A stretch of 64,000 bases of DNA from a virus, in the IMG/VR virus record IMGVR_UViG_3300035104_000006, positions 17,576 through 81,575 of that record; one strand, written 5' to 3'. The position numbers and the translations under genes are program-made. The notes below the pieces were generated by a model that was given only the letters and a program-made list of their open reading frames with translations, was not told the origin of the DNA and made no database searches. This document shows positions 1 through 64,000 of the stretch, piece by piece. The stretch's first letter is position 1; the number at the start of each line of letters is the position of its first letter.

Positions 1-4
1 AAAT

Positions 5-220
5 ATGAGTAAGTGCCCTATATGTGGGAGCAAAGAACTTTATACACAGCCTAAGCCCCAAACTCTAAAGTATAAAGGATTCTCTCATCCAATATACTAC
101 GAAATTCTAGTATGTATGAACTGCTATGGTGAAGTAGTGCCTCGTAAAGCTGTAGAATATTATAAGTATGAGCTAGACAACTTCAGAGCTGAGATTGACT
201 CAATAAAAAATTATTCTTGA
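5..220 (+). CDS. YgiT/MqsA-type zinc-finger protein (stand-alone, no HTH)
   Basis: CPICG...VCMNCYGEV pattern with TLKYKG spacer, typical of the MqsA N-terminal Zn finger. Confidence 0.6.
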   Translation: MSKCPICGSKELYTQPKPQTLKYKGFSHPIYYEILVCMNCYGEVVPRKAVEYYKYELDNFRAEIDSIKNYS

Positions 221-245
221 CAATTTACTCGAATTTTAGTATAAT
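217..245 (+). promoter_or_regulatory. sigma70 promoter (T5-like early class)
   Basis: TTGACA-17-TATAAT with A-rich UP element. Confidence 0.85.
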
Positions 246-269
246 GTACTATAAATAATTGGAGAATTT

Positions 270-785
270 ATGAATATTTTTTATACAAATCACAATCCTC
301 AGTTCTGTGCTAGAGAGCATTGCACAGTGCATACTAGAAAAATGATAATTGAGTATGCTCAAATGTTATCTACAGCCCATAGAGTATGTGATGGAGATGA
401 GTTTGCTGATGAAGATAGTTTATATAGGCGTACACATGAAAACCATCCATGTACTAAGTGGGTAAGAGCAAACTCAGGTAATTATAGGTGGTTGTATGCT
501 TGCCTTAAAGAATTATGTAAAATCTACTGGAAAAGTTCCGGTAAAAAGCATGCCACCCATAGATTACTGGAATATCTACAGTATTGCCCTGTGTATATAC
601 CAAACTACTTATGTACGTGGGAACCTCCTCCACAAGCAATGCCAGATGAATTTAAGCATAAAGATATTAGAGAGGCTTATAAACAATACATCAATTCTAA
701 GTACTTAGACTGGCTGAGTAGAGAAAAGCCTATTAAAGTTGATTGGTACTTTGAAAAACCAGAATGGGCTGAGTATGGGGGATAG
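270..785 (+). CDS. pyrimidine-dimer DNA glycosylase / endonuclease V-like protein
   Basis: MNIF...HC..H..KMIIEYAQMLSTAHR and H.NHPCTKW motifs. Confidence 0.75.
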   Translation: MNIFYTNHNPQFCAREHCTVHTRKMIIEYAQMLSTAHRVCDGDEFADEDSLYRRTHENHPCTKWVRANSGNYRWLYACLKELCKIYWKSSGKKHATHRLLEYLQYCPVYIPNYLCTWEPPPQAMPDEFKHKDIREAYKQYINSKYLDWLSREKPIKVDWYFEKPEWAEYGG

Positions 786-787
786 CT

Positions 788-1012
788 GTGCGAATAGAGC
801 GTGAAAATAGATACGTAGTATTAAAACTAAAGGATATAAATAACTGCTTTTCTAGTACAGAATGGGAAATTTTAAGAGCACTTTGTGAAAAAGTAGACTA
901 TTACAGAGAGTGCGTTGATAAAGAGAAATTAGAGTGTTTAGTTATTGAAAGTGACTGGCCTGAGTATGAAACAGCCTGGCTATCTATAGTGAACAGGATG
1001 AGAAACTCATAG
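788..1012 (+). CDS. conserved phage hypothetical (ERENRYVVLKLKD family)
   Basis: Operon-packed ORF; N-terminal motif familiar from phage small proteins. Confidence 0.6.
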   Translation: MRIERENRYVVLKLKDINNCFSSTEWEILRALCEKVDYYRECVDKEKLECLVIESDWPEYETAWLSIVNRMRNS

Positions 1013-1296
1013 TGCAGAAACTATTAAATACTTTAAAAGATAAATTCCCTGAAATAGAAATGATTGAAGAAAAAAGAGAGTTCATATACTCTAGTTGGAT
1101 TCTTGACTTCAAAAATGGTAATTCAATGATTATTATGAAACAGCCACCACCATACATAGGAGACGTGGAACTCTATACTATTGCAACCTATAACTCTGAG
1201 GAGGAATATGACGATTCGTTGACTTATCAAGGGGAAGAGGCTTACCTAACAGATAAATGTATTATTAAAAGTGTAGACTTTATAAGGAGTTTATAA
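1012..1296 (+). CDS. hypothetical protein
   Basis: Overlapping stop/start with neighbours. Confidence 0.6.
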   Translation: MQKLLNTLKDKFPEIEMIEEKREFIYSSWILDFKNGNSMIIMKQPPPYIGDVELYTIATYNSEEEYDDSLTYQGEEAYLTDKCIIKSVDFIRSL

Positions 1297-1754
1297 TGGA
1301 TATTAAAAAAATGGCTCAAGCTATTGAGCAAGCAAATGAAGCAGGGCTGATACCTTTCATAACTAAATTCTATGAAGAAGGCGAAGATTATTCAGTTGAG
1401 TCACTGGAAGAGTATCTCCAACAAAATATACATTTTGGAAAAGCCTCCGCAGCAATAGATAGTGTAGCACAAGATCTCTACTATGAGAAAAGTAATAATG
1501 CTACCAAAAGCTTGGTAATGGACTCCGGTATTGCTATTACAATAGATATCGAAGAGTATCTGCTAGTAGCGCTATACTCAAAGTCTGAAGATGACCCGGG
1601 ATATTTTGCTAAGTTAGAAGTAGTGTTTGATAAGGAGGAGTCTATTCAAACATTTGTGGATGCTATGTATGATATGGATACTGCAATTATGGCTCTTATG
1701 GAGTCAATAGGTTTTGATAACCTAGGTTATATCCAGCTTAGAATGGAGAAATAA
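1296..1754 (+). CDS. hypothetical acidic protein
   Basis: GGAG RBS, coupled to upstream ORF. Confidence 0.6.
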   Translation: MDIKKMAQAIEQANEAGLIPFITKFYEEGEDYSVESLEEYLQQNIHFGKASAAIDSVAQDLYYEKSNNATKSLVMDSGIAITIDIEEYLLVALYSKSEDDPGYFAKLEVVFDKEESIQTFVDAMYDMDTAIMALMESIGFDNLGYIQLRMEK

Positions 1755-1864
1755 AGTATATACTAAGGAGGTACGTATGGAATTTAGTTGGAAAGTAATC
1801 ATTGCTACCCCTGTACTCTTCCTAATAGCTATAATAATTGAATCAGCAATAAAGGAATATTTAT

Positions 1865-2059
1865 ATGATAGACGATGACATACTTTGTAAGATGTATAAA
1901 GTAGCAAAATCATGCACTACAAAAGAGCAAGCAGCTTCTGCAAAGAAGTATATTGAATTAGCAAGCAAGCAATATCCATGTATATTAAATATACTATCTC
2001 ATCTATTTATGATTACGGATTTATCCGTTGCTAGGAGTAAGAAGCATGTCCGATTATAA
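1865..2059 (+). CDS. hypothetical protein
   Basis: AAGGA RBS, ORF track. Confidence 0.5.
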   Translation: MIDDDILCKMYKVAKSCTTKEQAASAKKYIELASKQYPCILNILSHLFMITDLSVARSKKHVRL

Positions 2060-2681
2060 AGAATTGGAAAATAGTAGTAAATGGGAGTCTGAAAACTCTC
2101 GTTTGAAGTATGTACTAGGAAATAATCATAAAAAAGTACGCATAAAAAATAGAGAGGAGTTACTACTGACCCCAGGGGTTTCCTATACTGCAGATAATAG
2201 AATAATTGGACCAGGTAATATTATATTCTTCAATACTATGGCAGAATTTGCAGGGATGGAATTCAGAATAGGAGACCTTCCAAAAGGATATCCTTGGAAA
2301 AGTTGGATGTATGAAGAAGTACGAGGGTGTACTAAAGAGGAGAGGCTTGTAACAGAGGAAGATCCTAACGGAATTAACCAACATGACCCAGGCGCAAAGC
2401 TGGACAAAGGTAAAAACAGGGTAGCTTTAGTACTAAGTGGATTTTCTAACGCTATTGAAGAAGTAACCAAAGTAGGAACATATGGGGCTGAAAAGTACTC
2501 ACCTAATGGATGGAAGAAGGTAGAAAATGGGCTAGAGCGCTATGATGATGCTATGTTTAGGCATTGGTTAGCTGAAAAACAAGGAAAAGACTTCGACCCT
2601 GACTCTGGTCTATTACACGCAGCGCACACAGCTTGGAATGCTTTAGCGTATCTTGAACTTACTTTACGGGAGAGAAGATGA
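2028..2681 (+). CDS. dATP/dGTP diphosphohydrolase-domain protein (DUF5664) with N-terminal extension; probable start 2046
   Basis: GAKLDKGK...VGTYGAEKYSPNGW...RH...DSGLLHAAHTAWNALA motifs. Confidence 0.8.
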   Translation: MLGVRSMSDYKELENSSKWESENSRLKYVLGNNHKKVRIKNREELLLTPGVSYTADNRIIGPGNIIFFNTMAEFAGMEFRIGDLPKGYPWKSWMYEEVRGCTKEERLVTEEDPNGINQHDPGAKLDKGKNRVALVLSGFSNAIEEVTKVGTYGAEKYSPNGWKKVENGLERYDDAMFRHWLAEKQGKDFDPDSGLLHAAHTAWNALAYLELTLRERR

Positions 2682-2893
2682 ATATAGTAGCTGAAGTTAA
2701 AGATTATATTATTGAGTTTGCTGAAAGAAAAGGGCATCAACCTAAACATATCATTCTGGGTAGGGATGAAAAAGCCAGACTTAGAAACCTCCCTAACTTA
2801 ATGCTAGTAGAAGCTCCAGAAGAGTGGCCGGACAAACTATTTACTCTTCAGATATTTTATTCTAGTGATAACAGCTGTCTAAAGGTGGGATAA
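2678..2893 (+). CDS. hypothetical protein
   Basis: ATGA overlap with upstream gene. Confidence 0.55.
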   Translation: MNIVAEVKDYIIEFAERKGHQPKHIILGRDEKARLRNLPNLMLVEAPEEWPDKLFTLQIFYSSDNSCLKVG

Positions 2894-3057
2894 TGCCTAT
2901 TTATGAGTATAGGTGCAAAAGCTGTGGTAAAGAATACACCATAATAAAGAATATATTAGAGTATAAAGACTCGGTAAGTTGTGACTGCGGCAACTGGGCT
3001 GGAAAGATACCCTCTATACCTGGGTACAGGAGAGATCATACACGGCTTGAGAGGTGA
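2893..3057 (+). CDS. FmdB-family zinc-ribbon protein (54 aa, not in ORF track)
   Basis: Hand translation MPIYEYRCKSCG...CDCG. Confidence 0.75.
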   Translation: MPIYEYRCKSCGKEYTIIKNILEYKDSVSCDCGNWAGKIPSIPGYRRDHTRLER

Positions 3058-3357
3058 TTGATGCCTATTGACTACGAATTTTTCTATGATATAATAAAAG
3101 GGATAAAATATACGGTCGACTTTATAGAAGACTCCAAAGTACTGCTTGGGGAAGGTGGAAAGCTGCAAAAAATACTAAAGCATAGAATTGAGGCTGAAAC
3201 CGATATGCTAGGAATTTTATGCAAAGATAATAATGACTTAATAAGTTACTTCATTAATACTTTAGATTTTGGGCGTTCACAAGCTCCTCAGGGAGATATT
3301 GAAATATTGACTATTGGTAAACTTTTTGACCTTTTAGATGATAACTACGTGGAGTAA
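3058..3357 (+). CDS. hypothetical protein
   Basis: GAGG RBS, ORF track. Confidence 0.55.
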   Translation: MMPIDYEFFYDIIKGIKYTVDFIEDSKVLLGEGGKLQKILKHRIEAETDMLGILCKDNNDLISYFINTLDFGRSQAPQGDIEILTIGKLFDLLDDNYVE

Positions 3358-3359
3358 AG

Positions 3360-4076
3360 ATGAATATAGAGTTAGTAAGTTTTACACATGAACCAATTAA
3401 AACCTGTGCAAAAGCAGCTTATAACTGTACCAATATTGGAGCAATGCCTGAAGATGTAGACGCCTACGGATTAGTAGAAAGAGTACTAGCACTAGGGCAC
3501 GAAAGTATTGCTGAGTTTGCTGATTTTGTATTTAAGGTGGACGGTCTAAGTAGGGTAGCTAGTCACCAGCTAGTTCGACATAGGGTAGCTAGTTATGCTC
3601 AGCAAAGCCAAAGATATAATACATACGAACATCTAAATATAGTTATTCCAAATGAGTTAAATGAAGAGCAGGCAGAAAAACTTAAACAAGCTGCTTCTTT
3701 TTGCCACCAAGTATACCTAGAACTGGTAAATGAAGGAGTATCTGGGGAATCCGCGAGATATATCCTACCTAATTCGGCTGTATCTAGTATATTTGTAAAG
3801 ATGAATGCTAGAGAGCTGAGGCATTTCTTTAGAATGAGATTGTGCCTAACTACCCAAGCAGAAATTCGCAGTATGGCTCAGGCAATGTATGAAGTACTAA
3901 GAACTAATTTTCCAGCTCTTTTTGTAGGCCAATTTCCTCCTTGCGGTACAAAAGGAGAATGTAAAAAATGTCCGGGGGTGAATAAAAATGACAATACAGC
4001 AAAAGTTAGGTTTGAGAAATCTGAGCAAGCCAAACCAAATAATGAAGTCCAAAAAGACTTATTCGAGGAAGTTTAA
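3360..4076 (+). CDS. thyX: FAD-dependent thymidylate synthase
   Basis: GHES, SHQLVRHRVASYAQQSQRY, ARYILP, NARELRHFF motifs. Confidence 0.95.
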   Translation: MNIELVSFTHEPIKTCAKAAYNCTNIGAMPEDVDAYGLVERVLALGHESIAEFADFVFKVDGLSRVASHQLVRHRVASYAQQSQRYNTYEHLNIVIPNELNEEQAEKLKQAASFCHQVYLELVNEGVSGESARYILPNSAVSSIFVKMNARELRHFFRMRLCLTTQAEIRSMAQAMYEVLRTNFPALFVGQFPPCGTKGECKKCPGVNKNDNTAKVRFEKSEQAKPNNEVQKDLFEEV

Positions 4077-4104
4077 ACACCATAATCGTAAAGGTTGGTA
4101 ATAT

Positions 4105-4368
4105 ATGGTAGGAAACTTAGATGATACTTTTGCCTTCAATAAAGCCATAGAGTCCTTAGAAGAGATAATTGAATTGCAAGAAGGGGCTGCTTTTCCATAC
4201 GAGGAAAGAACCCAAGAAGCTTTTAAAGAGGCCCTAAAAGCTTTTGAAACAGCCAGTACCTACGCTACTAGAATTTCCCGGTTGCTTAAAAAGGAAGACT
4301 ACGAAACTACGTTTCATACGCTTCTAGAAAGAGACTTAGCTGAAATAGAAGAACTATTTAATGGCTAA
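4105..4368 (+). CDS. hypothetical protein
   Basis: ORF track. Confidence 0.55.
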   Translation: MVGNLDDTFAFNKAIESLEEIIELQEGAAFPYEERTQEAFKEALKAFETASTYATRISRLLKKEDYETTFHTLLERDLAEIEELFNG

Positions 4369-4377
4369 AAATAGTTC

Positions 4378-4406
4378 TTGACAATTTTCTCAATATTCGC
4401 TATAAT
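4378..4406 (+). promoter_or_regulatory. sigma70 promoter, repeated module copy
   Basis: TTGACA-attttctcaatattcgc-TATAAT, identical core at 7023, 8018, 8555. Confidence 0.9.
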
Positions 4407-4438
4407 AGTATTATAAACAATAGCGAAAGGAGAAAATT

Positions 4439-4669
4439 ATGACTAGGGAAAATATTATTAACATTCTTCGTAATTCTGAAGCAACAGTAACATTTCTTAA
4501 AAAAGACGGGTCAAAACGTGTTATGAAATGTACACTTCGCCCAGATGTACTGCCCGCTCTAAAAGGCTCAAATCATAAGAAGAATGAAGATGTACTTCCA
4601 GTATGGGACTTAGAGAAAAATGCTTGGAGGTCTTTCCGCCTAGATAGTATTATAAAAATAGGAGATTAG
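4439..4669 (+). CDS. SH3-fold WYL_2/DUF2693-like protein
   Basis: VTFLKKDGSKRVMKCTL...WDLEKNAWRSFRLDS motif. Confidence 0.75.
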   Translation: MTRENIINILRNSEATVTFLKKDGSKRVMKCTLRPDVLPALKGSNHKKNEDVLPVWDLEKNAWRSFRLDSIIKIGD

Positions 4670-4670
4670 A

Positions 4671-4886
4671 TTGATTGATAATGTTAACAAAATTGAGGAA
4701 TATCTAAGAGATTCTCTAATTGCACTGGAAACAATACGAGCAATTACTAAAAAAGATGAACATAGTGAAATAATTAATGTATTTCTCCAAAAGATGGAGA
4801 ATTCATTAGTTAAAGTAGCGGAATGTAACTTAGAGATTACCGATTCTTGCGGTAAACCAAAATCACGATGTATTTCCTTTAACTAA
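4671..4886 (+). CDS. hypothetical protein
   Basis: ORF track, AGGAG RBS. Confidence 0.45.
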   Translation: MIDNVNKIEEYLRDSLIALETIRAITKKDEHSEIINVFLQKMENSLVKVAECNLEITDSCGKPKSRCISFN

Positions 4887-4962
4887 GCGAGTGTAGTCCA
4901 ACGGCAGAGACAATGGACTTAAAATCCATAAAGTGAGGATTCGAATTCCTCCACTCGCACCA
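4887..4962 (+). tRNA. tRNA-Leu(TAA), short variable loop, encoded CCA
   Basis: GCGAGTG/CACTCGC acceptor, ATGGA-CT TAA AA-TCCAT anticodon arm, TTCGAAT T-loop, ACCA end. Confidence 0.9.
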
Positions 4963-5049
4963 ATTTTGTCCGTTCAATGTAGGACGGACACACTAGACTC
5001 CGTGACGCCTTCGAAGTCTAGCGCACAACAAAAGGCCGAGATAACAAAG

Positions 5050-5274
5050 GAGGCCATTATGAAATTCTTTTATTCAGTTCTTTTCACTCTGATGCTAACC
5101 AGCCAAGCTTTTGCATCAACTGCAGGACGTACAGACCACTCTGGGATTCTAGTGTGGGCGTTCCTAGGTTTTTGTGCTCTTATAGTAATGGCACAGATTG
5201 TACCTGCAATAATGATGATGGTTGGTGTTGGAAAAGCACTGCACAAAGATTCTACTGCTATTAGTGAGCAGTAA
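5050..5274 (+). CDS. small membrane protein with signal peptide, resembling a Geobacter/Desulfuromonas family
   Basis: AAGGAGG RBS before MKFFYS...; SGILVWAFLGFCALIVMAQIVPA motif. Confidence 0.6.
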   Translation, partial: EAIMKFFYSVLFTLMLTSQAFASTAGRTDHSGILVWAFLGFCALIVMAQIVPAIMMMVGVGKALHKDSTAISEQ

Positions 5275-5280
5275 CTACAT

Positions 5281-5310
5281 TGGGGAGGGGGTTAACCCCC
5301 CCCCATTTTT
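5281..5310 (+). terminator. intrinsic terminator
   Basis: G-run/C-run hairpin followed by TTTTT. Confidence 0.7.
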
Positions 5311-5333
5311 ATATAGCATTAAAAATTTTGCTC

Positions 5334-5362
5334 TTGACGCGAGGGTGGATTTTTAGTATTAT
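5334..5362 (+). promoter_or_regulatory. sigma70 promoter (divergent copy)
   Basis: TTGACG-17-TATTAT with A-rich upstream. Confidence 0.6.
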
Positions 5363-5403
5363 ATAAGAATAATAAATAAAGCTATCGACTAGGGGGATCC
5401 TTA

Positions 5404-6033
5404 ATGGAAAAGAATATAGTTGTGAGTTTGTTTGATTTCACTGGAGGAATGGTAGAGCCTTGGATGGATGCAGGGTATGAATGTTGGATAGTTGATATAC
5501 AACATCCGGAAGGTATCACTAATCATAAAAATCTTAATAAAGTTAATTTCGATTTATCCGAGCCTTGGAATCCCCCTTTTGACAAAGAAAAAATAGCATT
5601 TATTTCAGCATTCCCCCCATGTGATCATTTGGCTGTTAGTGGGGCAAGATGGTTTAAAGGGAAGGGGTTAAGAAAACTTGCTTATAGTATAAACTTATTT
5701 GCAACCGCTGCTGAGTTTTGTGAACAAAGTGAAGCTCCTTATATAATAGAAAACCCAGTAAGTACTATATCTACTTACTGGAGAAAACCTGACTACATAT
5801 TTCACCCCCACGAGTATACAAAATATTTCCCTGAGGATAATTATACTAAAAAGACATGTCTTTGGACAGGGAATGGTTTTAATATGCCTGAGCAGCTTAA
5901 AGATGAGACATTACCTGCACCAGATACTAAAAAGATACACCACGCTTCACCTAAAGATAGATCAAATATGCGAAGTATAACACCTGCCGGTTTTGCATGG
6001 GCAGTATTTGAAAGCAATAAAGCTACCGAATAA
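5404..6033 (+). CDS. short phage C5-cytosine DNA methyltransferase (Dcm-like)
   Basis: SLFDFTG (motif I), AFPPCDHL (catalytic PC), IENPVS (motif VI). Confidence 0.75.
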   Translation: MEKNIVVSLFDFTGGMVEPWMDAGYECWIVDIQHPEGITNHKNLNKVNFDLSEPWNPPFDKEKIAFISAFPPCDHLAVSGARWFKGKGLRKLAYSINLFATAAEFCEQSEAPYIIENPVSTISTYWRKPDYIFHPHEYTKYFPEDNYTKKTCLWTGNGFNMPEQLKDETLPAPDTKKIHHASPKDRSNMRSITPAGFAWAVFESNKATE

Positions 6034-6068
6034 TCGGGGCAAGTTTTCTACCGAAAGGAGAAAAACAG

Positions 6069-6464
6069 ATGAATCATTCACGAAGCACCATCAACCAAAT
6101 GGACAGACTCTTTGAGGTACTGTTAAAGACCTCTCAAGCTACTAAAACTAACTACCCTAGGTATAGTCTATGGACTACCGAGGGGTGGGAAAACAAAAAG
6201 TATATCCTAGATATATTAGTAGCAGGATTTTCTAGGGACGAACTAAAAGTATCATGTTCAGATGGAGTGCTATCTGTAGCTGCTAAGCAAGCAGACTATG
6301 GGCACAGAAACTACTTGGAAAAAGGGTTCAGTACAAAAGACTTTGAAGTAGAATTTCCAATAGCTAATTCATGGCGAGTATCTTCTGTCACATTAAATAA
6401 TGGCATACTAAGTATTCAAATTGAAAAAGAAATAAAAGACGAGCAAATTCTAGAGATTGGATAA
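6069..6464 (+). CDS. Hsp20 small heat-shock protein
   Basis: PRYS...VAGFSRDELKV...YLEKG...F...V.L.NGILSI alpha-crystallin pattern. Confidence 0.85.
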   Translation: MNHSRSTINQMDRLFEVLLKTSQATKTNYPRYSLWTTEGWENKKYILDILVAGFSRDELKVSCSDGVLSVAAKQADYGHRNYLEKGFSTKDFEVEFPIANSWRVSSVTLNNGILSIQIEKEIKDEQILEIG

Positions 6465-6466
6465 GT

Positions 6467-6916
6467 ATGAATGTAGAACGATTAATAAAACAACTAGAAA
6501 AAGATGTAGGGAAGTCTAATAGGTTATATCAAGACACAGACGGAAATAAACTTATTGGTATTGGACACTTGATAACTGATGACGACCCTGAAGCTCTTAG
6601 AGACATCCGACCGGGGCAGAAGATATCTGAGTCGAAATGCACGGAGCTTCTAACATCTGATTTAACTGCTGTAATAACAGACTGTGTAAAGATATTCGGA
6701 ACAGAATGGGAGTCTTTCCCAGAAGAATTTCAAGAATCTTTTGCTAATATTTTATTCTCCACAGACAGGAATAATATTAGTGATCTAAAGGATATTATCT
6801 ATAATGCTGTGGACAGAAATTGGACTCAAGTAGTAGTAGCACTAAAAGAGACTGCTGTCTATCAATCGAATCCTCAACGAATAGCAAGGATGCAATCACG
6901 ACTATCTATTCTGTAA
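6467..6916 (+). CDS. T4-type (GH24) lysozyme homologue lacking catalytic Glu/Thr
   Basis: LEKDVG...YQDTDG..LIGIGHL aligns with DEG..Y.D..G..TIGIGHL. Confidence 0.7.
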   Translation: MNVERLIKQLEKDVGKSNRLYQDTDGNKLIGIGHLITDDDPEALRDIRPGQKISESKCTELLTSDLTAVITDCVKIFGTEWESFPEEFQESFANILFSTDRNNISDLKDIIYNAVDRNWTQVVVALKETAVYQSNPQRIARMQSRLSIL

Positions 6917-6957
6917 ATAAAAAGCACTGACTATCTATTAGTCAGTGCTTTTTATTT
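6914..6957. terminator. bidirectional intrinsic terminator
   Basis: AAATAAAAAGCACTGACT-atctatt-AGTCAGTGCTTTTTATTT. Confidence 0.85.
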
Positions 6958-7022
6958 CTTCTATCTCAGCGCCGAGTTGCGTACATTTTAAGTGATAGTA
7001 TTACGTGCGTATAAAAAAGTTC

Positions 7023-7051
7023 TTGACAATTTTCTCAATATTCGCTATAAT
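7023..7051 (+). promoter_or_regulatory. sigma70 promoter, repeated module copy
   Basis: TTGACA-17-TATAAT identical to 4378. Confidence 0.9.
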
Positions 7052-7082
7052 AGTATTATAAACAATGGCGAAAGGAGTAAAA

Positions 7083-7760
7083 ATGGCTAGAGTTAAAAAG
7101 AAAGAACACGAAAATTTATCAGATTCTAATATTAAAAAAGTAATAGAACTGCTAGAAGCTAAGCAACCTATTACTAAAAAGCACGCTTGTGAGATTCTCA
7201 ACATCTCTTATAATACCACTAGATTAAATAATATTATAGAGGGATACAAGCACAAAAAAGAGATAGAAGCTAAGAATAGAAAAGCTAAACGCGGGAAACC
7301 TGCTACAAAAGATGAAATTTCAGATATAATTAGAGAGTATCTAAATGGTACTTCTATATCAGAAATTTCCAAAGATATTTTTAGGTCTTCTAGTTTTGTA
7401 TCTAATATTATAGATAGAGTAGGAGTACCTCGCAAATTAACCAAAGAAGAAATGAAAGAAAACCATCTGCTCCCAGACCAGTGTATGGCTTATGAATTTA
7501 AATACGGTCAAATTGCATGGTCAGCAAAGTACAATGCCCCTTGTGAAGTCAGGGAAGAACTACAAAATACTGACACAGTGAATTATGAAGAAAAATACGG
7601 GTGTAAATGCTATAAAATCTACGTCGTTAGTAGAGTTGAAGAGCCTGTACCAGGCTTCTCTGCAGTAGAAATCGGAGGGTATAATGCAATATCGCCTGCC
7701 AGTGAACTAGGGGATTTAACACATCTTATAGAGTTTTGTCCTAGTGTAGGAAAAATATAA
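7083..7760 (+). CDS. D2: T5 D2-like DNA-binding protein
   Basis: Size and synteny with the T5 D2-D3-lig block; KEHENLSD..I..VI..LE...ITKK.ACEILNI.YNTTRL. Confidence 0.6.
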   Translation: MARVKKKEHENLSDSNIKKVIELLEAKQPITKKHACEILNISYNTTRLNNIIEGYKHKKEIEAKNRKAKRGKPATKDEISDIIREYLNGTSISEISKDIFRSSSFVSNIIDRVGVPRKLTKEEMKENHLLPDQCMAYEFKYGQIAWSAKYNAPCEVREELQNTDTVNYEEKYGCKCYKIYVVSRVEEPVPGFSAVEIGGYNAISPASELGDLTHLIEFCPSVGKI

Positions 7761-8014
7761 TGGAATATTATTTTATTGGAAGTTTATCTGTAGGAATCGT
7801 TTCATATCTGTCTATTCATAGACCAATATTAAAAGAGCTAAAAGCTACCGGAGAATTAGAGCAAGATGAATTTAGACATCCTATGCTAACAGCTACAATT
7901 CTTATAACATTATTTACAGTTTTAGCTCCTTTTATGGTACTTGCTGGCGTCTTTACTAGTAATGCTCAATTTCAGGAATATTATAAAGAAAGGCTCTTAG
8001 ATAAAGAAAAATAG
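7760..8014 (+). CDS. T5-like membrane hypothetical protein
   Basis: Two hydrophobic segments; follows D2 as in T5. Confidence 0.55.
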   Translation: MEYYFIGSLSVGIVSYLSIHRPILKELKATGELEQDEFRHPMLTATILITLFTVLAPFMVLAGVFTSNAQFQEYYKERLLDKEK

Positions 8015-8017
8015 TTC

Positions 8018-8046
8018 TTGACAATTTTCTCAATATTCGCTATAAT
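8018..8046 (+). promoter_or_regulatory. sigma70 promoter, repeated module copy
   Basis: Identical core to 4378. Confidence 0.9.
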
Positions 8047-8181
8047 ATATTTATAAACAATGGGAAAGGGAGAAAGAAAAGGGAAGATTGGATTAGTACT
8101 TTGGTAAATGGTAAATTTTACTTACATGAGTACGCCAAGGAAGCAGAAATAACTAACCACACTAGCGAAGAAGGAGAAAGT

Positions 8182-8544
8182 ATGAACACATTGTACAAAG
8201 TAATTGAGACTGAAGAGTACGGAACTTTTCTTACTAAAGATTCACAGGGTAAGTTGGTTTTAGAACTGAAAGGTTCTAACAAAGTAGCGTCTTTTTCAAG
8301 CGATGAACTTGAGGAAGTAGTACCTTATACTATTGATATTCAATTTCAGACTGGTGGGGATATCTATACTTTTACCAGTGAAAAGGGCACTCTTGAGTTG
8401 GGTGACCTAGTAGTACCATATGGGCGCGTATACGAAGGCCCATATGGGCGCGACATCGCGCAGGTCACGGGCGTGGATACTAAGAATAAAAAAGCTACTA
8501 AGCCTTTTAAGGGATGGAAATTACAAACTCAACGAATCGCATAA
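8182..8544 (+). CDS. conserved phage hypothetical protein
   Basis: AAGGAG RBS before MNTLYKV; ORF track start 8101 lacks RBS. Confidence 0.6.
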   Translation: MNTLYKVIETEEYGTFLTKDSQGKLVLELKGSNKVASFSSDELEEVVPYTIDIQFQTGGDIYTFTSEKGTLELGDLVVPYGRVYEGPYGRDIAQVTGVDTKNKKATKPFKGWKLQTQRIA

Positions 8545-8554
8545 AAAATAGTTC

Positions 8555-8583
8555 TTGACAATTTTCTCAATATTCGCTATAAT
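8555..8583 (+). promoter_or_regulatory. sigma70 promoter, repeated module copy
   Basis: Identical core to 4378. Confidence 0.9.
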
Positions 8584-8615
8584 ATATTTATAAACAATGG
8601 GAAAGGGAGAAAATT

Positions 8616-8789
8616 ATGGAAAAGTCAAGAGCAGAGTTTCTTATTGATCAACTTAATAACTCGAAAACTCCTTATACTTGGAAGTATTTGTATGATTCAG
8701 AATTATTTGAATTGGCTGTAGCAGGAGATAAAATAGCGGAAAAATATCTGCTTGGAGGCTGTGGTAATATTGAAGTATCTAAAAAATAG
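8616..8789 (+). CDS. hypothetical protein (57 aa, not in ORF track)
   Basis: Promoter plus GGAG RBS; hand translation MEKSRAEFL...EVSKK. Confidence 0.6.
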   Translation: MEKSRAEFLIDQLNNSKTPYTWKYLYDSELFELAVAGDKIAEKYLLGGCGNIEVSKK

Positions 8790-8792
8790 TTC

Positions 8793-8821
8793 TTGACAAA
8801 AAGCTCGATTTTCGGTATAAT
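8793..8821 (+). promoter_or_regulatory. sigma70 promoter
   Basis: TTGACA-17-TATAAT. Confidence 0.85.
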
Positions 8822-8941
8822 ATATTTATAAACAATGGCGGAAGGAGCACTTTCATGGGTGATAGATTTTATGAACAACAATTAAAGGCTACCGGAGATT
8901 GCCCAGGTGCTTCAAAATCACAAAAACGAAAGGGAAGAAAA

Positions 8942-9325
8942 ATGGCGTGGACTGACGAGAAAAAAGCTGAGGCAATCAAACTGTACGAAGATGCTGAACC
9001 TACTCCTGAAAATTCAATGGAAATTGTAAAGGAAGTAGCAGACCAGCTCGACGAAACTCCTAATGGGGTGCGAATGATTCTCAGCAAAGCTGGAGTATAT
9101 GTAAAGAAAGCAGCTGCTGCAAAAGCTTCAGGTGGAGAATCCAAGAAAGGTGGCTCTAAGCGAGTTAGCAAAGAGGATGCTCAAAATGCACTTCGCGAAG
9201 CTATCCAAGGTCTTGGACTTGAGCCTGATGAAGACATCATCACAAAGATGACTGGGAAAGCAGCTCAGTACATTACATCAGTAATCAAAAGTTCTCAAGG
9301 CAAAGCTGATGAAGCTGAGGATTAA
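8942..9325 (+). CDS. D3: T5 D3-like protein
   Basis: MAWTDE...TPENSMEIVK...TPNGVRMILSKAGVYVKK; synteny with T5. Confidence 0.6.
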   Translation: MAWTDEKKAEAIKLYEDAEPTPENSMEIVKEVADQLDETPNGVRMILSKAGVYVKKAAAAKASGGESKKGGSKRVSKEDAQNALREAIQGLGLEPDEDIITKMTGKAAQYITSVIKSSQGKADEAED

Positions 9326-9333
9326 ATAATTAT

Positions 9334-9405
9334 AGGGGTATAGTTCTAATTGGTCGAATTGCGGTCATCTTACCGTAGATGGGAGTTCGAGTCTCCCTGC
9401 CCCTA
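9334..9405 (+). tRNA. tRNA-like element with non-canonical (6 or 8 nt) anticodon loop
   Basis: AGGGGTA/TGCCCCT acceptor, GTTC/GAAT D arm, GGGAG-TTCGAGT-CTCCC T arm; loop CATCTT. Confidence 0.65.
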
Positions 9406-9418
9406 TACAATAAATATG

Positions 9419-9510
9419 CCCGACAAGCCTCTCCTTAGAATCTACTAGATGAAGTGAAGCTCAAATCGTGACCGAGTATAAACGGTATCGCCTATAGGAC
9501 ACTATAGGAA
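9419..9510 (+). ncRNA. candidate structured RNA upstream of the GIY-YIG gene
   Basis: GCCCGA/TCGGGT closing helix, ACCG/CGGT and CCTATAG/CTATAGG hairpins. Confidence 0.35.
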
Positions 9511-9535
9511 TCGGGTTGTTTTTAGGAATTATAAT

Positions 9536-10210
9536 ATGACAGGAGTATACGCACTTTGGTTTGAAAAACCTTCTATGGTATATATTGGAGCTAGTAAAAA
9601 TATAAACTATAGATACTCAGAGCATATTTATTTATTAAACAATAATAAGCACACCAACTATAAAGTGCAGAATTGTTTTGATAAGTATGGAGTTCCAGAA
9701 CTGGTAATACTAGAAAAGTGCTCAGAAAATAAATTAAACTATTTAGAAAGAGTATGGCAAATAGAATTTAACTCAATTGAAGACGGGTTAGACTTAGTAG
9801 TGGCTGGGCAAGTAGGTTACGGATATAGTTCCAATAACTCTAAATATTCAAAGCTAACAATTCTAAAGATATTTAGTCTATTGTCTACTACTAATATGAC
9901 TCAGCTAGAAATTAGTAATAAAGTTAAAGTTCCTAAAAGCTTAGTTTCCGACATAAAAAAGTGTAAGGCTCACTATTGGTTAAAAGATTTTTACCCAGCT
10001 AGGTATGAAAAAATGAAAAATAGAGTACCTAATAAGTTTAAGGGTAGAGAGATTACAATTAAAAATATTTTAACTGGAGAAGAGGTTAAAGTATCAAATC
10101 TAAGAGAGTTTGCTAGAGATAGGGGATTGCCGGAGGCAGCTAGTTCAGGACTGGGAAGACTACGTGCTGGAACTAGAAAAAAGTACAAAGACTGGATATT
10201 ACTAAACTAG
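9536..10210 (+). mobile_element. free-standing GIY-YIG homing endonuclease
   Basis: GVYALW...VYIGAS..I..R...H...L...H.N..VQ..F.KYG...E; C-terminal HTH/NUMOD-like region; lies between tRNA genes. Confidence 0.85.
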
Positions 10211-10222
10211 TACCAAATCTAT

Positions 10223-10298
10223 CGGAGTGTAGCTCAGTTGGGAGAGTAACCGCCTTGGACGCGGGAAGTCGCAGATTCGAGTTCTGCCACTCCGACCA
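10223..10298 (+). tRNA. tRNA-Pro(TGG), encoded CCA
   Basis: CGGAGTG/CACTCCG acceptor, CT TGG AC loop, TTCGAGT T loop. Confidence 0.92.
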
Positions 10299-10341
10299 TT
10301 AAATAAGAGCTCTCCATCGTTCAGTAAAGGCTTTTGCTTGT

Positions 10342-10620
10342 TTGGGGGAGAATGGTGTGAAAAAAGAAGAAGTACAAAAAAAGGTAATGGCGGTAGGAGA
10401 CGCAGTAATTACTTATCGAAGTAAGAATTCTAACAAACTGAAATATAATGTTTGTACCTTAGACTTCGACAATAAGTATATTAAAAGCAAAGTACGAAAA
10501 GCAGAAGAATCAGAAGATACTATTCTATTCTTTTGTTGGGATACTGACTCCTACCGGTTACTAAGACCTGAGTATATTACTAAGGTCGTGGCATTAACCT
10601 CTATCTTGAAAGGAGTATAA
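10342..10620 (+). CDS. T5-conserved SH3-fold hypothetical protein
   Basis: DAVITYRS.NS.KLKYNVCTLDF...WDTDSYRLL; synteny. Confidence 0.65.
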   Translation: MGENGVKKEEVQKKVMAVGDAVITYRSKNSNKLKYNVCTLDFDNKYIKSKVRKAEESEDTILFFCWDTDSYRLLRPEYITKVVALTSILKGV

Positions 10621-10925
10621 TGGATGGTACAATAGAAGATAATGAAATCTTTTATCGTATTCTAAATGAAGATGAAAATGGGTTCAACCAGCTACGGTTA
10701 GTAGTTAATAGACTTAGAGGAATCGAATATTTACATCTTAGAGAATACTATCTTGATTTCGATGGAGAATGGTGCCCAAGCCCTAGAGGACTAGCCACAC
10801 CACTAGACTTAAATACAGTATCTGAACTACTGACAGGGCTTGCAGAGATAATTTCGCTAGCAGAATCTAGAGAAATTATCAAAGAGTACTTTGGAGATAT
10901 TATTAATAATATCTACGAACAGTGA
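10620..10925 (+). CDS. PC4/p15-like ssDNA-binding transcriptional coactivator
   Basis: LVVN..RG.EYLHLREYYLDFDGEW.P...G; precedes ligase in T5. Confidence 0.75.
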   Translation: MDGTIEDNEIFYRILNEDENGFNQLRLVVNRLRGIEYLHLREYYLDFDGEWCPSPRGLATPLDLNTVSELLTGLAEIISLAESREIIKEYFGDIINNIYEQ

Positions 10926-11870
<945 letters not shown>

Positions 11871-11888
11871 ACCTATTAAAAATTATAC

Positions 11889-11917
11889 TTGACTTTTTCC
11901 TCGAATATTAGTATAAT
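11889..11917 (+). promoter_or_regulatory. sigma70 promoter between ligase halves
   Basis: TTGACT-17-TATAAT. Confidence 0.75.
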
Positions 11918-11926
11918 ATAAAAATA

Positions 11927-12700
11927 ATGAAAGTTGAGGCTATGAAGGAAATTATTCCACCTACAAATTGCCCAGAATGTAGCAGCAATCTACTATGGGT
12001 CAATGACCAGTTATACTGTAAAAATTCGAGCTGTCCAGCTAGAACATTGAAAGCTCTACAGCATTTTACTAAAACTGCGAAGATAAAGGGGTTAGGAGAG
12101 GCTTCTCTTCTAAAACTGGAAATTAATAGCATAGTGGAGCTTTATCAACTTTCAAAGCAAGACTTTATTGATGCTTTAGGTGAGAAAAATGGTATTAAGT
12201 GTTATAATGAGTTGGAGAAATCGAAAAAACTTCCCCTCAACATGCTTTTACCAGCTTTCAATATTCCTTTAATTGGTAATACCGCTTCTAGTAAAATCTG
12301 TTCTAAAGTTTCACATATCGATGAAATAACAGAAAGCTCTCTTAAAGACGCAGGAATCGGACCGAAAGCATCAGCAAATTTGTTAAACTGGCTTAATAAA
12401 GTATATAAGCCAATGTATGAGAATATTCTACCGTTTGATTTTAAGTCATCCAACGTCGTAGAGACTAACACTGAGGACTCCAAAGGTACAGTTTGCATAA
12501 CAGGAAAGCTTAAGACTTTCAAAACCAAAGCGGAAGCAGAGCAAGCTCTACATAATAACGGATACTCCACAGTTCCTAGGATGACGAAAGCAGTAGATAT
12601 TCTAGTCAATGAGAGCGGAATTGAATCCGCAAAAACCGAGAAAGCCAGAGAATCTGGCGTAACTATTGTTACAAACCTTAACCAACTTTTAGGAGACTGA
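11927..12700 (+). CDS. NAD-dependent DNA ligase, subunit B (Zn finger, HhH, BRCT)
   Basis: PTNCPEC...YCKNSSC, IKGLG, IPLIG, VCITG BRCT; T5 split-ligase arrangement. Confidence 0.88.
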   Translation: MKVEAMKEIIPPTNCPECSSNLLWVNDQLYCKNSSCPARTLKALQHFTKTAKIKGLGEASLLKLEINSIVELYQLSKQDFIDALGEKNGIKCYNELEKSKKLPLNMLLPAFNIPLIGNTASSKICSKVSHIDEITESSLKDAGIGPKASANLLNWLNKVYKPMYENILPFDFKSSNVVETNTEDSKGTVCITGKLKTFKTKAEAEQALHNNGYSTVPRMTKAVDILVNESGIESAKTEKARESGVTIVTNLNQLLGD

Positions 12701-12705
12701 TTAAA

Positions 12706-13443
12706 ATGGCAAAAACTACACAAAAATGGACTGAAGAGCGCACTGCACAACTTACTAGTATTTTTCCGGAAGGAACATATGTTACTCAGGAAGATGTAGC
12801 AAAAGCTGCTGACGCTCTCGAGACCTCTGCTCGCTCTGTATCTAGTAAACTTCGTAAACTGGGCTATGATGTTCAGTTGGCGTCCGAAGTAACTAAAGGC
12901 AAAGCATTTTCAGAGGAAGATGAAGCTAAGCTTAAAGAGCTGCTAACCAATAACCAGGGAACTTTTACCTACGGTGAACTTGCAGAGCAGCTTGGTGGAG
13001 ATTTCACCGCTAAAAAAGTGCAGGGTAAAGTTCTTAGTATGGAACTTACTGACTATGTACGCCCTACTCCGAAAGTAGAAGCTGCTAAAAAGTATACAGA
13101 TGAAGAGCAAGCTACTTTTGTACAAATGGCGCAAGCCGGTGTTTGCATTGAAGAAATCGCTGAAAAACTTGGCCGTGCAACAAACTCCATCCGTGGCAAA
13201 GCTCTTAGTCTTCTTCGCTCAGGGGAAATTGATGCTATTCCTAAGCAGAAAGAATCTAAAGCAGCTAAAGCTGTTGACGCTCTCGCAGACCTGGGGGATA
13301 AAGTAGCGGAGATGACTGTAGCAGAGATTGCAGAAGCTATTGGGAAGACTGAGCGTGGTGTAAAAACAATGCTTACTCGTCGTGGTATTTCTGCCTCTGA
13401 CTATGACGGTGCTGCTAAAGCTGAGAAAAAAGCAGAAAAGTAA
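12706..13443 (+). CDS. D5: T5 D5-like DNA-binding protein
   Basis: Repeated HTH units (ARSVSSKLRKLG, SIRGKALSL, RGVKTMLTRRG). Confidence 0.75.
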   Translation: MAKTTQKWTEERTAQLTSIFPEGTYVTQEDVAKAADALETSARSVSSKLRKLGYDVQLASEVTKGKAFSEEDEAKLKELLTNNQGTFTYGELAEQLGGDFTAKKVQGKVLSMELTDYVRPTPKVEAAKKYTDEEQATFVQMAQAGVCIEEIAEKLGRATNSIRGKALSLLRSGEIDAIPKQKESKAAKAVDALADLGDKVAEMTVAEIAEAIGKTERGVKTMLTRRGISASDYDGAAKAEKKAEK

Positions 13444-13452
13444 TTGTATTAT

Positions 13453-13478
13453 AGGGAGGGGGTACTTTGCCCCTCCCT
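13453..13478 (+). terminator. GC-rich hairpin, probable terminator/processing site
   Basis: AGGGAGGGG...CCCCTCCCT. Confidence 0.55.
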
Positions 13479-13500
13479 GCCTTAAATCGGGGAGCCTCTT

Positions 13501-14865
13501 TTGAATATAACACAAGTATTTCTTAAAAAAGTTATATCAGAGGTGGATTCTGACACTTGGGTACAGGTAAGGCCTCACTATCTGCCTGCTGAATATCACA
13601 GTGTTTATAAAATTATAAATAAATACTTTGAAGACCACAGTAGGCTTCCTTCCTTTGATGCACTAAAGCTCTCCGTCAGAAGCGATGTTGTATTAAATAA
13701 AATATATGCTATATCTTTAGCAGAGGATGTTGACTTACCAAACTCCGAACTACTGGAGTATGTAAAAAATCAATATGCTCAAGAGGAGATTTTAGACCAA
13801 ATATCTAAATATCTTGAAGAGTCTATAATGATAGATTCTGCTAAAGATAATATAACCCACCTTTCAAATATAATTGCTCATGTCGAAGATAGGGTTGATA
13901 TGAAAGACCCGGAGGAGGACATGAACAGAATAGAGTTATTTGATTCCGAGGAAGACCTTAGTAAAGCATTCTCACTTGGGTTGAATTCTGACTTTGACTC
14001 TAAATTTAAGTTCGGCTGTACCGATTATATACTTATTGGCGGTGTTAGAGGTACGGGTAAGTCCCTTACTTGCTCTAATATAGCTGTCCATGCATATGAA
14101 CAGTTGCAGCGTTCTTCAATATATTTCACAATAGAGATGACACCTAGGGCTGTACTACAGCGTAACTGTGCTATAGCTACAGGTATTCCAGCCTCTAAAA
14201 TGCGAAGCAAAACTTTATCAGTAGAAGAATGGCGTATTGTTGCTAAATGGTGGTCTGGTCGCTTTACTGATGGAGAAAAGGCTTATGAAAAATACCTACA
14301 ACATCGTAGTTTTGACGAACTACACGGAGACTTATCTAGGCTTCCTCTTTTAGAAGAAAAACAACTTGATATCGTTTACGATCCGTCTATGACGCTAGCA
14401 ACGATAAGGAGCGAACTTGATAAAAAGGTAGAGCGATTAAAACCTGCCGTTATCTTAGTGGACTATGTCAACCAAGTGAGTAGATTTGGTCATAGAAAAA
14501 TGGGGCAATATGACTGGACAGAGCAAATTGAGGTGTCTAAAGCTCTTAAAGCCATTGCTCAGGAGTATGAAATTCCTGTAGTGTCACCATACCAAATTGA
14601 TGCGACTGGGGAAGCTAGATTCGCGAAAGGGTTGCTAGACTCAGCGGATGCGGCTTTCACACTAGACGCACACAAGAAAGAAGACGAATGCATAACTTTT
14701 AAATGTGTTAAGATGAGAGATAACGAAGAGGTTGATTTTACTTCTAAAATGAATTGGTCTACATTGAAGATGGGGCCTGAACCAGCACAACTACCGGAAA
14801 AAGAAACAAAAGAGAAATCTTCAAAATCTAATAATTCCACTGGGGAGGATGTCTACGATTTATAA
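13501..14865 (+). CDS. DnaB-like replicative helicase
   Basis: GGVRGTGKS Walker A, ILVDYVNQ, PYQ, ARFAKG. Confidence 0.9.
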   Translation: MNITQVFLKKVISEVDSDTWVQVRPHYLPAEYHSVYKIINKYFEDHSRLPSFDALKLSVRSDVVLNKIYAISLAEDVDLPNSELLEYVKNQYAQEEILDQISKYLEESIMIDSAKDNITHLSNIIAHVEDRVDMKDPEEDMNRIELFDSEEDLSKAFSLGLNSDFDSKFKFGCTDYILIGGVRGTGKSLTCSNIAVHAYEQLQRSSIYFTIEMTPRAVLQRNCAIATGIPASKMRSKTLSVEEWRIVAKWWSGRFTDGEKAYEKYLQHRSFDELHGDLSRLPLLEEKQLDIVYDPSMTLATIRSELDKKVERLKPAVILVDYVNQVSRFGHRKMGQYDWTEQIEVSKALKAIAQEYEIPVVSPYQIDATGEARFAKGLLDSADAAFTLDAHKKEDECITFKCVKMRDNEEVDFTSKMNWSTLKMGPEPAQLPEKETKEKSSKSNNSTGEDVYDL

Positions 14866-14910
14866 AGGCTCGAATATCTTATAATAAAGGTTTCGAGCCT
14901 TTATTTTTTG
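14864..14910 (+). terminator. intrinsic terminator
   Basis: AAAGGCTCGAA...TTCGAGCCTTT followed by T run. Confidence 0.75.
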
Positions 14911-14921
14911 CAGGAGAAGTT

Positions 14922-15758
14922 ATGAATGTAAAAGAGCTACTAGATAAAAAGAAAATATATCATAAAACCTCTGGTAGAGATTTTGTCATTAATTGTCTCA
15001 ACCCAGAGCATGACGACTCCAATCCTAGTATGCGAGTTGACCAAGTTCTAGGGATATTCCACTGTCTCTCATGCGGGTACAAAGGTAATATCTTTCATTA
15101 TTTTGGGGAAAAATTCAATAAGATTGACACCGCCAGAGAGACACTACATCGCAAAATTGAAGATATCCGCGCCGAGTCAGTAGGATTGAGATTTCCCGAA
15201 GATTACGCATTACTAGAAACGGATTATCGTGTGTCAGTAGAAACTCTACGAGAATTCGAAGCCTTTAGATCTTCTAGTAAAGACTACTCTAACCGTATAA
15301 TCTTTCCGATACGGGATTTGAAAGATAAGATAGTGTGTTTCATAGGGCGTTCAGAAGACCCCTATGAAAAGAAACAAAAGTACAAAATCTATCCTGATAG
15401 AGCTAAAGTTCCTCTTTTCCCGCTCAGCAAAGCTGTGCCCTTGCAGGGCAAATTCTTGCTAGTCGAGGGACTATTTGACATGCTTAACTTATGGGACAAT
15501 GGGTATAGAAATGTTGTCTGTTCCTTTGGCACAAGTACTGTTTCTAAGGAAAAAATAGAATTACTAAAAATGATGGGTGCAACAGGAATTGACATTTGTT
15601 TCGACCCAGACGATGCAGGACAGGTAGCTGCAGAAAAAGTAAAAGAGCTAATTGAAGAACAAGAAATGGACGTACGAAATATTAATCTAAGGGATACCGA
15701 CCCGGGAGATTTAACACCAAATCGGGCATCCAGACTAAAGGAAAAATTGTATGGCTAA
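14922..15758 (+). CDS. DNA primase (Zn finger plus TOPRIM)
   Basis: CLNPEHDD.NPS...CLSC; VEGLFD; FDPDDAG; DPG. Confidence 0.9.
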   Translation: MNVKELLDKKKIYHKTSGRDFVINCLNPEHDDSNPSMRVDQVLGIFHCLSCGYKGNIFHYFGEKFNKIDTARETLHRKIEDIRAESVGLRFPEDYALLETDYRVSVETLREFEAFRSSSKDYSNRIIFPIRDLKDKIVCFIGRSEDPYEKKQKYKIYPDRAKVPLFPLSKAVPLQGKFLLVEGLFDMLNLWDNGYRNVVCSFGTSTVSKEKIELLKMMGATGIDICFDPDDAGQVAAEKVKELIEEQEMDVRNINLRDTDPGDLTPNRASRLKEKLYG

Positions 15759-18298
15759 AGTAGCAATAGTTGAAGTTAAACCTAGTAAGAATGACTATAA
15801 AGAACTTTTCAATAATGAGTTTGAATTCGATCTTTATAGGCTTACTTCTAATCCAGACTTGAAAAAAGTACTACGTAAAGATGTTGATATTGATATCAAC
15901 ACAGATGAGTACGAATTCGTAATTTTAGTTGGGTCTGAGTCTCTAAAGTATTTTACAAAGTACACAGCAATTACTTCTTATTCAGGAAGATTAGTAGATG
16001 ATAAATTTCTTCCAGTTTTGAACCCAGCAATGATTAGGTTTAAGCCAGAAGCTAAAAAACCTTGGATTGAAGCTAGAAACAAGATTATTAAGTATGTGAA
16101 AGGTGAAGCTTCCGAGGCTGAAATTGATAGAAGCCAATTCATCGGTATAGAAGATGAAGAGGAAGCATTGAAATACGTAAAAAATGCTATAAACTATGAC
16201 GACGATGATGTTATAGGGCTTGACTCTGAAACATCTGCGTTGTACCCTCGAAATGGGGAAATTCTTGGCATATCTCTGACGTATAAGCCCGACTCTGGGG
16301 CTTACATCTCAGCAGATTGCATATCCCCTGAGGTAGAAGAAGCTCTACAAATGCTCTTTGATAAAAAGGCTGTAGTCTTTCATAATGCTAAATTTGACCT
16401 CGCTTTCTTTGAATACCACTTCGGCTTTAAGTTTCCTAACTTTCAAGATACAATGTTGATGCATTATACTCTTGATGAAACTCAGGGTAGCCATGGTCTA
16501 AAAGAATTAGCAATGAAGTTCACTAAGTATGGAGACTATGAACAAGAACTAGTAGAGTGGCGAGAAAACTACTGTAGAAAGAATAGAATTAGAAAAGGGG
16601 ACTTTACCTATGATCTAATTCCTTTCGATATAATGTACTATTATGCCGCGATAGATTCCTGCGTGGCTTATATGCTCTACAAGAAGTTCAAATCCTATTT
16701 GGATAGGAACGAACGTCTTACTAATGTATACAGAAACATTCTACTGCCAGGCTGTAGGTTCTTAACAGATATTCAAGATAATGGGGTTCCTTTCGATAAA
16801 GATAGGTTGCTATTCTCTCAAAAAATGATGGAAGAGCAGATTGCTGCAGCAGTAGAAGGTCTATCTAAATTTCCAGAAATCGCTAAAATGGAAGAAGATA
16901 CTGGAAAACAGTTTAACCCTAATAGCACTATTCAGCTCAGGAAACTACTGTTTGATTATGTAGGTCTTAAGCCCACAGGTAAACTAACTGGTAAGGGAGC
17001 ACATTCTACAGATTCTGAAGTACTTGAACAGCTTTCAGAAAAACATGAGATTCCAAAGTATATTCTAGAACTAAGGAAAAGTTTGAAGATTAAATCCACT
17101 TATATTGATAAAATTATACCTCAGCTTGACAGAGATAGTAGACTACGGACTAATTTTAATCTTCATATGACTACCAGTGGGAGGCTGTCTTCTTCAGGTA
17201 AGCTTAATATGCAGCAACTTCCTCGCGATAACCCTACTGTCAAGGGTTGTATAAAAGCAAGACCAGGGTATAAAATTGTTGCAATGGATTTGTGATAAAG
17301 TCCCCTATATTGGTAACAATATAGTGAAAACTCCTCTAATTGCTGGAAACCCCTTAGAGCTTTCTAGGCTACAACGTGGTCTGCAAAGACGAGCGTGAAT
17401 GCTTAAAAACTAGGAAGATTGGGCAATCAGCAGCTAAGACTCTATTAATAGAGTAAAGTTCAGAGACTATCCGAAAGGAGTAGGGGTTACAAACCTCGAA
17501 ACGGGGAGCAACCTAAACAGGTTGAAGATATAGTCCGGCCCTTTTTGAAAAATTAGGGATTAACCGTTAACCACAGCAGAGATGTATTATGCAGCAGTTC
17601 TTTCCGATGACCTTACACTGCAAGATGTATTTAAAAGTGGAGGAAACTTTCACTCCGCGATTGCTAAGAAAGTGTTCAATCTTAAATGTCCGGTAGAAGA
17701 GGTTGCCGAATCACACTCCGAGCTTCGTCAAGCCTGTAAGGCTATTTCCTTCGGAATCCTTTACGGGGCTTCTCCACAAAAGATAGCCGATACAGCAGGT
17801 TTATCAGTAAGTAAAGCCAAACAAGTTATTGATGATTATTTTGGAACTTTTTGGAAATTGAAAGAATGGATTGATGAGACTAGAGATTTTATCCAAACAA
17901 ATGCCTACGTCTATTCTCCCTTTGGTCGAAAACGTAGACTCCCAAATGTTAAATCCTCAGATAGAGGGATTGTCGGTCATGAACTTAGATCGGGCTTAAA
18001 TTTTATAATTCAGTCGGTTAGTTCAGATATTAACCTACTAGCTGGTATTGATACACATAATGAGATAAAAGAGAAAAATATGGGAGCTAAAATCTTTGCT
18101 CTTGTACATGACTCTATACTAGCAGAAGTCCCAGAAGAGGAAGTTGATGAATATTGTACAATGCTTGAATATCATACCCAAAAGGACAGAGGGGTAGGTA
18201 TCCCAGGCACTCCAGTAGGATGTGACTTCGATATTGCGGACGACTACTCGCTAGGCAAGTTTGAGAAATTTTATGCAGATAGACTACAGGCAACTTAA
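15751..18298 (+). CDS. polA: family A DNA polymerase, exons 15751-17289 and 17567-18298 (756 aa spliced)
   Basis: 3'-5' exo DSET/HNAKFD; TTSGRLSS; splicing restores motif A IVAMD|LTTAEMYYAA; motif B KAISFGILYG; motif C VHDS. Confidence 0.95.
17290..17566 (+). ncRNA. group I intron (277 nt, no ORF)
   Basis: P AATTGCTGGAAAC, Q AATCAGCAG, R GTTCAGAGACTA, S AAGATATAGTCC; P1 GGAT/GTCC with U.G at the splice site; terminal G. Confidence 0.95.
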
Positions 18299-18764
18299 AA
18301 CTATAAAATTTCCGATATATCCTCTTCCATCAGATAATATAGAAGAGATGGATGGATTAATATTTGAGGGTGGTTTCGTTGTAGATGATAAAAACCAAGA
18401 AGGAGAAACTTTAGGAATTCGCAGGTTACAAAGTCCACATAAACTTCTTCCGCTTAGACGCTGTTATTATGAGGTTGCAGGGTTGATGCGTTCTAAAAAT
18501 AAAATATTTATAGATTCAGCAGGAAAAGTTTTTATATACCAAAAAACTAAGATGGTGTCCGTAAAACCTCATAAAATATTAAGAGTAATTCCTAAAGATA
18601 CATACTCAGTAGTAAAACTATCAAATATCCATAATGGGTTTATCGTTGCGAGACCACCCTCACCTGGCCTAGAGTGGGCATCGGTATTATACCTAAATAG
18701 GTTTCCTTGGTTAATTTACGAATTTACTGAGGAACGAGAAAAAACTAAGAAAAGGAAGATTTAA
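18261..18764 (+). CDS. T5-conserved post-polymerase hypothetical protein
   Basis: FPIY...DDKNQEGETLGIRRLQSPH; synteny. Confidence 0.7.
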   Translation: MRNFMQIDYRQLKTIKFPIYPLPSDNIEEMDGLIFEGGFVVDDKNQEGETLGIRRLQSPHKLLPLRRCYYEVAGLMRSKNKIFIDSAGKVFIYQKTKMVSVKPHKILRVIPKDTYSVVKLSNIHNGFIVARPPSPGLEWASVLYLNRFPWLIYEFTEEREKTKKRKI

Positions 18765-20044
18765 TGAAGGGTAAAACCTATATAATTGATACTAATGTTC
18801 TAGTGCATGACTTTCATTCTTTTCATAATATTCTAAAAGATAATGTAGTAGTAATACCGTACACAGTTTTAGAAGAATTAGATAAACTAAAAACTAAAAA
18901 TGATGAAGTGGGGGTAAACGCTAGAAACGTTATTCGTAAGATTGAGCAAGAACAAATAAACAATAACCCTAGAGTCATAATTGCCGAAGTAGATAATTCT
19001 ATCCCTGGGCCGGATGATAGAATTTTAGAAGTTTGTAAAGACTTGCGAGAAGCCGAGCCTACCCTGGTGAGCAAAGACGTATGCCTTCGCACAAAAGCGC
19101 GCGCTTTTGGTATCAGAACAGAAGATTACAAAGCAGATAAAGTAGAAGTATCAAATCTATACACTGGAATGGCTGAGGAAATTTTTGTCCCAGCCGATGT
19201 AGTTACTAATATTTATCTACGAGGAGAGTATCTTGTAGAGGATATTGCGGGATTGCGTAAACATGTCAAACTTTATCAAAATCAAGCGGTAACGCTTGTA
19301 AATGATACGGATTTGACTAACAGAGCCTATGCTATTCATAAAAATGGGACGCTAGAGTTAATAGACAACAAAGTAAAGCCTTTTGATCTAACTCCTGCAA
19401 ATCTTGAGCAACAAATTCTAGTGAATCACTTGCTAGACCCGGAGGTTAGTTTAGTCACCGTAACTGGAGCAGCTGGTAGTGGGAAGACACTAGTTGCAGT
19501 TGCTTGTGCATTAGAGTCTGTAATGACACGAGATGAGTATAGTAAAGTAACGGTTGCAAGGCCAATAATGCCTTTCCAGAAAGATATAGGGTTTCTTCCT
19601 GGAGACATCGCAGAGAAGGTATCACCCTGGTTTATGCCTATTGTCGATAACTTAGACTTTCTAATGCCAATGGCTAAACAACCTAAGAGTAAATCAGGTG
19701 CTCGACTTTCAGCATTTGAAGAACTACAAGCACAAGGAATACTAGAAATGTGCCCTCTTACATTTATTCGAGGACGCAGCATGCCAGACCAGTATATTAT
19801 AGTTGATGAAGCTCAGCAGGTAACTGTAGCTGAAATGAAAACTATTCTTACTCGTGTAGGGCAGGGCACAAAAATTGTACTTACAGGAGACTACAGCCAG
19901 ATTGATAATCCATACCTATCAGCTGACTCTAATGGGCTTGTACATTGTGTTGAAAAGTTTAAAGACGAAAGTATAGCAGCCCACATATCTTTGCAGAAAT
20001 GCGAGCGAAGCGAGCTGGCGGAAATATCGAGTAAACTACTATGA
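18764..20044 (+). CDS. phoH: PIN-PhoH protein (copy 1)
   Basis: IDTNVL PIN, GAAGSGKT, GFLPG, RGRS, DEAQ, GDYSQID. Confidence 0.92.
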   Translation: MKGKTYIIDTNVLVHDFHSFHNILKDNVVVIPYTVLEELDKLKTKNDEVGVNARNVIRKIEQEQINNNPRVIIAEVDNSIPGPDDRILEVCKDLREAEPTLVSKDVCLRTKARAFGIRTEDYKADKVEVSNLYTGMAEEIFVPADVVTNIYLRGEYLVEDIAGLRKHVKLYQNQAVTLVNDTDLTNRAYAIHKNGTLELIDNKVKPFDLTPANLEQQILVNHLLDPEVSLVTVTGAAGSGKTLVAVACALESVMTRDEYSKVTVARPIMPFQKDIGFLPGDIAEKVSPWFMPIVDNLDFLMPMAKQPKSKSGARLSAFEELQAQGILEMCPLTFIRGRSMPDQYIIVDEAQQVTVAEMKTILTRVGQGTKIVLTGDYSQIDNPYLSADSNGLVHCVEKFKDESIAAHISLQKCERSELAEISSKLL

Positions 20045-21327
20045 AAAAGGCAATCTTATGTAATAGAATCTTTTTAGAGGTTGACGACGAGACTAGAGTT
20101 AAACTAAGAAAAGAACTAACGTATAAGATTCCTCCTACTAGACGACACGAACCACCTCTTACAATTCGTAATGTGCAAAGCGTTATGAAAGGGGTAATTT
20201 CAATTCCTTCTGGTAGAGAGGATCTGATTCCAGAAGGTTACGAAATAGTAGACAAACGAATTAATAGCCCAGTTGAATTCCCAGAGTTTAAGTATACCCT
20301 AAGAGACTCTCAACAAGAGATATACGACCAGATTAATTCTAGTGCAATAATAAATGCTACAGTGTCTTTTGGTAAAACTTTTACAGCTTTAGCTATTGCT
20401 GGAAAGTTAAAACAAAAGACTTTAGTAGTAACCCACACAGTAGCTCTTAGAAATCAGTGGGAGCGAGAAATTAAAAAAGTGTATGGGATTTCTCCAAGTG
20501 TTATTGGTTCTGGCAGATTTGAATTAGCTGGGCCAATAGTAATCGGAAATATACAAACTCTTTATAATAATATTGATCGAATTAAAAAGGAGTTTGGGAC
20601 TTTAATCTTGGACGAAATGCATCACTGCTCAGCCGCTACATTTTCTAAAGTAGTAGATAGGTCCTGGGCTACTTATAAAATTGGGCTATCTGGTACAGTT
20701 AAACGTAAAGATGGTAAGCATGTAGTATTCACAGATTATTTTAGTAGTAAGATTTTCCAACCCCCTGTAGAGAACTCTATGGAGCCTGAGATTCATCTTC
20801 ATAAGTCTGAGATACGTCTTATTGATGGAGAAATACCTTGGGCTACTAAGATGAATAAGCTAGCGTATGACCAAGATTATCAACATAGTGTAGCTTTATT
20901 AGCTTCCTACTATGCTAGTAAAGGGCATAAAGTTCTGGTAGTATCAGATCGAGTTGAATTTCTTATCTCCTGCGCCGAGTTAGTTGGTTCTAATGCTATT
21001 AGTGTTACGGGTGCTATAAAGGACTTTGAAGAGCGTGAGAGATTATTAAAACAAGTAAGCTCAGGTGAGTACAATGTTCTTTGTGGTACACAAAGTATAT
21101 TCTCGGAGGGGATATCCTTAAACGAACTGTCTTGTTTAATTATGGCTACCCCTATAAATAATGAACCTTTACTTGAACAGCTAATAGGCAGAATACAACG
21201 AATCTGTGAAGGAAAACCAACCCCCGTAGTAGTAGATATAAATTTACTTGGGGGTATAGCTAAAAGACAGGCGGAAAATAGATTAGGTTTCTATCTTCGT
21301 AAAGGATGGAAAGTTAGCACCATCTAA
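20041..21327 (+). CDS. D10: SF2 DEAD/H helicase (T5 D10-like)
   Basis: SFGKT, LDEMHH, GLSGT, QLIGRIQR. Confidence 0.88.
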   Translation: MKKAILCNRIFLEVDDETRVKLRKELTYKIPPTRRHEPPLTIRNVQSVMKGVISIPSGREDLIPEGYEIVDKRINSPVEFPEFKYTLRDSQQEIYDQINSSAIINATVSFGKTFTALAIAGKLKQKTLVVTHTVALRNQWEREIKKVYGISPSVIGSGRFELAGPIVIGNIQTLYNNIDRIKKEFGTLILDEMHHCSAATFSKVVDRSWATYKIGLSGTVKRKDGKHVVFTDYFSSKIFQPPVENSMEPEIHLHKSEIRLIDGEIPWATKMNKLAYDQDYQHSVALLASYYASKGHKVLVVSDRVEFLISCAELVGSNAISVTGAIKDFEERERLLKQVSSGEYNVLCGTQSIFSEGISLNELSCLIMATPINNEPLLEQLIGRIQRICEGKPTPVVVDINLLGGIAKRQAENRLGFYLRKGWKVSTI

Positions 21328-21335
21328 AATTGTTC

Positions 21336-21364
21336 TTGACATTTACCTCAATCTTTAGTATAAT
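21336..21364 (+). promoter_or_regulatory. sigma70 promoter
   Basis: TTGACA-17-TATAAT. Confidence 0.85.
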
Positions 21365-21399
21365 AGTAGTATAAATAATGGTTAGGAAGTATAAAAATT

Positions 21400-21804
21400 A
21401 TGGTCTTTTATAACTGGAGGAGAATTTATGCGCTAACTAAGGGGTCGTCTTTCAAAATCTTTGACGTAATTGAGTACTTAACCTACAGAAAATTACCTTG
21501 GAATAAACTATCAAAACACTATTGGGTATCCCAACATGATTGGCATGGAGATAGTTTTCTTATTAATCCGCGTGACTTACTAGAACAAGGTCAGCTTATA
21601 ACTACTAAAAGAGACATCGCCGAATACGTCGGCTTAGCTAGTATGAGAAACTACGCGGAGTATAAAGTTTTTGGTGACCCAACATTAGACTTCCTCGCCT
21701 GTAGCGGGAAGGAAGACATTATTCAACGGAATAGACTTCTACGATTAGAAGATGGTAGAGTACATTTTCTATACGAAGATGCCGTTCCAGACAAAAAGGA
21801 GTAA
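21400..21804 (+). CDS. T5-conserved hypothetical protein
   Basis: SFLINP..LL...AEYVGLASMRNYAEY; synteny. Confidence 0.65.
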   Translation: MVFYNWRRIYALTKGSSFKIFDVIEYLTYRKLPWNKLSKHYWVSQHDWHGDSFLINPRDLLEQGQLITTKRDIAEYVGLASMRNYAEYKVFGDPTLDFLACSGKEDIIQRNRLLRLEDGRVHFLYEDAVPDKKE

Positions 21805-21810
21805 AGTATT

Positions 21811-22455
21811 ATGGCTATTGCATTTAACAAGACTAATGGTTCAGCGAAAAAAGGTGGAGCAAAGTATTACGAGTACAAGATGGGTGATAATAAAGTACGA
21901 ATCTTCGGAGAAGTGCTCCCTCGCTATATTTACTGGGTATCTGGTACAAACGGTAAAAACGTACCTTTTGAGTGCCTAGCATTTAATCGAGATACTGAAA
22001 CATTTGATAAAGCCGAGCGAGATTACGTACAGGAGATGTATCCAGACCTTCGCTGCAGCTGGTCTTATGCCGTTAAATGTATTCAGGATGGAGAAGTAAA
22101 AATTATGTCTCTCAAAAAGAAGCTGTTCGAGCAGATTCTCACAGCTGCCGAGGATTTGGGAGACCCTACCGACCTTGAGACAGGTTATGATATCTGTTTT
22201 AAAAAGGTAAAAACTGGAAGTATGGCTTATAATGTGGAATACCAATTCCAGCCTCTCAAGTGTAAGCCTAGCCCAGTAACTGATGAAGAGCGTAAGCTTA
22301 TTGAAGAATCAAAGCCTATTGATGAACTGCTTCCTCGTGAATCAGCCGAAGACCAGAAAAAACGACTTGATAAACTTATGAGTATGGTTGATGGTGAAGA
22401 GGAGAAGGAAGAGGAAGTTGATTCTGAAATAGCTGACGAGTTTGATGTAGAATAA
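21811..22455 (+). CDS. D11: T5 D11-like ssDNA-binding protein
   Basis: VLPRYIYW...PFECLAFNR...WSYA...LKKKLFEQI; acidic tail. Confidence 0.75.
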   Translation: MAIAFNKTNGSAKKGGAKYYEYKMGDNKVRIFGEVLPRYIYWVSGTNGKNVPFECLAFNRDTETFDKAERDYVQEMYPDLRCSWSYAVKCIQDGEVKIMSLKKKLFEQILTAAEDLGDPTDLETGYDICFKKVKTGSMAYNVEYQFQPLKCKPSPVTDEERKLIEESKPIDELLPRESAEDQKKRLDKLMSMVDGEEEKEEEVDSEIADEFDVE

Positions 22456-22456
22456 T

Positions 22457-23383
22457 ATGAAAATACTATTAACAGCAGATTATCATATAAAGTTAGGGCA
22501 GAAAAACGTGCCTTTTGATTGGGCTGTTAATAGGTTTGAAAGTTTATTTCAGCAAATTCACTCTATTGATTGTGACGTCCATGTGGTAGCCGGTGATATA
22601 TTTGACCGGCTACCATCATTGGATGAGTTAAAAGTATTTTATCAATTCGTACTAGGATGCACTGTAGATACATATATTATTGATGGTAATCATGAGGCTA
22701 CTAAGAAAGGGCACACTTTCTTAGAGAAGCTTACTGATATTGTGCAACTATTAAATCCTAAAGTTAGAATTGTCACTAGTATTGAGGAATTTGACTGGGG
22801 CACTCTGCTCCCTTACTGTAAATTAAAGCAGAAGGGAGTTTTTGCGTCTTTGGATAAGAGTAAGCCTCTTTTTACACATGTTAGAGGAGAAATTCCTCCT
22901 CATGTCAAACCAGAAATAGACTTAGACCTATTATCAGATTTTCCAGTAGTTTATGCAGGAGACCTACACTCTCATTCTAATACTCAAAGGAATATAGTAT
23001 ATCCAGGTTCTCCTATTACTACAAGTTTCCACCGCTCTCTAGTAAGTACAGGATATGTACTAATTGAGGATGCTAGCTGGGAGTGGCATAAATTTGAAGT
23101 TCCACAATTAATACGTAAGACAGTTACATCAGAAAAAGAGATGATACTGACAGATTACCATCATACTATTTATGAGTATGAAGGAAATCTAGCAGAACTA
23201 TCAGATGTTAAAAATACCGAGTTACTGGATAAGAAAATAGTTAAACGTAGTTCAGAGGCATCTCTAATTCTTACTAATAATATGACTATAGAAGACGAGC
23301 TGTCTGAGTTCTTCCTGTATATTCTAGAGCTGAGCGAAGCTGAAACCAAAGAAGCTATAGGAGTTTTTCGTGATAATATTTAA
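22457..23383 (+). CDS. D12: SbcD/Mre11-like nuclease (T5 D12)
   Basis: ADYH, GDIFD, GNHE, GDLH, PGSP. Confidence 0.88.
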   Translation: MKILLTADYHIKLGQKNVPFDWAVNRFESLFQQIHSIDCDVHVVAGDIFDRLPSLDELKVFYQFVLGCTVDTYIIDGNHEATKKGHTFLEKLTDIVQLLNPKVRIVTSIEEFDWGTLLPYCKLKQKGVFASLDKSKPLFTHVRGEIPPHVKPEIDLDLLSDFPVVYAGDLHSHSNTQRNIVYPGSPITTSFHRSLVSTGYVLIEDASWEWHKFEVPQLIRKTVTSEKEMILTDYHHTIYEYEGNLAELSDVKNTELLDKKIVKRSSEASLILTNNMTIEDELSEFFLYILELSEAETKEAIGVFRDNI

Positions 23384-25172
23384 AGAGTTAAAATGGGATA
23401 ACTGCTTCAGTTATGGAGTTGGTAATTCTCTTAGGCTTGACGGTGATTCCCTCACTCAGCTAGTAGCAGAGAACGGCAGCGGAAAGTCCTCTATACCTCT
23501 CATTCTTGAAGAAGTGCTCTTCAACAAAAACTTCAAAGGCATCAAAAAGGCGGATATTCCCAACAGGACAGGAGATGGTACATATAATATTTCATTATCT
23601 TTTGAAGTAGACGGTGAAGACTATTTAGTTGATTTAAAACGCACTAAAAGTATCAAACTGAAGCTGTTCAAGAATGGGAAGGATATCTCTAGTCATACTG
23701 CTACTAGCACTTTTAAGCAGATTCAAGAAATATTAAAAATTGACTATAAAACATTCACCCAACTAGTCTACCAAGGCAATAACTCAGGGCTTCAATTCCT
23801 CACTGCTACCGATACAACTAGAAAGAAATTTTTAATAGAACTCTTAGGGCTGGAAAAATATGTTGAGTATTATGAAACTTTTAAAACTGTGGCGAGGGAA
23901 ACAAATATTTCAGTTTCTGCGCTTGAGTCTAAGTGTGAAACTATTAAAGGCTGGCTTGAAGATAATAAACTAAAAGACGATAGTGAGTGGGAAATTCAAG
24001 AAATTAATATAAGTACTGAACACTTAGAGAAAGAATTAGCTGAATTAAAAGTATCAAAAGACAACATAGAACAGACTAATCGTAAAATTACCTCTAATAA
24101 TAGTAACAAGAAGCGTCTAGATGAGCTTAGTAATAAACCTAAGATTACTACTGAAACTACTAAAATAGATACGTCTAGTATTAACTCTGAAATAGGCGGT
24201 TTAAAATCTGAGCAAAGGACAATTAAAGCTCAAGTAGATAAAGTTAAGTCTGTAAACCAAGAATGCCCTACCTGTAAGCAGAAAGTTTCTGAAGAGTTTA
24301 AAGAAAACTACATTTCTAGTAAACGAGAAGAATTTAACAAGCTAAAAGAAAAGCTTGAAAAGCTTAAAACTGAACTAAAGGGTGCACAAGAACATAATAA
24401 AGCAGTAGAAGCCCAACAAGCAAGAGACAAAGAGTTTGAAAAAATCTACCAAACTATTGATAGCTCTCTCCCAGAAGAACTGCTAGTAAAAGATGACCTT
24501 GAAGAACAAATACAGGCTCTCACTTCTAAGATTAAGGAACAGCGTAGTAAATTAAACACTATAATCGCTAAAAATCAAGAAGCTGAGCGGCATAATACCA
24601 AGGTTAAGTTATACAAAGAACAGAGCGCAAGTTATCTTACTAAACTAAAAGAAGCTGAAGAAGAGTTAAAAGAAGTAAAACATTATCGTAAAAGCGTAGA
24701 ATTGCTTAAAAAAGCATTCTCTACTAATGGTTTATTAGCGTATAAGATAGAAAATCTTGTAAAAGAGTTGGAGGATTTAGCTAATACTTATTTAGCTGAG
24801 TTAAGCGACGGTAGATTTACTATAGACTTCTTTGTTGAAAAAGACAAGCTAAATATCAATATTACAGATGAAGGCAAAGATACGTTAATCACCGCTCTTT
24901 CCAGCGGAGAATTAGCACGGGTTAATATAGCCACCCTACTAGCTATAAGAAGTCTAATGAACAGTATTTCTAAATCTAGAATAAATACTTTATTCTTGGA
25001 TGAAATTATTAATACACTGGACGAGTTTGGTAGAGAGAAGCTAATTGAAGTCCTTTCCAAAGAGAAGAATTTAAATAGTTTTGTCGTATCGCACGGCTGG
25101 GAACATCCAATGCTAACTAAAGTAGGAATTAGCAAGGAGGAAGGAATAAGTAGAATAGACTATGGCGGTTGA
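23370..25172 (+). CDS. D13: SbcC/Rad50-like ATPase (T5 D13)
   Basis: NGSGKS, CPTC hook, LSSGE, FLDE. Confidence 0.9.
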   Translation: MIIFKELKWDNCFSYGVGNSLRLDGDSLTQLVAENGSGKSSIPLILEEVLFNKNFKGIKKADIPNRTGDGTYNISLSFEVDGEDYLVDLKRTKSIKLKLFKNGKDISSHTATSTFKQIQEILKIDYKTFTQLVYQGNNSGLQFLTATDTTRKKFLIELLGLEKYVEYYETFKTVARETNISVSALESKCETIKGWLEDNKLKDDSEWEIQEINISTEHLEKELAELKVSKDNIEQTNRKITSNNSNKKRLDELSNKPKITTETTKIDTSSINSEIGGLKSEQRTIKAQVDKVKSVNQECPTCKQKVSEEFKENYISSKREEFNKLKEKLEKLKTELKGAQEHNKAVEAQQARDKEFEKIYQTIDSSLPEELLVKDDLEEQIQALTSKIKEQRSKLNTIIAKNQEAERHNTKVKLYKEQSASYLTKLKEAEEELKEVKHYRKSVELLKKAFSTNGLLAYKIENLVKELEDLANTYLAELSDGRFTIDFFVEKDKLNINITDEGKDTLITALSSGELARVNIATLLAIRSLMNSISKSRINTLFLDEIINTLDEFGREKLIEVLSKEKNLNSFVVSHGWEHPMLTKVGISKEEGISRIDYGG

Positions 25173-25614
25173 TAGTAGAGCAAAGGGAGCGCGCGGTGAA
25201 TACCAAGCGCGCGACCTATTACGTAAATATACGGATTACCAATGGGAGCGTGTGCCTGCTTCAGGTGCGCTAAGTTACCTCAAAGGTGACCTTTATGTCC
25301 CAAATGAGGATAATAAATATATGATCGAAGTTAAAAACTATGAGGAGCCTATCTTCGACCATAAAGTATTCACCAATAAGAGTTCTCCCTTTACAAAGTT
25401 CTGGCAAAAAGCGGTGGAGCAAGCAGGGGAACGAGATCAACATCCCGTATTAGTATTTAAACATAATAGAAGTAAATTTTTCGTTGCCGTAGATAGGGAA
25501 CCTAAGAGTGTAAATAGATTCATGTTCATTAAATGGTTGGATGTGTATGTTCTTATGTTTGAAGAATGGCTACAGAAAGAGGAAATTGAATGGCTAAAAA
25601 ATTCGGCGAATTAG
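25162..25614 (+). CDS. D14: Holliday-junction-resolvase-like endonuclease (T5 D14)
   Basis: SRAKGARGE...KGD...IEVK. Confidence 0.8.
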   Translation: MAVDSRAKGARGEYQARDLLRKYTDYQWERVPASGALSYLKGDLYVPNEDNKYMIEVKNYEEPIFDHKVFTNKSSPFTKFWQKAVEQAGERDQHPVLVFKHNRSKFFVAVDREPKSVNRFMFIKWLDVYVLMFEEWLQKEEIEWLKNSAN

Positions 25615-26426
25615 GAGAAGTTGACAATAGTAGAGTTCTCATTGTTGACGCACTCAACGTCTCTTTTACTTTCTTTGCTAAAAAACAATGGGATTTTGCT
25701 GATGATTTTCTTGATTTTTGCAGGTCATTGGCTAGGTCTTACAAATGTGGGAGAATTCTTATCACAGCGGATAAAGGTTCCTCCAGTTATCGCAAGGAAA
25801 TTTTCCCTGACTACAAAGGTAATCGTAAAGATTTACAGGAAAAGCAAACCGAGCAAGAAAAACAAGATTTTGAAATGTTCATCCAAGGCTATAATGACAT
25901 GCTAGAAATAGCTGAAGATGAAGGTTATACAGTTTTAGCTTGCCAAGGGGTAGAAGCGGATGATATTGCTGCCTATCTTGTCAAATATAAAAACGATTTT
26001 GGATTTGGTAATATCTTTTTAGTAAGTTCTGATAAAGACTGGGACTTGTTGCTTAACCATGAAGTACAGCGATTCTCCCATATGACTAGGAAGGATTATA
26101 CTATAGATACGTGGGTAGATAGATACGAATTTCACCACGATGACTATATATCTTATAAGTGTCTGACAGGAGATGCGGGAGATAACGTACCTGGGGTAAA
26201 CGGAATTGGGGATAAACGAGCCACTCAACTAATAGAACAGTATGGTTCGGTATTTGATATTTATGACCAACTTCCGTTACCTGGTAAGCAAAAATTTGTG
26301 CAAAATCTCAATGACTTTGGTGAACAACTTCTTACTAATGTTGAGTTAATGGATTTATTAACTTATTGTGATGAAGCTATTGGAGAAGATAATATAGCTG
26401 ATATAAGGGAGAAACTGAATGACTGA
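25590..26426 (+). CDS. D15: flap/5'-3' exonuclease (T5 D15)
   Basis: IVDALN, YKGNR, EADD, SSDKDW, GDAGDNVPGV.GIG. Confidence 0.92.
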   Translation: MAKKFGELGEVDNSRVLIVDALNVSFTFFAKKQWDFADDFLDFCRSLARSYKCGRILITADKGSSSYRKEIFPDYKGNRKDLQEKQTEQEKQDFEMFIQGYNDMLEIAEDEGYTVLACQGVEADDIAAYLVKYKNDFGFGNIFLVSSDKDWDLLLNHEVQRFSHMTRKDYTIDTWVDRYEFHHDDYISYKCLTGDAGDNVPGVNGIGDKRATQLIEQYGSVFDIYDQLPLPGKQKFVQNLNDFGEQLLTNVELMDLLTYCDEAIGEDNIADIREKLND

Positions 26427-26688
26427 TAAAGACCTAGATAAAGAGCTTGAAATTATAATCAAGAATACAAAGTCAATTGAATCTCTTAGAGCATTATATA
26501 ACATTAACAAGACTTTAGAAGACAGAAAAGCAGAAAAACTTGATGAATTAGAGCAAAAAATACGTGCACTGACAGAGGAACATGATAAACTCGCTCAAAA
26601 AAGTTCACCTTGGGCATTATCATATTCAGAGATAATAAAACGCAGAATATCAGAACTAATAGTAGGAGACGACGAATGCTCAGAATAG
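26419..26688 (+). CDS. coiled-coil hypothetical protein
   Basis: Coupled ORF. Confidence 0.55.
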   Translation: MTDKDLDKELEIIIKNTKSIESLRALYNINKTLEDRKAEKLDELEQKIRALTEEHDKLAQKSSPWALSYSEIIKRRISELIVGDDECSE

Positions 26689-27089
26689 TAACAGATAATC
26701 CTAATCAATTCCAGAAAGCACACTCCGCAGATGCGGGGTACGACATACTTTCTTCCGAGGATAAGAAGGTCAGCGCCGGTAGCCGTGCATTAATTTCCAC
26801 AGGATTACGTGTGGCTATTCCAGAAGGATATGTAGGGATTATTAAACCACGTAGTGGGCTTTCTGTAAAGCATAGTATAGATATTGGTGCCGGAGTAGTT
26901 GATAGCGGGTACACTGGTGAAGTAAAAGTATGCTTTATAAATAATGGAAAAGTACCTTATCATATTAAAAAAGGAAACAAAATAGCTCAGATGGTAGTAG
27001 TTCCAATCTATACAGAAGAAGTAAAGAGAGTGGCTTCTATTGAAGAATCTGAACGCTCTGAGGGAGGATTCAATTCTAGTGGTTACTAG
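26676..27089 (+). CDS. dut: trimeric dUTPase
   Basis: AGYD, PRSGL, GVVDSGYTGEV, AQMV, RSEGGFNSSG; AGGAG RBS at this start. Confidence 0.95.
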   Translation: MLRIVTDNPNQFQKAHSADAGYDILSSEDKKVSAGSRALISTGLRVAIPEGYVGIIKPRSGLSVKHSIDIGAGVVDSGYTGEVKVCFINNGKVPYHIKKGNKIAQMVVVPIYTEEVKRVASIEESERSEGGFNSSGY

Positions 27090-27190
27090 TACTAAACCTA
27101 CGGGATTTTTACATAGTACTAAACCTACGAGATTTTTACATAGTACTAAACCTACGGGATTTTTACATAGTACTAAACCTACGGGATTTT
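27087..27190 (+). repeat. 27-bp tandem direct repeat x ~3.9 (TAGTACTAAACCTACGGGATTTTTACA)
   Basis: Units start at 27087, 27114 (one G>A), 27141, 27168 (23 bp); no spacers. Confidence 0.95.
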
Positions 27191-27202
27191 GAAAGGATAC
27201 AA

Positions 27203-29404
27203 ATGGATAAGAATTTTAGAACACTAATGGCTGAAGCTAAGTTCTTTGAGGGCTACGCTCGATTTGATGATAATCTTGGTAGGTACGAAACTTGGGAGGA
27301 AGCTGTAACTCGTGTAATGAATATGCACAGAGATTATTACTCTAACCTCATGACTCCTGAGCTAAAAGATTATATTGACTTTGCTGAACGCATGTATAAA
27401 GATAAAAAAGTTCTGGGAGCACAACGAGCACTTCAATTTGGAGGCGATCAACTTCTAAAAAACCATGCTAGGCTTTATAACTGCGCTGCAACCTATGCAG
27501 ACCGACCTGAGTTTTTTGGAGAATGTTTTCATTTAATGCTTTGTGGTTGTGGAGTAGGCTTCTCTGTACAAAGGCCTCATGTTGCTAGTATGCCTGAGAT
27601 TAGACGCAGAGATAAAGACCCTAAAACTTTTGTAGTCCCTGATAGTATTGAAGGGTGGGCTAGAGCATTGGACGTTCTAATGTCTAGCTTCTTCACTAGC
27701 GGAGTACACCAAGAGTATGAAGGACACAAAGTTTATTTTGACCTTGAGCAAATACGCCCCAAAGGGGCACATATCTCAGGGGGTTTCAAAGCACCTGGCC
27801 CAGAGCCTTTAAGAAAAGCCCTTGATAGAATAGAGCAAATGCTAAAAGATATTCTAAAATCTGGGCGCACAACTCTTAAACCAATAGATATTTATGATAT
27901 CACGATGCACGCGGCAGATGCCGTGATAAGCGGCGGTGTCCGCCGAGCTGCTACTATTTGTCTCTTCTCTCTCGATGATAAAGAAATGATGAGAGCTAAG
28001 ACAGGGAATTGGTTTAACGATAATCCACAACGTGCTAGGAGTAATAACTCAGTAGTTCTTTTAAGGGATGAAACTTCCTATACGGAATTAAAAGCTATAG
28101 TTGATTCTATAAAAGAATGTGGAGAGCCTGGGTTTGTATTCTCTGATGATATAGACACTCTCTTTAATCCATGCTGTGAAATCGGCCTTTACCCCCGCCT
28201 TGAAAGCGGAAATACAGGGGTTCAGATGTGTAACCTTACAGAGATTAATGGAGGGCTTTCAAATACAAAAGAGGAATTTTTCGAACAATGTCAAGCAGCT
28301 GCAATTCTAGGTACTCTACAAGCTGGTTATACTAATTTTAAGTTTCTAAACGAGGAATCTCATAAGCTGATTGAAGAGGAAGCTCTTATTGGGGTAGGAA
28401 TAACTGGTTGGATGAATAACCCAGATATATTATTTGACAAGAATAATATGGTTGGAGGAGCAGAGATTGTAAAGGCAACCAATAAAGTATTAGCAGAAAT
28501 TTTAAGAATTAACCCAGCAGCTAGATGTACGACAGTAAAACCTTCTGGTAATTCTAGCGTTTTGCTAGAAACTACAAGTGGTATTCACGGAGAGCATGCT
28601 CCTGCATATATTCGTAACGTTCAGTTTAATAAAGAGACAGAAATTGCTAAGATTTTTGAAAAACTGAACCCTGATATGGTGTCAGATTCAGTATGGTCAC
28701 AAAATGGTACTGATATATGTGTTTCTTTTCCAGTGATTAGCCCAAAAGGCAGTAAGTATAAATCAGAACTACTAGGAGTTAAACAACTAGAATATGTGAA
28801 GAGAGCTCAACAGTATTGGATAGAATATGGTACTGACATAGACTTATGCCGTAAGCCTTATTTAAGACATAACGTTTCTAATACAATTACTGTGGACGAT
28901 TGGGATGAAGTAATTGACTATGTATACGATAACAGAGATTATCTATGCGGAGTATCATTTCTATCGGAATTCGGAGATAAAGCCCTACCTCAGGCTCCCT
29001 TTACAGAAGTACTAAATCTACAACAATTGACGGACAAATATGGAGCAGAAGTGCTCCTAACTTCCGCACTTATTGAGGCAGGTCTTCATGCTTTTAATGA
29101 TGATTTATGGTTGGCATGTGATACTGCTCTCGGTAGAGGTAAAGATATTAGTAAAGAAACGCACAGTAATATTCCTAAGCGAGATTTTGTACGTAGATTT
29201 GAAAAATTTGCCAAAAACTTCTCTACTAAAGAAGAATGTGCTGAATGCCTCAAAGATGTATATCTATTTCATAGATGGTGGAAGATACAGAAAAACGCTA
29301 GATTTATTAATTTTGTAGAAGAGTTAGAGGAAAAGACTTACACTGATATTAACACTATGGGCGCACAAGCCTGCGCAGGAGGCGCATGTGAGTGGGGATC
29401 GTAA
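27203..29404 (+). CDS. nrdJ: ribonucleotide reductase large subunit, probably class II (B12-dependent)
   Basis: RALQFGG, LYNC, NPCCEI, CNLTEIN, TTVKPSG, C-terminal CAGGAC; no beta subunit adjacent. Confidence 0.75.
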   Translation: MDKNFRTLMAEAKFFEGYARFDDNLGRYETWEEAVTRVMNMHRDYYSNLMTPELKDYIDFAERMYKDKKVLGAQRALQFGGDQLLKNHARLYNCAATYADRPEFFGECFHLMLCGCGVGFSVQRPHVASMPEIRRRDKDPKTFVVPDSIEGWARALDVLMSSFFTSGVHQEYEGHKVYFDLEQIRPKGAHISGGFKAPGPEPLRKALDRIEQMLKDILKSGRTTLKPIDIYDITMHAADAVISGGVRRAATICLFSLDDKEMMRAKTGNWFNDNPQRARSNNSVVLLRDETSYTELKAIVDSIKECGEPGFVFSDDIDTLFNPCCEIGLYPRLESGNTGVQMCNLTEINGGLSNTKEEFFEQCQAAAILGTLQAGYTNFKFLNEESHKLIEEEALIGVGITGWMNNPDILFDKNNMVGGAEIVKATNKVLAEILRINPAARCTTVKPSGNSSVLLETTSGIHGEHAPAYIRNVQFNKETEIAKIFEKLNPDMVSDSVWSQNGTDICVSFPVISPKGSKYKSELLGVKQLEYVKRAQQYWIEYGTDIDLCRKPYLRHNVSNTITVDDWDEVIDYVYDNRDYLCGVSFLSEFGDKALPQAPFTEVLNLQQLTDKYGAEVLLTSALIEAGLHAFNDDLWLACDTALGRGKDISKETHSNIPKRDFVRRFEKFAKNFSTKEECAECLKDVYLFHRWWKIQKNARFINFVEELEEKTYTDINTMGAQACAGGACEWGS

Positions 29405-29570
29405 ATTTGCTACAAATGAAGAAATACTAGAAGCCTTGGGAATATCTAATATAGATAATATATGCAAAGTCGAGATAATATTACTCCCAGAATGCTTACC
29501 TACTTTAAAAGTAACTCGGTATATTGACAATGCAGAAACTTTAACACAGTTCACAATTAGAAAAAGATAA
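29388..29570 (+). CDS. hypothetical protein
   Basis: Overlaps RNR stop. Confidence 0.45.
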   Translation: MSGDRKFATNEEILEALGISNIDNICKVEIILLPECLPTLKVTRYIDNAETLTQFTIRKR

Positions 29571-29614
29571 ACAAAAAGCCTCTACTACGAATATGTAGTA
29601 GAGGCTTTTTTGTT
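29570..29614. terminator. bidirectional terminator between convergent operons
   Basis: AAAAAGCCTCTACTAC-gaatat-GTAGTAGAGGCTTTTT. Confidence 0.9.
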
Positions 29615-29780
29615 ATTCTTTAGTAGAATCAAAATCAAACTCAGGCCACTCAGCCTCTCTTAACATGTCTTCAATTTCTGCGATAGTCATATTAGATACA
29701 TCATTATCACTAATATCTTTAATTCCTTTAATTACTTCTACTAAAACGGGTAGTAATTGTTTAATTAATTTAATATCCAT
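29613..29780 (-). CDS. hypothetical protein (55 aa, not in ORF track)
   Basis: Hand translation MDIKLIKQLLPVLVEV...DSTKE; GGAG RBS. Confidence 0.55.
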   Translation of the reverse strand: MDIKLIKQLLPVLVEVIKGIKDISDNDVSNMTIAEIEDMLREAEWPEFDFDSTKE

Positions 29781-30108
29781 ACGCAATTTCTCCTATCTTA
29801 GTCAAAGTATCAAATAGGTTTTTTCGTGCACGTTCTCGCTCATCTTCAAACTCTTTCTGGTTACTAAGGTATAAAAGTTCAAATTCTAAAGCATTAGTAT
29901 ATAACTTTTGAGATTTCTTATATAAGGAAGCGGCTTTATCACACTGTTTCTGATTAAGTACGCCCTCAGAACATAAACTATCAGCTGTCCTAGCTGCTAA
30001 AACTATTGATTCTTGGGCTGTTTTCAGCTGTCTTGCGCTATCCTTAGCGCTATATGCTGCACAGCCGGAGAGTAGCACTATTAGTAAAAATCCTATAAAA
30101 ATTCTCAT
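29770..30108 (-). CDS. lipoprotein (lysis-associated, spanin-like?)
   Basis: Signal peptide with LSGC lipobox. Confidence 0.65.
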   Translation of the reverse strand: MRIFIGFLLIVLLSGCAAYSAKDSARQLKTAQESIVLAARTADSLCSEGVLNQKQCDKAASLYKKSQKLYTNALEFELLYLSNQKEFEDERERARKNLFDTLTKIGEIAYGY

Positions 30109-30117
30109 AAAATCCCC

Positions 30118-30513
30118 TCAATAATTAGAACCTATACCAAGTATTGCTCCAATTCTAACACCCCAATAACCTTTTAACTGTTCCCATTTAGTGCCTCTAA
30201 TACCAATATCTTCTCGAAAAAGTTTATCAGCAATCTTACGCTCTTCTTTGTTTTTAGCGATAGAGCATCTAAAATCGTGTCTGCAACTAGCTATAGGATG
30301 CTTCCACTTGGGGAATCCTATAATAGGCATATTCCTCAGGGGCCCACTGGAGCTTCCATTCCATACAAATTTAGTAGGAATAAAACTTTCACCACAAGGC
30401 AATGGTTTTGTTAATTGCATGTGATCTGGTTTACCTGGAACAGAACTCATATAAATTTTTCTATCCCAACCTTTTAAAACTAGTTCAGTCTCTTTTGTAA
30501 AATAATTTTTCAT
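30118..30513 (-). CDS. DUF1353-like protein
   Basis: F.WNGSS....AS..HD pattern; usual position near tail/lysis genes. Confidence 0.6.
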   Translation of the reverse strand: MKNYFTKETELVLKGWDRKIYMSSVPGKPDHMQLTKPLPCGESFIPTKFVWNGSSSGPLRNMPIIGFPKWKHPIASCRHDFRCSIAKNKEERKIADKLFREDIGIRGTKWEQLKGYWGVRIGAILGIGSNY

Positions 30514-30515
30514 AC

Positions 30516-30725
30516 CTACACCTTTAATAATGAGATAGCTTTAAAATCTCTCTCTAAGCCAGAGTCTACTTTACTTGCTGATGTGGCTCCTTGTTCTACA
30601 ATTATTCTTCCCACTAAAGCTGCATATAATATCTTCTGAGTCTTTATTTTTATACTTTGTAGCACTTTTCTAGCAATAATTCTATCAGTATAAGAATAAG
30701 CCTTAATTCTAGTAGTAGTCTGCAT
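30516..30725 (-). CDS. hypothetical virion-associated protein
   Basis: Coupled ORF in tail operon. Confidence 0.5.
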   Translation of the reverse strand: MQTTTRIKAYSYTDRIIARKVLQSIKIKTQKILYAALVGRIIVEQGATSASKVDSGLERDFKAISLLKV

Positions 30726-31039
30726 TAGAAATTCTCCCTCACTTGGAAGTTTACTACCTCATAGACTATCTCTTTTCCTTCTAAATCTTCGGTGTATACT
30801 TCTCCTTCATAGTAACCTGCAGCACGTTCTGCGAGCAGATCTTTCAGTGGGAAGAGAATCTCGCCGTCTTGTGGGGTTACTATATCTGCGATAATTGTAA
30901 CTAACACAGAAGTAGTATTTCTAGCACGTACTTTCATCTTTACCTCTAACCCTGAAAGATTAACAGGGTTAGAGGTATCTTTACGTACTATAGTCATATG
31001 TAATTGAGATTTATCATCATTTGACACTAGATAATGCAT
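30725..31039 (-). CDS. BppU-N-like tail/baseplate accessory protein
   Basis: PVNLSG..V.MKVR...G.I.F...AGYYEGEV pattern. Confidence 0.55.
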   Translation of the reverse strand: MHYLVSNDDKSQLHMTIVRKDTSNPVNLSGLEVKMKVRARNTTSVLVTIIADIVTPQDGEILFPLKDLLAERAAGYYEGEVYTEDLEGKEIVYEVVNFQVRENF

Positions 31040-31053
31040 TATTTTCTCCTAAA

Positions 31054-34000
31054 TTACCCACAATGGTAGGTACATGCTATTATTTTTACTACATTGTTGT
31101 TTATCTCTTCTTGTGTCCAGACTATATCTTCTCGCGCTTTGGCTACAGTATAATTGTGAAGAAGATCGTCATCTTGTCTCATTCCTTTGCCTGGAGTTGA
31201 GCTAGAGCAAATATAATCACCTATTTCTATATTTCCACCTTCTGCGACTACATTTACACAGCCTTCACCTAAAGCATTGAAAGAAATATAATTATAATTT
31301 TCATAAATATTAAAAAACTCTTCTTGTAGTGTGCTCCAGTTCTCGTCGTTTATATTATTATAGATATACCTATATAAAGTTATAGGCATTGTTGAATACG
31401 AAAATAAATACATAAAATCAGAGAAAGAATCTTGTCTTTCAAAAGAAATTTTATCGGTAGCTTCTATTCCTACTACCTTTGAAAATACTCCAACAACCTG
31501 CTTCATTTTGGTAGCCTGAGATTCTCGTAGAGACCCTAAAGTATTAGACACTCCCACTTTAAAGAAGTTTTTAATATCGCATACTATATCCCCTTGAGAT
31601 ATATCAATACTTTTAGGCATTAAAGCATCGTGCGACCCTGTAAATGGAGAATAGTCAGATCCAGAACCTGCAGCGTAAAAATTGTGATCTGAGCCGTACG
31701 CTATAAAACCGTATCTAGCTGTGGACATAACTCCCACATATCCGTCCCCATAAGTGCTTGAGTTAGTTGTTGCTCTAATAGCAATAGCTTGACTTACATG
31801 AGAGTTATAATTTTGAACCTCTACAGTTGGGTATGCATCGTCATTACTAGACTCTACCCATAAAGACCTACCTCTAGTATACTCACTATAACCTATTCTA
31901 GCTGCAGTCCTCTCGCTCGGAGAAGACCCATCATTATTAGTGTCTTCTAAACCTAAACTGGCTATTGGAACTACATCATTGTTTAAATTACTGTCTCCAG
32001 AATACCCATAAACTCTTATCTTCTGAGTTCTTTCATCAATTACTATATTAGGAGCTAAAGGAATGACAGCAGTTAACTTACTAAAAGGGCCAAATGTGTC
32101 AACGGAAGATATACCATATAAGTAGTTAGAGGAGCTACTTTTACCAGTCCATTCAAAAAATTTAGGAACATCATCGTCTATAACATAGCCATTACCACTA
32201 GTTGGGAAATCTTCTACACTATTTAGGTACATGATAGTATCCCCAGCCTCTACAGGAGTAGTTATATATCCACCTTTATTTAAATGAGTAGAAGCACTTA
32301 CTTGAATACCTCGTAGTACCCCCGTATTTATATTATCTGCCGTGATCAATGATGCGTTAATAAACCCGCCAGATATTAGGGTATTTCCATTCGCTTGTGC
32401 GTTATCTATACTTGCCCCTAAATTCAATTGTGTTTGTGTAACATCAGCATTATCGTGAGGTTTAGTTCCAGTCTCATCTCCTATTGCAGCCCATTGAGTT
32501 GGGTTTTCTACACTAATCCACGAACTACCTGACCACCAATAAGGCTTGTTCTCGTCATTAGTATCATACCATAGATCACCTTTACCTTCTGGAGTAGGAG
32601 CAGTATCTTGATAAAAACTAACTATTTTACCATCAGCAGTAGACTGAGCAGTTGAAGCAGCACTTAATGCACTTTGTATATCATCATCTTGAACTTCTAA
32701 CCAACTAGACCCTGACCATCTGAATAACTTATTTCCGTTATCTGTATCTATCCACAAATCACCAACACCCTCAGCAGTAGGGGTATTAGCCTGATAAAAT
32801 GTAGTAACTTTACCATCAGCAGTTGCTTGAGCATTATTAGCGGCTGTTTGAGCATTTGTTATATCTTGTAATACTGTAGCAGCAGGTGTCCCATCTATAT
32901 TATAAACATCATTGGCGGTGTTTTCGCTAGTAACATCAGCTCCATTAGCTACATTTATATCACTTCGTACCTCAGAAGCATTGCCTACATATATATTTCC
33001 ACGAACTATTGCATTATTAAGTTCTGCCGTACCATCGGCATTAATACTCCACCCCTTTGTACCGGCATTATATGTATAGGAACGAATTAATGAACTTGTA
33101 TGAGAACTGTCTCCAACTGTAAGATAGCTTCCCACAGTAAGATTATTAGTTAAAGTATCATCAGCTACTAAAGAGTCAGCAGCTACAGTACCTTTTACTA
33201 ATAAAGATCCATCAATAGTTTCTACTACTATAGATGACCAGTCAGTACTATAAAAAGAGTCAGTGGATACCTTTGTGTCACCTTGATAAATTCTTTGCGC
33301 TATAATATCAGGATTAGTACTGCTCTGTACAGTTACTCTATCCCCAGGCACTATATTATTATCAGGATTTTCACTAGAATCTATAACTAATTGAGCTACG
33401 CTATTTGATGTAGTATCTGTTATACTATCACTGGCCCAATCTGAAGCAACACTATCAGAAGCTTCTATAGAATAGCTAACTCCCCCTCTTCTCCCTATAT
33501 AATTCTTTGCAAAGTAAAAGTAATAAGTAGCTGCATTAGTAGTACCTTCTAAGTATACTTTAATAGGCAAATACCCACTATCTGCACTAACTGATTCAAT
33601 ATACGCAGTATTATCATCTTTTAAAGCCCCAGTACAACCTACACCAGTCAATACTTCGATACTAAACTCATCGAAACCCGGAGGGTAAGGTACGGCTAAT
33701 AACTCTGCCCCTTCTTTTATAACAGAAACATCTGTAAACGCTTTACCGTTTATTCCTAATTCATTAGCTACAGGTGTTCCTTTCCAATCACAAAATATTT
33801 GCTGTGTAGATTTGGAGAGAACTATAGTATACCCTGTAGGTCCATTTCTTACTGCCTTAACAACAACTGGAGAAGACTCTAATATAGATACTTCTGTAGT
33901 ACCGTCTAATTTATACGCAGTTGATACAGCAGTAATAGGAAAAGTATCGTAATTACCTAATGTTTCTGTAACCTCAAATACTCCTGAGGATACATTAGTC

Positions 34001-35787
34001 ATGTCGTAACTATTTATGTTCCCTAATGCATCTGTTATTTCTATACTAACCCCTTCATGGGCCGGCATGTCTGTTACAGTAGCGGTGAACCTGATACTAG
34101 GAATTGAAGGGCTACTTTCATTTATATAAGGTACTATTAAGTCAGAACTCTCTAGTAATATACTTTTATTAGGAGTTAAACTATCTTCTGTAGGTATTTC
34201 CCAATAATCTTCTTCAGTATCGACATCAGGAGCTATAATACTCGGGTTTGTAGAGTCAAAATCTAAAGGATCATTAATAAATTTACTAGCTTCTATATTT
34301 ATAGATAAATCTTTATTATATGTGACAGAGCTAATCAGAACTTTTTTAGTGTTACCATACAATTCATCATTTAACTCTAAAAAATCCCCTACTTTTACAT
34401 TTAGGAGATCGTTTCTTGGAACTAGTTGAAATGACACACTACCTTCTATATCAAACTCTTTATTATAATAAATTATTCCTAGTTTTTGAGCTACTACTGA
34501 GTCTCTTAAATAAGTCAAATCTAGTACATTTGAGGATGGATTACTAACATCTGATGCACTACTCTGTGTACTTTTACTCCATACTAAAGCTTCTGAAGGT
34601 CTATCTTGAGGTATATCTTCATTTAAGCTAAACTTAATGTACCCTCCATCAGATGCTTTTATCCATGAAGGTCTAGAGCTAAAAGAGTTTTTAACTATAT
34701 CTGTCCTTGTTAAGGATTTTACTACATCAGTAGAGTATGGGTATAACTCAACCTTATCTGTAATCCTAAGTGTAGCATTGCATTGTGTTAATAATGAAGA
34801 TAATCTAGCTCTTCTGTCTATTTGATTATAAAAACCACCGTTCCAGTAAATTCCTTGACTTTCAAAAGTAGTCTTACTTGTAGCAAAAGTTCCTGCTGTA
34901 TCAATTAAGCTTTCAGGTACCCCACAATCTTTTAAGAATTTAGTGATTACATCCACAGGAGAAGCTCCAGGTGAAGTAAAAGGAAGTTCTGTAGAAGTTA
35001 CTCTAGTAGGCATATCTAAAAAGAAGTCACCGTCTTTCCAGAGACCATTAGCATCTACTTCATTATCCCCATCACTATCTGCAATAATAGCCTGAAATAC
35101 TTTATACCCGTCAGATATAGATTGAGGGAAGTTATAAGTGCTGTCCCAGGTTGACTGATTAGGCCATTCCTTAGGAGAAGCCACTTTATCAATCGTATAG
35201 GTAAATGAACTATCTCCTAGAGCATAGTATCTTTTTCCATCACTAAACACTGATCTAAGAGGTATAAATGCTTTACCAAAAATTTGAGGTATAACATAAT
35301 CATCTGACCTCTCAGTCTCTACTTTCCACACTTCTCTTGGGTGTAAGGTATTTGGGTGATCTCCTTCAAGATAGGTAGTAAGTATATTTTCCAAGTAAAA
35401 AGTTCCAGTTTTATAATACTGCTCTACCTTTTTAACTTTAAACTTCCATGTAGTATGTAAAGACCTATCAATCAACAGTTTTATAGTGACAGGCACAAAA
35501 GAGAACTTACTCTCTATAAGACCGTTATGTTCATCTAATAGATCCTCTTCAAGAGATAAGTTGTAAGAATCCTCACCCTTTACTATAGCATCAGTAAATA
35601 AAACTGTAAAATTAATATCGGCTGGATGTATAATAGCGTTGGAGTCTGAGGCAGCCTCATTTATTCCACTAAAAGAGGAGGGGTCTATAATACCTTCATA
35701 GTATGTACCTTGAAACTCTGTGTCTGCGGTACTCCAATTATATAATGTATCTTGAGTTTCTACCTCAAACAACCATTCAACTAACAT
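31054..35787 (-). CDS. large tail tip/central fibre protein (1577 aa) with duplicated ADGK..FYQ..PT.EG.GDLW.DT repeats and C-terminal peptidase-G2-like chaperone domain
   Basis: Size, beta-rich composition, internal repeat, FTGSH...NALGEG...GD.I.SS..PG.GM.Q.DD tail. Confidence 0.75.
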   Translation of the reverse strand: MLVEWLFEVETQDTLYNWSTADTEFQGTYYEGIIDPSSFSGINEAASDSNAIIHPADINFTVLFTDAIVKGEDSYNLSLEEDLLDEHNGLIESKFSFVPVTIKLLIDRSLHTTWKFKVKKVEQYYKTGTFYLENILTTYLEGDHPNTLHPREVWKVETERSDDYVIPQIFGKAFIPLRSVFSDGKRYYALGDSSFTYTIDKVASPKEWPNQSTWDSTYNFPQSISDGYKVFQAIIADSDGDNEVDANGLWKDGDFFLDMPTRVTSTELPFTSPGASPVDVITKFLKDCGVPESLIDTAGTFATSKTTFESQGIYWNGGFYNQIDRRARLSSLLTQCNATLRITDKVELYPYSTDVVKSLTRTDIVKNSFSSRPSWIKASDGGYIKFSLNEDIPQDRPSEALVWSKSTQSSASDVSNPSSNVLDLTYLRDSVVAQKLGIIYYNKEFDIEGSVSFQLVPRNDLLNVKVGDFLELNDELYGNTKKVLISSVTYNKDLSINIEASKFINDPLDFDSTNPSIIAPDVDTEEDYWEIPTEDSLTPNKSILLESSDLIVPYINESSPSIPSIRFTATVTDMPAHEGVSIEITDALGNINSYDMTNVSSGVFEVTETLGNYDTFPITAVSTAYKLDGTTEVSILESSPVVVKAVRNGPTGYTIVLSKSTQQIFCDWKGTPVANELGINGKAFTDVSVIKEGAELLAVPYPPGFDEFSIEVLTGVGCTGALKDDNTAYIESVSADSGYLPIKVYLEGTTNAATYYFYFAKNYIGRRGGVSYSIEASDSVASDWASDSITDTTSNSVAQLVIDSSENPDNNIVPGDRVTVQSSTNPDIIAQRIYQGDTKVSTDSFYSTDWSSIVVETIDGSLLVKGTVAADSLVADDTLTNNLTVGSYLTVGDSSHTSSLIRSYTYNAGTKGWSINADGTAELNNAIVRGNIYVGNASEVRSDINVANGADVTSENTANDVYNIDGTPAATVLQDITNAQTAANNAQATADGKVTTFYQANTPTAEGVGDLWIDTDNGNKLFRWSGSSWLEVQDDDIQSALSAASTAQSTADGKIVSFYQDTAPTPEGKGDLWYDTNDENKPYWWSGSSWISVENPTQWAAIGDETGTKPHDNADVTQTQLNLGASIDNAQANGNTLISGGFINASLITADNINTGVLRGIQVSASTHLNKGGYITTPVEAGDTIMYLNSVEDFPTSGNGYVIDDDVPKFFEWTGKSSSSNYLYGISSVDTFGPFSKLTAVIPLAPNIVIDERTQKIRVYGYSGDSNLNNDVVPIASLGLEDTNNDGSSPSERTAARIGYSEYTRGRSLWVESSNDDAYPTVEVQNYNSHVSQAIAIRATTNSSTYGDGYVGVMSTARYGFIAYGSDHNFYAAGSGSDYSPFTGSHDALMPKSIDISQGDIVCDIKNFFKVGVSNTLGSLRESQATKMKQVVGVFSKVVGIEATDKISFERQDSFSDFMYLFSYSTMPITLYRYIYNNINDENWSTLQEEFFNIYENYNYISFNALGEGCVNVVAEGGNIEIGDYICSSSTPGKGMRQDDDLLHNYTVAKAREDIVWTQEEINNNVVKIIACTYHCG

Positions 35788-35862
35788 TTATTATCTCCTT
35801 TAAATTAACCTTCTATTTTTCTAATACGCTGTTAGCAATACGTAGTACAAGTAGTTAATAAA

Positions 35863-35901
35863 TTACCAACTCGTAATCGCCACACGTTCCCACGTATCAG
35901 C
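35863..35901 (-). pseudogene. relict C-terminus of a displaced tail-fibre gene (ADTWERVAITSW*)
   Basis: Out-of-frame 12-codon remnant matching the common fibre end motif TW.RVA...W*. Confidence 0.5.
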
Positions 35902-36400
35902 CGTTAAACACAGGCAACTCCGCAATCAACTCATCCACTGTATGTATTTCCCGTGTTCCTGCTTTCACGTCAGCCAGAATACCTCTTGCAGTTGTCCACA
36001 CATCTTTATTCCATTCCCACACAGAAGAGCAGAAAGCGTAATGCTCATAAGTCTCATCGTCTGCATAGCTCTTGCAGTTGTGTACGTTGTCGAAAGCCAC
36101 TTCGTTGGTCTCGTTATAATTGTCTACCTCTGCTTGTATGTATGCCGATACTGCATCTACACACTTATTACGATATTCACGTTGCTGTTGTGCCTGTAGC
36201 TGCTCGTCTAACTGCCATGAACCGTTTATGAAAACATGCGCTTCAGAAGGCTGCTGTTCAATCAACGTGCCACCATTAGCAATAAACTCTTCGTAGTCCG
36301 CCCACTCGTTGCAGTTTGGGTTTATCGCGTGGCTAATCTCTCCATCTTCGACCAGTATAACTTTGTCTGGCTTGTTTGTTGCTATGTATGTTTTTGTCAT
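35897..36400 (-). CDS. tail fibre assembly-type protein
   Basis: IN PNC.EWADY..F...GG; follows receptor-binding gene. Confidence 0.6.
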   Translation of the reverse strand: MTKTYIATNKPDKVILVEDGEISHAINPNCNEWADYEEFIANGGTLIEQQPSEAHVFINGSWQLDEQLQAQQQREYRNKCVDAVSAYIQAEVDNYNETNEVAFDNVHNCKSYADDETYEHYAFCSSVWEWNKDVWTTARGILADVKAGTREIHTVDELIAELPVFNG

Positions 36401-36452
36401 ATATTTTACTCCTATTTATTGCTTACCAGGCGCTCAACAGATTGCCAGGAAA

Positions 36453-37601
36453 TCAGATTACAAAAGCGGGGCGAAACCCGACATTGCTGTACCGAAGCGA
36501 CCGATCGTAAAGCAAGTTGAGAAAGAACACCCCGGCATACGTGCTGTGGTTCCAGTAGCCGCCGCGGATCGGGAGACGCTCCCCCACGTTGCGCACAAAT
36601 ATCTTGTCGCCTCCCAGCCCGGTACCTACGGGATACATGCCCAGCGCGATCATGAGGGCAGGCACTGAAACGCCTGTTTCGGCGGACAAGCTCTCAAAGT
36701 ACGTAATTGAGTATTCAGATCCCGTGGATTGTGAAGTCAGGGTGGTATTTAAGATCGGCGATCCTGCGCCATTTGTCCCGGTAGCGTCATATTTCAGGGT
36801 GTCGGTTGTTCCTGGCGCAACCAGAGACCCATCCTGCAAAATCGCTTTCCATTCGCTGCTGGTCGCGCTCTGGTCTTTCGTGTGGTCGGCAGCATTGTTG
36901 TCGGCAAGAATCTGAATCTCGCCGTCGTTTATCCGCATACCCCCTTGCCACTCCCACACATTACCGTGCATGTCGTGCACGCCGTGCATAGTGTGGTCGT
37001 GCGCCCATGTGGCAGGGCCGGTGCCGGTGGCGGTATGCGCTGTGCCGCTATCGCCGAGAATCGCAGCGGGATTAGTAAGCCTCCCCGTTTCGTGCTTATA
37101 GTCGATATCGCGCCCGTAGTTGTTGTTGCCATGCGGCATGGTGCCGTTCTTCCACGCCCATAATGCCAGCGCAGACCATTCAGTATTCGTGGACATATGC
37201 CAGCCATTACCTTTTGCGGCGCACGCAGCCAAAGCCTCATCGAAGTTTATAGCATTGGCAGGATCGGCGTTGGGTACAGATACGTAGTTACTCCCCTTCA
37301 CACTTGCAAGATATTGCCCGTAATAGATAGCGTCTTTTTCTACCCCGTTTACTACGAACGCGGGGTGAACGCCCGTGCCAAGCGAAGCATCAATATCCTC
37401 AAGACGGAATTTCGGTATACGCACCATACAATTAGCGTCACCGAAATCATCGTAAATTATGGGGTTTCTACGCATATCTTCCATCGAATCTATGTATTTT
37501 TTATTGTAGTAATTCTTCTTATCCTCCGTAGCCATCGTACCCAGCATACCATTAGTCGGTACATGCTCAGGCTTGCGGCCTACCTTAACTACACTGCTCA
37601 T
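36453..37601 (-). CDS. FGE-sulfatase/C-type-lectin-fold receptor-binding protein with DGR-type variable region
   Basis: WHMSTNTEWSAL, DMHGNVWEW, RGGYWN...AGVF.LN....RS....NVGFRPAF. Confidence 0.85.
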   Translation of the reverse strand: MSSVVKVGRKPEHVPTNGMLGTMATEDKKNYYNKKYIDSMEDMRRNPIIYDDFGDANCMVRIPKFRLEDIDASLGTGVHPAFVVNGVEKDAIYYGQYLASVKGSNYVSVPNADPANAINFDEALAACAAKGNGWHMSTNTEWSALALWAWKNGTMPHGNNNYGRDIDYKHETGRLTNPAAILGDSGTAHTATGTGPATWAHDHTMHGVHDMHGNVWEWQGGMRINDGEIQILADNNAADHTKDQSATSSEWKAILQDGSLVAPGTTDTLKYDATGTNGAGSPILNTTLTSQSTGSEYSITYFESLSAETGVSVPALMIALGMYPVGTGLGGDKIFVRNVGERLPIRGGYWNHSTYAGVFFLNLLYDRSLRYSNVGFRPAFVI

Positions 37602-38021
37602 TTACGCACCTCCAATCACGCCAAAGCGTTGCGGGGGAGTTACTTGTATTTGGTTGCCTTCTCCGTCATCTATCATGTAGGGAGCGGTTGAGTAGACGGA
37701 TTCGTACTTGTCGTTAAGGGCGGTGTCGTTGAAGATAGTGGAGTAAAGAGTATCTGCTGTACCCTTGCCTGTGAACGGTGCTTCCGCTAATACCTCTACA
37801 CCTTCCATGCCACGCCATTGAGTTGCTTCTTCGTCAGTTAATCTAAGATAAGCCAACATGGAGTTACCATTGATTGCTGCTGGTGTGCGGGCAATTCCAG
37901 TAACTACGGGAGGCTGGGCAATGGTACCGTCCTCGTTCTTCTTTAGTAGGTCAGGGTAGTTTGTAGCTAAGTAATCTACAAAAGTTGGGAAGTCCTGTAT
38001 GTATATAATTGCGTCAATCAT
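37602..38021 (-). CDS. hypothetical tail-associated protein
   Basis: Tightly packed in operon. Confidence 0.6.
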   Translation of the reverse strand: MIDAIIYIQDFPTFVDYLATNYPDLLKKNEDGTIAQPPVVTGIARTPAAINGNSMLAYLRLTDEEATQWRGMEGVEVLAEAPFTGKGTADTLYSTIFNDTALNDKYESVYSTAPYMIDDGEGNQIQVTPPQRFGVIGGA

Positions 38022-40796
38022 TTATTCCTCCGTGGTTAGGGCGATTAGGTTGTTATCAGTAAGTGCTTTTGGGTAGTAGGATAGGTGTCGGATGTGGCCG
38101 TTGAGTTGGTTACTTCCCATCCTATTACCAATTTCTAAAGCTGTTAATCCTTGAGGTATTCCAGTAGGGATATCGGTCTGCAAATCTCCAACATTTCCCA
38201 TGACACTAAATAAATCATTTGTAACCTTAAAGGCAATATTCCTCACCTGTCCTGCTGTTCCACTAGTTGATGTTATATACACATCGCAAGCATTATTATA
38301 TTCAGAGTTTAGGTATCTTTTATACCCTCCACGAAGTTGTAACAAGATTGCGCTAGTTAAAACATTATAGTCACTCAGAACTACAAGATTTTGATAATTA
38401 TCAGAATCAAAACTTGATGCCTCAACAACAACCGTCCCCTCATTCTGATTATAAAAATCACTGAAGTCAGTGCCACCAATATAAGCAACATCCGCTGCAC
38501 GAGTCGTAGCCGTTGAGGTGCTGATGTCTGCTGCACGGGTTACTGGTGCTGAGGTTGTTGGGATGTAGGATGATAAATAACCTTCTGTTAAGTTTGCTCC
38601 CCAGATATACAGAGACTCCCCATTAGCAGCGGTTATAGACCCCACAGCAACTACGGCGGTAAAATCTAATAAATCATAGGTTATGGTAGCTTCTGTAGTA
38701 AATGTAACCCAACATCTATACCACCCATTACCGACATAAAACATGCCAGCATCGTCTTGTGTATCCGTATCGAATGTGAAATTTCCTGTAAGGCAGTCAA
38801 ATGTACCGCCATCATTTGAGGCTGAATCTTGAAAGGTTCTTATTCTTAAAAACTCAATAGATCCCTTTTTAGCAAATATACTGGCAGTGTATCTAGTATT
38901 TACGCTTTTAACTGTATTAGCTCTTAAGTAAACACCTGATGGGGCAACTATGTTTAATAAGTCAGCAGTTTTAGTCCCATCAGGTGCAGTTAGTACATCT
39001 GCATCTATTGTGACTCCACCTTTACCCCAAGCCGCATTATCAAACTCTTCCGAGTAAGTAAGTAGGTTAGTAGCAGCCGTATGCTCCAACAACAACGTAG
39101 CAGGAGCAGTTAAATCAGCGAGGTTATACGTATAACGTGCCTCATCAACTGCTGCTGTTTGCATTACACCATCAGCGTCAAAGTAAGTTGCTGTAGAAGC
39201 ACGAGAGGTGAAGGATATGTCCGAAGGTATATAGGGTGAAGGGGAGGAGCCTTCTTCTAGTTGGGCTCCCCAGATGTAGATGCCGGAGGTGCCGTCGCCT
39301 GTGTAAGTTAGATTGTCACTTGCAGAGTTTATTAATTGAACTCTTGCTCTATGATCTGTACATGCTGCTGTAGTTGTATAAGTAACCCAACATCTACGCC
39401 AACCATCAAGGAGTATGTCCATCCCTGCGTTTGTTATAAGTACATTAGTTGTTGCTAGTGGCCCAACATTTAAATCAAATTTGATAATAGATGTTGAACT
39501 AATCTCCCCAATATGTACAGGTCGGATTACCACATAATCACCAGAGTTACCCTTCTTAACGTATAACGACTTGGTAAATGTTCCCTCAGTTTGTGTCAGT
39601 ATCTGCTCCATATAATGTTCTGCATTGTCAGTATTATCAACCAGCTTATCTGCTGTCAACGTCCCATCTGGAGCAACTGCTGTGTTTGGTTCTATAGTTG
39701 AATTAGTCCTCCCCCAAACCCCATTCCCAAAGTCCTCACTATAAGTAAGTAAATTAGTCCTGCTCTCCCAGATACTAAGCCCTTTACACTCGCCTGTCAC
39801 AGGGTCGTGGTCGATAGTGGGTTCGTCTACATCTGCGTAACAGAGCCTACATTTGTGGTCGTAGTAAGACTTATTAGATGCACGACTAAAGGTGATACGT
39901 GGGTCTATCTCTTTGCTGTAGAAGTCGAGTAAAAGAGATGGGCGGATGCTAGGGTATTCGAGCATCCCGTACATAGCCAACCAATCACTAGATGATGTTG
40001 TGGGTTCACTAGTTGTTACGTCGGTTAGGTTATTTAATAAAGTCCACATTATACCGTTATGATAGACGGATGCTGGGATTGAGAGAGAGCCTGTTAGGTT
40101 ACTCCAGATACCTGCGTAGTTAGCAGAAGAAGCTGCTGCCTGTTCTGATTGGCTTGCGGAAGTAGCAGATGATGCAGCTTCGTCTGCTGAAGTTGAGGCG
40201 GAAGAAGCTGAGGAAGCAGCATTTTGGCTATAGCCTAGGGCGTCAGCTTCGTAGGAGGCTGCGTTGGATGCAGATGCAGATGCGGCGGACGCACTTGCCG
40301 CCGCGTTGTCTGCATAAGTAGAGGACGCAGCAGCACTAGTTGCAGATTTATTCGCAAAGTGGAGGGAGGAATAGTCATCTACTCCGTCACCTTCAGGGAC
40401 TAGTTGGTCTTCAGGATAGTTAGCCCAGTTTTCAGCCTCCGTCGCTGAAGCAGCAGCAGGTGTTTGGTAATCATAGGCTTCTATCTTAACCCAAATTGAG
40501 CCATCGAATACGAGCCAGTTGCCGACTTCCCAATCGCTAGTTCCATCTAAGGTTGTTGTACCGGCGGTGGAAACTAGGTAATAATGTCCTGTTGCGCCGG
40601 AAGAAGAGGATAGAGTTGGGGTGTTAGTGGAGGCGTCCCAGGAGCCGGCGAAAGTTAATTGGCCGATTTGATTCTCAGTATTAACCTTACTGACAACTAA
40701 ATCACGAAGATCTTGTGCAGTTATACCTCCGATATTATTATCGGCAAATAATGACAATAATTGAGCATCTGTTCTTTGTGTATTTGCCATTATCAA
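38022..40796 (-). CDS. tail fibre/spike protein (924 aa) with two TNLLTYSE carbohydrate-binding-like repeats
   Basis: WDASTNTPTL motif, Ala/Ser heptad stretch, duplicated TNLLTYSE.F...W...APDGT.TAD domains. Confidence 0.8.
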   Translation of the reverse strand: MIMANTQRTDAQLLSLFADNNIGGITAQDLRDLVVSKVNTENQIGQLTFAGSWDASTNTPTLSSSSGATGHYYLVSTAGTTTLDGTSDWEVGNWLVFDGSIWVKIEAYDYQTPAAASATEAENWANYPEDQLVPEGDGVDDYSSLHFANKSATSAAASSTYADNAAASASAASASASNAASYEADALGYSQNAASSASSASTSADEAASSATSASQSEQAAASSANYAGIWSNLTGSLSIPASVYHNGIMWTLLNNLTDVTTSEPTTSSSDWLAMYGMLEYPSIRPSLLLDFYSKEIDPRITFSRASNKSYYDHKCRLCYADVDEPTIDHDPVTGECKGLSIWESRTNLLTYSEDFGNGVWGRTNSTIEPNTAVAPDGTLTADKLVDNTDNAEHYMEQILTQTEGTFTKSLYVKKGNSGDYVVIRPVHIGEISSTSIIKFDLNVGPLATTNVLITNAGMDILLDGWRRCWVTYTTTAACTDHRARVQLINSASDNLTYTGDGTSGIYIWGAQLEEGSSPSPYIPSDISFTSRASTATYFDADGVMQTAAVDEARYTYNLADLTAPATLLLEHTAATNLLTYSEEFDNAAWGKGGVTIDADVLTAPDGTKTADLLNIVAPSGVYLRANTVKSVNTRYTASIFAKKGSIEFLRIRTFQDSASNDGGTFDCLTGNFTFDTDTQDDAGMFYVGNGWYRCWVTFTTEATITYDLLDFTAVVAVGSITAANGESLYIWGANLTEGYLSSYIPTTSAPVTRAADISTSTATTRAADVAYIGGTDFSDFYNQNEGTVVVEASSFDSDNYQNLVVLSDYNVLTSAILLQLRGGYKRYLNSEYNNACDVYITSTSGTAGQVRNIAFKVTNDLFSVMGNVGDLQTDIPTGIPQGLTALEIGNRMGSNQLNGHIRHLSYYPKALTDNNLIALTTEE

Positions 40797-41077
40797 TTAT
40801 TCCTTTCAAGTATTCGGTCTATTGTTTTTTCCACATTTGCAACTCGTGATTTACAAACTTCTTGATCGGCTGTTATTTTTATTAATGTTGTGTTGAGATT
40901 TATTCCTATTGTTATGGCTGTGGTGGTTAAGATGATTATCGCACCACCTAGTATTCTCATAAACCAAAGATTTGCCTTATGTCTAGTTTCAAGAGTGTTT
41001 AGCCTGATTAGAACATCAGTGTGCTGAACTCCGCAAAACTGATCGTAACTGTTTTCACTATTATTCATAGACGACAA
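40793..41077 (-). CDS. single-TM holin/XhlA-like membrane protein
   Basis: C...H...RL..LE, one TM segment, RVANVEK tail. Confidence 0.5.
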   Translation of the reverse strand: MSSMNNSENSYDQFCGVQHTDVLIRLNTLETRHKANLWFMRILGGAIIILTTTAITIGINLNTTLIKITADQEVCKSRVANVEKTIDRILERNN

Positions 41078-41676
41078 CCTCCGTCTGATTGATCATCTTC
41101 GAGATCAGACGCGTCAGTTATTATTTTCGGCTGTTTTCTTGTTTCAGATATAGATTCTGAATGGATTTCTTTTGTATTAGAGCCGGAGCTTAACCAATCA
41201 CCGAAGTTTAAGTTTATATTCGCTCCTGCATTTGGCTGGCTTTTTTGTTCTACGATTCCGGCATGGCTAAGGACGAAATGGCTTTCCTTCAAATCACCGC
41301 CTTCTACTGCATTTACTACATTGGTAGCCGCAGTGAGCACGGACTCATTAAGCAAGTTCTTCGCCTGTTCTGCCATTGATAGTTGTGAATCTTCAATTCT
41401 CTGCATGACTCTTGGGTCGCGAGATACGATTGTTATAAGCTGGCTGGACAGTCCGAGTTGTCTGGCTATGTCAATTTTCTTATATCCCACAGCTAGCATA
41501 TCGGCTATAGTCTTATTTCTTTTCGACAACGGCTGATTAGGATCAGAAATATATGTATGACCGAATTTAGTCTTAGCTATTCCACTTTCAGATACTTCAT
41601 ACTCTTCTCCGTAGAAATCTTTGCACAAGGCTTTTCTTGCCTCGCTTGTCGCTTCTGCTGATTCTGATCTTGCCAT
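41065..41676 (-). CDS. terminase small subunit-like HTH protein
   Basis: GYKKIDIARQLGLS HTH, AVEGGDLKESHFVL, INLNF tail; first gene of leftward operon. Confidence 0.5.
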   Translation of the reverse strand: MARSESAEATSEARKALCKDFYGEEYEVSESGIAKTKFGHTYISDPNQPLSKRNKTIADMLAVGYKKIDIARQLGLSSQLITIVSRDPRVMQRIEDSQLSMAEQAKNLLNESVLTAATNVVNAVEGGDLKESHFVLSHAGIVEQKSQPNAGANINLNFGDWLSSGSNTKEIHSESISETRKQPKIITDASDLEDDQSDGGCRL

Positions 41677-41808
41677 GACGGTAACTCCTTATGTACTTTG
41701 TTTTTTATAATTATCATGATTATCCTTGATTATGTTGGTTTTCGATTATGAAGATAGGCTAGCATGACTAAGGAGTATTTGCAAGATAGTTTAGATGGGT
41801 GGATTTAG

Positions 41809-42026
41809 TTGACGGAATAAGTAAATAAATAAATAAGTAAGCGTGGCATAAAGGAGGTGTGGAAAATTTATAAAAATTGAAAAAGAGAGATTTACTAATT
41901 TGATTATATGTATTTTTAAATATATAAATATTCATATATAATAATTGATTATTTAAACAGTAAATTTCTTTTCCTTTTTCTTTCTCAACCTATCTTACCC
42001 CTACGCTTATTTACTTATTTATTAAC
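41809..42026. repeat. imperfect palindrome 1 with (AAAT)n/(ATTT)n arms
   Basis: AATAAGTAAATAAATAAATAAGTAAGCGTGG ... CTACGCTTATTTACTTATTTATT; purine-rich left arm, pyrimidine-rich right arm. Confidence 0.8.
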
Positions 42027-42230
42027 TTAATATGCCAATCTCTCTGAAATAATTAAATAAGTAAATAAATAAGTGTTTGGGCTATAGATTAACGGAAAAT
42101 TTTCAGAAATATTATGTAATCCTGACTAAAAAGGTAGGGTATTTAAAAATTGCTTGGGGAATTACATGGTGTCAGAACCCCACCCGCTAATCTCCGCTTA
42201 ACTTTTTTGGGACCCAATGCCGATGTCGAA

Positions 42231-42250
42231 CATGTTTCACGTGAAACATG
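42231..42250. promoter_or_regulatory. perfect parS site (TGTTTCACGTGAAACA) in a 20-bp palindrome
   Basis: Exact match to the chromosomal ParB/Spo0J consensus. Confidence 0.85.
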
Positions 42251-42380
42251 CCGGAAACGATAGCATTAAAGGAAAATAATATTTAACCTGGTAGACCTGG
42301 TACGGATATTGCTGAGCCCGAATTAATACACACCTGAATGAACGAGGAAGAAATAATTGAACTAATAGTACAATTTTTAG

Positions 42381-42409
42381 TTGACAGGGATGAAGATAGT
42401 TGATAGATT
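42381..42409 (+). promoter_or_regulatory. sigma70 promoter
   Basis: TTGACA-17-TAGATT. Confidence 0.7.
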
Positions 42410-42460
42410 GTATTTAACAACGATGAGGAACACTAACTAACAACCGAAGGGAGAACAATC

Positions 42461-42973
42461 ATGGAAACTAAAACAATTACAGCGGTACGGCATGAAAAGG
42501 GAACAAAGGTTGTTAAGTACTCCACAAGTATTACTGGAGTACCGACAATAGGTTGTCTGGTCGATTGGATAATGGAGAAGGGGGTGCACGAACAAGTATT
42601 GTCTGCCTTGATACGCCAGGCTGAGCAAGTGGCGTTGGGTAGGTGCGCCAGCGCGGATAGTGCAGGACAGGAATTGCCAGAAGAACAGGATTTTTATCAA
42701 TTAATTACTGGCACGGGAACTGGGCGATTCTCATACAAAAAAGCAGCGGAACAGCTGCAAGCTAAAGTCGATGAGCTGCAAATAGAATATAACAAGCTTA
42801 CGCAGCTAGCAATGGCAGCACTAGCCAGTGGAGACACTGAGACTGCTACAATACATGGGAATACTGCGAACAATATTATGCAGAATATCCAGGCAAAGCA
42901 GGAAAAAATTGGAGAACATCTGGCCGCTCATGCTGAGCAGCAAGAAAAGCGGAAGGCAGCTAAACGGGACTAA
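42461..42973 (+). CDS. isolated hypothetical protein with C-terminal coiled coil
   Basis: Own promoter, GGGAG RBS and terminator. Confidence 0.75.
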   Translation: METKTITAVRHEKGTKVVKYSTSITGVPTIGCLVDWIMEKGVHEQVLSALIRQAEQVALGRCASADSAGQELPEEQDFYQLITGTGTGRFSYKKAAEQLQAKVDELQIEYNKLTQLAMAALASGDTETATIHGNTANNIMQNIQAKQEKIGEHLAAHAEQQEKRKAAKRD

Positions 42974-42983
42974 TTCGCTTTCT

Positions 42984-43025
42984 AAGGGGCGTACATGTCG
43001 GATTCGATATGTACGTCCTTTTTTA
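42984..43025 (+). terminator. intrinsic terminator
   Basis: GGGCGTACATGTCG-gatt-CGATATGTACGTCC followed by T run. Confidence 0.8.
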
Positions 43026-43585
43026 TCTTGAAAGGCATTCTAGCATGAAAAATGAAAGCGATAGAGGGCATACCGTACATATGAACGGGGAAACCACACG
43101 GTGATAGCAAATGGATACCAGAAACTGATTAAAAAGAGGGAGACAAGATATGTGGTATCATATTAAAACTGCAATATATGAATTTTTAGTTCTGTACGGT
43201 CTGGCTCAGGTCTGGATGATCGGCATGATCTATATCCTGGAATGATCATACCTGTCATATCCGTAACCATCCACCCGTTATCGGCTGAAATATCGCCTGT
43301 AGCGGGTTTTCTTTTGTCCAGCCATGCCCTAGCCTTATCCTGACATTTCATCCCCTCAAATCGGCTCTCATTGGCTCTTGAACAAATAATTGTTCTTTAA
43401 ACTACAGAATAGGTCTTGAATTAAAGATCGTTCTCGTAAATTAAGCGTTATTTTGTAACAAATAGATTTGCCTAAATTTTAGGCAAGGTTTGGAACCGGT
43501 ATTGTTGAAATGCAGCCTCCAGCGTGTCCAGAATGCCGTGTATTGCATTTTTTCATGCCCGGCAATACCAGGGACGGTCTGTATC

Positions 43586-43951
43586 GGCGTTTTTCAATCA
43601 TAGAGCCGTTTAGGGGCAATTAAGCGTTAAATAAATAAATAAATAAATAAATGCCCGGGTAAGGTGGATTTAAAAAGAAAGAAAAATTTATATTAAAACT
43701 GAAATAATAAAAAAACTGAAAAAAATAATAAAAAAAAGAAAGAAAAAATTAGAATTAAAATTGGATTAAAAAAAAATTAATAAAAAGAATAAAGAATTAA
43801 AATATATAAATATATATATATATAAAAATCAATATAAATAAATTCCTTAATCTAATTTTTTCTCTTTTTCTTTCTTTTTTCCTGCTTCTTACCCTACCGC
43901 TTATTTATTTATTTATTTATTTATTTATTGACCGCCAGGATTGAAAATGCC
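43586..43951. repeat. imperfect palindrome 2 (~365 bp) with (AAAT)n arms and (TA)n centre
   Basis: GGCGTTTTTCAATC...(AAAT)n..GGGTAAG...TATATATATATA...CTTACCC..(ATTT)n...GATTGAAAATGCC. Confidence 0.85.
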
Positions 43952-44046
43952 ATAAAATCAGAATGATTCCGGTATCTTAGAGAATCGAACGAACATTCTA
44001 AACCTAAATCTGAACAAACATTAGACGTTTATAACTACGATTATCG

Positions 44047-44075
44047 TTGACAGTATGAGGGTGTTTTGTTAGTTT
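44047..44075 (+). promoter_or_regulatory. sigma70 promoter of the right-hand early region
   Basis: TTGACA-17-TAGTTT. Confidence 0.65.
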
Positions 44076-44132
44076 TACAGCATGACGAAGACAAGAGAAG
44101 GTATCTTTTAACAAGTAATGGAGGGATGAACG

Positions 44133-44360
44133 ATGAAGAACAGATTCAGAATTAGTGGAAAACTAAAAGTAATAGAGCGGATGAAGAATTCGAGAAACGG
44201 CAACCCACGGTATAAATTTACCGTAGGCGACTCATTGCCTATAGTAACTAGAATTGATTCTAGTTATGGATATGAAATAACTAATCATGATGGTAAGCCT
44301 GTTATTGCAACCGTGGGCTATCATTATGGCAGACTTACACTTAATAATTTGGAGGGATAA
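44133..44360 (+). CDS. conserved phage early protein
   Basis: NSRNGNPRY...T..DS.YGY motif; GGAGG RBS. Confidence 0.65.
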   Translation: MKNRFRISGKLKVIERMKNSRNGNPRYKFTVGDSLPIVTRIDSSYGYEITNHDGKPVIATVGYHYGRLTLNNLEG

Positions 44361-44363
44361 ACG

Positions 44364-44608
44364 ATGAAAACGATTAGTTATTATATAAAGCTGCATGAAC
44401 TAGGGGGAAATTAAGAAGTACTTTCCCAGAGATTAAATTCACCTACAATAGTGATGCGAATATATGGCTAACTGAACGGAAGGAGGATATAGAGATCTTA
44501 CTCGATATGTTTGAGTATCGTGATGAGTGGAAAAAACTACTAGATGTTCCTGATCTTATTATATTCTCCCACGATTCGGATTATTGGTTCGGATTTACTT
44601 TAGATTAA
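44364..44608 (+). pseudogene. ORF broken by two +1 homopolymer indels (G5 at ~44403, T3 at ~44422)
   Basis: GGAGG RBS; removing one G and one T gives an open ~80 aa frame MKTISYY...YWFGFTLD. Confidence 0.5.
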
Positions 44609-44699
44609 ATAAAATAGCAGTATTAATGCCGAAAATATTATGTTAAACAAAAAAAAATACATTATTCCGGATTATCTAATTTAATAAGGAGACTCAGTC

Positions 44700-45005
44700 A
44701 TGAAGCAAACAGTCACTAAAAGTATGTTCGTCGATGCATTCCAGGATATCCGCCCGGATAATTTCAGCCATAGCGGATTATCTGCTATGTATGACTATCT
44801 AAATGATTATGAAAGAGAGACAGGTCAAGAACTTGAGTTGGATGTTGTAGCAATTTGTTGTGACTTTTCAGAACATAACAATATTCTGGAGCTAGCAAAA
44901 GAGTATGGAGAAGAGTTTGACAACACAGCGGATGCACTAGAATGGTTACGTGAAAACACAATAGTAATAGAACATCCTAGTGGCATAATTATTCAGGACT
45001 TCTAA
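44700..45005 (+). CDS. conserved acidic phage early protein
   Basis: MKQTV...F.DAF...NFS..GL..YDYL..E...ELELDVVAICCDFSE family. Confidence 0.7.
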   Translation: MKQTVTKSMFVDAFQDIRPDNFSHSGLSAMYDYLNDYERETGQELELDVVAICCDFSEHNNILELAKEYGEEFDNTADALEWLRENTIVIEHPSGIIIQDF

Positions 45006-45061
45006 ACAGATTATCAGAGCACTACAGAATAATAGCTCTGTAGTGTTCTAATAGACTGTTT
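45004..45061 (+). other. long intergenic hairpin (family copy 1)
   Basis: ~25-bp stem; TTATCAGAGCA...GTGTTCTAATA. Confidence 0.7.
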
Positions 45062-45091
45062 AATCCATCATCACCAACAAAAAAGGAGTAA

Positions 45092-45340
45092 ATGATGAGT
45101 AAAAGAATGTACAACCTACCTAAAACAAAAGTGTACGAACTATCTATCACTAAACGGGATATTTTTGGCTATCGACAAAGCAACCAGACTATCCTTGTAC
45201 CTAAACACATATTACCAGACTCCGACCGGTTGGCCCTTGAAGACAAATATGGGTATCGGTATGCCCGGGATATATCCTTAGAGTATGATCTGAGCACTCG
45301 CAGAGCAATCGTACCATACTACATTTTTAAAATTTACTAA
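45092..45340 (+). CDS. hypothetical protein
   Basis: AAGGAG RBS. Confidence 0.55.
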   Translation: MMSKRMYNLPKTKVYELSITKRDIFGYRQSNQTILVPKHILPDSDRLALEDKYGYRYARDISLEYDLSTRRAIVPYYIFKIY

Positions 45341-45351
45341 GGGGAATTACT

Positions 45352-45543
45352 ATGTACGATTCAAGAATGAGAATTCAAGAAAAGGATTATCAGGCAATTA
45401 AACGCGGAATACTGGAACTGTTGAGGATGAATGGAGTAACCTTTAACGAAGTGAGTAATCACATATCTTATGTAGAGGATAAGGACTTGGCTACAACGAA
45501 TTTCCTTATAGATATTAAATCAGGAGGGATCAGTCATGCGTAA
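45352..45543 (+). CDS. hypothetical protein
   Basis: ORF track, RBS. Confidence 0.5.
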   Translation: MYDSRMRIQEKDYQAIKRGILELLRMNGVTFNEVSNHISYVEDKDLATTNFLIDIKSGGISHA

Positions 45544-45877
45544 AATTGAACAAGAAATGATTGTAGCTGTAGAAGATAACTCTAACTGGAGTAGAAGCAA
45601 TACTTGTGTTCTTTCTGAGGATAGAGAGTATCCAGGATTTATCCTCTTGTATGGCAATAAAATTATGGAGTTTGAAATTGATCCGTTAACTGGGAAATAC
45701 ACCATAATGTTCAATTTCTGCGGATGGCAGACCAACACTACTAAATCAAGAATTAACGCCATTCTCTCACATTTCGGTCTTGGCTATGTTTTCCAGAAAA
45801 ACTATAACCTGTATTATGTCAATTCATCAGGAAAAGAGTTACAGATAAGCAATAGTGAATGGATTGTAGCAGAGTAA
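45536..45877 (+). CDS. conserved phage early protein (GWQTNTTKSRIN family)
   Basis: MRKIE..M...NW...NT.V...LYGN.I...GWQTNTTKSR.NA. Confidence 0.7.
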   Translation: MRKIEQEMIVAVEDNSNWSRSNTCVLSEDREYPGFILLYGNKIMEFEIDPLTGKYTIMFNFCGWQTNTTKSRINAILSHFGLGYVFQKNYNLYYVNSSGKELQISNSEWIVAE

Positions 45878-45926
45878 TGTTTTATCGGAGCATATCTATA
45901 ATATAGATGTGTTCTAATAAGACATT
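45876..45926 (+). other. long intergenic hairpin (family copy 2)
   Basis: TTATCGGAGCA...GTGTTCTAATA with a different but paired upper stem. Confidence 0.7.
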
Positions 45927-45959
45927 ATCGTTCACCCATTCCAGAGAAGGGAGAGTATC

Positions 45960-46259
45960 ATGAAACCAATTGTTTATGATTTAATTGTAACCCGTCATCC
46001 TGCATTGCTTGACTTGATAAAAGAACTCGGTCTAGCGGATGATAGCACGCTAGTTATTAGCCATGCCGATGTAGAGAATGTATCCGGTCGCCACGTGTTA
46101 GGAGTACTCCCTCACCACCTATCCTGCCACACAATCACTTATTCTGAAATAGTTCTATCCATACCAGAACATCTACGCGGAAAAGAACTTGACATTCATC
46201 AGCTCCGCCGTGCATATCGTGGCATAAATACCTACGTGGTTAACAAATTAAATAACTAA
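45960..46259 (+). CDS. Csx16 (VVA1548)-like protein
   Basis: VTRHPAL...SHAD...V.GVLP.HL...L.IP..LRGKEL...L matches my recall of the Csx16 pattern. Confidence 0.65.
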   Translation: MKPIVYDLIVTRHPALLDLIKELGLADDSTLVISHADVENVSGRHVLGVLPHHLSCHTITYSEIVLSIPEHLRGKELDIHQLRRAYRGINTYVVNKLNN

Positions 46260-46274
46260 AAAGGAGGTAGTATT

Positions 46275-46526
46275 ATGAGTAATCTGCATAGTAAGCAGAA
46301 ACTGGCAAATATTATTGCCCGTCGTGCCGGATATTCCAGGGCGACAAAAATAGTTATCGGTGATGATAATAAAGTAGTTCGTCACGTTCCATTCGGCTAT
46401 CGTAAATTCACTACAAATGAGTACGTACCGAATTCCTATCGAAACAATTTCGGCTGGAAGAATACCTATTATCAATCTGCAATTACCGAAGTTATGGTAA
46501 TGGAAGGGAGTTTTAGTGATGAATAA
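46275..46526 (+). CDS. basic hypothetical protein
   Basis: AAGGAGG RBS. Confidence 0.6.
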   Translation: MSNLHSKQKLANIIARRAGYSRATKIVIGDDNKVVRHVPFGYRKFTTNEYVPNSYRNNFGWKNTYYQSAITEVMVMEGSFSDE

Positions 46527-46830
46527 TGAATCTGGAATTATTTTATTGATTGATTCACGGAATGGAATTCATATACCTAAAATATTCAAAAAACTATGCT
46601 TGTCCGGTGGCTGGAGAGTTCCAGGAATTACTAGCAGAGACCTATCTATTCTCGACAATCTAGAGCATGAAGAATACTGGGATGTCTGGGAGTATGTACT
46701 CGATAATGCTGAATATATCAATAGTTCCGGTGATAAGTTCACTCTATATCAAGACGGTGATTTATGGGCGTTATGTCTGAAGCTAATGAACGAGTATGAA
46801 AAACACGATTTTTTCGGGGAGGATGTGTAA
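46516..46830 (+). CDS. conserved phage early protein (LYQDGDLW family)
   Basis: DSRNGIHIP..F...W..V..NA...LYQDGDLWA. Confidence 0.65.
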   Translation: MMNNESGIILLIDSRNGIHIPKIFKKLCLSGGWRVPGITSRDLSILDNLEHEEYWDVWEYVLDNAEYINSSGDKFTLYQDGDLWALCLKLMNEYEKHDFFGEDV

Positions 46831-46832
46831 TT

Positions 46833-47138
46833 ATGGATCAGTATGATTTACAAAGAATTCGAGAAAGAGTTAACAAACTGAATAAAAACCCATCAACAAT
46901 GCTTCAGGCGATAAAGATAACTAGAAAATTGCATATAATCTCAGAAGAAGAGGGTGTACCCTACAGTTTGCTTATTGAAGGTGAAGTATATCCAGGATGT
47001 CCATTGTGTAGAATGAGTAATGATTGCTCGTGGAATATTTTTGAAGGAAGAACTTGCTCTTTAATTGAATACAAAGACAATAAAAGAAGTATAGAACGAC
47101 TAACAAGATGGATTGATAAAATAGAAAAAGGAGAATAA
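46833..47138 (+). CDS. hypothetical protein (CPLC...C..C)
   Basis: GGAGG RBS. Confidence 0.55.
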   Translation: MDQYDLQRIRERVNKLNKNPSTMLQAIKITRKLHIISEEEGVPYSLLIEGEVYPGCPLCRMSNDCSWNIFEGRTCSLIEYKDNKRSIERLTRWIDKIEKGE

Positions 47139-47274
47139 GTTATGAACGATATTTACAATGAAGTGTTAGATAACTCTGTTTCTATTCTTGACGATTTACT
47201 AGCTACTGATGAGGATAATATTGGGGAGCGAATTTATTACTATCCAAGAGAAAACAATATGGAGGATATAGATA

Positions 47275-47577
47275 ATGAAACATTGTATTTTGAACAGTAA
47301 GAATATTAGTAAGATAAAAATACTAACTTATGACGGTCTTACAAAACGTGAGAAGAGCATTGTATGGAAAGAATCTTTTCGCGAGCAGCTCCAGTATTTT
47401 CGATACGCCGGAAAACTGTTTGTCTACTCTTTCATGCCTAGTACTGCCGGAATTGACGAGCTAGACAATTGGCAATATATGAAATATCTTTCCTACACAT
47501 CCGGAATCGTTGTCAATCCACATCCGAAACATGACGGATATCTAGCCATAACGAGGTTTTCACTATGCAAGAAATAA
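47275..47577 (+). CDS. hypothetical protein
   Basis: GGAGG RBS. Confidence 0.55.
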   Translation: MKHCILNSKNISKIKILTYDGLTKREKSIVWKESFREQLQYFRYAGKLFVYSFMPSTAGIDELDNWQYMKYLSYTSGIVVNPHPKHDGYLAITRFSLCKK

Positions 47578-47611
47578 CGATAATTCCGCTAATAATCGCA
47601 TTCATCGAGGT

Positions 47612-48196
47612 TTGTATATTATGAAAATTCAAACAGTTATAGTATCAGCATGTACCGGCGTACTTATCGGATCAGTGTATATAAACAATGTGCAGTGCAA
47701 TAAACGAATTGACGAGTTAAACAATCACTGGAAAACTGCACATGAACAATGTCTTTCCAATTCCGTGAGAATTTATGATAAGTTTCAGGATAGAAACGAA
47801 CTTCTCTCATCTATTCTAGGAGTAGACACAACAGATTATCTTGCCTTTTCCTTGCCTGTAAGAATTACAGCATACTCGGCAAACGAGCAAGAATGTGATT
47901 CTAGTCCAGAAAGAACGGCAAGCAATAGTCTGTCACGAGTAGGCACGGTCGCCCTCAGTCCAGATATTCGGCAAGACCTGTCAATAAGTTATGGAGATAA
48001 AATAATTCTCTATCAAGACAATTCCTGCCTCGGAGTATTTTCTGTGGAGGATTCAACTAGTACATATAAACATAAAAATACAAACTCACCGAAGCCGATA
48101 ACTAGAACGGTGGATATAATGATGGGAAATCGTACCGCTGCAAAAGAATTCGGCGTACAGTCTGGCAAACTCGTACTTATCAAAGAAAGAATATAG
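47612..48196 (+). CDS. 3D/RlpA-like domain cell-wall protein with N-terminal TM
   Basis: ITAYS...TAS...VALSPD...YGD.I...VEDS...VDIMM. Confidence 0.65.
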   Translation: MYIMKIQTVIVSACTGVLIGSVYINNVQCNKRIDELNNHWKTAHEQCLSNSVRIYDKFQDRNELLSSILGVDTTDYLAFSLPVRITAYSANEQECDSSPERTASNSLSRVGTVALSPDIRQDLSISYGDKIILYQDNSCLGVFSVEDSTSTYKHKNTNSPKPITRTVDIMMGNRTAAKEFGVQSGKLVLIKERI

Positions 48197-48201
48197 CTAT
48201 T

Positions 48202-48591
48202 ATGGATCAAAGACTGCTATCACTTGAAGAAATTCCAGCGTTTATGTTAAGAAAATTGCTAATAAATGGGTATTTTCTCGATCATGATTGTATTGACAAT
48301 CCTAGTCAACCTGCTGTGTTTAATAACACGTATTTCTACCTCCGAATGCTCGAAAATTCTAATCTGGAATTTGAAGAAAATTATTTCACTGTGCAAATGT
48401 CAGTGAAGGAAACATTCGACCGTTGGGCGAATTCTGTAGATATTGTTTTTGACACCCATTTGCCTAACGAGTTTGTATGCGAAAACGTTATAATGGATTA
48501 TATCCAAAGGAAACTAGAGGATGCAAACTATATCATTGAAAAGTTAGGTACAGGATTGTTTAATAACGGTTATTTTCAAATAAGCATGTAG
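48202..48591 (+). CDS. hypothetical protein
   Basis: ORF track. Confidence 0.55.
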   Translation: MDQRLLSLEEIPAFMLRKLLINGYFLDHDCIDNPSQPAVFNNTYFYLRMLENSNLEFEENYFTVQMSVKETFDRWANSVDIVFDTHLPNEFVCENVIMDYIQRKLEDANYIIEKLGTGLFNNGYFQISM

Positions 48592-48606
48592 AAAGAAGGT
48601 GAAGCC

Positions 48607-48894
48607 ATGCTACATTATAAACTAGAAGATGATCCGAAATATTGCGCAGCCAGGGCGGAAATACTTACCGACCTGCACGATAAAATACAAGCACTCTGTC
48701 AGCTACATGGCACAAATGTATCCAGGTTGTCATGTGATATCGGAAAAAGTCATAGTTATCTTTATCAAGTATTTAAAGGTGAAATGGGACTATCAACAAA
48801 AACATTATCAGACATTGCGACGAAATTCGGGCTGCAAGTGGAGGTAAATTTTATTGATCGAAAAATACCACTGGAGGATATTATTGGAGAATAA
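48607..48894 (+). CDS. XRE-family HTH protein
   Basis: NVSRLSCDIGKSHSYLYQVFKGE...S..TL..IA. Confidence 0.75.
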   Translation: MLHYKLEDDPKYCAARAEILTDLHDKIQALCQLHGTNVSRLSCDIGKSHSYLYQVFKGEMGLSTKTLSDIATKFGLQVEVNFIDRKIPLEDIIGE

Positions 48895-48981
48895 TGAAGT
48901 AAAGCAATTACTAGCAGATGTAATATTCTTGCTGTTCGGATCAGTGCTTATGAGAATTATAATTTTATTAGGAGAGAATAA

Positions 48982-49173
48982 ATGGATTTGATTATTTATA
49001 AAACTGTGACGATAAATTTTATTGTATGCTTCACACTAACCCTATTCACAATAACCAGTATGACTACAGAGGAAATAAATAAATCAAAATGGATTACTAT
49101 TCTATCCATACACATGTGGATAACAATCCTCTCATTACCAATCACACTAATTTATTGGGTAGTTACTTTTTAA
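48982..49173 (+). CDS. small two-TM membrane protein
   Basis: Hydrophobic, AGGAG RBS. Confidence 0.5.
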   Translation: MDLIIYKTVTINFIVCFTLTLFTITSMTTEEINKSKWITILSIHMWITILSLPITLIYWVVTF

Positions 49174-49320
49174 CTAATAATACGATTATTCTTGACAGAA
49201 TGGTCTTTAATATGATATGGTGGCTTTAACAAATAACATAAGTCTTTCTTAATAAGGTGAAATTTCTACTGATTTCTTTTACGACCCTTGTTTGCAGATT
49301 AGTGTATAAGGAAAATTATT

Positions 49321-50402
49321 ATGTGGAAATGGAAAGAAGTGACAAAGATAAAACTATGCTTTTTCGACTTCGATAGCGAAAATGGAGATTATTCAGTCTT
49401 CCTAGACAACCCAATCCTTCACGTGGATAGTACGGGCAACAAGGAGGATTACCGAATCTTCAGGCTTTCAGAGGCAGACCTATTTAAAATTGAATGTAAT
49501 TGGATTGAAATTAATTACACAAAACTTGACGATACCGGAGAGATTTACGATAAGTACTATAATTTCTCTGATGTGCCTAAGAATATTCGGGATGAGATAA
49601 TTCTCGTTCTCCAGGAGTATATAAACAATCTGGACTGTCGAGCAGATTGGGAAATAGTCGGTTCATACTCAGAAAGGAAAAATAGTTATGTTAAGCGATA
49701 AATTAGTAAAAGCCGTGCTTTGGGAAATATCTGAATTTATCTATTGTTCAGATAACACATCAGTGAATAAAATATTAGTACAAACAGTTGTGACAAGAAT
49801 TTCATATAATTACAAACTAGCCTACTGGTTTATAGATTTTAACACAAACAATGAAGAAATAGGTCTAGTATCGGTCTGTGGAGAAAGTATTGAAATATGT
49901 GTGAAGAATCTGGTGAAAGAAGTTTCTAGTAATGGCTGATTATATCATAATTCTAGCGAGCGGGTTGACGATAGGTTTTATGATATTCGTATTAACTTTA
50001 AGTAGTTCTATGAATCAGGGCTATCAACAAGGTCAAATTGATTATGCTAATGGTAAAGTATTAATTCACAAGGTTGAAAATGAAGATAATGAATTAGTTT
50101 GGAAATGGATTGATGAACCTAAGTACGATTAAGGAGATTAAAATATGAAAACAACTGATACCTTTGCTACATGGAAATGTGAAAAGTGCGGTAATACTTA
50201 TAGTAGTTCAATAGAGTATTGCCCTAATGATGGGTATAGTCTACAAGAAGGAATTAAGAGTATTCTATTTGAGCAATTAAAAGAGGTTAAGATAACCAGA
50301 ATAGATGAAGTGTTTCCTGATAATGCTCATAATAGCTTTCATTATCAACCATACGATGAAGGTGTTGTTAGTATACATTACATTAAATCTAAGAATGTGT
50401 GA
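49321..50402 (+). CDS. run of four small hypothetical ORFs (49321-49701, 49688-49939, 49932-50132, 50145-50402)
   Basis: Coupled ORFs in track. Confidence 0.55.
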
Positions 50403-50412
50403 GGATTGAAAT

Positions 50413-50920
50413 ATGAATGAACAATATGAAAAAGAACTGAACACTTTACGTAAAAGAATGGAACAAGCAGAAGAATTTGCTGAGAAATTTCCGCATTTTG
50501 CTAATATAATTATTTCAAACAAATATACTATACAAGATAATTGGGTTCGTCTTTCTAATTTTTACAAGAACATGCCCTTTCCTTGGGGGTATAAATCGTG
50601 GTTATTTTAATAGTAATACTGATCGCAACATTAATAATTACGAAAAACCACATGATTGCTATTTGTGGAATATTTATATTAACACATTAACTTTGTATAA
50701 TAAACATGTGAATTTTGGTTTATATGATATAGTCAATGATGTTGATGTGTTTTTCTTAGATAAAGCTAATTCGACTTTTTATGCTACTGATGATCAAATT
50801 ATTCCCTTGCTAGATAGACTAGTTGAATGGTATAATGGTGTTTCAGATAAACTAAAAGAGTTCAATAAAAATAAAAGAATAAACGAATTAAAGAGGGAAT
50901 TAGAAGAATTAGAGGGATAA
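50413..50920 (+). pseudogene. single ~168 aa gene split by +1 G in a G5 tract (~50585)
   Basis: Removing one G joins PFPW-GINRGYF...CYLWNIY into one open frame. Confidence 0.6.
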
Positions 50921-50923
50921 ATC

Positions 50924-51691
50924 ATGTCTATTTACGTAACAGGTGACTTCCATGGTAGTATGGATATCAAAAAAATTAGTAGTAAAAATTGGTCTGAAGG
51001 TAGGAAACTAACTAGCGACGATTTCCTAATCCAATTAGGAGATTTTGGTTTGATCTGGGATAAAATAGGTTGCAAGAAAGATAAACAACATAATCACTGG
51101 AGAAATTGGTTAGGTGAGAAATCATATACATTTTGTTTTGTAGATGGTAATCACGAAGGATATACTGAACTAGAACAATTCCCAATTGAACATAAGTTTG
51201 GTGGGAAGGTAAGAGTTATTCCTACTGATAATAAACCACTATATCAATTACTAAGAGGTGAAGTATATAATTTTAATGGTCATAAATGTATAGCATTAGG
51301 AGGAGCTGAAAGTCAGGATAAACAATGGCGTATACCTGATGTGAGTTGGTGGAAACAAGAAAACTGGAATCATGCCGAAACAGAATATATTATTGATCAA
51401 ATACAAGCTAATCCTAATATAGAATATGTGTTCGCCCACACTTGCCCTGATAGCATTAGTTATGAAATTCTAAGGCATGTTGGTGCTACTAGTGCTGGTA
51501 CTTATAAAGAGTATTATGAAGGTAAGTGTGAATGTCAGGTGGCTAGGGCTATGCAAGTATTAGTTGATGAATTTGATCTGAAGCCTAAAGAATGGCATTT
51601 TGGACACTGGCACCTTGATTGTTTTGTGACTGAGAAGGATGGTGTTAAGTATCAATGTCATTATAACCATAAACCAACAAAAGTGATATAA
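50924..51691 (+). CDS. calcineurin-like metallophosphoesterase
   Basis: GDFHG, GDFG, DGNHE, AHTCP, FGHWH. Confidence 0.88.
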   Translation: MSIYVTGDFHGSMDIKKISSKNWSEGRKLTSDDFLIQLGDFGLIWDKIGCKKDKQHNHWRNWLGEKSYTFCFVDGNHEGYTELEQFPIEHKFGGKVRVIPTDNKPLYQLLRGEVYNFNGHKCIALGGAESQDKQWRIPDVSWWKQENWNHAETEYIIDQIQANPNIEYVFAHTCPDSISYEILRHVGATSAGTYKEYYEGKCECQVARAMQVLVDEFDLKPKEWHFGHWHLDCFVTEKDGVKYQCHYNHKPTKVI

Positions 51692-51805
51692 TGAAACATC
51701 TTTTTAGAATATCAACAAAGAAGAGTAATGTTTGGTCTAATGTAAATCTCAAACCAGTTTATTATGTAGCTACAAGTAAAGAAGCAGCTTCAGAAAGGAT
51801 AACCG

Positions 51806-51979
51806 ATGCAATGCCCTCAATGTGAAAAAGAGACAGAGCATAGACACGTACACGACTGCATACATGGTCTACCCTACTGTCACATGGCGGATAGCGAGCG
51901 GTATGAGTGTCTTGTATGTGGTTATGCAGTTTATAAACACGTGGGAGAGCAGCAAGGATTAAAATACATCTTGGATTAA
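51806..51979 (+). CDS. small zinc-ribbon protein (57 aa, not in ORF track)
   Basis: Hand translation MQCPQC...ECLVCG. Confidence 0.55.
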   Translation: MQCPQCEKETEHRHVHDCIHGLPYCHMADSERYECLVCGYAVYKHVGEQQGLKYILD

Positions 51980-52105
51980 CTGGAAAATACATTTGGAGGC
52001 TGCTAAATTTTGTGGATATTGAAATGAAGAACTAGAAAAATTGGTTGTTGGATTAGATTATCTAAAGTCATCTACTATAAAAACGGTAATAGAAGGAGAT
52101 TAAAC

Positions 52106-52321
52106 ATGTCACATTATTGTTGTGAATATTGCGGTAAATCATTTCGTGAAGGTTGCAAATGTGATACACCAAACGAAGAATACCAAGAATATTTTACTAA
52201 AAAAAATGATTTTATGAATAGAGGTCGTTACATAAACTATAAGAAAGTGGATGAACAACTAGAAGAATTATTCATTGCACTTTATGGTGAACCGCCAGAA
52301 AAGACTTATCCTTATCGGTAA
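52106..52321 (+). CDS. hypothetical protein (CCEYC..C.C)
   Basis: AAGGAG RBS. Confidence 0.55.
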   Translation: MSHYCCEYCGKSFREGCKCDTPNEEYQEYFTKKNDFMNRGRYINYKKVDEQLEELFIALYGEPPEKTYPYR

Positions 52322-52379
52322 ACTGTAAGTATCTAGGAATTACTTTGAACGCAATTTTGTATAAATAGGGAGGATTAGA

Positions 52380-52665
52380 ATGGATTTCAATGTAGCATTT
52401 GAAAACTTAGAAAAGAAATTCATCAGTGGTAATTCTATTCCTGTAGTACGTTCAGTTATCACTCATGAAGAATGGGAAGCTATTAAGAAGGAATTAGAGG
52501 AGTGTAGGAAACAAGGCAAACCCCACCTGATAATTGATTTTAATGGTTTTAACTATAGCTCCTATAGTGTTATGGATAAAAGCTAATAATATCCAAGTGT
52601 TAAATGTGGCTGGAAACAGGAATAGTGGGTACTTTGAAGAAGAGGTAACACTATTATTAAAATAA
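52380..52665 (+). pseudogene. ORF with SGNSIPV N-terminus and SLOG/MoCo-carrier-like C-terminal fragment after a +1 frameshift (~52561)
   Basis: Shifted frame reads WIKANNIQVLNVAGNR. Confidence 0.45.
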
Positions 52666-52668
52666 GTG

Positions 52669-52697
52669 TTCACAAAAGCGACAAATAGTGATATAGT
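52669..52697 (+). promoter_or_regulatory. sigma70 promoter with extended -10 upstream of the cassette array
   Basis: TTCACA-17-TGn TATAGT. Confidence 0.6.
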
Positions 52698-52971
52698 AAA
52701 CCTAGATGATATCTTTTAGTTAGAGGCAACGAAATGAAAAAATGCTCATAATAGGAAATGTTTCAAATGCAGTCATAAAAGATTTAAAGAATATGGGGTA
52801 TGAAATAATTCGCTATAATTATGATCCTAAAGAGATTCTTGGTAAAGAGTTCGACTTAGTTTGGATTCGTGAACACATAACAAGCAAAAATAGAAAGGTA
52901 AGTTGAGTTGCGGTAAGCCGCCGAAGGCGGAGGTTTAAGGTTCAAGGTGTCAGGTCCAAGGTTAAAACCCA

Positions 52972-53028
52972 AAATAACCCTGCAATAAGCGGCGGCGATA
53001 GCCGTCCAGCTTGATTGCGTTGTTATAT
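52972..53028 (-). repeat. attC-like site 1 (57 bp)
   Basis: Minus strand: ATATAAC-AACGC-AATCAAGC...GCTTATT-GCAGG-GTTATTT, extrahelical C in L''. Confidence 0.8.
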
Positions 53029-53045
53029 GACACATAGGAGATAAT

Positions 53046-53822
53046 ATGATTAACTTAATGCTAGGCGATTGCCTCGAAAGAATGAAAGAAATACCAGATG
53101 GCAGTATTGATTTGACTGTTACAAGCCCTCCATACGATAACCTGCGTACCTACAATAACACGCTGGATTGGGGCGAACATGTTTGGAAGCCTGTGCTACA
53201 GGATTTGTTTAGAGTAACAAAGCAGGGTGGCGTTGTTGTTTGGGTGGTTGGGGATGCAACGATAAAAGGAAGCGAAACAGGGACGAGTTTTAAGCAGGCT
53301 TTGTATGCGAAAGATTGTGGGTTTAATTTACATGACACGATGATATGGAATAAAGGAAATTTCACAGCGGTTGGTGCATTGAAAACGTCTTACGCACCTG
53401 TATTTGAGTACATGTTTGTGTTTGGTAAAGGAAGGCCGAAAACATTTAGCCCTATCAAAGACCGCAAGAACAAACACTTTGGCGACAAATACCACCAAAC
53501 AGTGCGTCAGGCAGATGGTACAACAAAAGATGGCCACGGTAAGGGCAAGAAAAGAATTGCCGAGTTTGGCCAGCGGCACAATATCTGGTTTATTCACCCA
53601 GAACAAAGTAACTCTAAACGATGTCACCCAGCTCAATTCCCAGAGCAATTAGCACGCGACCATATTATATCTTGGAGCAACGAAGGAGACACTATACTAG
53701 ATTGTTTTATGGGTAGCGGCACAACCGGAAAAATGGCAAAGCAATTAAACCGCAATTTTATAGGTATAGAGAAAGATGAAACATACTTTAAGATTGCACA
53801 AGAGCGGATTGGTGTCATATAA
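53046..53822 (+). CDS. cassette 1: N4C/N6A DNA methyltransferase (beta class)
   Basis: GDCLE, TSPPY, HPAQFP, LDCFMGSGTT; stop TAA inside TAAC box. Confidence 0.9.
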   Translation: MINLMLGDCLERMKEIPDGSIDLTVTSPPYDNLRTYNNTLDWGEHVWKPVLQDLFRVTKQGGVVVWVVGDATIKGSETGTSFKQALYAKDCGFNLHDTMIWNKGNFTAVGALKTSYAPVFEYMFVFGKGRPKTFSPIKDRKNKHFGDKYHQTVRQADGTTKDGHGKGKKRIAEFGQRHNIWFIHPEQSNSKRCHPAQFPEQLARDHIISWSNEGDTILDCFMGSGTTGKMAKQLNRNFIGIEKDETYFKIAQERIGVI

Positions 53823-53882
53823 CGTTTAAGTTAAGTGGTTGCCGGGCAGTTTCGGCAATCCAACTTGAACGACTGGTTAGCC
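53817..53882 (-). repeat. attC-like site 2 (66 bp)
   Basis: Minus strand: GGCTAAC-CAGTC-GTTCAAGT...ACTTAAC-TTAAAC-GTTATAT. Confidence 0.88.
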
Positions 53883-53912
53883 ACCACAACCAACAATGTA
53901 AGGAGATTTAAA

Positions 53913-54209
53913 ATGGACAATGCACAAATTGAAATGCCGAAGTACAGAAGCCACAAGGAAGTATGGGCGCTTAAAATCGCTGATGTGAAAAAAGACAGCG
54001 ATATGGCTGCAAAAGAAAACCAGGAAACTGACGGAAGCGCAACGCTCGTTTTTGAAGATGGGCGGTATGCTCCCGTCAAAGTGCCCCACGATTACGTCCG
54101 CAAGCACAACCCACAGCCGGGCGGTTACTATGTAGTTTATAAGGATGGCTACAAGTCGTGGTCGCCTGCCGAAGCGTTCGAGTCAGGCTACGCCAAAATA
54201 AGCGGCTAA
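53913..54209 (+). CDS. cassette 2: conserved phage protein (GYYVVYKDGYKSWSP..AFE.GY motif)
   Basis: AAGGAG RBS; stop in GGCTAAC. Confidence 0.8.
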   Translation: MDNAQIEMPKYRSHKEVWALKIADVKKDSDMAAKENQETDGSATLVFEDGRYAPVKVPHDYVRKHNPQPGGYYVVYKDGYKSWSPAEAFESGYAKISG

Positions 54210-54303
54210 CCAATCGTTCACTTTGACCGGGAAAGCGGCGCGGTTCTTTGGCAGCTTGAAAATTCCGTTTCGCTTCCCCGGCAAGTGAACTCAACCGTTA
54301 GGC
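54204..54303 (+). repeat. attC-like site 3 (100 bp, canonical polarity)
   Basis: GGCTAAC-CAATC-GTTCACTT..CCGGG...CCCGG.AAGTGAAC-TCAACC-GTTAGGC. Confidence 0.82.
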
Positions 54304-54330
54304 GTACTCTATTTTTTGGAGGAAAGCAGA

Positions 54331-54588
54331 ATGGGATATTGCGTTTGTGGGGAAAGCAGCCCGATTTGTTTCTGTTCCGGGCAGAACGGGCGAGGCAAAA
54401 GCACGAAACAGTGGAAATATTTCGAGTTTGAGCAGTGCCCATGGTGCGGCAACGATATTGATGTATTGACAGATGCCCCAGTTGGATATGTACAGGACGG
54501 GGATGCTGTGCGGTGCGTCGATGCCAACTGCGGTTTCAGATCTAGTGTGTCTGTTGATGACGAAGAAATCTGGATTCAAGACGCATAA
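54331..54588 (+). CDS. cassette 3: Cys-rich zinc-binding protein
   Basis: GGAGG RBS; CPWC...C...C; stop in GCATAAC. Confidence 0.7.
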   Translation: MGYCVCGESSPICFCSGQNGRGKSTKQWKYFEFEQCPWCGNDIDVLTDAPVGYVQDGDAVRCVDANCGFRSSVSVDDEEIWIQDA

Positions 54589-54673
54589 CGACCATGTTAA
54601 GCGGTCGGTGGCTGATGGACGGAACACTAGAAGGCAGACGATGTATTCCATCCGCTTGAACTAATTGTTAGTT
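54583..54673 (-). repeat. attC-like site 4 (91 bp)
   Basis: Plus strand: GCATAAC-GACCAT-GTTAAGC...GCTTGAAC-TAATT-GTTAGTT. Confidence 0.85.
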
Positions 54674-54699
54674 TGAGCTGCTGAGAAGAGGAGAATTAC

Positions 54700-54909
54700 A
54701 TGAGAAAAACAGTATGTAAAAAATGCGGATCAAAGATTATTGAGAACGACAGAAACCCAAATGTGCATTACTCGAATCCACGAGAAATTTGCTGGCGGTG
54801 CGAAGCAGAAGAAGAAGCCCCAATAGGGGCGTGGCTGCAAAGAAAAGACGGATCATATTACCGAAAGCGGGGAGGACGACATGAGCAACCAATACGACAA
54901 CAAAACTAA
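54700..54909 (+). CDS. cassette 4 gene a: zinc-ribbon protein
   Basis: CKKC...CWRC; GAGGAG RBS. Confidence 0.65.
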   Translation: MRKTVCKKCGSKIIENDRNPNVHYSNPREICWRCEAEEEAPIGAWLQRKDGSYYRKRGGRHEQPIRQQN

Positions 54910-55141
54910 GCTACGGGACCTGATACCAAACGGAGACGGCTACAACAGCGAGTACGCAAACACGCTGGCAGAAGCCGCCGAATATATCGAGCGACTGGAA
55001 GATCGGCTGTTTGCCGCTGGCGCGATGGAGCAAGCGCCGTGTTTCTGCTGCGGGTACAACGGGCCTGGGTACTACCAGCCGGGCTCCCATCCGTGCGCGA
55101 AACGGCACCACGAACTGCGGCACGGCGTGAGCGAAATCTAA
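54881..55141 (+). CDS. cassette 4 gene b: phage hypothetical (CFCCGYNGPGYYQP..HPCA)
   Basis: GGAGG RBS; stop in ATCTAAC. Confidence 0.7.
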   Translation: MSNQYDNKTKLRDLIPNGDGYNSEYANTLAEAAEYIERLEDRLFAAGAMEQAPCFCCGYNGPGYYQPGSHPCAKRHHELRHGVSEI

Positions 55142-55205
55142 CGACAAAATCACCTACTGAATGGAGCGTAGCGGAATGAAGTCAGTGTGCATTTTTTTGT
55201 TGTGT
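55136..55205 (-). repeat. attC-like site 5 (70 bp)
   Basis: ATCTAAC...AATCAC..ACTGA/TCAGT GTG C ATT...GTTGTGT; GGAGCGTAGCGGAATG terminal structure. Confidence 0.65.
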
Positions 55206-55346
55206 GCTTTCCTGTGGGGGGCATACGCCATAAGACGACAAATCAGGCTGTACGGCTGGTCCTGGTGGCGGGTGCCGCTGGTCGCCGCCGTGAACACTGC
55301 GCTTTGGCCCCTGTGCATGGTGATTGCTATCATCAGAGGCGAATAG
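55161..55346 (+). CDS. cassette 5: small membrane protein
   Basis: Two hydrophobic stretches; start lies within attC 5. Confidence 0.5.
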   Translation: MERSGMKSVCIFLLCAFLWGAYAIRRQIRLYGWSWWRVPLVAAVNTALWPLCMVIAIIRGE

Positions 55347-55347
55347 C

Positions 55348-55408
55348 GCACAACAATTGAGTTAAAGCGCCGACTGAAAGGAGGTCGATTTTGAACGACT
55401 TGTTAGCT
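55348..55408 (-). repeat. attC-like site 6 (61 bp)
   Basis: Plus strand: GCACAAC-AATTGA-GTTAAAG...TTTTGAAC-GACTT-GTTAGCT. Confidence 0.85.
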
Positions 55409-55609
55409 CGGTTTGGCGACCGGGAAGAAACGATTTATAGCGCAGAATTGTATCTGTTACGCAAGATCGCAGAAACCAGCAGCGACATGGTGAAAGCCCG
55501 TGATTGGGAAGAATTTCGTGTTGCGTGTGGCGGACAGGAAAAGCTGGACAAAGCCCACGCGGATGCGCTGCGCGAATACGAACAATGGCTCTCTGATGGA
55601 GAGGGCTAA
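55391..55609 (+). CDS. cassette 6: hypothetical protein
   Basis: AAAGGAGG RBS and TTG start inside attC 6; stop in GGCTAAC. Confidence 0.6.
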   Translation: MNDLLARFGDREETIYSAELYLLRKIAETSSDMVKARDWEEFRVACGGQEKLDKAHADALREYEQWLSDGEG

Positions 55610-55679
55610 CAAGGAATCAGTTTCATAATCCTCAGATATTGTTACCTCCCCACTCTAGTGGAAGGAAAAGAGAATAATA

Positions 55680-56849
55680 ATGAATAAAGTGTATGTAGTT
55701 GATACAAATGTATTCGCACATGATTATCATGCTATTGACAATTTATCGTCTAAATCTGCAAGGATAGTAATTCCCTATGTCGTTCTGGAAGAATTGGATG
55801 GATTGAAAATCCGTCAGGATCAGACTGGGAGAAACGCCCGTCATGCAATACGAAGAATTGAAGAATTAGAAAAGAGCGGTAAAGTATTCATCGCTGATGA
55901 TCCAACAGATTACTGGATTAAAAATAATGATGATAAAATAATTGCCACTGCTGTTGATGAAAGTCGTGGAGTGGATCATAACAGGGTTATTGTTCTCTCT
56001 AAAGATATCGCTTTGCGTATCAAAGCGAAAAAACATTGTTTGGAAGTGCAGGATTATAAGAACGATAGAGTAGATTCGAACCATCTTTATTCCGGTTTCG
56101 GTCTGGGTTTTCCTAATGAACTAACTATCAAAAATGGAAAAGTGGTAGATTCAGTTTCTGGCTCAGAACTGGCAAAAATAAATCCATCCGGCTTATTCGC
56201 TGCAAATATCAAACAGCAGGTTGCAATACATCATTGTATGAACAGGGAAATTCCGTTAGTAAGTCTAGTCGGGGCTGCCGGAACTGGTAAAACACTGGTC
56301 GCCATAGCTTGTGCACTAGAGGCAATAGAATGGGGGCTTTATGACAAAATAACTATCGCTCGTCCGATAATACCATTTCAGAAAGATATTGGCTTCCTTC
56401 CAGGCGATGTAGACGAAAAAATCCTGCCGTGGTTTGCGCCTATTCGTGACAACCTAAATTATCTATTCAATATCGCCGATCAAGACAGTGAAGAAAAGAA
56501 ACGTGGAAAACGGGAGCCATATGAAGAACTTGTCGACCTCGGAATTATCGAGTTTTGTCCATTAACTTATATTCGTGGTCGTTCTCTAGCTAGACAGATA
56601 ATCATTGTTGATGAATGCCAAAACGCAACTCCTAGTGAGCTTCGTACTATCCTAACACGAGTAGGAGAAGGTAGTAAGATAATTCTAACTGGAGATTACA
56701 CACAAATTGACAGTCCGTATTTATCCAGCGATACTAATGGATTGGTGTATTGTGTAGAACGGTTCAAGGACAGTGAATTGTCTGCACACGTTACACTTAC
56801 AGAATGTAAAAGATCAGAACTGGCTAGAGAGTCTGCGGAGAGGTTGTAG
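55680..56849 (+). CDS. phoH: PIN-PhoH protein (copy 2)
   Basis: VDTNV PIN, GAAGTGKT, GFLPG, RGRS, DECQ, GDYTQID. Confidence 0.92.
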   Translation: MNKVYVVDTNVFAHDYHAIDNLSSKSARIVIPYVVLEELDGLKIRQDQTGRNARHAIRRIEELEKSGKVFIADDPTDYWIKNNDDKIIATAVDESRGVDHNRVIVLSKDIALRIKAKKHCLEVQDYKNDRVDSNHLYSGFGLGFPNELTIKNGKVVDSVSGSELAKINPSGLFAANIKQQVAIHHCMNREIPLVSLVGAAGTGKTLVAIACALEAIEWGLYDKITIARPIIPFQKDIGFLPGDVDEKILPWFAPIRDNLNYLFNIADQDSEEKKRGKREPYEELVDLGIIEFCPLTYIRGRSLARQIIIVDECQNATPSELRTILTRVGEGSKIILTGDYTQIDSPYLSSDTNGLVYCVERFKDSELSAHVTLTECKRSELARESAERL

Positions 56850-56859
56850 GATAATTATT

Positions 56860-57102
56860 ATGTTGATACAGATTTCTGAAATAAGTCCAGATATTGCCGA
56901 GGAAATTTGGTGTCGCTGTCTTGTACAGGCGATTTCAGACCTTCAGCTGCCGATAGGTAATATTGATTCCAGTCGAAACTGGTTTATTTCAGAAGTGTAC
57001 GAAATTGGCTCTTTTCTCTGGGTGTGCGACCACCTGAAAATAAATCCAGCTTTGATCCGGCGAAAATACTCAAGCCTGATATACGAAGAATACCTGTCCT
57101 GA
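56860..57102 (+). CDS. hypothetical protein (probable ATG start 56860)
   Basis: WCRCLVQAISDL...W...GSFLWVCDHL.I.P pattern seen in phage small proteins. Confidence 0.5.
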   Translation: MLIQISEISPDIAEEIWCRCLVQAISDLQLPIGNIDSSRNWFISEVYEIGSFLWVCDHLKINPALIRRKYSSLIYEEYLS

Positions 57103-57202
57103 GAGCGCGAAAATTGACCGTAGAGAGCATTTCTTTTCAAAATCAACCCAAACCTTGCTCATTTCTTAACAGAAAATTAAATCGTCTTTAATCATTTTCT
57201 TG

Positions 57203-57231
57203 TTGACAAAACCGACATTTTCCTATATCAT
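57203..57231 (+). promoter_or_regulatory. sigma70 promoter
   Basis: TTGACA-17-TATCAT. Confidence 0.75.
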
Positions 57232-57330
57232 CCGTACTTAACAAATCGAAACAAAAATCTTTCAACAGTCCGGTATCGGACATAACTCAGAAAGCCAATT
57301 ATTGGCTAAATCAAAAAAGGAGAAGAAATC

Positions 57331-57723
57331 ATGAAAAATGTAACTCGTGAAGCAACTACTCGTAACGAAGGTGTAACTGAACTGCTCGGCACTTATGAAA
57401 TTGTTGAGTTTGAAACTGTACAAGAGGCGATTGATAAGTTTGGAGAAGCTGTAGTTACCGGGCTGATCAATAGCCAGTATTCCACTGATGTTGCACGTAT
57501 TGCCCGTGCTGCTTTCCAGAAGGATGGCGATGTGGATGTACAGGCTGAGATTGATGCGTATGTTCCTGGACAGCGTAAGGCAAAGCCGAGCATGGCAAAA
57601 CTGATGGACATCATCGGCGACCTCGCCGCAGAAGGTAAAGCTGATGTAGTAAGTAAAGTGATTGCCCTTCAGTCTAATGAAGGTCTGGAAGCTGCTTATA
57701 ATTTCGCCCTCGAAAATAAGTAA
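57331..57723 (+). CDS. hypothetical protein, probably highly expressed
   Basis: Strong promoter, AAGGAG RBS, downstream GAGCA/TGCTC hairpin. Confidence 0.7.
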   Translation: MKNVTREATTRNEGVTELLGTYEIVEFETVQEAIDKFGEAVVTGLINSQYSTDVARIARAAFQKDGDVDVQAEIDAYVPGQRKAKPSMAKLMDIIGDLAAEGKADVVSKVIALQSNEGLEAAYNFALENK

Positions 57724-57905
57724 GTAATTATCCTGAGCATGATATAAAACTGCTCATTTTTAAGCTGAAATAAATAAGTTAGTTAATAAGTCTTTACCTG
57801 TACCTGCTAGCATATCCACTACTAACCCTTTTCTACCCAGGATATTATTGTTAGCGGGTACAATTAAGGACTTATCAACCGACCTACTACGAAAAGGAGG
57901 AAAAT

Positions 57906-58265
57906 ATGAAATTCCGTAAAACAGCTATTCTATTTCTCATTCCCACATTTCTTTTCTTATTTTCATCATCTTCTTCTTTCGCAATACAGGAATCAGAAGT
58001 ACATATCGCCTGTAAAGCATCGGCAGAATTTGCAGAAAAGATTATGGAGGTAAGACAGGCAGGAATGCCAATAGTAGACATTATGGATATTATCGAGTCA
58101 AACAACGACAAAGAATCATCTTTCAATGAAGTAGCGAAGAACATAATCATAGATGCGTATAACGAACCACGCATGTTCACAGATTCACTAAGAAAAATTA
58201 TTATTTCTGAGTTTAGTAACAAAACATACTCATCTTGTGTGAGAGAATTAGGAGGTAAATTTTGA
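57906..58265 (+). CDS. secreted/exported hypothetical protein
   Basis: AAGGAGG RBS; signal peptide ending SFA; C..A.IME.RQ.G. Confidence 0.6.
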   Translation: MKFRKTAILFLIPTFLFLFSSSSSFAIQESEVHIACKASAEFAEKIMEVRQAGMPIVDIMDIIESNNDKESSFNEVAKNIIIDAYNEPRMFTDSLRKIIISEFSNKTYSSCVRELGGKF

Positions 58266-58266
58266 A

Positions 58267-58719
58267 ATGAGTAGTTATCGTCCATACCGTTGGGGGTTGT
58301 CATTGGCATGTTATCACAAATTCGCAGGATTTTTAACAAGTAGTTTGCCAGTAAGAATTCCATTGACCAGCCCTAGTCAGGCAAGTTTCATTCGTGATGC
58401 GATTACTTATGCTGAAGATAATGATTTACCAGGAAAGGAACTTAAAGGCAGAGTAAAGGTAAGTCTGGAAAGTCCGAAACTAGCAGTTCTGGACTGGAAA
58501 AATCCAAATCTTAAAGTTGATGTATCAGGAAGTACGGATAATATTAGCAAGCCGATTTCGATCTTTGACATTATTGGAATGTGCGAAGAGGGTGAAAAGG
58601 AAAAACTTGTCGGTAGATATACCATTCTCGAAGGCACAAACAGCTTAGAAGATATTAAAGATCAGTACGAACTTTCCTACTCCTACATATCTGAAACAGA
58701 GGCAGAATTTCATGGATAA
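58267..58719 (+). CDS. hypothetical protein
   Basis: ORF track. Confidence 0.55.
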   Translation: MSSYRPYRWGLSLACYHKFAGFLTSSLPVRIPLTSPSQASFIRDAITYAEDNDLPGKELKGRVKVSLESPKLAVLDWKNPNLKVDVSGSTDNISKPISIFDIIGMCEEGEKEKLVGRYTILEGTNSLEDIKDQYELSYSYISETEAEFHG

Positions 58720-58861
58720 TCTTTCTGATGAAGAACTTGTTGATCTTGCCCTAGCAGAGAGAGAAAAGTCAGTAGTAAAAGTTAAAAAGAAACCTACCAA
58801 GTACGACAAGGAAATGCAAAAGTTGTTGGAGAAGGCTCAACAAGTTGAGAGGGAGAAGAAA

Positions 58862-59714
58862 AATGATGAATAGTAAGCCAGTACTTAATCTACAAAGCTC
58901 TCAGATAGCTACATTCATGAGATGTCCTAGATTATGGTACTATAGTTTTGTCCTGTGGCGGCAGCCAGCATCAAGCAATGCACTTCTCAAAGGATCAGCA
59001 TTTCATTACTGTGCAGAGCATTACTATAAGGATGGAATCGATATTCACAGCGATGACATGTTCCAATATCTCATGGAGAAATATCCAGAATGTGAAGAGT
59101 TCATTCCTGAAGCAATACTCATGTTTCAGAACTATCTCAAGCATTATGAGAATGATGAGTATGATTGGTACATCATTGACGGGAAACCAGCCATCGAACT
59201 GGAGTGTAAAATCGAACTTACTGATTCTATAAACTTTTTTCTTAAATTCGACGGTATTAAGGAACGTGCAGGAAAACTTTATGCTTGGGATTACAAAACC
59301 ACATCCGGCTACCTAAATGATTATTATTTCAACAAGTACGAATTGGCATATCAAACATTTGCATACTCCTGGGCTGCGAGAGAGTTGTTCGATGATGCAA
59401 TGGCAGGATTCGTGATCGATGCAATAGCCTCACCGAAGTCGAAGAAGACTAAGTTTGCCAGGCGATTCTTTCCATTCCTGACAATGGTAGATGAGTTTAT
59501 TGACGAACTTACAAGAACGGCTGAGTTTATCCAGAATCACATGCACGACGAGGAATATTTCATGCATAACTACACATCCTGTGCATTCCAGTTTGGAAGT
59601 AAATGTAAATTCTCAGATGTTTGCATGGCTCCGAAAGAAAGACGGCACGATATTCTTATGTCAAACCTGTTTGAAGACGCTAAGCCGATATATGACTTTG
59701 AAGGAACTAAATAA
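58862..59714 (+). CDS. PD-(D/E)XK (Cas4/RecB-like) exonuclease
   Basis: CPR..Y, GSAFH, KFDG...DYKTT, Q..Y, C....CKFSDVC. Confidence 0.85.
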
Positions 59715-60433
59715 TGAAATATATGGGTAGTAAAAACAGAATAGCCAAACACATACTCCCAATTATGCTTGCAGAAAGAAAGCCAGACCAATGGTGGGTT
59801 GAGCCGTTTGTAGGTGGTGCAAATATGATTGATAAAGTAGAAGGTAATAGAATAGGTGCAGACTCAAATGAGTTTCTAATAAAAGCATTAAGGCTTATAA
59901 GAGACGAACCAACTACGATACCTGATCTTATTACCGAGGAAGATTACCAAAAAGCAAAAGACAAGATGGTGCTTAATGGATTGACTGGCTTTATTGGTTT
60001 TGCAATGAGCTTTGGCGGAAAGTGGTTTGGTGGGTATAGAAGAGATGTAGCTGGAACAAAAGGCTGCATTGAAAATATGAAAACCCAAACTCGAAGAAGT
60101 AAGCAGAATGCTATTAATCAAAGCAAATATCTAAAAGGAGTTAAGTTTATTAATAGCGATTACAAAAGCTTAGACTTGCCACAGAACAGCCTAATTTATT
60201 GTGACCCACCTTATAAGGGGACAACCAAATACAAAGATGGGTTTGACCATACCGAGTTCTGGCAATGGTGCAGAGAAAAAGCGTTTGAGGGACATACTGT
60301 ATTTGTAAGTGAGTACAATGCACCTGAGGATTTTGAGTGTATTTGGCAGAAGGGGATTACGTCTAGCCTCACAAAAAACACAGGGGCAAAGAGGGGTGTA
60401 GAGAAACTTTTTAAGCACAGGAAAGGAGAGTGA
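59714..60433 (+). CDS. D12-class N6-adenine DNA methyltransferase
   Basis: KYMGSK, EPFVGG, YCDPPY, VSEY. Confidence 0.9.
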   Translation: MKYMGSKNRIAKHILPIMLAERKPDQWWVEPFVGGANMIDKVEGNRIGADSNEFLIKALRLIRDEPTTIPDLITEEDYQKAKDKMVLNGLTGFIGFAMSFGGKWFGGYRRDVAGTKGCIENMKTQTRRSKQNAINQSKYLKGVKFINSDYKSLDLPQNSLIYCDPPYKGTTKYKDGFDHTEFWQWCREKAFEGHTVFVSEYNAPEDFECIWQKGITSSLTKNTGAKRGVEKLFKHRKGE

Positions 60434-60439
60434 TCATTT

Positions 60440-60691
60440 ATGAAAATGGAAATTAAAGACGATCAGTTTCGAGAGTTAAACAACGCCACACATCGTAAGA
60501 ATGCAATTATAGAAACAGTGCTTTCGGTTGTAGATAAGACAGAAAAGGAGCTTGTGGAGATAAATGAGTTAACTGATAAAGTCTGGGATGAGATTAAATC
60601 CGAACATTCATTGACGGATTCTGTAGAATGGAAGATTGTTTACGAGAATGGCAAGCCGTATGTAGTTTCTATAGAAGGAGGAGGAGAATAA
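60440..60691 (+). CDS. hypothetical protein
   Basis: AAGGAG RBS. Confidence 0.55.
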   Translation: MKMEIKDDQFRELNNATHRKNAIIETVLSVVDKTEKELVEINELTDKVWDEIKSEHSLTDSVEWKIVYENGKPYVVSIEGGGE

Positions 60692-60692
60692 A

Positions 60693-60980
60693 ATGGAAGA
60701 ATACGTTCTGGATGAAATGAAAGCAGTAATTGAAGAGAATTTTCCTAACTACTCAGTAATTTCTCTTGAAGTAGAACAAGATCTTAAACCTTGCCCGTTC
60801 TGTGGTGAGATTTCTCCTGTGAGAGTTTGTCATGCTAGTGAAATTAACGATGGCAATATTTCAGACACATACACTGTAATTTGTGACTATCGAAACGGAG
60901 GATGTGGTTCTTGTTCCGGTTATCGAGAAAGTAAACTAGGAACTATCGACATTTGGAACAGTCGTTGTGCTAATCATTAA
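60693..60980 (+). CDS. Lar-family restriction-alleviation-like zinc finger
   Basis: LKPCPFCG...V.C....GGCG...WNSR. Confidence 0.7.
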   Translation: MEEYVLDEMKAVIEENFPNYSVISLEVEQDLKPCPFCGEISPVRVCHASEINDGNISDTYTVICDYRNGGCGSCSGYRESKLGTIDIWNSRCANH

Positions 60981-61755
60981 AAGAAAGGAAAATACTACCT
61001 TGGCAAATGCAAAAGATATAAAACCAGACGCACTAAGGATTCTTCTCGTTGGAGAAGCGGGTACAGGAAAGACTGTATTTGCGTCCACATTTCCAAATGC
61101 CTATTTCGTCGATCTTGACGATGGCATGCTGTCAGTACGAGGCAAGGATGTGAATTATATCAGTATCTCTCAGTATGAGACGAACGATCCTGATTTTGAC
61201 GAAATCATAAAGGACTTGCCGAAACCGAAAGGAGGGAAGCGGCATCAAGAGTTATCGACATTCGAGAAGGCACAAGTGGTAATTGAGCATTGGGCGAACA
61301 ATTTAAAAGCAGGAGATACACTAGTAATTGACAGTCTGACATTTTACAGTCAAGCGGCATTCGACTACATCATTGAAACAGAAAAGCCTAAAGATAATCG
61401 CATGGCATACGGTGCAGCACAGAAACTTATCTCAGCAACGCTTGATCTTATTCGCACTCGTCCATGCAATATTATTCTAATCGCCCATAAGAAAATTAAA
61501 ACTGACGAAAACGGCAATGTTGTGGAAATAACTCCGCAGACAGTAGGAAATGCACTTGCAAACATTCTTCCTAGTCATTTCGACGAGGTCTGGAGAATGG
61601 AAGTTGAACTAAAAAAGAAAGGTGGTGAGGATCATAAAACATACGTAATGCATACTTGTCCAACAAGGAAAGAAAAAGGAAAGTCACGATTGCGACTTCC
61701 AGATCGTATTGAAGAACCAAGCTATGAAAAAATCATGAGTCTTATTGAAAATTAA
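60967..61755 (+). CDS. AAA_24 / Sak4-like ATPase
   Basis: GEAGTGKT, LVIDSLT, IAH, FDEV. Confidence 0.85.
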   Translation: MLIIKRKENTTLANAKDIKPDALRILLVGEAGTGKTVFASTFPNAYFVDLDDGMLSVRGKDVNYISISQYETNDPDFDEIIKDLPKPKGGKRHQELSTFEKAQVVIEHWANNLKAGDTLVIDSLTFYSQAAFDYIIETEKPKDNRMAYGAAQKLISATLDLIRTRPCNIILIAHKKIKTDENGNVVEITPQTVGNALANILPSHFDEVWRMEVELKKKGGEDHKTYVMHTCPTRKEKGKSRLRLPDRIEEPSYEKIMSLIEN

Positions 61756-61810
61756 CAAGTTTGTCAGAACAGGTCTGGCAAGAAAATAACTAAAAAAGGA
61801 GAAACATCTT

Positions 61811-62203
61811 ATGGCTACTATTTCACTCCCCACAAACCTTAGCGATGTTAGTGCAGAGAATGAGTTTAAAATTCCCGCTCCCGGAGAGTATACTTTTGAA
61901 GTAAAAAAGGCTGAGATCAAGCAGTCTAAGGCCGGAAATACAATGGTTAATGTCGGTTGTCAGATTATTGATGATGATGAATTCGAGGGCAGTTATGTAT
62001 TTGAAACACTGGTTTTTACTGAAAAAGCACTTTTCAAAGTCAAACAATTTCTCCTAAGTTGCGGACTTGATGCAGACACTTCAGAAATTGACACTGATGA
62101 ATGGATTGGCTGCACTTTCAATGCAGTGGTGAATACTGAAGAGTATGAAGATCGTAATGGCGAAACAAAAGAAAAAGCTGTTATTACTAAGTATATTTTC
62201 TAA
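61811..62203 (+). CDS. DUF669 ssDNA-binding-like protein
   Basis: PGEY...SKAGN.M...; follows AAA_24. Confidence 0.75.
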   Translation: MATISLPTNLSDVSAENEFKIPAPGEYTFEVKKAEIKQSKAGNTMVNVGCQIIDDDEFEGSYVFETLVFTEKALFKVKQFLLSCGLDADTSEIDTDEWIGCTFNAVVNTEEYEDRNGETKEKAVITKYIF

Positions 62204-62295
62204 ATACTACAGGTATTTATAGGTAAGTAATAGTGGAATATAGGCGGGTGGGAATTTTCTCCTGCTCGCCTATTTCTATTTCAATAAGGATCATT

Positions 62296-62595
62296 ATGAA
62301 TAAAGAAACAATAAGACGAGCGACAGACAAAACTATTCATTGGAGAAATGAACAAATACTTGATTGTATTGAACGAGTTGAGGATCGTTCTTTTACAAGA
62401 GAAGAAATAGCAAGTCTGGGTGAAATAAAAATGTACGGCAATGGCTCTGCTGAATTTTTCTGGAAAGGTAAGAAAATGATTTATTTCTCACCGCCGATTA
62501 AAGATAGTAATTTGAACATGCTCGACCTTGAGGCAATACATCTATATGAAGACAACAAATCTTCTCGATACAGCAAGCATAATAAAGAAGAATAG
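62296..62595 (+). CDS. hypothetical protein
   Basis: AAGGA RBS before MNKET. Confidence 0.5.
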   Translation: MNKETIRRATDKTIHWRNEQILDCIERVEDRSFTREEIASLGEIKMYGNGSAEFFWKGKKMIYFSPPIKDSNLNMLDLEAIHLYEDNKSSRYSKHNKEE

Positions 62596-62606
62596 GAACC
62601 GTTATT

Positions 62607-63695
62607 ATGAAGCAAATGTTTCTTCAACAGGCGCATACATATAAGCCAGGAAAACATAATCTTATTGGTCGATATGCCACAGTTAAGCTGGACGGAATCC
62701 GTTGTTTCTGGGATGGCGGAGTGACTAGAGGTGTGTTTAAAGACCTTGTTCCTTGGGCGAATACGGATAAGGATTTTCGATACCGTCTCCCGCAAATAGC
62801 AACTGGACTTTGGACAAGATATGGAAATGTAATTCACGCACCGGATTGGTTCCTTGACAGTCTGCCAAAGAACATCCCTCTTGACGGAGAATTATGGGCA
62901 GGACGAGGAAGACATCAATACACCCGTTCCACGGTGAGCAAGATAATCCCGAATGATCTGGAATGGCAAAACATAAAATTCGGAATCTTCCATAGCCCAA
63001 ATCTTACTGAAATTTTCCATGATCGTGCAATATCTCTAAAAAATCAGTACGAAAAAGAATTTCATAATATCCTTATTTGGCTTAATAAGAACGGAGCGAA
63101 TACTGAACATAAAGGGCATAGTAAGACCTATCTGGAAACACAGTGTTGGCTAGGTATGCAAAGTTTCTGGAATGATTATGTTCACCATGTTAAACCGGAA
63201 CTGATTAAATCTGAAAGTGACGTAGAGAGGATTTACAATAAGGAGTTAGAACTCGGTGGGGAGGGTATTATTTTCACTGAGCCGGATATTTACTACACCT
63301 GTGGGAGAATACACGGACAGGTGAAACAAAAACCATTCTTAACAGACGAAGCAACTGTTATTGGATATGTATCTGGGCGAAAGACCGATTTAGGAAGTAA
63401 ACTCCTTGGCTCAATGGGAGCAATGATTGTCCAAACCGATTCCGGCAAAGTATTCGAGCTTTCAGGTTTCACCGATAAAGAAAGAACTCTGGACTGCACA
63501 GATAATAAATCAGGAAAGCTAATAGATATGGCAGCGTCTATATGGGCGGTAGGTCATCCAGGAGAAGAACTCCCTATACAATATGAAGCCAGACATTTCC
63601 CACGGGGAACTAGAATAACCTATAAATATCGTGAACTAAGCGATGACGGAATCCCTAAAGAAGCGAGATATTATCGAAAACGGGAGGTTGAATAA
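62607..63695 (+). CDS. ATP-dependent DNA ligase
   Basis: VKLDGIRC, LDGELW, GGEGII, K.KP...E, GSMGA, FELSGF, YKYRELSDDGIP. Confidence 0.9.
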   Translation: MKQMFLQQAHTYKPGKHNLIGRYATVKLDGIRCFWDGGVTRGVFKDLVPWANTDKDFRYRLPQIATGLWTRYGNVIHAPDWFLDSLPKNIPLDGELWAGRGRHQYTRSTVSKIIPNDLEWQNIKFGIFHSPNLTEIFHDRAISLKNQYEKEFHNILIWLNKNGANTEHKGHSKTYLETQCWLGMQSFWNDYVHHVKPELIKSESDVERIYNKELELGGEGIIFTEPDIYYTCGRIHGQVKQKPFLTDEATVIGYVSGRKTDLGSKLLGSMGAMIVQTDSGKVFELSGFTDKERTLDCTDNKSGKLIDMAASIWAVGHPGEELPIQYEARHFPRGTRITYKYRELSDDGIPKEARYYRKREVE

Positions 63696-63700
63696 GATTT

Positions 63701-64000
63701 ATGGCTAAAAATTTTAATACAAACACTGCAAACCACAATGAATGGCTCACTCCGCCAGAAATCCTCATAGCATTGGGTGAGTTTGACCTTGACCCGTGTG
63801 CGCCTACACCGTCGACACGTCCTTGGAGTACAGCACACACACACACTACTCTATTGAAGATGACGGACTAACGATGTCATGGTTTGGTCGGGTGTGGTGC
63901 AACCCGCCGTATGGCAGGGAAACCTTCGTCTGGTTGAACAAGTTGGCTGACCACGGCAACGGGGTTGCTTTGATTTTTGCTCGGACTGAAACACGAGGGT
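63701..64000 (+). CDS. phage Dam-family N6-adenine methyltransferase (partial, runs off window)
   Basis: Hand translation EWLTPPEI...FDLDPCA...DDGL...W.GRVWCNPPYG...LIFARTET. Confidence 0.85.

Follow-up and report, generated by a model that had tools for sequence, protein, structure and literature searches.

The 64,000-nucleotide stretch of viral DNA analysed here (the window) sits within a 114,484-bp JGI contig and carries parts of two phages, X and Y, separated by a short bridge from an allele that we call Z. Its features, from left to right, are as follows.

1 to 29404, plus strand: arm 1, the early/replication region of phage X (T5-like), from Pfam, tRNA search, PolA and collinearity with the X-lineage contig G001
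29613 to 35787, minus strand: phage X fibre block, with small genes of 55/57, 112, 131, 69 and 104 aa and a 1577-aa fibre, from Logan contiguity
35897 to 36400, minus strand: 167-aa gene downstream of the RBP, marking where the exchangeable RBP cassette ends on the right
36453 to 37460, minus strand: receptor-binding body with an FGE-sulfatase-like domain, identical to the last 345 aa of the 735-aa X fibre
37461 to 37672, minus strand: bridge specific to the minor allele Z (SNP, linker, RBP anchor, 3' end of the 139-aa gene)
37602 to 38021, minus strand: 139-aa gene, a conserved adaptor at the joint, its window version being a Z/Y hybrid
37673 to 37799, no strand: switch-point node, 127 bp equal to the contig end, where the path from X/Z joins the Y cycle
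38022 to 41676, minus strand: Y fibre operon, with a 203-aa gene, a 94-aa gene and a 924-aa tail protein (phrog_5939), not T5-type
41677 to 44132, no strand: AT-rich control region of Y, from which the fibre operon and the early genes diverge
42461 to 64000, plus strand: arm 2, the early/replication region of Y, from Pfam

Gene content of the two arms

Pfam matches in arm 1 comprised NAD-ligase, DnaB-like helicase, primase, a split PolA, PIN-PhoH, a helicase, Mre11/Rad50, PDDEXK_15, FEN, dUTPase and class II RNR, and two tRNAs were also found. The nearest relatives of its PolA were T5-like Demerecviridae (44-45% aa). These matches bear out an earlier sequence-only reading, which had described a left arm with a T5-like replisome, NAD ligase and PhoH. 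The repeated promoter family that it saw there was also recovered: 13 copies of TTGACA-N17-TATAAT with a conserved leader, all at contig positions 111-38911, with none in the right part. Equally well founded was its right arm, with promoter families that differ from those of the left and with recombination genes all found from ∼42.4 kb on the plus strand. Here arm 2 encodes Metallophos, N4/N6 and Dam methylases, a second PIN-PhoH, PD-(D/E)XK, AAA_24, DUF669 and an ATP ligase, identified by its ATP-type ligase OB domain; PolA, DUF3987, dUTPase and RNR follow past the window end. PolA, PhoH, dUTPase, RNR and ligase are thus each present twice on the contig, in copies only 25-43% identical. Tetranucleotide profiles, a comparison that the same reading had proposed, correlated at 0.41 between arm 1 and arm 2, versus ∼0.8 within a single arm. 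The two unrelated replication modules are real.

X is a T5-like (Demerecviridae-like) phage by its T5-type replication module and its nearest polymerase relatives. Its expected genome is ∼112 kb, and the contig holds the left 55 kb only: arm 1, the 1577-aa fibre, the 167-aa gene and the receptor-binding body. The fibre block is joined to RNR and the RBP on three Logan contigs (L097, L098 and L099), and its tetranucleotide profile resembles that of arm 1 (r = 0.72); IMG/VR relatives of the 1577-aa fibre have just one domain in common with it. The C terminus of the 167-aa protein is 63% identical to Y's 198-aa protein. T5-type terL, portal, MCP and TMP are missing from the X part because they are not on this contig. 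They are present in G001, an 86-kb X-lineage contig (97-100% aa relative) that is collinear with arm 1, mostly at 90-100% aa, and that beyond arm 1 carries its own T5-type TMP, MCP, portal and terL and nothing from Y.

Phage Y, a siphophage unrelated to X, has a lambda-type tail tip and is present in full as a 59,110-bp cycle. Besides the 139/924/94/203-aa fibre operon, this cycle includes arm 2, which has a PolA and an RNR of its own, a block of head and tail genes containing terL, and a 554-aa RBP with the remnant of a diversity-generating retroelement (DGR). Late genes had been reported as missing from this DNA; they are indeed absent from the window, but capsid, portal, protease, terL and tape measure lie at contig 99-110 kb and belong to Y. 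What had been taken for a T5-type tail tip gene is the 924-aa gene of non-T5 phage Y. Its product matched phrog_5939 and cyanophage/Pseudomonas "tail protein" entries, not T5, and the 203-aa protein gave a weak GerE match alone, with no similarity to the T5 baseplate hub or distal tail; neither protein is a T5 pb3/pb9-type tail tip component. In the probable source run, the Y fibre operon sits on 336-377x contigs. The AT-rich region to its right contains (TAAA)n inverted repeats; a join within this region (41.7-44.1 kb) was ruled out by an independent contig (L101) that crosses it at 99.4%. Because the attC cassette array, Csx16, parS and the DGR remnant lie in arm 2/block B, they are assigned to the 59-kb Y and not to a "T5-like" or "large" phage.

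Position and nature of the join

The two arms had been thought to meet near 35.9 kb, through a GC-rich receptor-binding stretch. That stretch exists: GC is 0.36 in the 1577-aa gene and climbs to 0.45 and 0.54 over 35.9-37.5 kb. An assembly join at this site would account for the GC jump, and 35.9 kb is also a cassette boundary in relatives. However, L097, L098 and L099, from three Logan assemblies of three runs, span the site uninterrupted at 99.6-99.99% identity and already refute a join there, and in the probable source run the contig that crosses it has a depth of 57 on either side of the step. A join at 35.9 kb is thus exceedingly unlikely; the GC step is a natural cassette edge within X. 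The real join lies ∼1.6 kb rightward, at window 37461-37799 (contig ∼55.04-55.37 kb).

The shape of the contig points to the same place. Window positions 37673-37799 are an exact copy of the contig's final 127 bp, and 127 is the last k of the JGI workflow (metaSPAdes, k up to 127). This exact repeat is nested in a 290-bp repeat of 97% identity, begins directly past the last of eight mismatches to the contig-end copy, and is precisely where the contig terminates, inside a gene. The join therefore falls in at least k bases common to both genomes. The left contig end shows a 19-bp tandem duplication alone. An end that repeats an internal site at the top metaSPAdes k indicates that the contig is a lariat, in which a 55-kb tail (phage X) runs into the closed 59,110-bp cycle of phage Y.

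Contig depths changed at the join. Depths were per-contig k-mer means from Logan contigs of the probable source run, not raw-read or pair-level values. Window 28001-37466 lies on a depth-57 contig, L097, which matches window 27161-37466 at 99.99% identity and departs from the window sequence after that. The other side, 37510-48000, is covered by contigs at depths of 377, 336 and 309, which carry exactly the eight contig-end variants, the loose end being the 554-aa RBP side. Abundance therefore differs across the join (57 to the left versus 309-377 to the right, as per-contig means), where the sequence-only reading had noted that a single lineage would show uniform coverage. In runs X2 and X3 there were almost no contigs across 28-36 kb, and in run X8 none past 42.7 kb; these gaps were not counted as evidence. 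A joint from 35901 to 37510 in run X8 had only 23 letters on one side and was too weak to use.

Each side of the join was also found separately elsewhere. The 53.9-kb contig L101, from another sample, links window 47577..39027 (99.4%) to contig 114484..102623 (99.98%). L007/L102 run at 100% from the 139-aa gene through the 554-aa RBP as far as terL and MCP, with Y's PolA also at 100%, and in runs X2 and X3 one contig connects position 37510 with the 554-aa RBP side. The Y cycle thus closes without arm 1 in independent contigs (L101 and L007/G006), and X-type late genes stand in G001. Look-ups among the accessible IMG/VR, JGI and Logan records turned up no sequence linking X-specific to Y-specific DNA. 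When both arms and the junction were compared with GenBank phages by megablast, a single 121-bp match at 80% was the sole result.

Because of the terminal 127-bp overlap, the depth change and the independent contigs of each phage, we conclude that the 114.5-kb contig is very probably a lariat-shaped, inter-genome assembly chimera. The graph signature, the differing contig depths and the separate X-type and Y-type genomes were all observed directly. Two possibilities had been raised for this DNA, a misassembly across a shared tail gene and a real inter-family recombinant, and the first is the one that the data favour: the assembler joined two phages. A true single-molecule hybrid of ∼114 kb, combining a T5-like arm with the replication and structural set of a second phage, would explain why the total length resembles that of T5-like genomes, why the bridge retains an intact reading frame and why short near-identical segments are common to X and Y. 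Such a hybrid would not be expected to finish in an exact k-sized copy of an internal intragenic site or to change depth from 57 to 309-377 as it does here. It is further opposed by the exit of the 57x contig at 37466, with the high-depth path leading to the 554-aa RBP; by the self-closure of Y in independent samples; by the X-lineage relative's own late genes; and by the duplicated, unrelated replication sets. The relatives compared, which had been proposed as a check for a single lineage, included none with the same architecture. Together, these data make a hybrid genome very improbable.

The bridge, allele Z and the 139-aa gene

The bridge consists of a SNP at 37461, a 43-bp linker at 37467-37509 (14 codons), the first 31 RBP codons at 37509-37601 and the 3' end of the 139-aa gene, and differs from the Y copy at eight sites. 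The receptor-binding body to its left is identical to the C-terminal 345 aa of the 735-aa RBP on the 57x contig L097; the N-terminal part of that protein is missing from the window. A 30-mer from the linker had no exact match among viral or metagenome contigs. The same anchor, linker and body were found in a protein 95% identical to the window's (P0001) and on a Logan contig of another run (L167). P0001 lies with arm 1 genes and a 139-aa gene on an 87,919-bp JGI contig that also carries P0128, P0147 and P0154. No Y-gene homologue at ≥90% was detected on this 87.9-kb contig, a further point against a hybrid genome given that it bears the same short RBP. The adjacency of an X-type RBP body and a 139-aa gene is therefore natural in some X-lineage genomes, and the bridge is a minor allele that really exists, in which an X-lineage backbone carries a short RBP.

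The window's version of the 139-aa protein is recorded for this contig only, and the closed-cycle version (P0127) is encoded on a 2,856-bp contig (377x). Exact look-ups of the window's 382-aa and 139-aa proteins gave no match beyond this contig, which would be consistent with a hybrid gene; this negative was counted only together with P0127 and the record evidence. The 139-aa protein matched neither Pfam nor PHROG, and in the Atlas it fell in viral clusters without names only (0.84). Its AlphaFold model had a pLDDT of 68, and Foldseek returned no match to the model (best E = 0.1).

These sequences suggest how the chimera may have formed. The assembler would have walked from X into the rare X-lineage allele Z, in which the 139-aa gene precedes a short RBP built from a 31-aa anchor, a 14-aa linker and that same binding body. 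At the first 127-mer common to Z and Y, within the 139-aa gene, it would have passed into Y and then made one circuit of it, halting when it met that 127-mer again. Alternatively, Z and Y might have recombined naturally through homology in the 139-aa gene, giving a rare recombinant or cointegrate that made up a minority of molecules and was recovered by the assembler. Z and Y do have at least 127 identical bases, at 97% over 290 bp, and the joint, at 96-97% identity in four phages that otherwise differ, is a hot spot of recombination. Yet a contig linking X-specific to Y-specific sequence appeared in no run or collection, ∼112 plus 59 kb would presumably overfill a T5-type head, and a graph walk alone yields the lariat end with no such molecule needed. 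We consider a cointegrate quite unlikely and retain the inter-genome assembly chimera.

Some real exchange between X and Y nevertheless takes place, as shown by three further short segments common to them elsewhere, at 91-99% identity. The RBP body, the adaptor gene and small cassettes are likewise genuinely common to unrelated phages, and from this sharing we infer that a common host and active module exchange are probable; for the host, the adaptor and the receptor-binding domain are the pertinent elements. The 31-aa anchor and the upstream gene are 96-97% identical across four otherwise different phages, with the distal binding parts swapped. The joint and the binding body are carried by the T5-like X lineage, by the 59-kb Y and by two further complete phages, which have direct terminal repeats and neither polymerase. 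Given 96-97% nt identity in at least four unrelated backbones of oil-field/subsurface communities, we tentatively propose, at slightly under even chances, that the 139-aa gene and the first 31 RBP codons could be a portable docking joint for trading receptor-binding heads. If so, X and Y would compete for the same receptor and host.

Implications and comparison with known systems

The 114-kb public "virus" record needs splitting at 37461-37799 into a T5-like half-genome and a complete 59.1-kb phage. Its fused size mimics that of a complete T5-like genome and misleads completeness tools and readers alike. Viral catalogues derived from metaSPAdes can be tested for lariat chimeras cheaply and from sequence alone, by looking for contig ends that overlap an internal site exactly and over k bases. 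In a benchmark of assemblers, large chimeras of this kind were more numerous with metaSPAdes than with MEGAHIT (Roux et al. 2017, PeerJ, PMC5610896). Unlike the chimeras of that study, the present one joins unrelated families with only ∼290 bp in common, and its product is a lariat sized like a complete T5-like genome.

X resembles T5 and other Demerecviridae in having the same replication gene order and tRNA genes, and its PolA is nearest those of T5-like Vibrio and Aeromonas phages. In its relative G001, terL, portal, MCP and TMP stand in T5 order, and the portal is ∼40% identical to those of My1 and GreteKellenberger. However, X is very distant from T5, with no nucleotide similarity except the one 121-bp match; its PolA is split, and neither pb1 nor pb5 is among its fibre and RBP genes. 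Y is like siphophages that combine a lambda-type tail tip (gpL, gpJ) with a PolA replication module in its Phage_tail_L domain on a 205-aa protein, its Phage-tail_3 and Phage_Tail_Tip domains on a 1563-aa protein, and its Portal_Mu, S49 protease and Phage_cap_E capsid. It differs from them in a terL only 28-30% identical to that of any cultured phage and in an extra fibre operon (203, 94, 924, 139, RBP) upstream of terL. RBPs are exchanged as modules via conserved N-terminal anchors. The arrangement described here follows that pattern, with a conserved anchor and upstream gene and with swapped distal binding parts, but differs in how widely one joint and body are spread: a T5-like backbone, Y and two other phages all have them.

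Two gene sets on a single contig

The window (positions 17576-81575) is part of a single 114,484-bp contig, within which two plus-strand arms alternate with two minus-strand blocks. Its layout, in coordinates of the whole record ("contig"), is as follows.

Contig 0-47 kb, + strand: arm 1
Contig 47.2-59.25 kb, - strand: block A
Contig 60-91.5 kb, + strand: arm 2
Contig 92.2-114.3 kb, - strand: block B

No near relative of arm 1, arm 2 or the junction was found among GenBank phages. Arm 1 carries a T5-style replication set (NAD-ligase, DnaB-like helicase, primase, and split PolA) together with PIN-PhoH, helicase, Mre11/Rad50, PDDEXK_15, FEN, dUTPase, and class II RNR genes; its PolA is closest to those of T5-like Vibrio and Aeromonas phages (44-45%). 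Arm 2 encodes a second PIN-PhoH, PD-(D/E)XK, AAA_24, DUF669, and an ATP ligase, as well as, outside the window, its own PolA, DUF3987 primase/helicase, dNMP kinase, ThyX, dUTPase, and RNR. With these gene sets and only 25-43% identity between paralogues of the two arms, the two distinct replication modules described from the sequence alone are real. The strong promoter family assigned to the left arm (TTGACA-N17-TATAAT plus a conserved leader) was also recovered there, with all 13 copies in contig 111-38911, and tetranucleotide profiles set arm 1 and the 1577-aa fibre apart from arm 2. The reported absence of late genes stands only in that block B falls outside the window: in the contig, this block contains terL, portal, protease, capsid, and tail genes. 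These late genes are not T5-like; the terL is 28-30% identical to those of siphophages of 35-55 kb. The 924-aa protein, previously taken for a T5-type tail tip, is not of that type. The left contig end (contig 1-40), which begins with a 19-bp perfect tandem duplication, has no other match within the contig and could be either a physical end of the arm 1 phage (X, below) or a graph dead end.

Phages X and Y in independent contigs

Arm 1, the 1577-aa fibre, and the body of the receptor-binding protein (RBP) belong to a T5-like phage, X. Arm 1 is collinear with two related contigs, G001 (86 kb; CheckV 77%) and G002 (56 kb; 50%), mostly at 90-100% amino acid identity. These completeness figures imply an X-lineage genome of ∼112 kb, and the X part of the contig is thus about half a genome. 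Past the RNR, G001 has 112-aa, 131-aa, and 198-like genes and then a complete late region arranged as in T5, with genes for tail proteins, a 1445-aa tape measure, protease/capsid, portal, and terL; the portal shares ∼40% identity with those of Demerecviridae. G001 contains nothing of Y, the unrelated 59-kb phage comprising the 139-, 924-, 94-, and 203-aa genes, arm 2, and block B. The X family A DNA polymerase (window 15751-18298) is encoded by two ORFs (514 and 238 aa) with a 286-bp gap between them; in G001, the two parts are separated by only ∼12 bp.

Phage Y exists independently of X. In a 53.9-kb JGI contig of a different sample (L101), a match to window 47577..39027 (99.4% identity) is followed by a mosaic stretch (924-aa C-terminus plus 139-aa gene), which leads directly into a match to contig 114484..102623 (99.98%). 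Along L101 the genes run, with numbers giving protein lengths, arm 2 start, 203, 91, 929, 139, 554-aa RBP, bAvd, HNH, 198, terL, portal, protease, capsid. The same closure was found at 100% in another independent record (L007/L102), which also has the Y PolA at 100%, and in two further runs a contig connects window 37510 to the 554-aa RBP side.

Several local features of Y were also observed. Window 38100-39030, the C-terminal third of the 924-aa gene, is mosaic: it is diverged in L101 and L102 (46% amino acid identity, with patches of only 91-95% nucleotide identity) between flanks 99-100% identical to both, and is a putative second exchangeable segment of the fibre operon. In the control region, (TAAA)n and (TTTA)n tracts (window 41800-42080 and 43620-43940) form long inverted repeats on either side of a 170-aa gene, and there is a terminator with a 17-bp stem (window 42984-43021); Logan unitigs are broken at window 42231-42260. 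Outside the window, a remnant of a diversity-generating retroelement with a bAvd gene (contig 111352-114286) adjoins the 554-aa RBP. Between its 74-bp TR (contig 112109-112182) and the matching VR (112660-112733) there are 12 mismatches, 10 of them at coding-strand adenines of the TR, and a 247-aa HNH ORF occupies the place expected for the reverse transcriptase.

Receptor-binding modules shared among unrelated phages

The 139-aa gene and RBP anchor (341 bp) are 96-97% identical among Y, G003, G004, and G006. The binding body recurs at 82-87% identity in G005 and in the sequences L084-L086, with a sharp break at window 37466. Neither polymerase occurs in G004 or G005, two complete phages with direct terminal repeats. 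X and Y have three further short segments in common at 91-99% identity (contig 4722-4939, 5970-6284, and 6354-6597 in X; window 51791-52897 in Y), which look like small mobile cassettes traded between both phages. One more pair is 82% identical (contig 7862-8023 and 82979-83140), and the segments at window 51.8-52.9 kb adjoin an attC cassette array of Y. This amounts to a modular exchange of RBPs and cassettes among unrelated phages, and such sharing suggests a common host.

The join between X and Y

By self-comparison, the last 290 bp of the contig repeat window 37510-37799 at 97% identity. All eight mismatches fall within 37554-37672, and over the final 127 bp the match to window 37673-37799 is exact. 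The contig is from JGI, whose workflow uses metaSPAdes with k values of 33, 55, 77, 99, and 127. An exact k-sized overlap of a contig end with an internal site indicates that the graph walk came back to an already used node, so the contig resolves into a closed cycle of 59,110 bp to which a tail of 55,247 bp is attached. Closing this cycle in silico yields a 139-aa protein identical to that of the 377x contig described below (P0127); the window's version is recorded for this 114-kb contig only.

Depths are per-contig k-mer means from Logan contigs of the probable source run, which break the region exactly at the repeat/join. A contig of depth 57 spans window 28001-37466 and then runs into unrelated sequence, whereas window 37510-48000 lies on contigs of depth 377, 336, and 309; contig depth across the join is not uniform. 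The deeper contigs bear precisely all eight contig-end variants and leftward enter the sequence preceding the contig end, the 554-aa RBP gene. The retrieved 57x contig (L097) is 99.99% identical to window 27161-37466, and its RBP is a 735-aa fibre protein with Phage_fiber_rpt and FGE-sulfatase-like domains, of which the C-terminal body alone is present in the window. The relatives do not share the hybrid architecture either. Despite the two modules on one contig, a real hybrid genome is thus highly improbable, given the depth split, the closure of Y alone, and the separate late region of G001.

The sequence-only reading had placed the join near 35.9 kb. However, contigs from two other runs (L098 and L099) carry the same block as L097, with the 167-aa gene, the 1577-aa gene, and the RNR contiguous across this GC step, which is therefore a natural cassette edge; an assembly join there can be almost entirely discounted.

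The bridge between X and Y (window 37461-37672) includes 43 bp (37467-37509) that match neither L097 nor Y. Across it, a 382-aa ORF joins a 31-aa anchor that the RBP of Y also has, 14 linker residues, and an X-type binding body. P0001, likewise of 382 aa, is 95% identical to it, has the same first 110 residues, and is encoded on an 87,919-bp JGI contig along with a 139-aa protein and the arm 1 RNR and Rad50-like proteins; no homologue at ≥90% of the Y 203-aa, 170-aa, PhoH, or terL proteins was found on that contig. In a contig from another run (L167), the linker recurs exactly, together with the G at 37461. The bridge is thus real DNA, and these two contigs indicate that a minor X-lineage allele, Z, supplied the path from X to the conserved 139-aa gene, in which Z and Y have at least 127 identical bases in common. 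Because the RBP body is common to X and Z and the 139-aa gene to Z and Y, the graph would link X to the Y cycle via the Z edge at 37461-37672; the assembler path would then make one turn round Y and halt at the repeated vertex.

Between the recombinant and misassembly offered earlier, the 127-bp end copy, depth split, separate Y closure, and G001 late genes favor misassembly. A rare natural recombinant at the joint is very unlikely, and the 114-kb contig is very probably an assembly chimera. The fusion of co-occurring viruses with similar regions into chimeric contigs is a documented kind of assembly error, more frequent with metaSPAdes than with MEGAHIT in a published benchmark (Roux et al. 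2017, PMC5610896), and the "hybrid genome" is accordingly not a real feature.

Follow-up and report, generated by a model that had tools for sequence, protein, structure and literature searches.

A consensus chromosomal-type parS site in the early control region of a phage genome that lacks ParB

Self-contained ParABS cassettes, with parA and parB on the same replicon, are found in P1, N15 and the partition-proficient mycobacteriophages, and in chromosomal ParABS systems ParB-CTP clamps form at parS and SMC is loaded. The phage described here, phage B, has no such cassette. ParB recognizes the sequence TGTTNCACGTGAAACA on the vast majority of bacterial chromosomes, the exceptions being Enterobacteriaceae and Pasteurellaceae, and one parS together with Par proteins stabilizes otherwise unstable plasmids (PMC7022226). 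In Pseudomonas aeruginosa, ParB represses promoters beside the intergenic sites parS3 and parS4 (PMC5521831; PMC7022226). Two described elements make use of the Par proteins of another replicon. The orphan parS sites of SGI1 hijack the ParABS system of IncC plasmids (PMC10954446), and the virulent phage phi29, which has no ParB, carries five parS sites (PMC2731898), uses Spo0J to bring its genome into the prespore and has promoters silenced through Spo0A boxes (Meijer et al. 2005, reviewed in PMC2731898). Our scan of the phi29 genome recovered four parS sites at one mismatch and one at three mismatches, versus 0.17 expected.

The borrowing of host ParB is thus already known in kind from phi29 and is not a new idea. 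Phage B is likewise a virulent-type phage with no ParB gene and with the host chromosomal parS motif, and with its closed 59-kb genome, host-type parS and lack of both ParB and lysogeny genes it agrees with phi29 in these features. The two phages differ in several respects. Phi29 is a 19-kb podovirus of Bacillus, whereas phage B, a siphovirus of 59 kb, has lambda-type tail-tip genes, was found in oil-field samples and probably infects a diderm host. The five sites of phi29 are imperfect and spread along its genome, whereas phage B has one perfect site, fixed 132 nt upstream of its first early promoter. The host of phi29 sporulates and Spo0A boxes lie at phi29 promoters; in phage B, these boxes are not enriched.

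The other systems offer partial parallels. By analogy, phage B resembles SGI1 as a mobile element with a cis site only that would rely on the ParA and ParB of another replicon, although SGI1 is an integrative mobilizable element that copies a plasmid-specific parS and phage B copies the chromosomal consensus. With chromosomal ParABS it shares the identical 16-bp sequence, of which a single copy suffices for ParB loading, but its replicon is a virus with neither parAB nor a cluster of sites. An intergenic parS upstream of a promoter is common to phage B and P. aeruginosa; the latter case concerns a chromosome with many sites and repression of the cell's own genes, whereas for phage B we infer regulation only from a conserved spacing. 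Neither for siphoviruses nor for subsurface phages did we find a published consensus chromosomal parS. Two aspects of the locus are noteworthy: the conserved promoter spacing, and a deep-subsurface setting in which neither lysogeny genes nor a link to sporulation is seen.

The parS site and the genome that carries it

The stretch of DNA analyzed (the window) is 64 kb long and spans bases 17576–81575 of the 114,484-bp IMG/VR contig IMGVR_UViG_3300035104_000006; coordinates below are those of the window unless the contig is named. The same DNA was found in oil-field, shale-gas and subsurface metagenomes, and the listed holders of the phage DNA include no RNA datasets. Two complete complements of phage replication genes are present in the contig. 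Its left arm encodes a DnaB-like helicase, an intron-split PolA, a class II RNR, PhoH and SbcC, and its right arm has its own PolA, primase-helicase, RNR, PhoH and ligase, as well as structural genes for terminase, portal, protease, major head protein and the lambda-type tail-tip proteins L and J. The contig holds a 290-bp repeat in two copies of 97% identity, one at contig positions 55085–55374 (window 37510–37799) and one formed by its last 290 bases. Over the last 31.8 kb of the contig, an independent 33-kb contig (G003) matches at 99.98% identity, and it passes from a tail-fibre gene directly into this shared segment. Logan contigs from runs X1 and X6 join window position 37510 to 30 bases on its left that are the same as those preceding the terminal copy of the repeat, and a Logan contig from run X4 has the same 30-base junction with one base different. 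The repeat, the independent contig and the Logan junctions together indicate that the right arm, or phage B, is a circularly closed siphovirus genome of ~59.1 kb that holds the parS site. The left arm was most likely joined to phage B during assembly, through a tail-fibre segment common to both.

The tail-fibre module (37510–40430) is GC-richer than its surroundings and has 90–96% DNA identity to segments of viral contigs whose overall GC content is 30%, 40% and 53%; among these contigs is a complete genome of 57 kb that has terminal repeats. The depth of the module in run X4 is ~250x versus 4–9x in the adjacent parS region. It looks like a host-recognition cassette that moves among unrelated phages of one habitat. 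The four contigs sharing it (G001–G004) contain neither parS nor a homologous intergenic region. The two arms also have in common several short segments of 150–320 bp that are 82–99% identical (contig 2.8–8 kb versus 67.5–83 kb, the latter at about 50000–65500 of the window), probably small mobile genes or cassettes swapped between co-occurring phages.

The parS site lies in a 780-bp intergenic region of phage B, within a 20-bp perfect palindrome, CATGTTTCACGTGAAACATG (42231–42250, no strand assigned). The central 16 bp, TGTTTCACGTGAAACA (42233–42248, likewise unstranded), match the chromosomal consensus at 16/16 positions and are flanked by two palindromic bases on each side. A preliminary description of this DNA had reported a perfect palindrome with the exact parS consensus in non-coding DNA between divergent operons, and both statements are borne out: a minus-strand late operon lies to the left and a plus-strand early operon to the right, and all open reading frames overlapping the site are 37 aa or shorter, so that it is non-coding. 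When the 64-kb window was shuffled 100 times with dinucleotides preserved, no exact parS match arose, and base composition predicts 2.2e-5 exact sites in a genome of 59 kb. The core is the sole perfect 16-bp palindrome of phage B. No second parS was found at up to three mismatches across the 64-kb window or at up to one mismatch across the whole 114,484-bp contig.

A CRP/NtcA-type site (TGT-N10-ACA) was also considered for the palindrome and set aside, as its half-sites are poor and the match to parS is perfect. The heptamer TGTCGAA, the Spo0A-box consensus, abuts the palindrome on the plus strand (42224–42230) and recalls the pairing of parS with Spo0A boxes in phi29. The window contains six copies of this heptamer versus 5.7 expected, and the copy beside parS is missing in the closest related lineage; its position is probably due to chance.

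The site is an orphan. A six-frame search of all 114 kb found no ParB_N, HTH_ParB or tyrosine integrase domain, and the sole ParA-type match was a below-cut-off AAA_31 hit (E = 0.022) in an open frame of 311 aa. The absence of parA and parB, first noted for the window, therefore extends to the entire contig in six frames and, since phage B is circularly closed, to its complete genome. We also scanned 64 phage B ORFs against Pfam, namely 62 early and middle plus-strand genes and the two minus-strand genes left of parS. The scan returned families of nucleotide metabolism, methylase, recombination and nuclease genes, and no partition, repressor or integration family; most of the early ORFs have no known family.

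The control region and its relatives

The intergenic region separates two genes that are the first of their operons. The minus-strand operon begins with a gene for a 203-aa protein (41065–41676), which has a GerE/LuxR-type helix-turn-helix just above the Pfam cut-off and is followed by the tail and structural genes. The plus-strand early operon begins with a 170-aa gene of no known family (42461–42973) and is preceded by a sigma-70-type promoter on the same strand (42381–42409) that consists of TTGACA, a 17-nt spacer and TAGATT, with a TG before the -10 element. Downstream of the 170-aa gene is a plus-strand terminator-like hairpin (42984–43021) of 17 pairs and a T run. The predicted model of the 170-aa protein (mean pLDDT 76) has a β-hairpin, followed by helices and a long helical hairpin at the end. 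A Foldseek search with this model gave no match below E = 0.4 and no DNA-binding fold. PDB sequence searches with the 203-aa protein and the 170-aa family gave no match, nor did PHROGs for the genes flanking parS.

Two large AT-rich inverted repeats, neither assigned a strand, bracket parS and the 170-aa gene. The first, with (TAAA)n-type arms (41809–42081), lies 150 bp left of parS, and the second, with (TAAA)n arms, is at 43614–43935. DnaA boxes are not enriched near these palindromes, which could be an origin or packaging element. The conserved repeats are followed by a gene-free stretch of about 1.1 kb downstream of the 170-aa gene.

Relatives were identified through searches for homologous proteins and representative sequences and then for the contigs that encode them. 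Relatives of the 170-aa protein are few, and their contigs gave three further lineages. Megablast and tblastn searches of cultured phages with the parS region and the 170-aa gene gave no match, and a related-locus search of viral and metagenome contigs with the 170-aa and 203-aa proteins or an alignment also gave none; for one distant homologue (P0005), no encoding DNA was recovered. The lineages have a common layout, which consists of a 203-aa-like gene on the minus strand, a (TAAA)n-type repeat, a promoter and a 170-aa-like gene on the plus strand. The closest lineage, type 2, is represented by four contigs from four samples that are identical over the aligned intergenic region; its 170-aa protein is 88% identical to that of phage B, and the exact 16-mer occupies the same place. 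The other two have no parS at up to three mismatches. In one (L125/L126, from JGI and Logan contigs), the 170-aa protein is 39% identical; in the other (L249, an ENA contig), it is distant, and a lone four-mismatch parS match lies inside a gene ~2 kb off. The preliminary description had proposed conservation in related phages as a check, and the outcome is divided: the 16-mer is invariant in type 2 amid diverged flanks and absent from the two more distant relatives. Judged from these loci, the control region is conserved and parS was added to it in part of the group only.

In type 2, the early promoter and the 170-aa gene are separated by an additional 81-aa gene of no known family (L121, 1496–1741), whose counterpart in the window is the segment 42410–42460. 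A gene of the same size is present in the parS-less contig L126, which suggests that the phage of the window has probably lost it.

The layout bears on whether the palindrome might instead be an operator through which an unrecognized phage DNA-binding protein acts on the early promoter, with its identity to parS due to coincidence or convergence. Control regions of this kind usually have palindromic operators, the site lies at a conserved distance upstream of the early promoter, and the many early ORFs of no known family leave room for such a protein. We nevertheless regard this as quite improbable. A coincidental 16/16 match to parS has a likelihood of about 2e-5, and the genome contains no ParB-like fold or family. 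The site is single, with no half-sites or second operators, whereas repressor systems have repeated operators and a co-occurring adjacent regulator. No such regulator accompanies parS: the 203-aa gene stays beside the intergenic region in relatives, and both it and the 170-aa gene persist where parS is missing. The 170-aa gene is therefore not a parS-specific partner, and the failure of its model to match a DNA-binding fold also speaks against an operator.

An alignment of the window with type 2 reveals how sharply conservation is confined to the core. Identity is 95% far to the left of parS and falls to 88% at -100 to -51, 83% at -50 to -21 and 40% (8/20), with a 9-nt indel, at -20 to -1. The core is identical at 16/16 positions. 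To its right, identity is 50% (10/20) at +1 to +20, 53% (16/30) at +21 to +50 and 62% at +51 to +100. In type 2, the bases flanking the 16-mer are G and A, and the outer two bases on each side of the 20-bp palindrome are lost; the conserved unit is therefore the 16-mer and not the 20-mer. In each lineage, exactly 132 nt separate the end of parS from the -35 hexamer, and the ungapped comparison of this spacer gives 45/132 identical positions versus 35 ± 5 in shuffles. Within the parS-bearing clade, the core and the promoter spacing thus look constrained across the two lineages compared.

The same alignment can be read differently, with parS as a neutral relic of host or plasmid DNA that was acquired by recombination and has stayed intact through a recent lineage split or an adjacent breakpoint. 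The site is missing from the more distant relatives, and the high identity of the left flank further out fits such a history, as does the pronounced mosaicism of this phage group, in which phages of 30–53% GC have segments that are more than 90% identical. In addition, a local rearrangement is indicated by the 9-mer AATGCCGAT, which is found to the left of parS in the window and at the right edge of parS in type 2. A relic is unlikely, in our judgment: the bases adjacent to the core have diverged on both sides and gained an indel, yet the core is unchanged, and the promoter spacing is exact despite the turnover of its sequence. If the site had been placed twice, this would itself argue for selection.

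The large repeats raise a further possibility, that the palindrome forms a cruciform or hairpin which, together with its large neighbors, serves replication, packaging or RNA processing. Indeed, parS lies between two large inverted repeats conserved family-wide, the (TAAA)n-type repeat being kept in position across all four lineages (L125, 1284–1532; L249, about 2150–2180). This conservation includes the parS-less lineages, so that the repeats are retained without the site. The predicted RNA fold around parS is no more stable than that of shuffles (z = +0.8), and the hairpin is not followed by a T run. A structural role would tolerate compensatory changes and has no need of a parS sequence, and the outer part of the 20-mer stem is not conserved. 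Taken together, these points make a structural role very improbable.

A possible role for host ParB

We lean, on balance, towards parS being a functional loading site for host ParB that serves genome positioning and inheritance or control of the early promoter. The perfect site, the lack of a ParB of its own and a core unchanged amid diverged flanks suggest that the phage probably borrows the ParB of its host. Loading of host ParB is the most likely use of the site, given that most bacterial lineages have a ParB that reads this consensus, that one site is enough and that promoter repression by ParB is known. The preliminary description had suggested that the phage may use host ParABS and SMC to position or segregate its DNA, silence nearby promoters or titrate ParB. 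Its premises, namely a perfect chromosomal-type parS, a control region between divergent operons and the orphan state of the site, stand; conservation has supported it in one lineage and not in the two others.

A mechanism of this kind would begin with selection that keeps a host-type parS in a phage without ParB. After DNA entry, ParB-CTP clamps of the host would load at the single parS and spread across the neighboring early promoter and palindromic AT-rich elements, giving the phage genome the mark of an origin-proximal part of a chromosome. Two pay-offs can be envisaged, possibly together. Host ParA and ParB, and SMC, could position the non-integrated genome and pass it on during delayed lytic growth, and ParB could modulate the first early promoter at its fixed distance. 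ParB binding and spreading, and every downstream effect including SMC recruitment, are presented here as predictions from the sequence.

Several points weigh against host ParB loading. Its conservation is drawn from two lineages only, and because the left flank is 95% identical further out, a recombination breakpoint near parS could account for part of the signal. Two distant relatives of the same layout lack parS, so the site would be dispensable for the phage family. Phage B has one site versus the five of phi29, and it carries no lysogeny or plasmid-maintenance genes that would point to an episomal phase.

The host should have a ParB that reads the consensus, and an orphan parS could accordingly serve as a host-range clue. 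The lambda-type tail-tip genes, together with tail-protein relatives mainly in phages of Gram-negative hosts, suggest that the host of phage B is probably a diderm. A host search of genome contigs with the major capsid protein and RNR as queries gave no match, and Atlas look-ups returned viral taxa only.

If host ParB does load, 16 bases would plug a phage without lysogeny or partition genes into the segregation and condensin-loading system of its host. Persistence in slow-growing deep-subsurface hosts would then come at very little cost, and the phi29 paradigm of spore entrapment would be extended beyond Bacillus. The fixed promoter distance is a hint that the onset of infection could be gated by ParB.

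Orphan parS in other viral contigs

The exact 16-mer is present in more than 119 IMG/VR contigs and the 20-mer in 27, none of the latter related to phage B. Among five large contigs with a single site, a ParB_N match was above the cut-off in one, weak in two and missing in two. A search of 105 parS-bearing IMG/VR loci for ParB box II matched none, the search having used a crude regular expression without a positive control. The occurrence of these sites suggests that orphan host-type parS is recurrent in viral contigs, where it could also mark cryptic carrier states in viromes.

A broader reading, which we put forward as speculative and hold to be doubtful, is that phages widely use an orphan consensus parS to borrow host ParB, independently of sporulation. 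The parS of phage B, at its set distance from the first early promoter, would then act as a host-state sensor or centromere, at which ParB would hold the genome silent and heritable in slow-growing cells, a carrier state that needs no lysogeny genes, and release it upon a change in ParB or CTP status. The same logic may apply to complete IMG/VR genomes of ~64 kb with three to four consensus parS sites and no clear ParB domain.

Two such genomes were found. One (L007, IMGVR_UViG_3300044541_000019) carries four copies of the 20-mer at 2380–3980 and has no ParB_N match, and the other (L014, IMGVR_UViG_3300044446_000019) carries three copies at 10731–12673 and has a sub-threshold ParB_N match only. 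Both are ~64 kb in length, have a GC content of 59–63% and are 100% complete by CheckV, with their parS copies gathered within about 2 kb, making them candidates for phages or phage-plasmids dependent on host ParB.

Follow-up and report, generated by a model that had tools for sequence, protein, structure and literature searches.

Genomic setting of the Csx16-family gene

At positions 45960–46259 (+ strand) of the analysed stretch of viral DNA (hereafter the window; 64,000 nucleotides) lies a gene for a 99-amino-acid (aa) protein of the Csx16 family. From its profile matches, its AlphaFold2 (AF2) model, and its dN/dS, we regard the gene as a candidate phage cyclic tetra-adenylate (cA4) ring nuclease directed against type III CRISPR. 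The reading frame is intact and starts with ATG, and a Shine–Dalgarno motif (AAGGGAG; 45947–45953, + strand) can be read from the sequence six bases 5′ of the start codon. The window spans bases 17576–81575 of a 114,484-bp IMG/VR virus record, which is linear and estimated to be 87 per cent complete. The record encodes a DnaB-type helicase, a DNA polymerase, further helicases, SbcC, a ribonucleotide reductase, and two PhoH-like proteins, and it also carries tail proteins and two tRNAs. Its DNA polymerase is approximately 45 per cent identical to the polymerases of T5-like Vibrio and Aeromonas phages. The stretch is found in oil-field metagenome runs and is identical in contigs of three of them, two of which are possibly its source; there is no RNA run among the sequencing runs that carry it.

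The Csx16 gene belongs to a same-strand run of 21 mostly small open reading frames (ORFs; median length 95 aa), which starts at 44133 and is preceded by a divergent non-coding intergenic region. As far as the sequence goes, this layout is compatible with early or accessory genes, where ‘early’ is read from gene order only. A promoter scan returned 40 sites against the 47.6 expected from shuffled sequences; with no excess over shuffles, the scan is therefore silent on early timing. Ten neighbouring ORFs matched no informative Pfam or PHROG family. The upstream neighbour (45536–45877, + strand) is a member of the Kyano_Gp96 family (PF23790, E-value 2.1e-24; phrog_554) and adjoins the Csx16 gene in the same order in the contigs of a sister phage (L002–L004; see below). 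We treat this neighbour solely as context for Csx16.

The first-pass annotation of this DNA had described the gene as phage-borne with no cas genes nearby, and this description holds, with respect to Cas10, across the entire virus record: the Cas10 models TIGR02578 and TIGR02577, both of which were positive in control genomes, match nowhere in its 114,484 bp. Neither a CRISPR-like repeat array nor an RtcB gene was found in the record. A Csx16 gene without a type III CRISPR–Cas locus alongside is expected for a viral copy. The missing locus touches the label ‘CRISPR-associated’ and leaves the homology of the protein untouched.

Membership in the Csx16 family

The 99-aa protein contains all three motifs from which a relationship to Csx16/VVA1548 had been proposed, namely, T11-R12-H13-P14, G48-V-L-P-H-H-L54 (G.LP.HL), and P69-E-H-L-R-G-K-E-L77 (P..LRG.EL), and the proposed likeness is borne out, far beyond chance, by both Pfam and PADLOC profiles. 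Pfam family PF09652 (Cas_VVA1548/Csx16), the only family that Pfam lists for this protein, matches with an E-value of 5.1e-16 and a score of 59.1 bits (gathering cut-off, 25), and the match extends over profile positions 2–90 of 91. The PADLOC Csx16 model PDLC01635 matches with an E-value of 1.8e-14, and three further Csx16 models match as well; E-values of 8.2e-11 and 1.8e-10 are among those obtained with the PADLOC Csx16 models, and the C-terminal Csx16 part of the PADLOC model of a CARF-HEPN-Csx16 fusion matches with an E-value of 3e-7.

The comparison with TIGR02620, the model that the first-pass annotation had singled out for Csx16, gave a divided outcome: the match is full length (E-value 3.2e-7), but its score of 30.5 bits lies under the cut-off of 46.35 bits. 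TIGR02620 is an NCBIfam equivalog-domain model and is stricter than PF09652. The score below its cut-off therefore marks the 99-aa protein as a real but divergent member of the Csx16 family. Identity to named Csx16 entries is only 22–38 per cent, and PHROGs contain no family for the protein. Its membership in the Csx16 family is close to certain.

Conserved residues, fold, and predicted dimer

A search of 1.84 billion representatives recovered homologs in 854 clusters at an E-value of at most 1e-3 and in 290 clusters at an E-value of at most 1e-10, and residue conservation was assessed in an alignment of 164 homologous domains taken from the 150 top hits. The phage protein agrees with all columns that are at least 90 per cent conserved among these domains (T11, R12, H13, L16, V46, G48, L50, P51, L54, G74, and L77), and H35, E63, R73, E76, and Y92 are likewise present; because the hits are those nearest to the query, this alignment is biased toward the query's own branch. 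The conserved polar residues (His, Arg, and Asp/Glu) that are regarded as consistent with ring nuclease activity are thus among those found in the phage protein, and the Pfam and PADLOC Csx16 profiles, which match over the full length, point the same way. Retention of putative catalytic residues is read from conservation.

The AF2 model of the 99-aa protein (pLDDT 94.7; pTM 0.82) has five strands (residues 8–10, 31–33, 45–48, 60–66, and 86–92) and flanking helices, as in a derived Rossmann or CARF-like fold. The structural resemblance to Csx16 that would follow from the first-pass annotation was recovered: the 13 best AlphaFold-DB clusters are all Csx16 (E-values from 3e-10 to 2e-4; TM-scores of 0.62–0.82), and the list of matches falls off sharply after them. 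Foldseek searches against PDB and against the BFVD viral structures returned no match at an E-value of at most 0.001. The sole matches in profile comparisons with PDB sequences were DARPin/ankyrin designs, which we rejected as spurious, as they sum weak G-x-x-P-L-H-L-A-like repeats of which each stretch has an E-value above 40.

In the AF2 model, strands β1, β2, β3, and β4 are each followed directly by conserved polar residues. To judge from the secondary-structure string, the ligand site would lie there, at the place where Rossmann-like and CARF folds bind their ligands. A homodimer is predicted with a score of 0.71, compared to 0.01 for the best of three controls; in calibration, 21 of the 30 solved homodimers but none of the 23 solved monomers scored this high. 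Contact agreement among the homodimer runs is at least 96 per cent, the partner pLDDT is 89, and the predicted interface consists of residues 52–56, 60–63, and 90–97. The model, which is a prediction rather than a measurement, supports the pairing of two subunits into a homodimer that would form the cyclic oligoadenylate site.

A sister phage with a divergent allele

In a collection of 5.8 billion proteins, the 99-aa protein has only two close relatives. One of them, which is 81 per cent identical, sits on three metagenome contigs that have the same gene order as the window and approximately 85 per cent nucleotide identity to it. This sister ortholog (P0002; L002, positions 5213–5512) is also 99 aa long, occupies the same genomic place, and in contig L002 is likewise preceded by the AAGGGAG Shine–Dalgarno motif.

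Between the two sister phages, Csx16 is under purifying selection, with an NG86 dN/dS of 0.16. The pN/pS ratio is 0.10 for codons 41–99 and 0.33 for codons 1–40, and synonymous change is about twice as high in codons 1–40 (pS = 0.76) as elsewhere in the gene (pS = 0.36). This raised synonymous divergence in codons 1–40 suggests that the 5′ part of the gene is mosaic or recombinant. Differences of the sister allele are concentrated in codons 12–40, and they include changes at five sites that are conserved in the family (R12H, L16M, G24E, H35Y, and A36P), whereas the window allele has none. Therefore, the enzymatic function is maybe not strictly required in this lineage, and the function of the sister allele is possibly altered, as far as can be read from its substitutions.

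The two phages also differ immediately upstream of the gene. Between the hairpin described below and the Csx16 start, the sister contig carries approximately 180 bp of extra sequence (L002, positions 5020–5196, versus positions 45939–45959 of the window), and the ribosome-binding-site stretch GGAGAATATATC is repeated at either end of it. The difference looks like the gain or loss of a small gene via recombination between the repeated ribosome-binding-site sequences.

Relatives on other viruses, on plasmids, and in cellular genomes

A pattern scan of IMG/VR, based on a small alignment, identified at least 41 viral records with relatives of the protein at 30–53 per cent identity, while a scan with the single protein as the query retrieved no relative from IMG/VR. 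Among these 41 records, 10 are at least 90 per cent complete, 6 have terminal repeats, and none gives a Cas10 score above the cut-off. The neighbourhoods of the IMG/VR relatives have nearly no genes in common in an all-against-all comparison. In columns outside the search patterns, H35 is found in 39 of 45 relatives, R73 in 42 of 43, and G74 in 39 of 43, and E76 is kept as well; the counts for T11/R12/H13 and G48/L50/P51 in the IMG/VR loci are partly fixed, because the search patterns used these residues.

Against 50,697 GenBank phage records, tblastn searches with the 99-aa protein and with a central family member found nothing, and a DNA search of these records with the region was also without a match. 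It follows that this lineage either differs from those of the catalogued phages or is missing from them; the oil-field Csx16 lineage has been seen only in metagenomic viruses.

Two phage-like contigs place relatives beside recognizable genes. In contig L007 (6300–7974), a 161-aa relative with 57 per cent identity and an N-terminal extension has a gene for the RNA ligase RtcB immediately 3′ of it. Judging by this adjacency, the L007 pair could combine removal of the cA4 signal with repair of RNA that was cut by cA4-activated RNases. In contig L056, a Csx16 relative is located between ERF/SSB and NinG genes. Plasmid relatives were found only in Deinococcus proteolyticus pDEIPR02 (L054, positions 12001–12285) and Allomeiothermus silvanus pMESIL02 (L055, positions 11998–14013). 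Both of these Deinococcota copies occur among small ORFs together with SSB, ParB, and Rad52, with no annotated cas gene in the stretches shown, and the pMESIL02 copy is annotated as a protein of approximately 670 aa whose N-terminal portion is the Csx16 domain.

The scan of cellular genomes yielded two loci in metagenome-assembled genomes (MAGs) only and used narrow patterns, so that cellular counts cannot be compared with viral ones. Of 401 Bacteroidota genomes sampled, the Bacteroidia MAG G042 was the only one with a Csx16 match, and the sample provided no CRISPR-linked copy. In G042, two Csx16 genes lie 3 kb from each other on a 5-kb contig (C794; L052 and L053), and Cas10 is encoded on another contig. 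We also observed that many of the top-scoring relatives of the phage protein (P0004, P0017, P0020, and P0034 among them) are approximately 200 aa long and contain the Csx16 domain twice in tandem, as fused pseudo-dimers.

Comparison with known ring nucleases

Csx16 was earlier predicted to be a ring nuclease from its conserved His, Arg, and acidic residues and from its fusions to Csx1. The first-pass annotation had described the family as a cA4 ring nuclease, correctly so, as this activity has been confirmed experimentally: the Csx16 that was tested degraded cA4 completely at a 100-fold excess of substrate in a buffer with EDTA and was specific for cA4, leaving cA3 and cA6 intact even at 10 uM (Hoikkala et al. 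2025, Philos Trans R Soc B, PMC12409355). The same study counted Csx16 in 68 type III loci and in 2 of 28,114 cultured phage genomes. The family, its enzymatic activity, and the existence of phage-borne copies are thus already in the literature.

The phage protein shares with cellular Csx16 the full-length domain, the conserved residues, the predicted five-stranded Rossmann-like fold, and the predicted dimer, and it may have, like the Csx16 family, a weak structural link to AFV3-109/Crn2. It differs from cellular Csx16 in being encoded by a phage with neither Cas10 nor an array, in scoring below the TIGR02620 cut-off, and in its low identity to the named entries. With the two cultured-phage copies (PMC12409355), it has in common that it is a stand-alone Csx16 on a phage and presumed to be an anti-CRISPR. 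A parallel is found in Crn4b, which also belongs to a cellular type III ring nuclease family whose copies on mobile elements have been proposed to be anti-CRISPRs; Crn4, however, has an unrelated novel fold and a broad specificity, degrading cA3, cA4, and cA6 (Chi et al. 2025, PMC12830947). [quoted passage not shown] 2020, as cited in PMC12830947 and PMC12409355). Unlike AcrIII-1/Crn2 (DUF1874, PF08960), the phage protein has no sequence match to PF08960, and at an E-value of at most 0.01 this family matches nowhere in the whole virus record.

Proposed function

We propose, with a probability of roughly 0.7, that the phage gene encodes a cA4 ring nuclease with which the phage counters type III CRISPR. 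Conservation and the modelled fold make the enzymatic competence of the phage Csx16 probable. An anti-CRISPR role is suggested by the location of the gene, by the recurrence of the domain on mobile elements, and by analogy with AcrIII-1. In the proposed mechanism, the phage would produce a stand-alone Csx16-type ring nuclease, in which two 99-aa subunits of a small Rossmann-like (CARF-like) fold would pair via strand β5 and helix α3. A pocket at the two-fold axis would be lined by T11-R12-H13 (after β1), H35 (β2), G48-L50-P51 (β3), and R73-G74-E76 (β4), and it would bind cA4, the second messenger made by type III Cas10 upon detection of phage RNA. The dimer would then cut cA4 without a metal into linear products with 2′,3′-cyclic phosphate ends, as demonstrated for a cellular Csx16. 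Once cA4 is gone, the cA4-dependent CARF and SAVED effectors of the host would stay silent, and the phage would therefore escape type III immunity. For this particular protein, we infer the binding and cleavage of cA4, the geometry of the pocket, early expression, and the anti-CRISPR effect.

An alternative that keeps the protein an antagonist of type III CRISPR is that the dimer acts as a cA4 sponge, which sequesters the messenger without cutting it or with negligible turnover. Such a role has been suggested for Csx15, a related protein that has nearly no ring nuclease activity (PMC12409355), and the alterations of the sister allele at R12, H35, and other sites, together with the strong constraint on its C-terminal two thirds (pN/pS of 0.10), form the pattern that a binder no longer needing catalysis might show. 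The window protein, however, has all of the conserved His, Arg, and Glu positions, and the single Csx16 tested is a true multiple-turnover cA4 nuclease (PMC12409355), which leads us to consider a sponge improbable. We give slightly less credence to a different cyclic nucleotide target (cA3, cA6, or a CBASS or Pycsar product), through which the protein would counter another signalling defence. For Csx20, cA3 becomes a further substrate when the enzyme is highly concentrated (PMC12409355), Crn4 accepts three substrates, and at 22–38 per cent identity to the named Csx16 entries, the phage and plasmid branch could have shifted its specificity. Against such a shift stand the strict cA4 specificity of the tested Csx16, still maintained at 10 uM (PMC12409355), and the ligand-facing conserved columns, which are unchanged in the window protein.

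A role outside defence, in which the protein might be a small nucleotide-binding factor that regulates, for instance, phage metabolism or RNA handling and would have only the fold in common with Csx16, appears a little less probable again. It would suit neighbouring genes that have no assigned function, but the whole conserved surface is kept and the only known ligand of the family is cA4. Moreover, the domain turns up repeatedly in phages and plasmids that are unrelated to each other, within variable accessory regions that have nearly no common neighbours, a pattern typical of counter-defence genes. Least probable of all, and in our view very improbable, is that the gene was captured recently as a passenger and is silent or decaying. 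The strong divergence of the 5′ third of the gene between the sister phages could be read in this way, but the frame is intact and has a good ribosome-binding site, dN/dS is low, the position of the gene is conserved in a sister phage at approximately 85 per cent nucleotide identity, and the gene is identical across several samples.

Phage ring nucleases disable all cA4-dependent effectors together and thereby shape which hosts type III CRISPR protects; AcrIII-1 is the only phage ring nuclease demonstrated to act so. The gene described here is a clean, short, and intact candidate from a large lytic-type phage, and the natural variant in the sister phage could reveal the residues that are important. 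The gene strengthens the case that Csx16-type anti-CRISPRs are widespread among uncultured phages and plasmids and introduces no new principle. A wider reading, which we hold to be unlikely, is that phage and plasmid Csx16 proteins form a large anti-type III family, accompanied by an arms race in the oil-field lineage. In this reading, the changes in codons 12–40 of the sister allele, next to the nearly frozen codons 41–99, could mean that a nuclease turned into a sponge or that the ligand changed. The family would be nearly invisible in cultured-phage databases, given that relatives occur in at least 41 IMG/VR records and that GenBank phages gave no tblastn match.

Intergenic hairpins and repeats

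The long hairpin that had been noted just ahead of the Csx16 gene is confirmed as a stem of approximately 25 pairs at 45874–45928 (+ strand), with an RNA folding energy of −32.5 kcal/mol (z = −6.35 relative to shuffled sequences). It begins right at the stop codon of the upstream gene. In sister contig L002, the top of the stem is altered and pairing is preserved (positions 4933–4983). A second intergenic hairpin of the window (45003–45062) has the same frame, TATC[AG]GAGCA ... TG[TC]TCTAATA, with a different stem top; both hairpins begin at the preceding stop codon and have no T-run. Hairpins that share this frame may be RNA processing or attenuation sites. Rfam has no family match within positions 41000–52000, and an identity as an integron attC site was rejected in a comparison by eye, in which the features do not fit.

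Two further elements were observed at a distance from the gene. A strong terminator-like hairpin at 42984–43021, with 17 pairs followed by a T-run, lies directly 3′ of a lone ORF (42461–42973) and inside the divergent control region 5′ of the small-ORF block. Upstream of the window, genome positions 4127–4300 contain three copies of the 15-mer ATAGTAGGATGTACG at spacings of 72 and 90 bases, which may be a promoter or operator repeat.

Follow-up and report, generated by a model that had tools for sequence, protein, structure and literature searches.

Integrons have been studied as bacterial gene-capture devices, and many of their cassettes carry anti-phage defences. In bacterial arrays, whether mobile or sedentary chromosomal, attC sites consist of R''/L''/L'/R' boxes with AAC/GTT cores and a bulged base, the ends of each cassette complement its own R'' box, stop codons overlap the box, and exchange occurs at G|TT, all of which the locus described here shares. 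Bacterial integrons have an intI gene, whereas this locus has none and its cargo is phage-type. Another form of modularity is that of the T4-type promoter-early stem-loop cassettes, small phage genes that lie between conserved stem-loops and are shuffled among related phages. These elements comprise a promoter and terminator-like hairpins and are recombined by homology; they are not known to have AAC/GTT core boxes or a link to a site-specific recombinase.

The closest described systems are CALINs, groups of attC sites that lack an integron integrase. Qi et al. 2023 (Front Microbiol, PMC9892861) found 17 of them in virulent phages, with methyltransferase cargo; in that study IntI1 recombined phage attC sites, including those of PH101 and TJE1, and gene-versus-attC polarity received no comment. 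The premise of the sequence-only reading that integrons are rare or absent in phages is therefore outdated; in IMG/VR, at least 119 stretches carry a strict attC pattern. An integrase-less cassette array in a phage is a kind of locus already reported. Like the CALINs of Pseudoalteromonas phage PH101, Tetrasphaera phage TJE1 and Polaribacter phage P12002L, the present locus is a cluster of attC sites in a phage of lytic type, with no intI, and, as in published phage CALINs, its cargo comprises small ORFs of unknown function and an orphan DNA methyltransferase. PH101 is alike in two further respects: its array lies upstream of a PhoH gene, and the CDS strand there is the bottom strand, the one preferred in experiments. 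By contrast, the present locus has six sites against two to four in those three phages, its polarity is mixed (five inverted, one canonical) whereas that of TJE1 is canonical, and its phage, unlike the published CALIN phages, is uncultured, AT-rich and without nucleotide-level relatives among GenBank phages, where methyltransferase homology was the only similarity found. A possible route of cassettes into DNA without attI is insertion at non-att sites (attG, consensus G|WT), as described by Loot et al. (bioRxiv 10.1101/2022.09.11.507474) for E. coli chromosomes with IntI1-3.

The window analyzed is a stretch of 64,000 nt from IMG/VR record IMGVR_UViG_3300035104_000006. Within it, a GC-rich island of ~2.7 kb (52,972-55,610) holds six attC-type sites between seven small ORFs. 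We read this island as a CALIN built mostly of mirror-image cassettes, without an integrase, in a large virulent-type oil-field phage, and put the probability of this reading at roughly 0.78. The features are as follows.

52669..52697, plus strand: candidate sigma-70-like promoter, TTCACA-17-TATAGT with TG (consensus scan only, 10/12 matches)
52897..52971, plus strand: GC-rich leader with a short GC hairpin, common to other phage contigs
52972..53028, top strand on minus: attC site 1; R1 41.1 bits, E 2e-7; fold -14 kcal/mol, z -3.5
53046..53822, plus strand: orphan N6/N4 DNA methyltransferase, 258 aa, cargo of cassette 1; PF01555 E 8.5e-46; phrog_67
53817..53882, top strand on minus: attC site 2; R1 22.2 bits; strict aadA-type top-strand pattern on the minus strand
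53913..54209, plus strand: ORF2, 98 aa, phrog_11049 family (E 1e-27)
54204..54303, top strand on plus: attC site 3, 100 nt; assigned by hairpin, 5/6 spacer geometry and bulge side
54331..54588, plus strand: ORF3, 85 aa, Cys-rich, zinc-ribbon-like; SD and ATG
54583..54673, top strand on minus: attC site 4; R1 20.1 bits; strict aadA-type pattern match
54700..54909, plus strand: ORF4a, 69 aa, zinc-ribbon-like; SD
54881..55141, plus strand: ORF4b, 86 aa, overlapping ORF4a; SD
55136..55205, top strand on minus: attC site 5, weak; R1 19.2 bits; three unpaired R-box pairs
55161..55346, plus strand: ORF5, 61 aa, hydrophobic in translation
55348..55408, top strand on minus: attC site 6; R1 11.4 bits; relaxed pattern match on the minus strand
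55391..55609, plus strand: ORF6, 72 aa, TTG start, ending in GGCTAA|C

R1 is a covariance model derived from the top strands of 20 attC sites whose orientation was known; these came from a Vibrio integron that carries IntIA, from a Shewanella integron and from phages TJE1 and PH101. Run with default filters over both strands of the 64 kb, R1 gave four matches, all inside the island at E <= 0.04, and with filters off one further match at 55348-55408 (E 0.47). No match was obtained on the remainder of the contig and only 9 on ~930 kb of other phage loci, and a held-out TJE1 site used as a control was recovered at 38.9 bits. The sequence-only reading had listed six attC-like sites; all are present at the coordinates it gave, its observation of an attC cassette array is confirmed, and the covariance-model check that it proposed returned matches confined to the island, albeit with R1 and not with IntegronFinder's model. 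The four matches, with the fifth seen when filters were off, exceed the two model-detected attC sites expected of a CALIN (model R1 again standing in for IntegronFinder's), the largest gap, 845 bp between sites 1 and 2, is well within the 4-kb spacing, and no integron integrase lies nearby. The locus is not a complete integron, which would have intI, attI and Pc beside the array: intI is absent and the array sits between phage genes.

The R''(..AAC)/R'(GTT..) and L''/L' boxes, unpaired spacers and extrahelical base that define attC are present in sites 1, 2, 3, 4 and 6, in a layout with conserved AAC/GTT boxes, 5/6-nt spacers and a bulged base at position 16. Site 3 gave no R1 match on either strand, with filters off included; it has R/L boxes, 5/6-nt spacers and the strongest hairpin of the set (-20 to -22 kcal/mol). 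Site 5 overlaps the start of ORF5 and has boxes with a weak L stem, and its fold is no better than those of shuffles (z = +0.84). Site 6 contains the SD and TTG start of ORF6, and its homologue in four other contigs (L105, L106, L108, L109) scores 19.7 bits with R1. An initial detector based on constrained minimum-energy folds returned only sites 1 and 3 together with many terminator-like false positives and was dropped. Rfam is without an attC family; its sole matches in the window were one group I intron and two tRNAs.

The modules delimited by these sites also behave as cassettes at their ends. That the 5' end of each complements its own 3' end, as had been noted from the sequence, holds at 8-12 of 12 positions (12, 8, 9, 9, 10 and 8 in order), and over the 7-nt boxes the within-module matches (7, 7, 6, 6, 6, 6) can be set against the within-site matches (6, 4, 6, 4, 4, 3). 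Likewise, the stop of the last ORF is the TAA of the TAAC box in five of the six modules, the exception being ORF5, whose stop falls 1 nt before the box. ORF5 is probably a small membrane peptide, to judge from its translation; family searches gave no match for it.

The extrahelical-base and spacer geometry places the top strand of five of the six sites (1, 2, 4, 5 and 6) on the minus strand, and hence the genes lie on the recombinogenic bottom strand with attC 5' of the gene. The gene-then-attC layout assumed by the sequence-only reading does not hold for these five cassettes, which are mirror images with attC upstream; the alternative that all six are canonical was rejected for the five because their sites score on the strand opposite the ORFs. 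We checked the polarity rule with the Vibrio IntIA and Shewanella integrons and with TJE1, and also against the bottom strand of attC(aadA7) (Qi et al., Table S3; PMC9892861). Only ORF2 with site 3 forms a canonical cassette (53876-54297), with the ORF on the attC top strand and attC 3'. The proposed anatomy would accordingly comprise, with top strand minus, site 1 with the methyltransferase, site 2 with ORF3, site 4 with ORF4a/4b, site 5 with ORF5 and site 6 with ORF6, and the canonical ORF2-site 3 unit, of opposite polarity, would be located within the right-hand box (R'') of site 2, at the G|TTAGCC that bounds the ORF2 cassette on its left. Site 2 is assigned to ORF3 from one joint, seen in two runs. 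Since ORF2 and site 3 are canonical in the opposite polarity, all seven ORFs read rightward, and they are probably expressed by read-through from a phage promoter, for which the sigma-70-like sequence upstream of the island is a candidate.

No integron integrase (TIGR02249, E <= 10) or other PF00589 protein (E <= 1) was found on the whole 114-kb contig (~87% complete), which extends the earlier remark that the window lacks a tyrosine recombinase; searches of the L131, L180, L188, L240 and L102 records with TIGR02249 likewise found no integron integrase. With no integrase on the contig, action in trans is the only integron-type option, and the array would be acted on by a host IntI.

The same cassettes recur in other oil-field runs and IMG/VR contigs at about 80-100% identity and in other orders, spread over at least five other viral contig families. 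Homologues of ORF3 (84-95% identical) and of ORF6 (79-96%) each occur in seven IMG/VR contigs and those of ORF4a (88-94%) in L102 and L110, where the order is different. ORF3, box, site 6 and ORF6 follow one another in the four contigs with the site 6 homologue, and ORF3 is followed by site 4 in L102-L104. The unit 53876-54302 recurs in other contexts, with site 3 accompanying ORF2 in runs X5/X6 and L096; in L094/L095 the ORF2 unit begins at the same G|TTAGCC and lies between plus-strand attC sites. A methyltransferase copy ~99.7% identical was present in a soil metagenome run, and homologues of 57-74% identity (L188, L131, L180) have a homologous attC immediately upstream on the minus strand. 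In other runs, the joint 53875->54297 deletes exactly ORF2 and site 3, the joint 54590->55356 deletes cassettes 4 and 5 at left boxes, and cassette pieces reach depths of 100-290x against 4-6x for the phage flanks. Several break points thus coincide exactly with the AA|C or G|TT of a box, as was predicted for reordering at GTT/AAC boundaries. Others do not: mosaic break points at 54,330, about 54,709-54,720, 54,870 and 55,409 lie inside genes or leaders, so that general recombination also shuffles the modules. The interpretation of the sequence-only reading is therefore partly supported: the sites are attC-type, the modules behave as cassettes and recur elsewhere in other orders with break points at R boxes, and the suggested integrase elsewhere in the genome is missing from the 114-kb contig.

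The GC profile runs at ~0.31 upstream, at 0.43-0.60 over 52,900-55,650 and back to 0.35 downstream, bearing out the claim that the modules are GC-richer than their flanks. The flanking genes are phage genes encoding a metallophosphoesterase and PIN-PhoH (at 55680). At the right, AT-rich phage DNA returns within 5 nt of the GGCTAA|C end of ORF6, and the edge itself may be 5 nt beyond the box; this junction is also covered in an independent run and in JGI contig L261. At the left, the island edge (~52,897) has no att box or junction, and the block may therefore have come by ordinary phage-phage recombination. The leader runs as far as AAAATAA|C, which is site 1's left box, and L104 matches up to this point and diverges afterwards; over 52906-52994 it is 82% identical, the similarity ending past the AAAATAAC box. 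Positions 52931-52970 stand at ~180x in run X4, in several contexts. Insertion of the whole island in one event at a G|TT secondary site was considered and withdrawn, since the 75-nt stretch that precedes site 1 on the left is foreign too and common to other phages. The likeness to attG insertion thus resides in the ORF2 cassette, at G|TT within the R'' box of another site, and in the right end of the island, at or <=5 nt from AA|C (G|TT on the other strand); the left end has no such junction, and the target here is a phage. A 20-nt "empty site" joining both presumed flanks was absent from IMG/VR, no circular cassette was seen in the Logan contigs, a type of data in which circles do not show, and a PhoH-based search of IMG/VR yielded no phage relatives. 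Looking up the exact proteins of ORF2, PhoH and the 54-aa ORF upstream led back only to this phage with its array unchanged and to no array variant of its lineage, and a plasmid search gave methyltransferase homology only.

Polarity was then surveyed with one sequence pattern and a crude ORF-strand heuristic. By this measure 42 of 63 classifiable viral contigs are inverted and 21 canonical, against 5 inverted and 70 canonical among 75 metagenome contigs (Fisher p = 3e-14). Mirror-image polarity thus prevails among viral contigs and is rare among metagenome contigs at large, which suggests that inverted polarity is general in viral contigs. The pattern that is canonical in 70/75 metagenome contigs is the one that, in the island, lies upstream of genes on the bottom strand. 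R1 gave no match on six phages from the published CALIN list, MW202573, HQ632860, KT160311, NC_025466, MT066160 and P12002L; either these are weak predictions or R1 is narrower than the published models, and the published list is therefore unusable as a polarity test.

Several of these observations could be accounted for differently. The sites might be ordinary intergenic stem-loops of phages (terminators or regulatory elements, as in the T4-type cassettes) that resemble attC by convergence, and co-infecting phages might exchange the modules through homologous or illegitimate recombination alone. Break points outside the boxes, a contig without an integrase and leaders common to several contigs, including a 27-nt segment (52897-52923) that is 100% identical in L102, would fit this view. 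We consider this quite improbable, because a model derived from bona fide integrons matches only the island, the conserved boxes, spacers and position-16 bulge are retained, end complementarity is cassette-specific and reaches 12/12, and other break points are exact at AA|C and G|TT. Moreover, the attC of a related phage contig is nearly identical to the bottom strand of attC(aadA7), and Qi et al. 2023 (PMC9892861) observed IntI1 recombining phage sites of a similar kind.

The island could instead be the remnant of a bacterial chromosomal integron, acquired in a single illegitimate recombination event and now immobile with bacterial genes, but this is improbable as well. Its GC is foreign to the phage and its left junction is not at an att box, as that origin would allow, but the cargo is phage-type, as had been proposed from the sequence (phrog_67, phrog_11049, hundreds of homologues in viral contigs), and the genes run antisense to the polarity of the attC sites, which is not so in 70/75 metagenome contigs. 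In addition, the cassettes are reordered in the other viral contig families, and a search of 185,579 species genomes gave no close copy, the best match to the methyltransferase being 77%. An assembly chimera, in which shared repeats fused the DNA of an AT-rich phage with GC-rich contigs that belong to other organisms, might be suspected since many contigs of other assemblies break at the island edges and the cassettes far outnumber the phage in some runs. It is nevertheless highly improbable: JGI sample 3300035544 gave an independent assembly of the island with both flanks, a 14.2-kb JGI contig from a sample other than that of the window crosses both junctions and keeps the gene order, run X4 contigs at phage-level depth cover 52384-52928 and 55586-56149, and runs X1-X3 contain 95-98% of the words.

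Under the preferred reading, an integrase-less CALIN of mostly mirror-image cassettes, the block may have derived from GC-richer phages before reaching this AT-rich one. The integron integrase of an infected host would excise and insert cassettes through folded attC strands or G|TT secondary sites, and the cargo, which consists of an orphan methyltransferase and small proteins of phage type, would be of use to the phage, for example against restriction. A broader proposal, to which we give somewhat less than even odds, is that phages own a pool of mirror-image cassettes that co-occurring phages trade through host integron integrases. In such cassettes, attC would lie 5' of the gene, the recombinogenic bottom strand would be the coding strand, and the TAA of the upstream gene would make the cleavage box TAA|C. 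The polarity would then be no accident: in a phage genome whose transcription and replication are co-directional, the folding strand would be the non-template or lagging-template strand, and recombination should consequently be fast. With this polarity, phage genes captured by a bacterial integron would also be silent.

The contrast between 42:21 in viral and 5:70 in metagenome contigs provides a simple testable prediction, and polarity bears on how attC folding is controlled by strand choice, replication and transcription. If mirror-image arrays prove consistent and are swapped within the community, the integron integrase would serve both the phage and the host side of their conflict, and would provide a site-specific route for phage mosaicism and for the spread of anti-restriction methyltransferases and other small phage genes.

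The window derives from a 114,484-bp IMG/VR virus contig (~87% complete) that originated in oil-field metagenomes. Its GC content rises from ~0.31 to 0.43-0.60 between 52,900 and 55,650, the cassette island, and then falls back. The island adjoins metallophosphoesterase and PIN-PhoH genes and holds seven rightward ORFs, each with a Shine-Dalgarno sequence. These encode an N6/N4 DNA methyltransferase (53046-53822; PF01555, E = 8.5e-46), a phrog_11049 protein (ORF2, 53913-54209) and five small proteins (ORF3, ORF4a, ORF4b, ORF5 and ORF6) for which a family search gave no match; two of these five are zinc-ribbon-like and one is hydrophobic. Misassembly does not explain the island: a 14.2-kb contig from a different JGI sample covers both of its junctions. 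Elsewhere in the window, no attC match was found near a second DNA methyltransferase gene (59715-60420; 66-74% nucleotide identity to those of Vibrio phages and Polaribacter phage P12002L) or at another short GC spike downstream of PhoH (57400-57700; 0.48-0.50). Rfam matches in the window were as follows.

4887-4959, tRNA gene
10223-10295, tRNA gene
17282-17557, group I intron (94 bits)

Because Rfam holds no attC family, a covariance model (R1) was built from attC top strands whose orientation was set by context or experiment. The sources were the array adjoining IntIA in Vibrio phage Va_90-11-286_p16 (L001), the array beside the integron integrase of Shewanella phage M16-3 (L002) plus the same phage's CALIN (cluster of attC sites lacking integron integrase), phage TJE1 (L003) and phage PH101 (L007), the attC bottom strands of which are given in Table S3 of Qi et al. 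2023 (PMC9892861). The alignment comprised 20 sites and was clean at both ends, and a TJE1 site kept out of training was recovered at 38.9 bits. Searching both strands of the whole 64-kb window yielded four matches, namely sites 1 (52972; 41.1 bits), 2 (53817; 22.2), 4 (54583; 20.1) and 5 (55136; 19.2), and site 6 (55348) scored 11.4 bits with filters off. The other 50 kb of the contig returned no match, and other phage loci, searched as sets of 587 kb and 344 kb, gave only nine in total; the cluster in the island is therefore far above chance. Site 5 is weak, folding no better than shuffled sequences. Site 3 (54204) had no R1 match, though it forms the most stable hairpin of the six and its R and L boxes are clear. 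The complementarity that the sequence-only reading described between the ends of each module is fully borne out, at 12, 8, 9, 9, 10 and 8 of 12 positions, with more box matches within a module than within a site. In five of the six modules the stop codon of the terminal ORF is indeed the TAA of the TAAC box, and the lack of a tyrosine recombinase extends from the window to the entire 114-kb contig, where a profile search found neither this nor an integron integrase.

Phage CALINs are an already known kind of element. A screen of 10,705 phage genomes gave three integrons, one In0 and 17 CALINs, with methyltransferase cargo noted, and IntI1 recombined five phage attC sites, bottom strands better than top (Qi et al. 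2023, PMC9892861). The premise that phages rarely or never carry integrons is therefore outdated. Gene-relative attC polarity is not discussed in that work.

On the gene-bearing top strand of reference integrons, box-AAC is followed by 5 nt, three paired bases, a bulged C/T at position 16 and the remaining L stem; on the far side, 6 nt precede GTT. The bottom strand is the mirror image (CTT-G-AAC, 5 nt, GTT), in agreement with the attC(aadA7) bottom strand of Qi et al. 2023 (PMC9892861). In the island, the top-strand layout was found on the minus strand for sites 1, 2, 4 and 6 and on the plus strand for site 3. All five R1 matches (sites 1, 2, 4, 5 and 6) lie on the minus strand, and sites 2 and 4 fit a strict aadA-type top-strand pattern on that strand only. 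The recombinogenic bottom strand is therefore the one that carries the genes, and each attC comes before its gene. The architecture of the island agrees with this polarity: a complete attC (site 1) precedes the first gene, and after the last there is GGCTAA↓C alone, followed by AT-rich phage DNA. In PH101 the tested bottom strand is likewise the strand of the CDSs (gp132-gp135), and the array lies upstream of a PhoH gene, as in the window; TJE1, unlike PH101, has canonical polarity. The mirror-image polarity of the island array is probably real.

The simplest reading is five mirror-image cassettes, which would be [site 1 + methyltransferase], [site 2 + ORF3], [site 4 + ORF4a/b], [site 5 + ORF5] and [site 6 + ORF6], and one canonical cassette, [ORF2 + site 3]. 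The latter would have been inserted at G↓TT of the R'' box of site 2, the expected cut position of a folded top strand or of a double-stranded G↓WT secondary site (Loot et al., bioRxiv 10.1101/2022.09.11.507474). This arrangement accounts for all box complementarities, every site's polarity and both joints observed in sequencing runs. The joint 53875→54297 (two runs; five common letters, GTTAG) lacks exactly ORF2 and site 3, and the joint 54590→55356, in run contigs relative to the window, lacks site 4 through ORF5, with crossover at the left boxes.

Parts of the island are present in runs from other oil-field samples, where cassette pieces reach depths of 100-290x versus 4-6x for the phage flanks, so the cassettes are present in more abundant genomes too. 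A soil run contained the methyltransferase cassette at ~99.7% identity. IMG/VR contigs of 44-56% GC carry island modules in different orders: ORF3-box-site 6-ORF6 (L105, L106, L108, L109; crossover within GCATAAC/GCACAAC), ORF3-site 4 and then other genes (L102-L104), and ORF6, a 57-aa ORF (window 51,806-51,979) and ORF4a (L102, L110). In an ENA contig (L094/L095) the ORF2 cassette (87% nucleotide identity; same start, G↓TTAGCC) is flanked by two plus-strand, canonical attC sites. Methyltransferase homologues only 57-74% identical (L188, L131, L180) nevertheless have a homologous attC directly upstream, scored on the minus strand, so this gene and its attC form an old unit.

Several related modules were also observed. 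In L188, the direct repeat AACACCAACTAGCCACCAAAA lies on both sides of the methyltransferase cassette (1395-1420 and 2290-2310) and may mark tandem units or a target-duplication-like feature. The 57-aa Cys-rich ORF occupies a second GC-richer module ~1 kb upstream of the island (51793-51999), bracketed by GGATAACC and GGTTATGC, with 99% nucleotide and 100% protein identity to the L102 and L110 copies and a depth of 110-235x in run X4; it appears to be a further mobile module, one lacking a full attC. In GC-rich phage contig L064 (IMGVR_UViG_3300005681_000055, 3940-4730; also L065, L066), an ORF2 homologue is followed by an attC near-identical, on the coding strand, to the bottom strand of clinical class 1 attC(aadA7). 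The cassette-specific inverted ends match at 10/10 positions (GTTAGGCAAC and GTTGCCTAAC), and the next module likewise has inverted ends (GTTAGGGCGC and GCGCCCTAAC).

Exchange at the boxes explains only part of the variation. Both joints fall at boxes, as does the break in L104, which matches the stretch left of site 1 up to AAAATAA↓C and then differs, but several mosaic break points lie elsewhere, at the start of a gene or within one (54,330; 54,709-54,720; 54,870; 55,409). The left edge of the island lies near 52,897, 75 nt before site 1, within a segment common to other phages, and the right edge possibly 5 nt past the box. General phage-phage recombination is therefore also at work, and it may have brought the block from GC-richer phages into this AT-rich one. 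The upstream 54-aa ORF ends within a 27-nt segment (52897-52923) that recurs with 100% identity, between different flanks, in L102, an unrelated GC-rich contig; this segment could be a scar of recombination or a regulatory motif common to both. The favored reading, with a probability of about 0.8, is that these are attC cassettes of functional type and that an integron integrase provided in trans exchanges them.

A scan of IMG/VR with one strict top-strand attC pattern gave at least 119 stretches, and R1 returned 82 matches at E <= 0.1 on 80 of these loci (L274-L353); such sites are by no means rare in viral contigs. Some loci are long arrays (L300, eight R1 matches; L335, five), and among the matches listed a full IntI-like gene occurs only in L277 and L299. 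General metagenome contigs, scanned with the identical pattern, served as control. A greedy sum of ORFs within 2.5 kb set the local coding strand and was correct for all known controls.

Polarity of attC relative to genes (viral counts are among the matches listed)
Viral (IMG/VR), ORF sum, 2.5 kb: inverted 42, canonical 21, unclassified 17 contigs
Metagenome, ORF sum, 2.5 kb: inverted 5, canonical 70, unclassified 5 contigs
Viral (IMG/VR), adjacent ORF: inverted 35, canonical 17 contigs
Metagenome, adjacent ORF: inverted 7, canonical 58 contigs

Viral and metagenome contigs differed under both the ORF-sum and the adjacent-ORF rule (Fisher's exact test, p = 2.7e-14 and 1.5e-10, respectively), a contrast that is large even though the survey was quick, used a single pattern and an ORF heuristic, and scored at least one true integron (L299) as inverted. 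A non-exhaustive literature search found no earlier description of it. Among the matches listed, a bottom-strand ORF stops exactly in the box TAA at 24 of 46 inverted viral sites, the mirror of the bacterial habit. As a tentative explanation, to which we give slightly less than even odds, the mirror-image polarity may reflect a cassette pool specific to phages and have an adaptive or mechanistic basis: the folding strand could come to lie on the non-template strand or the lagging-template strand, or phage genes could stay silent once captured by a bacterial integron.
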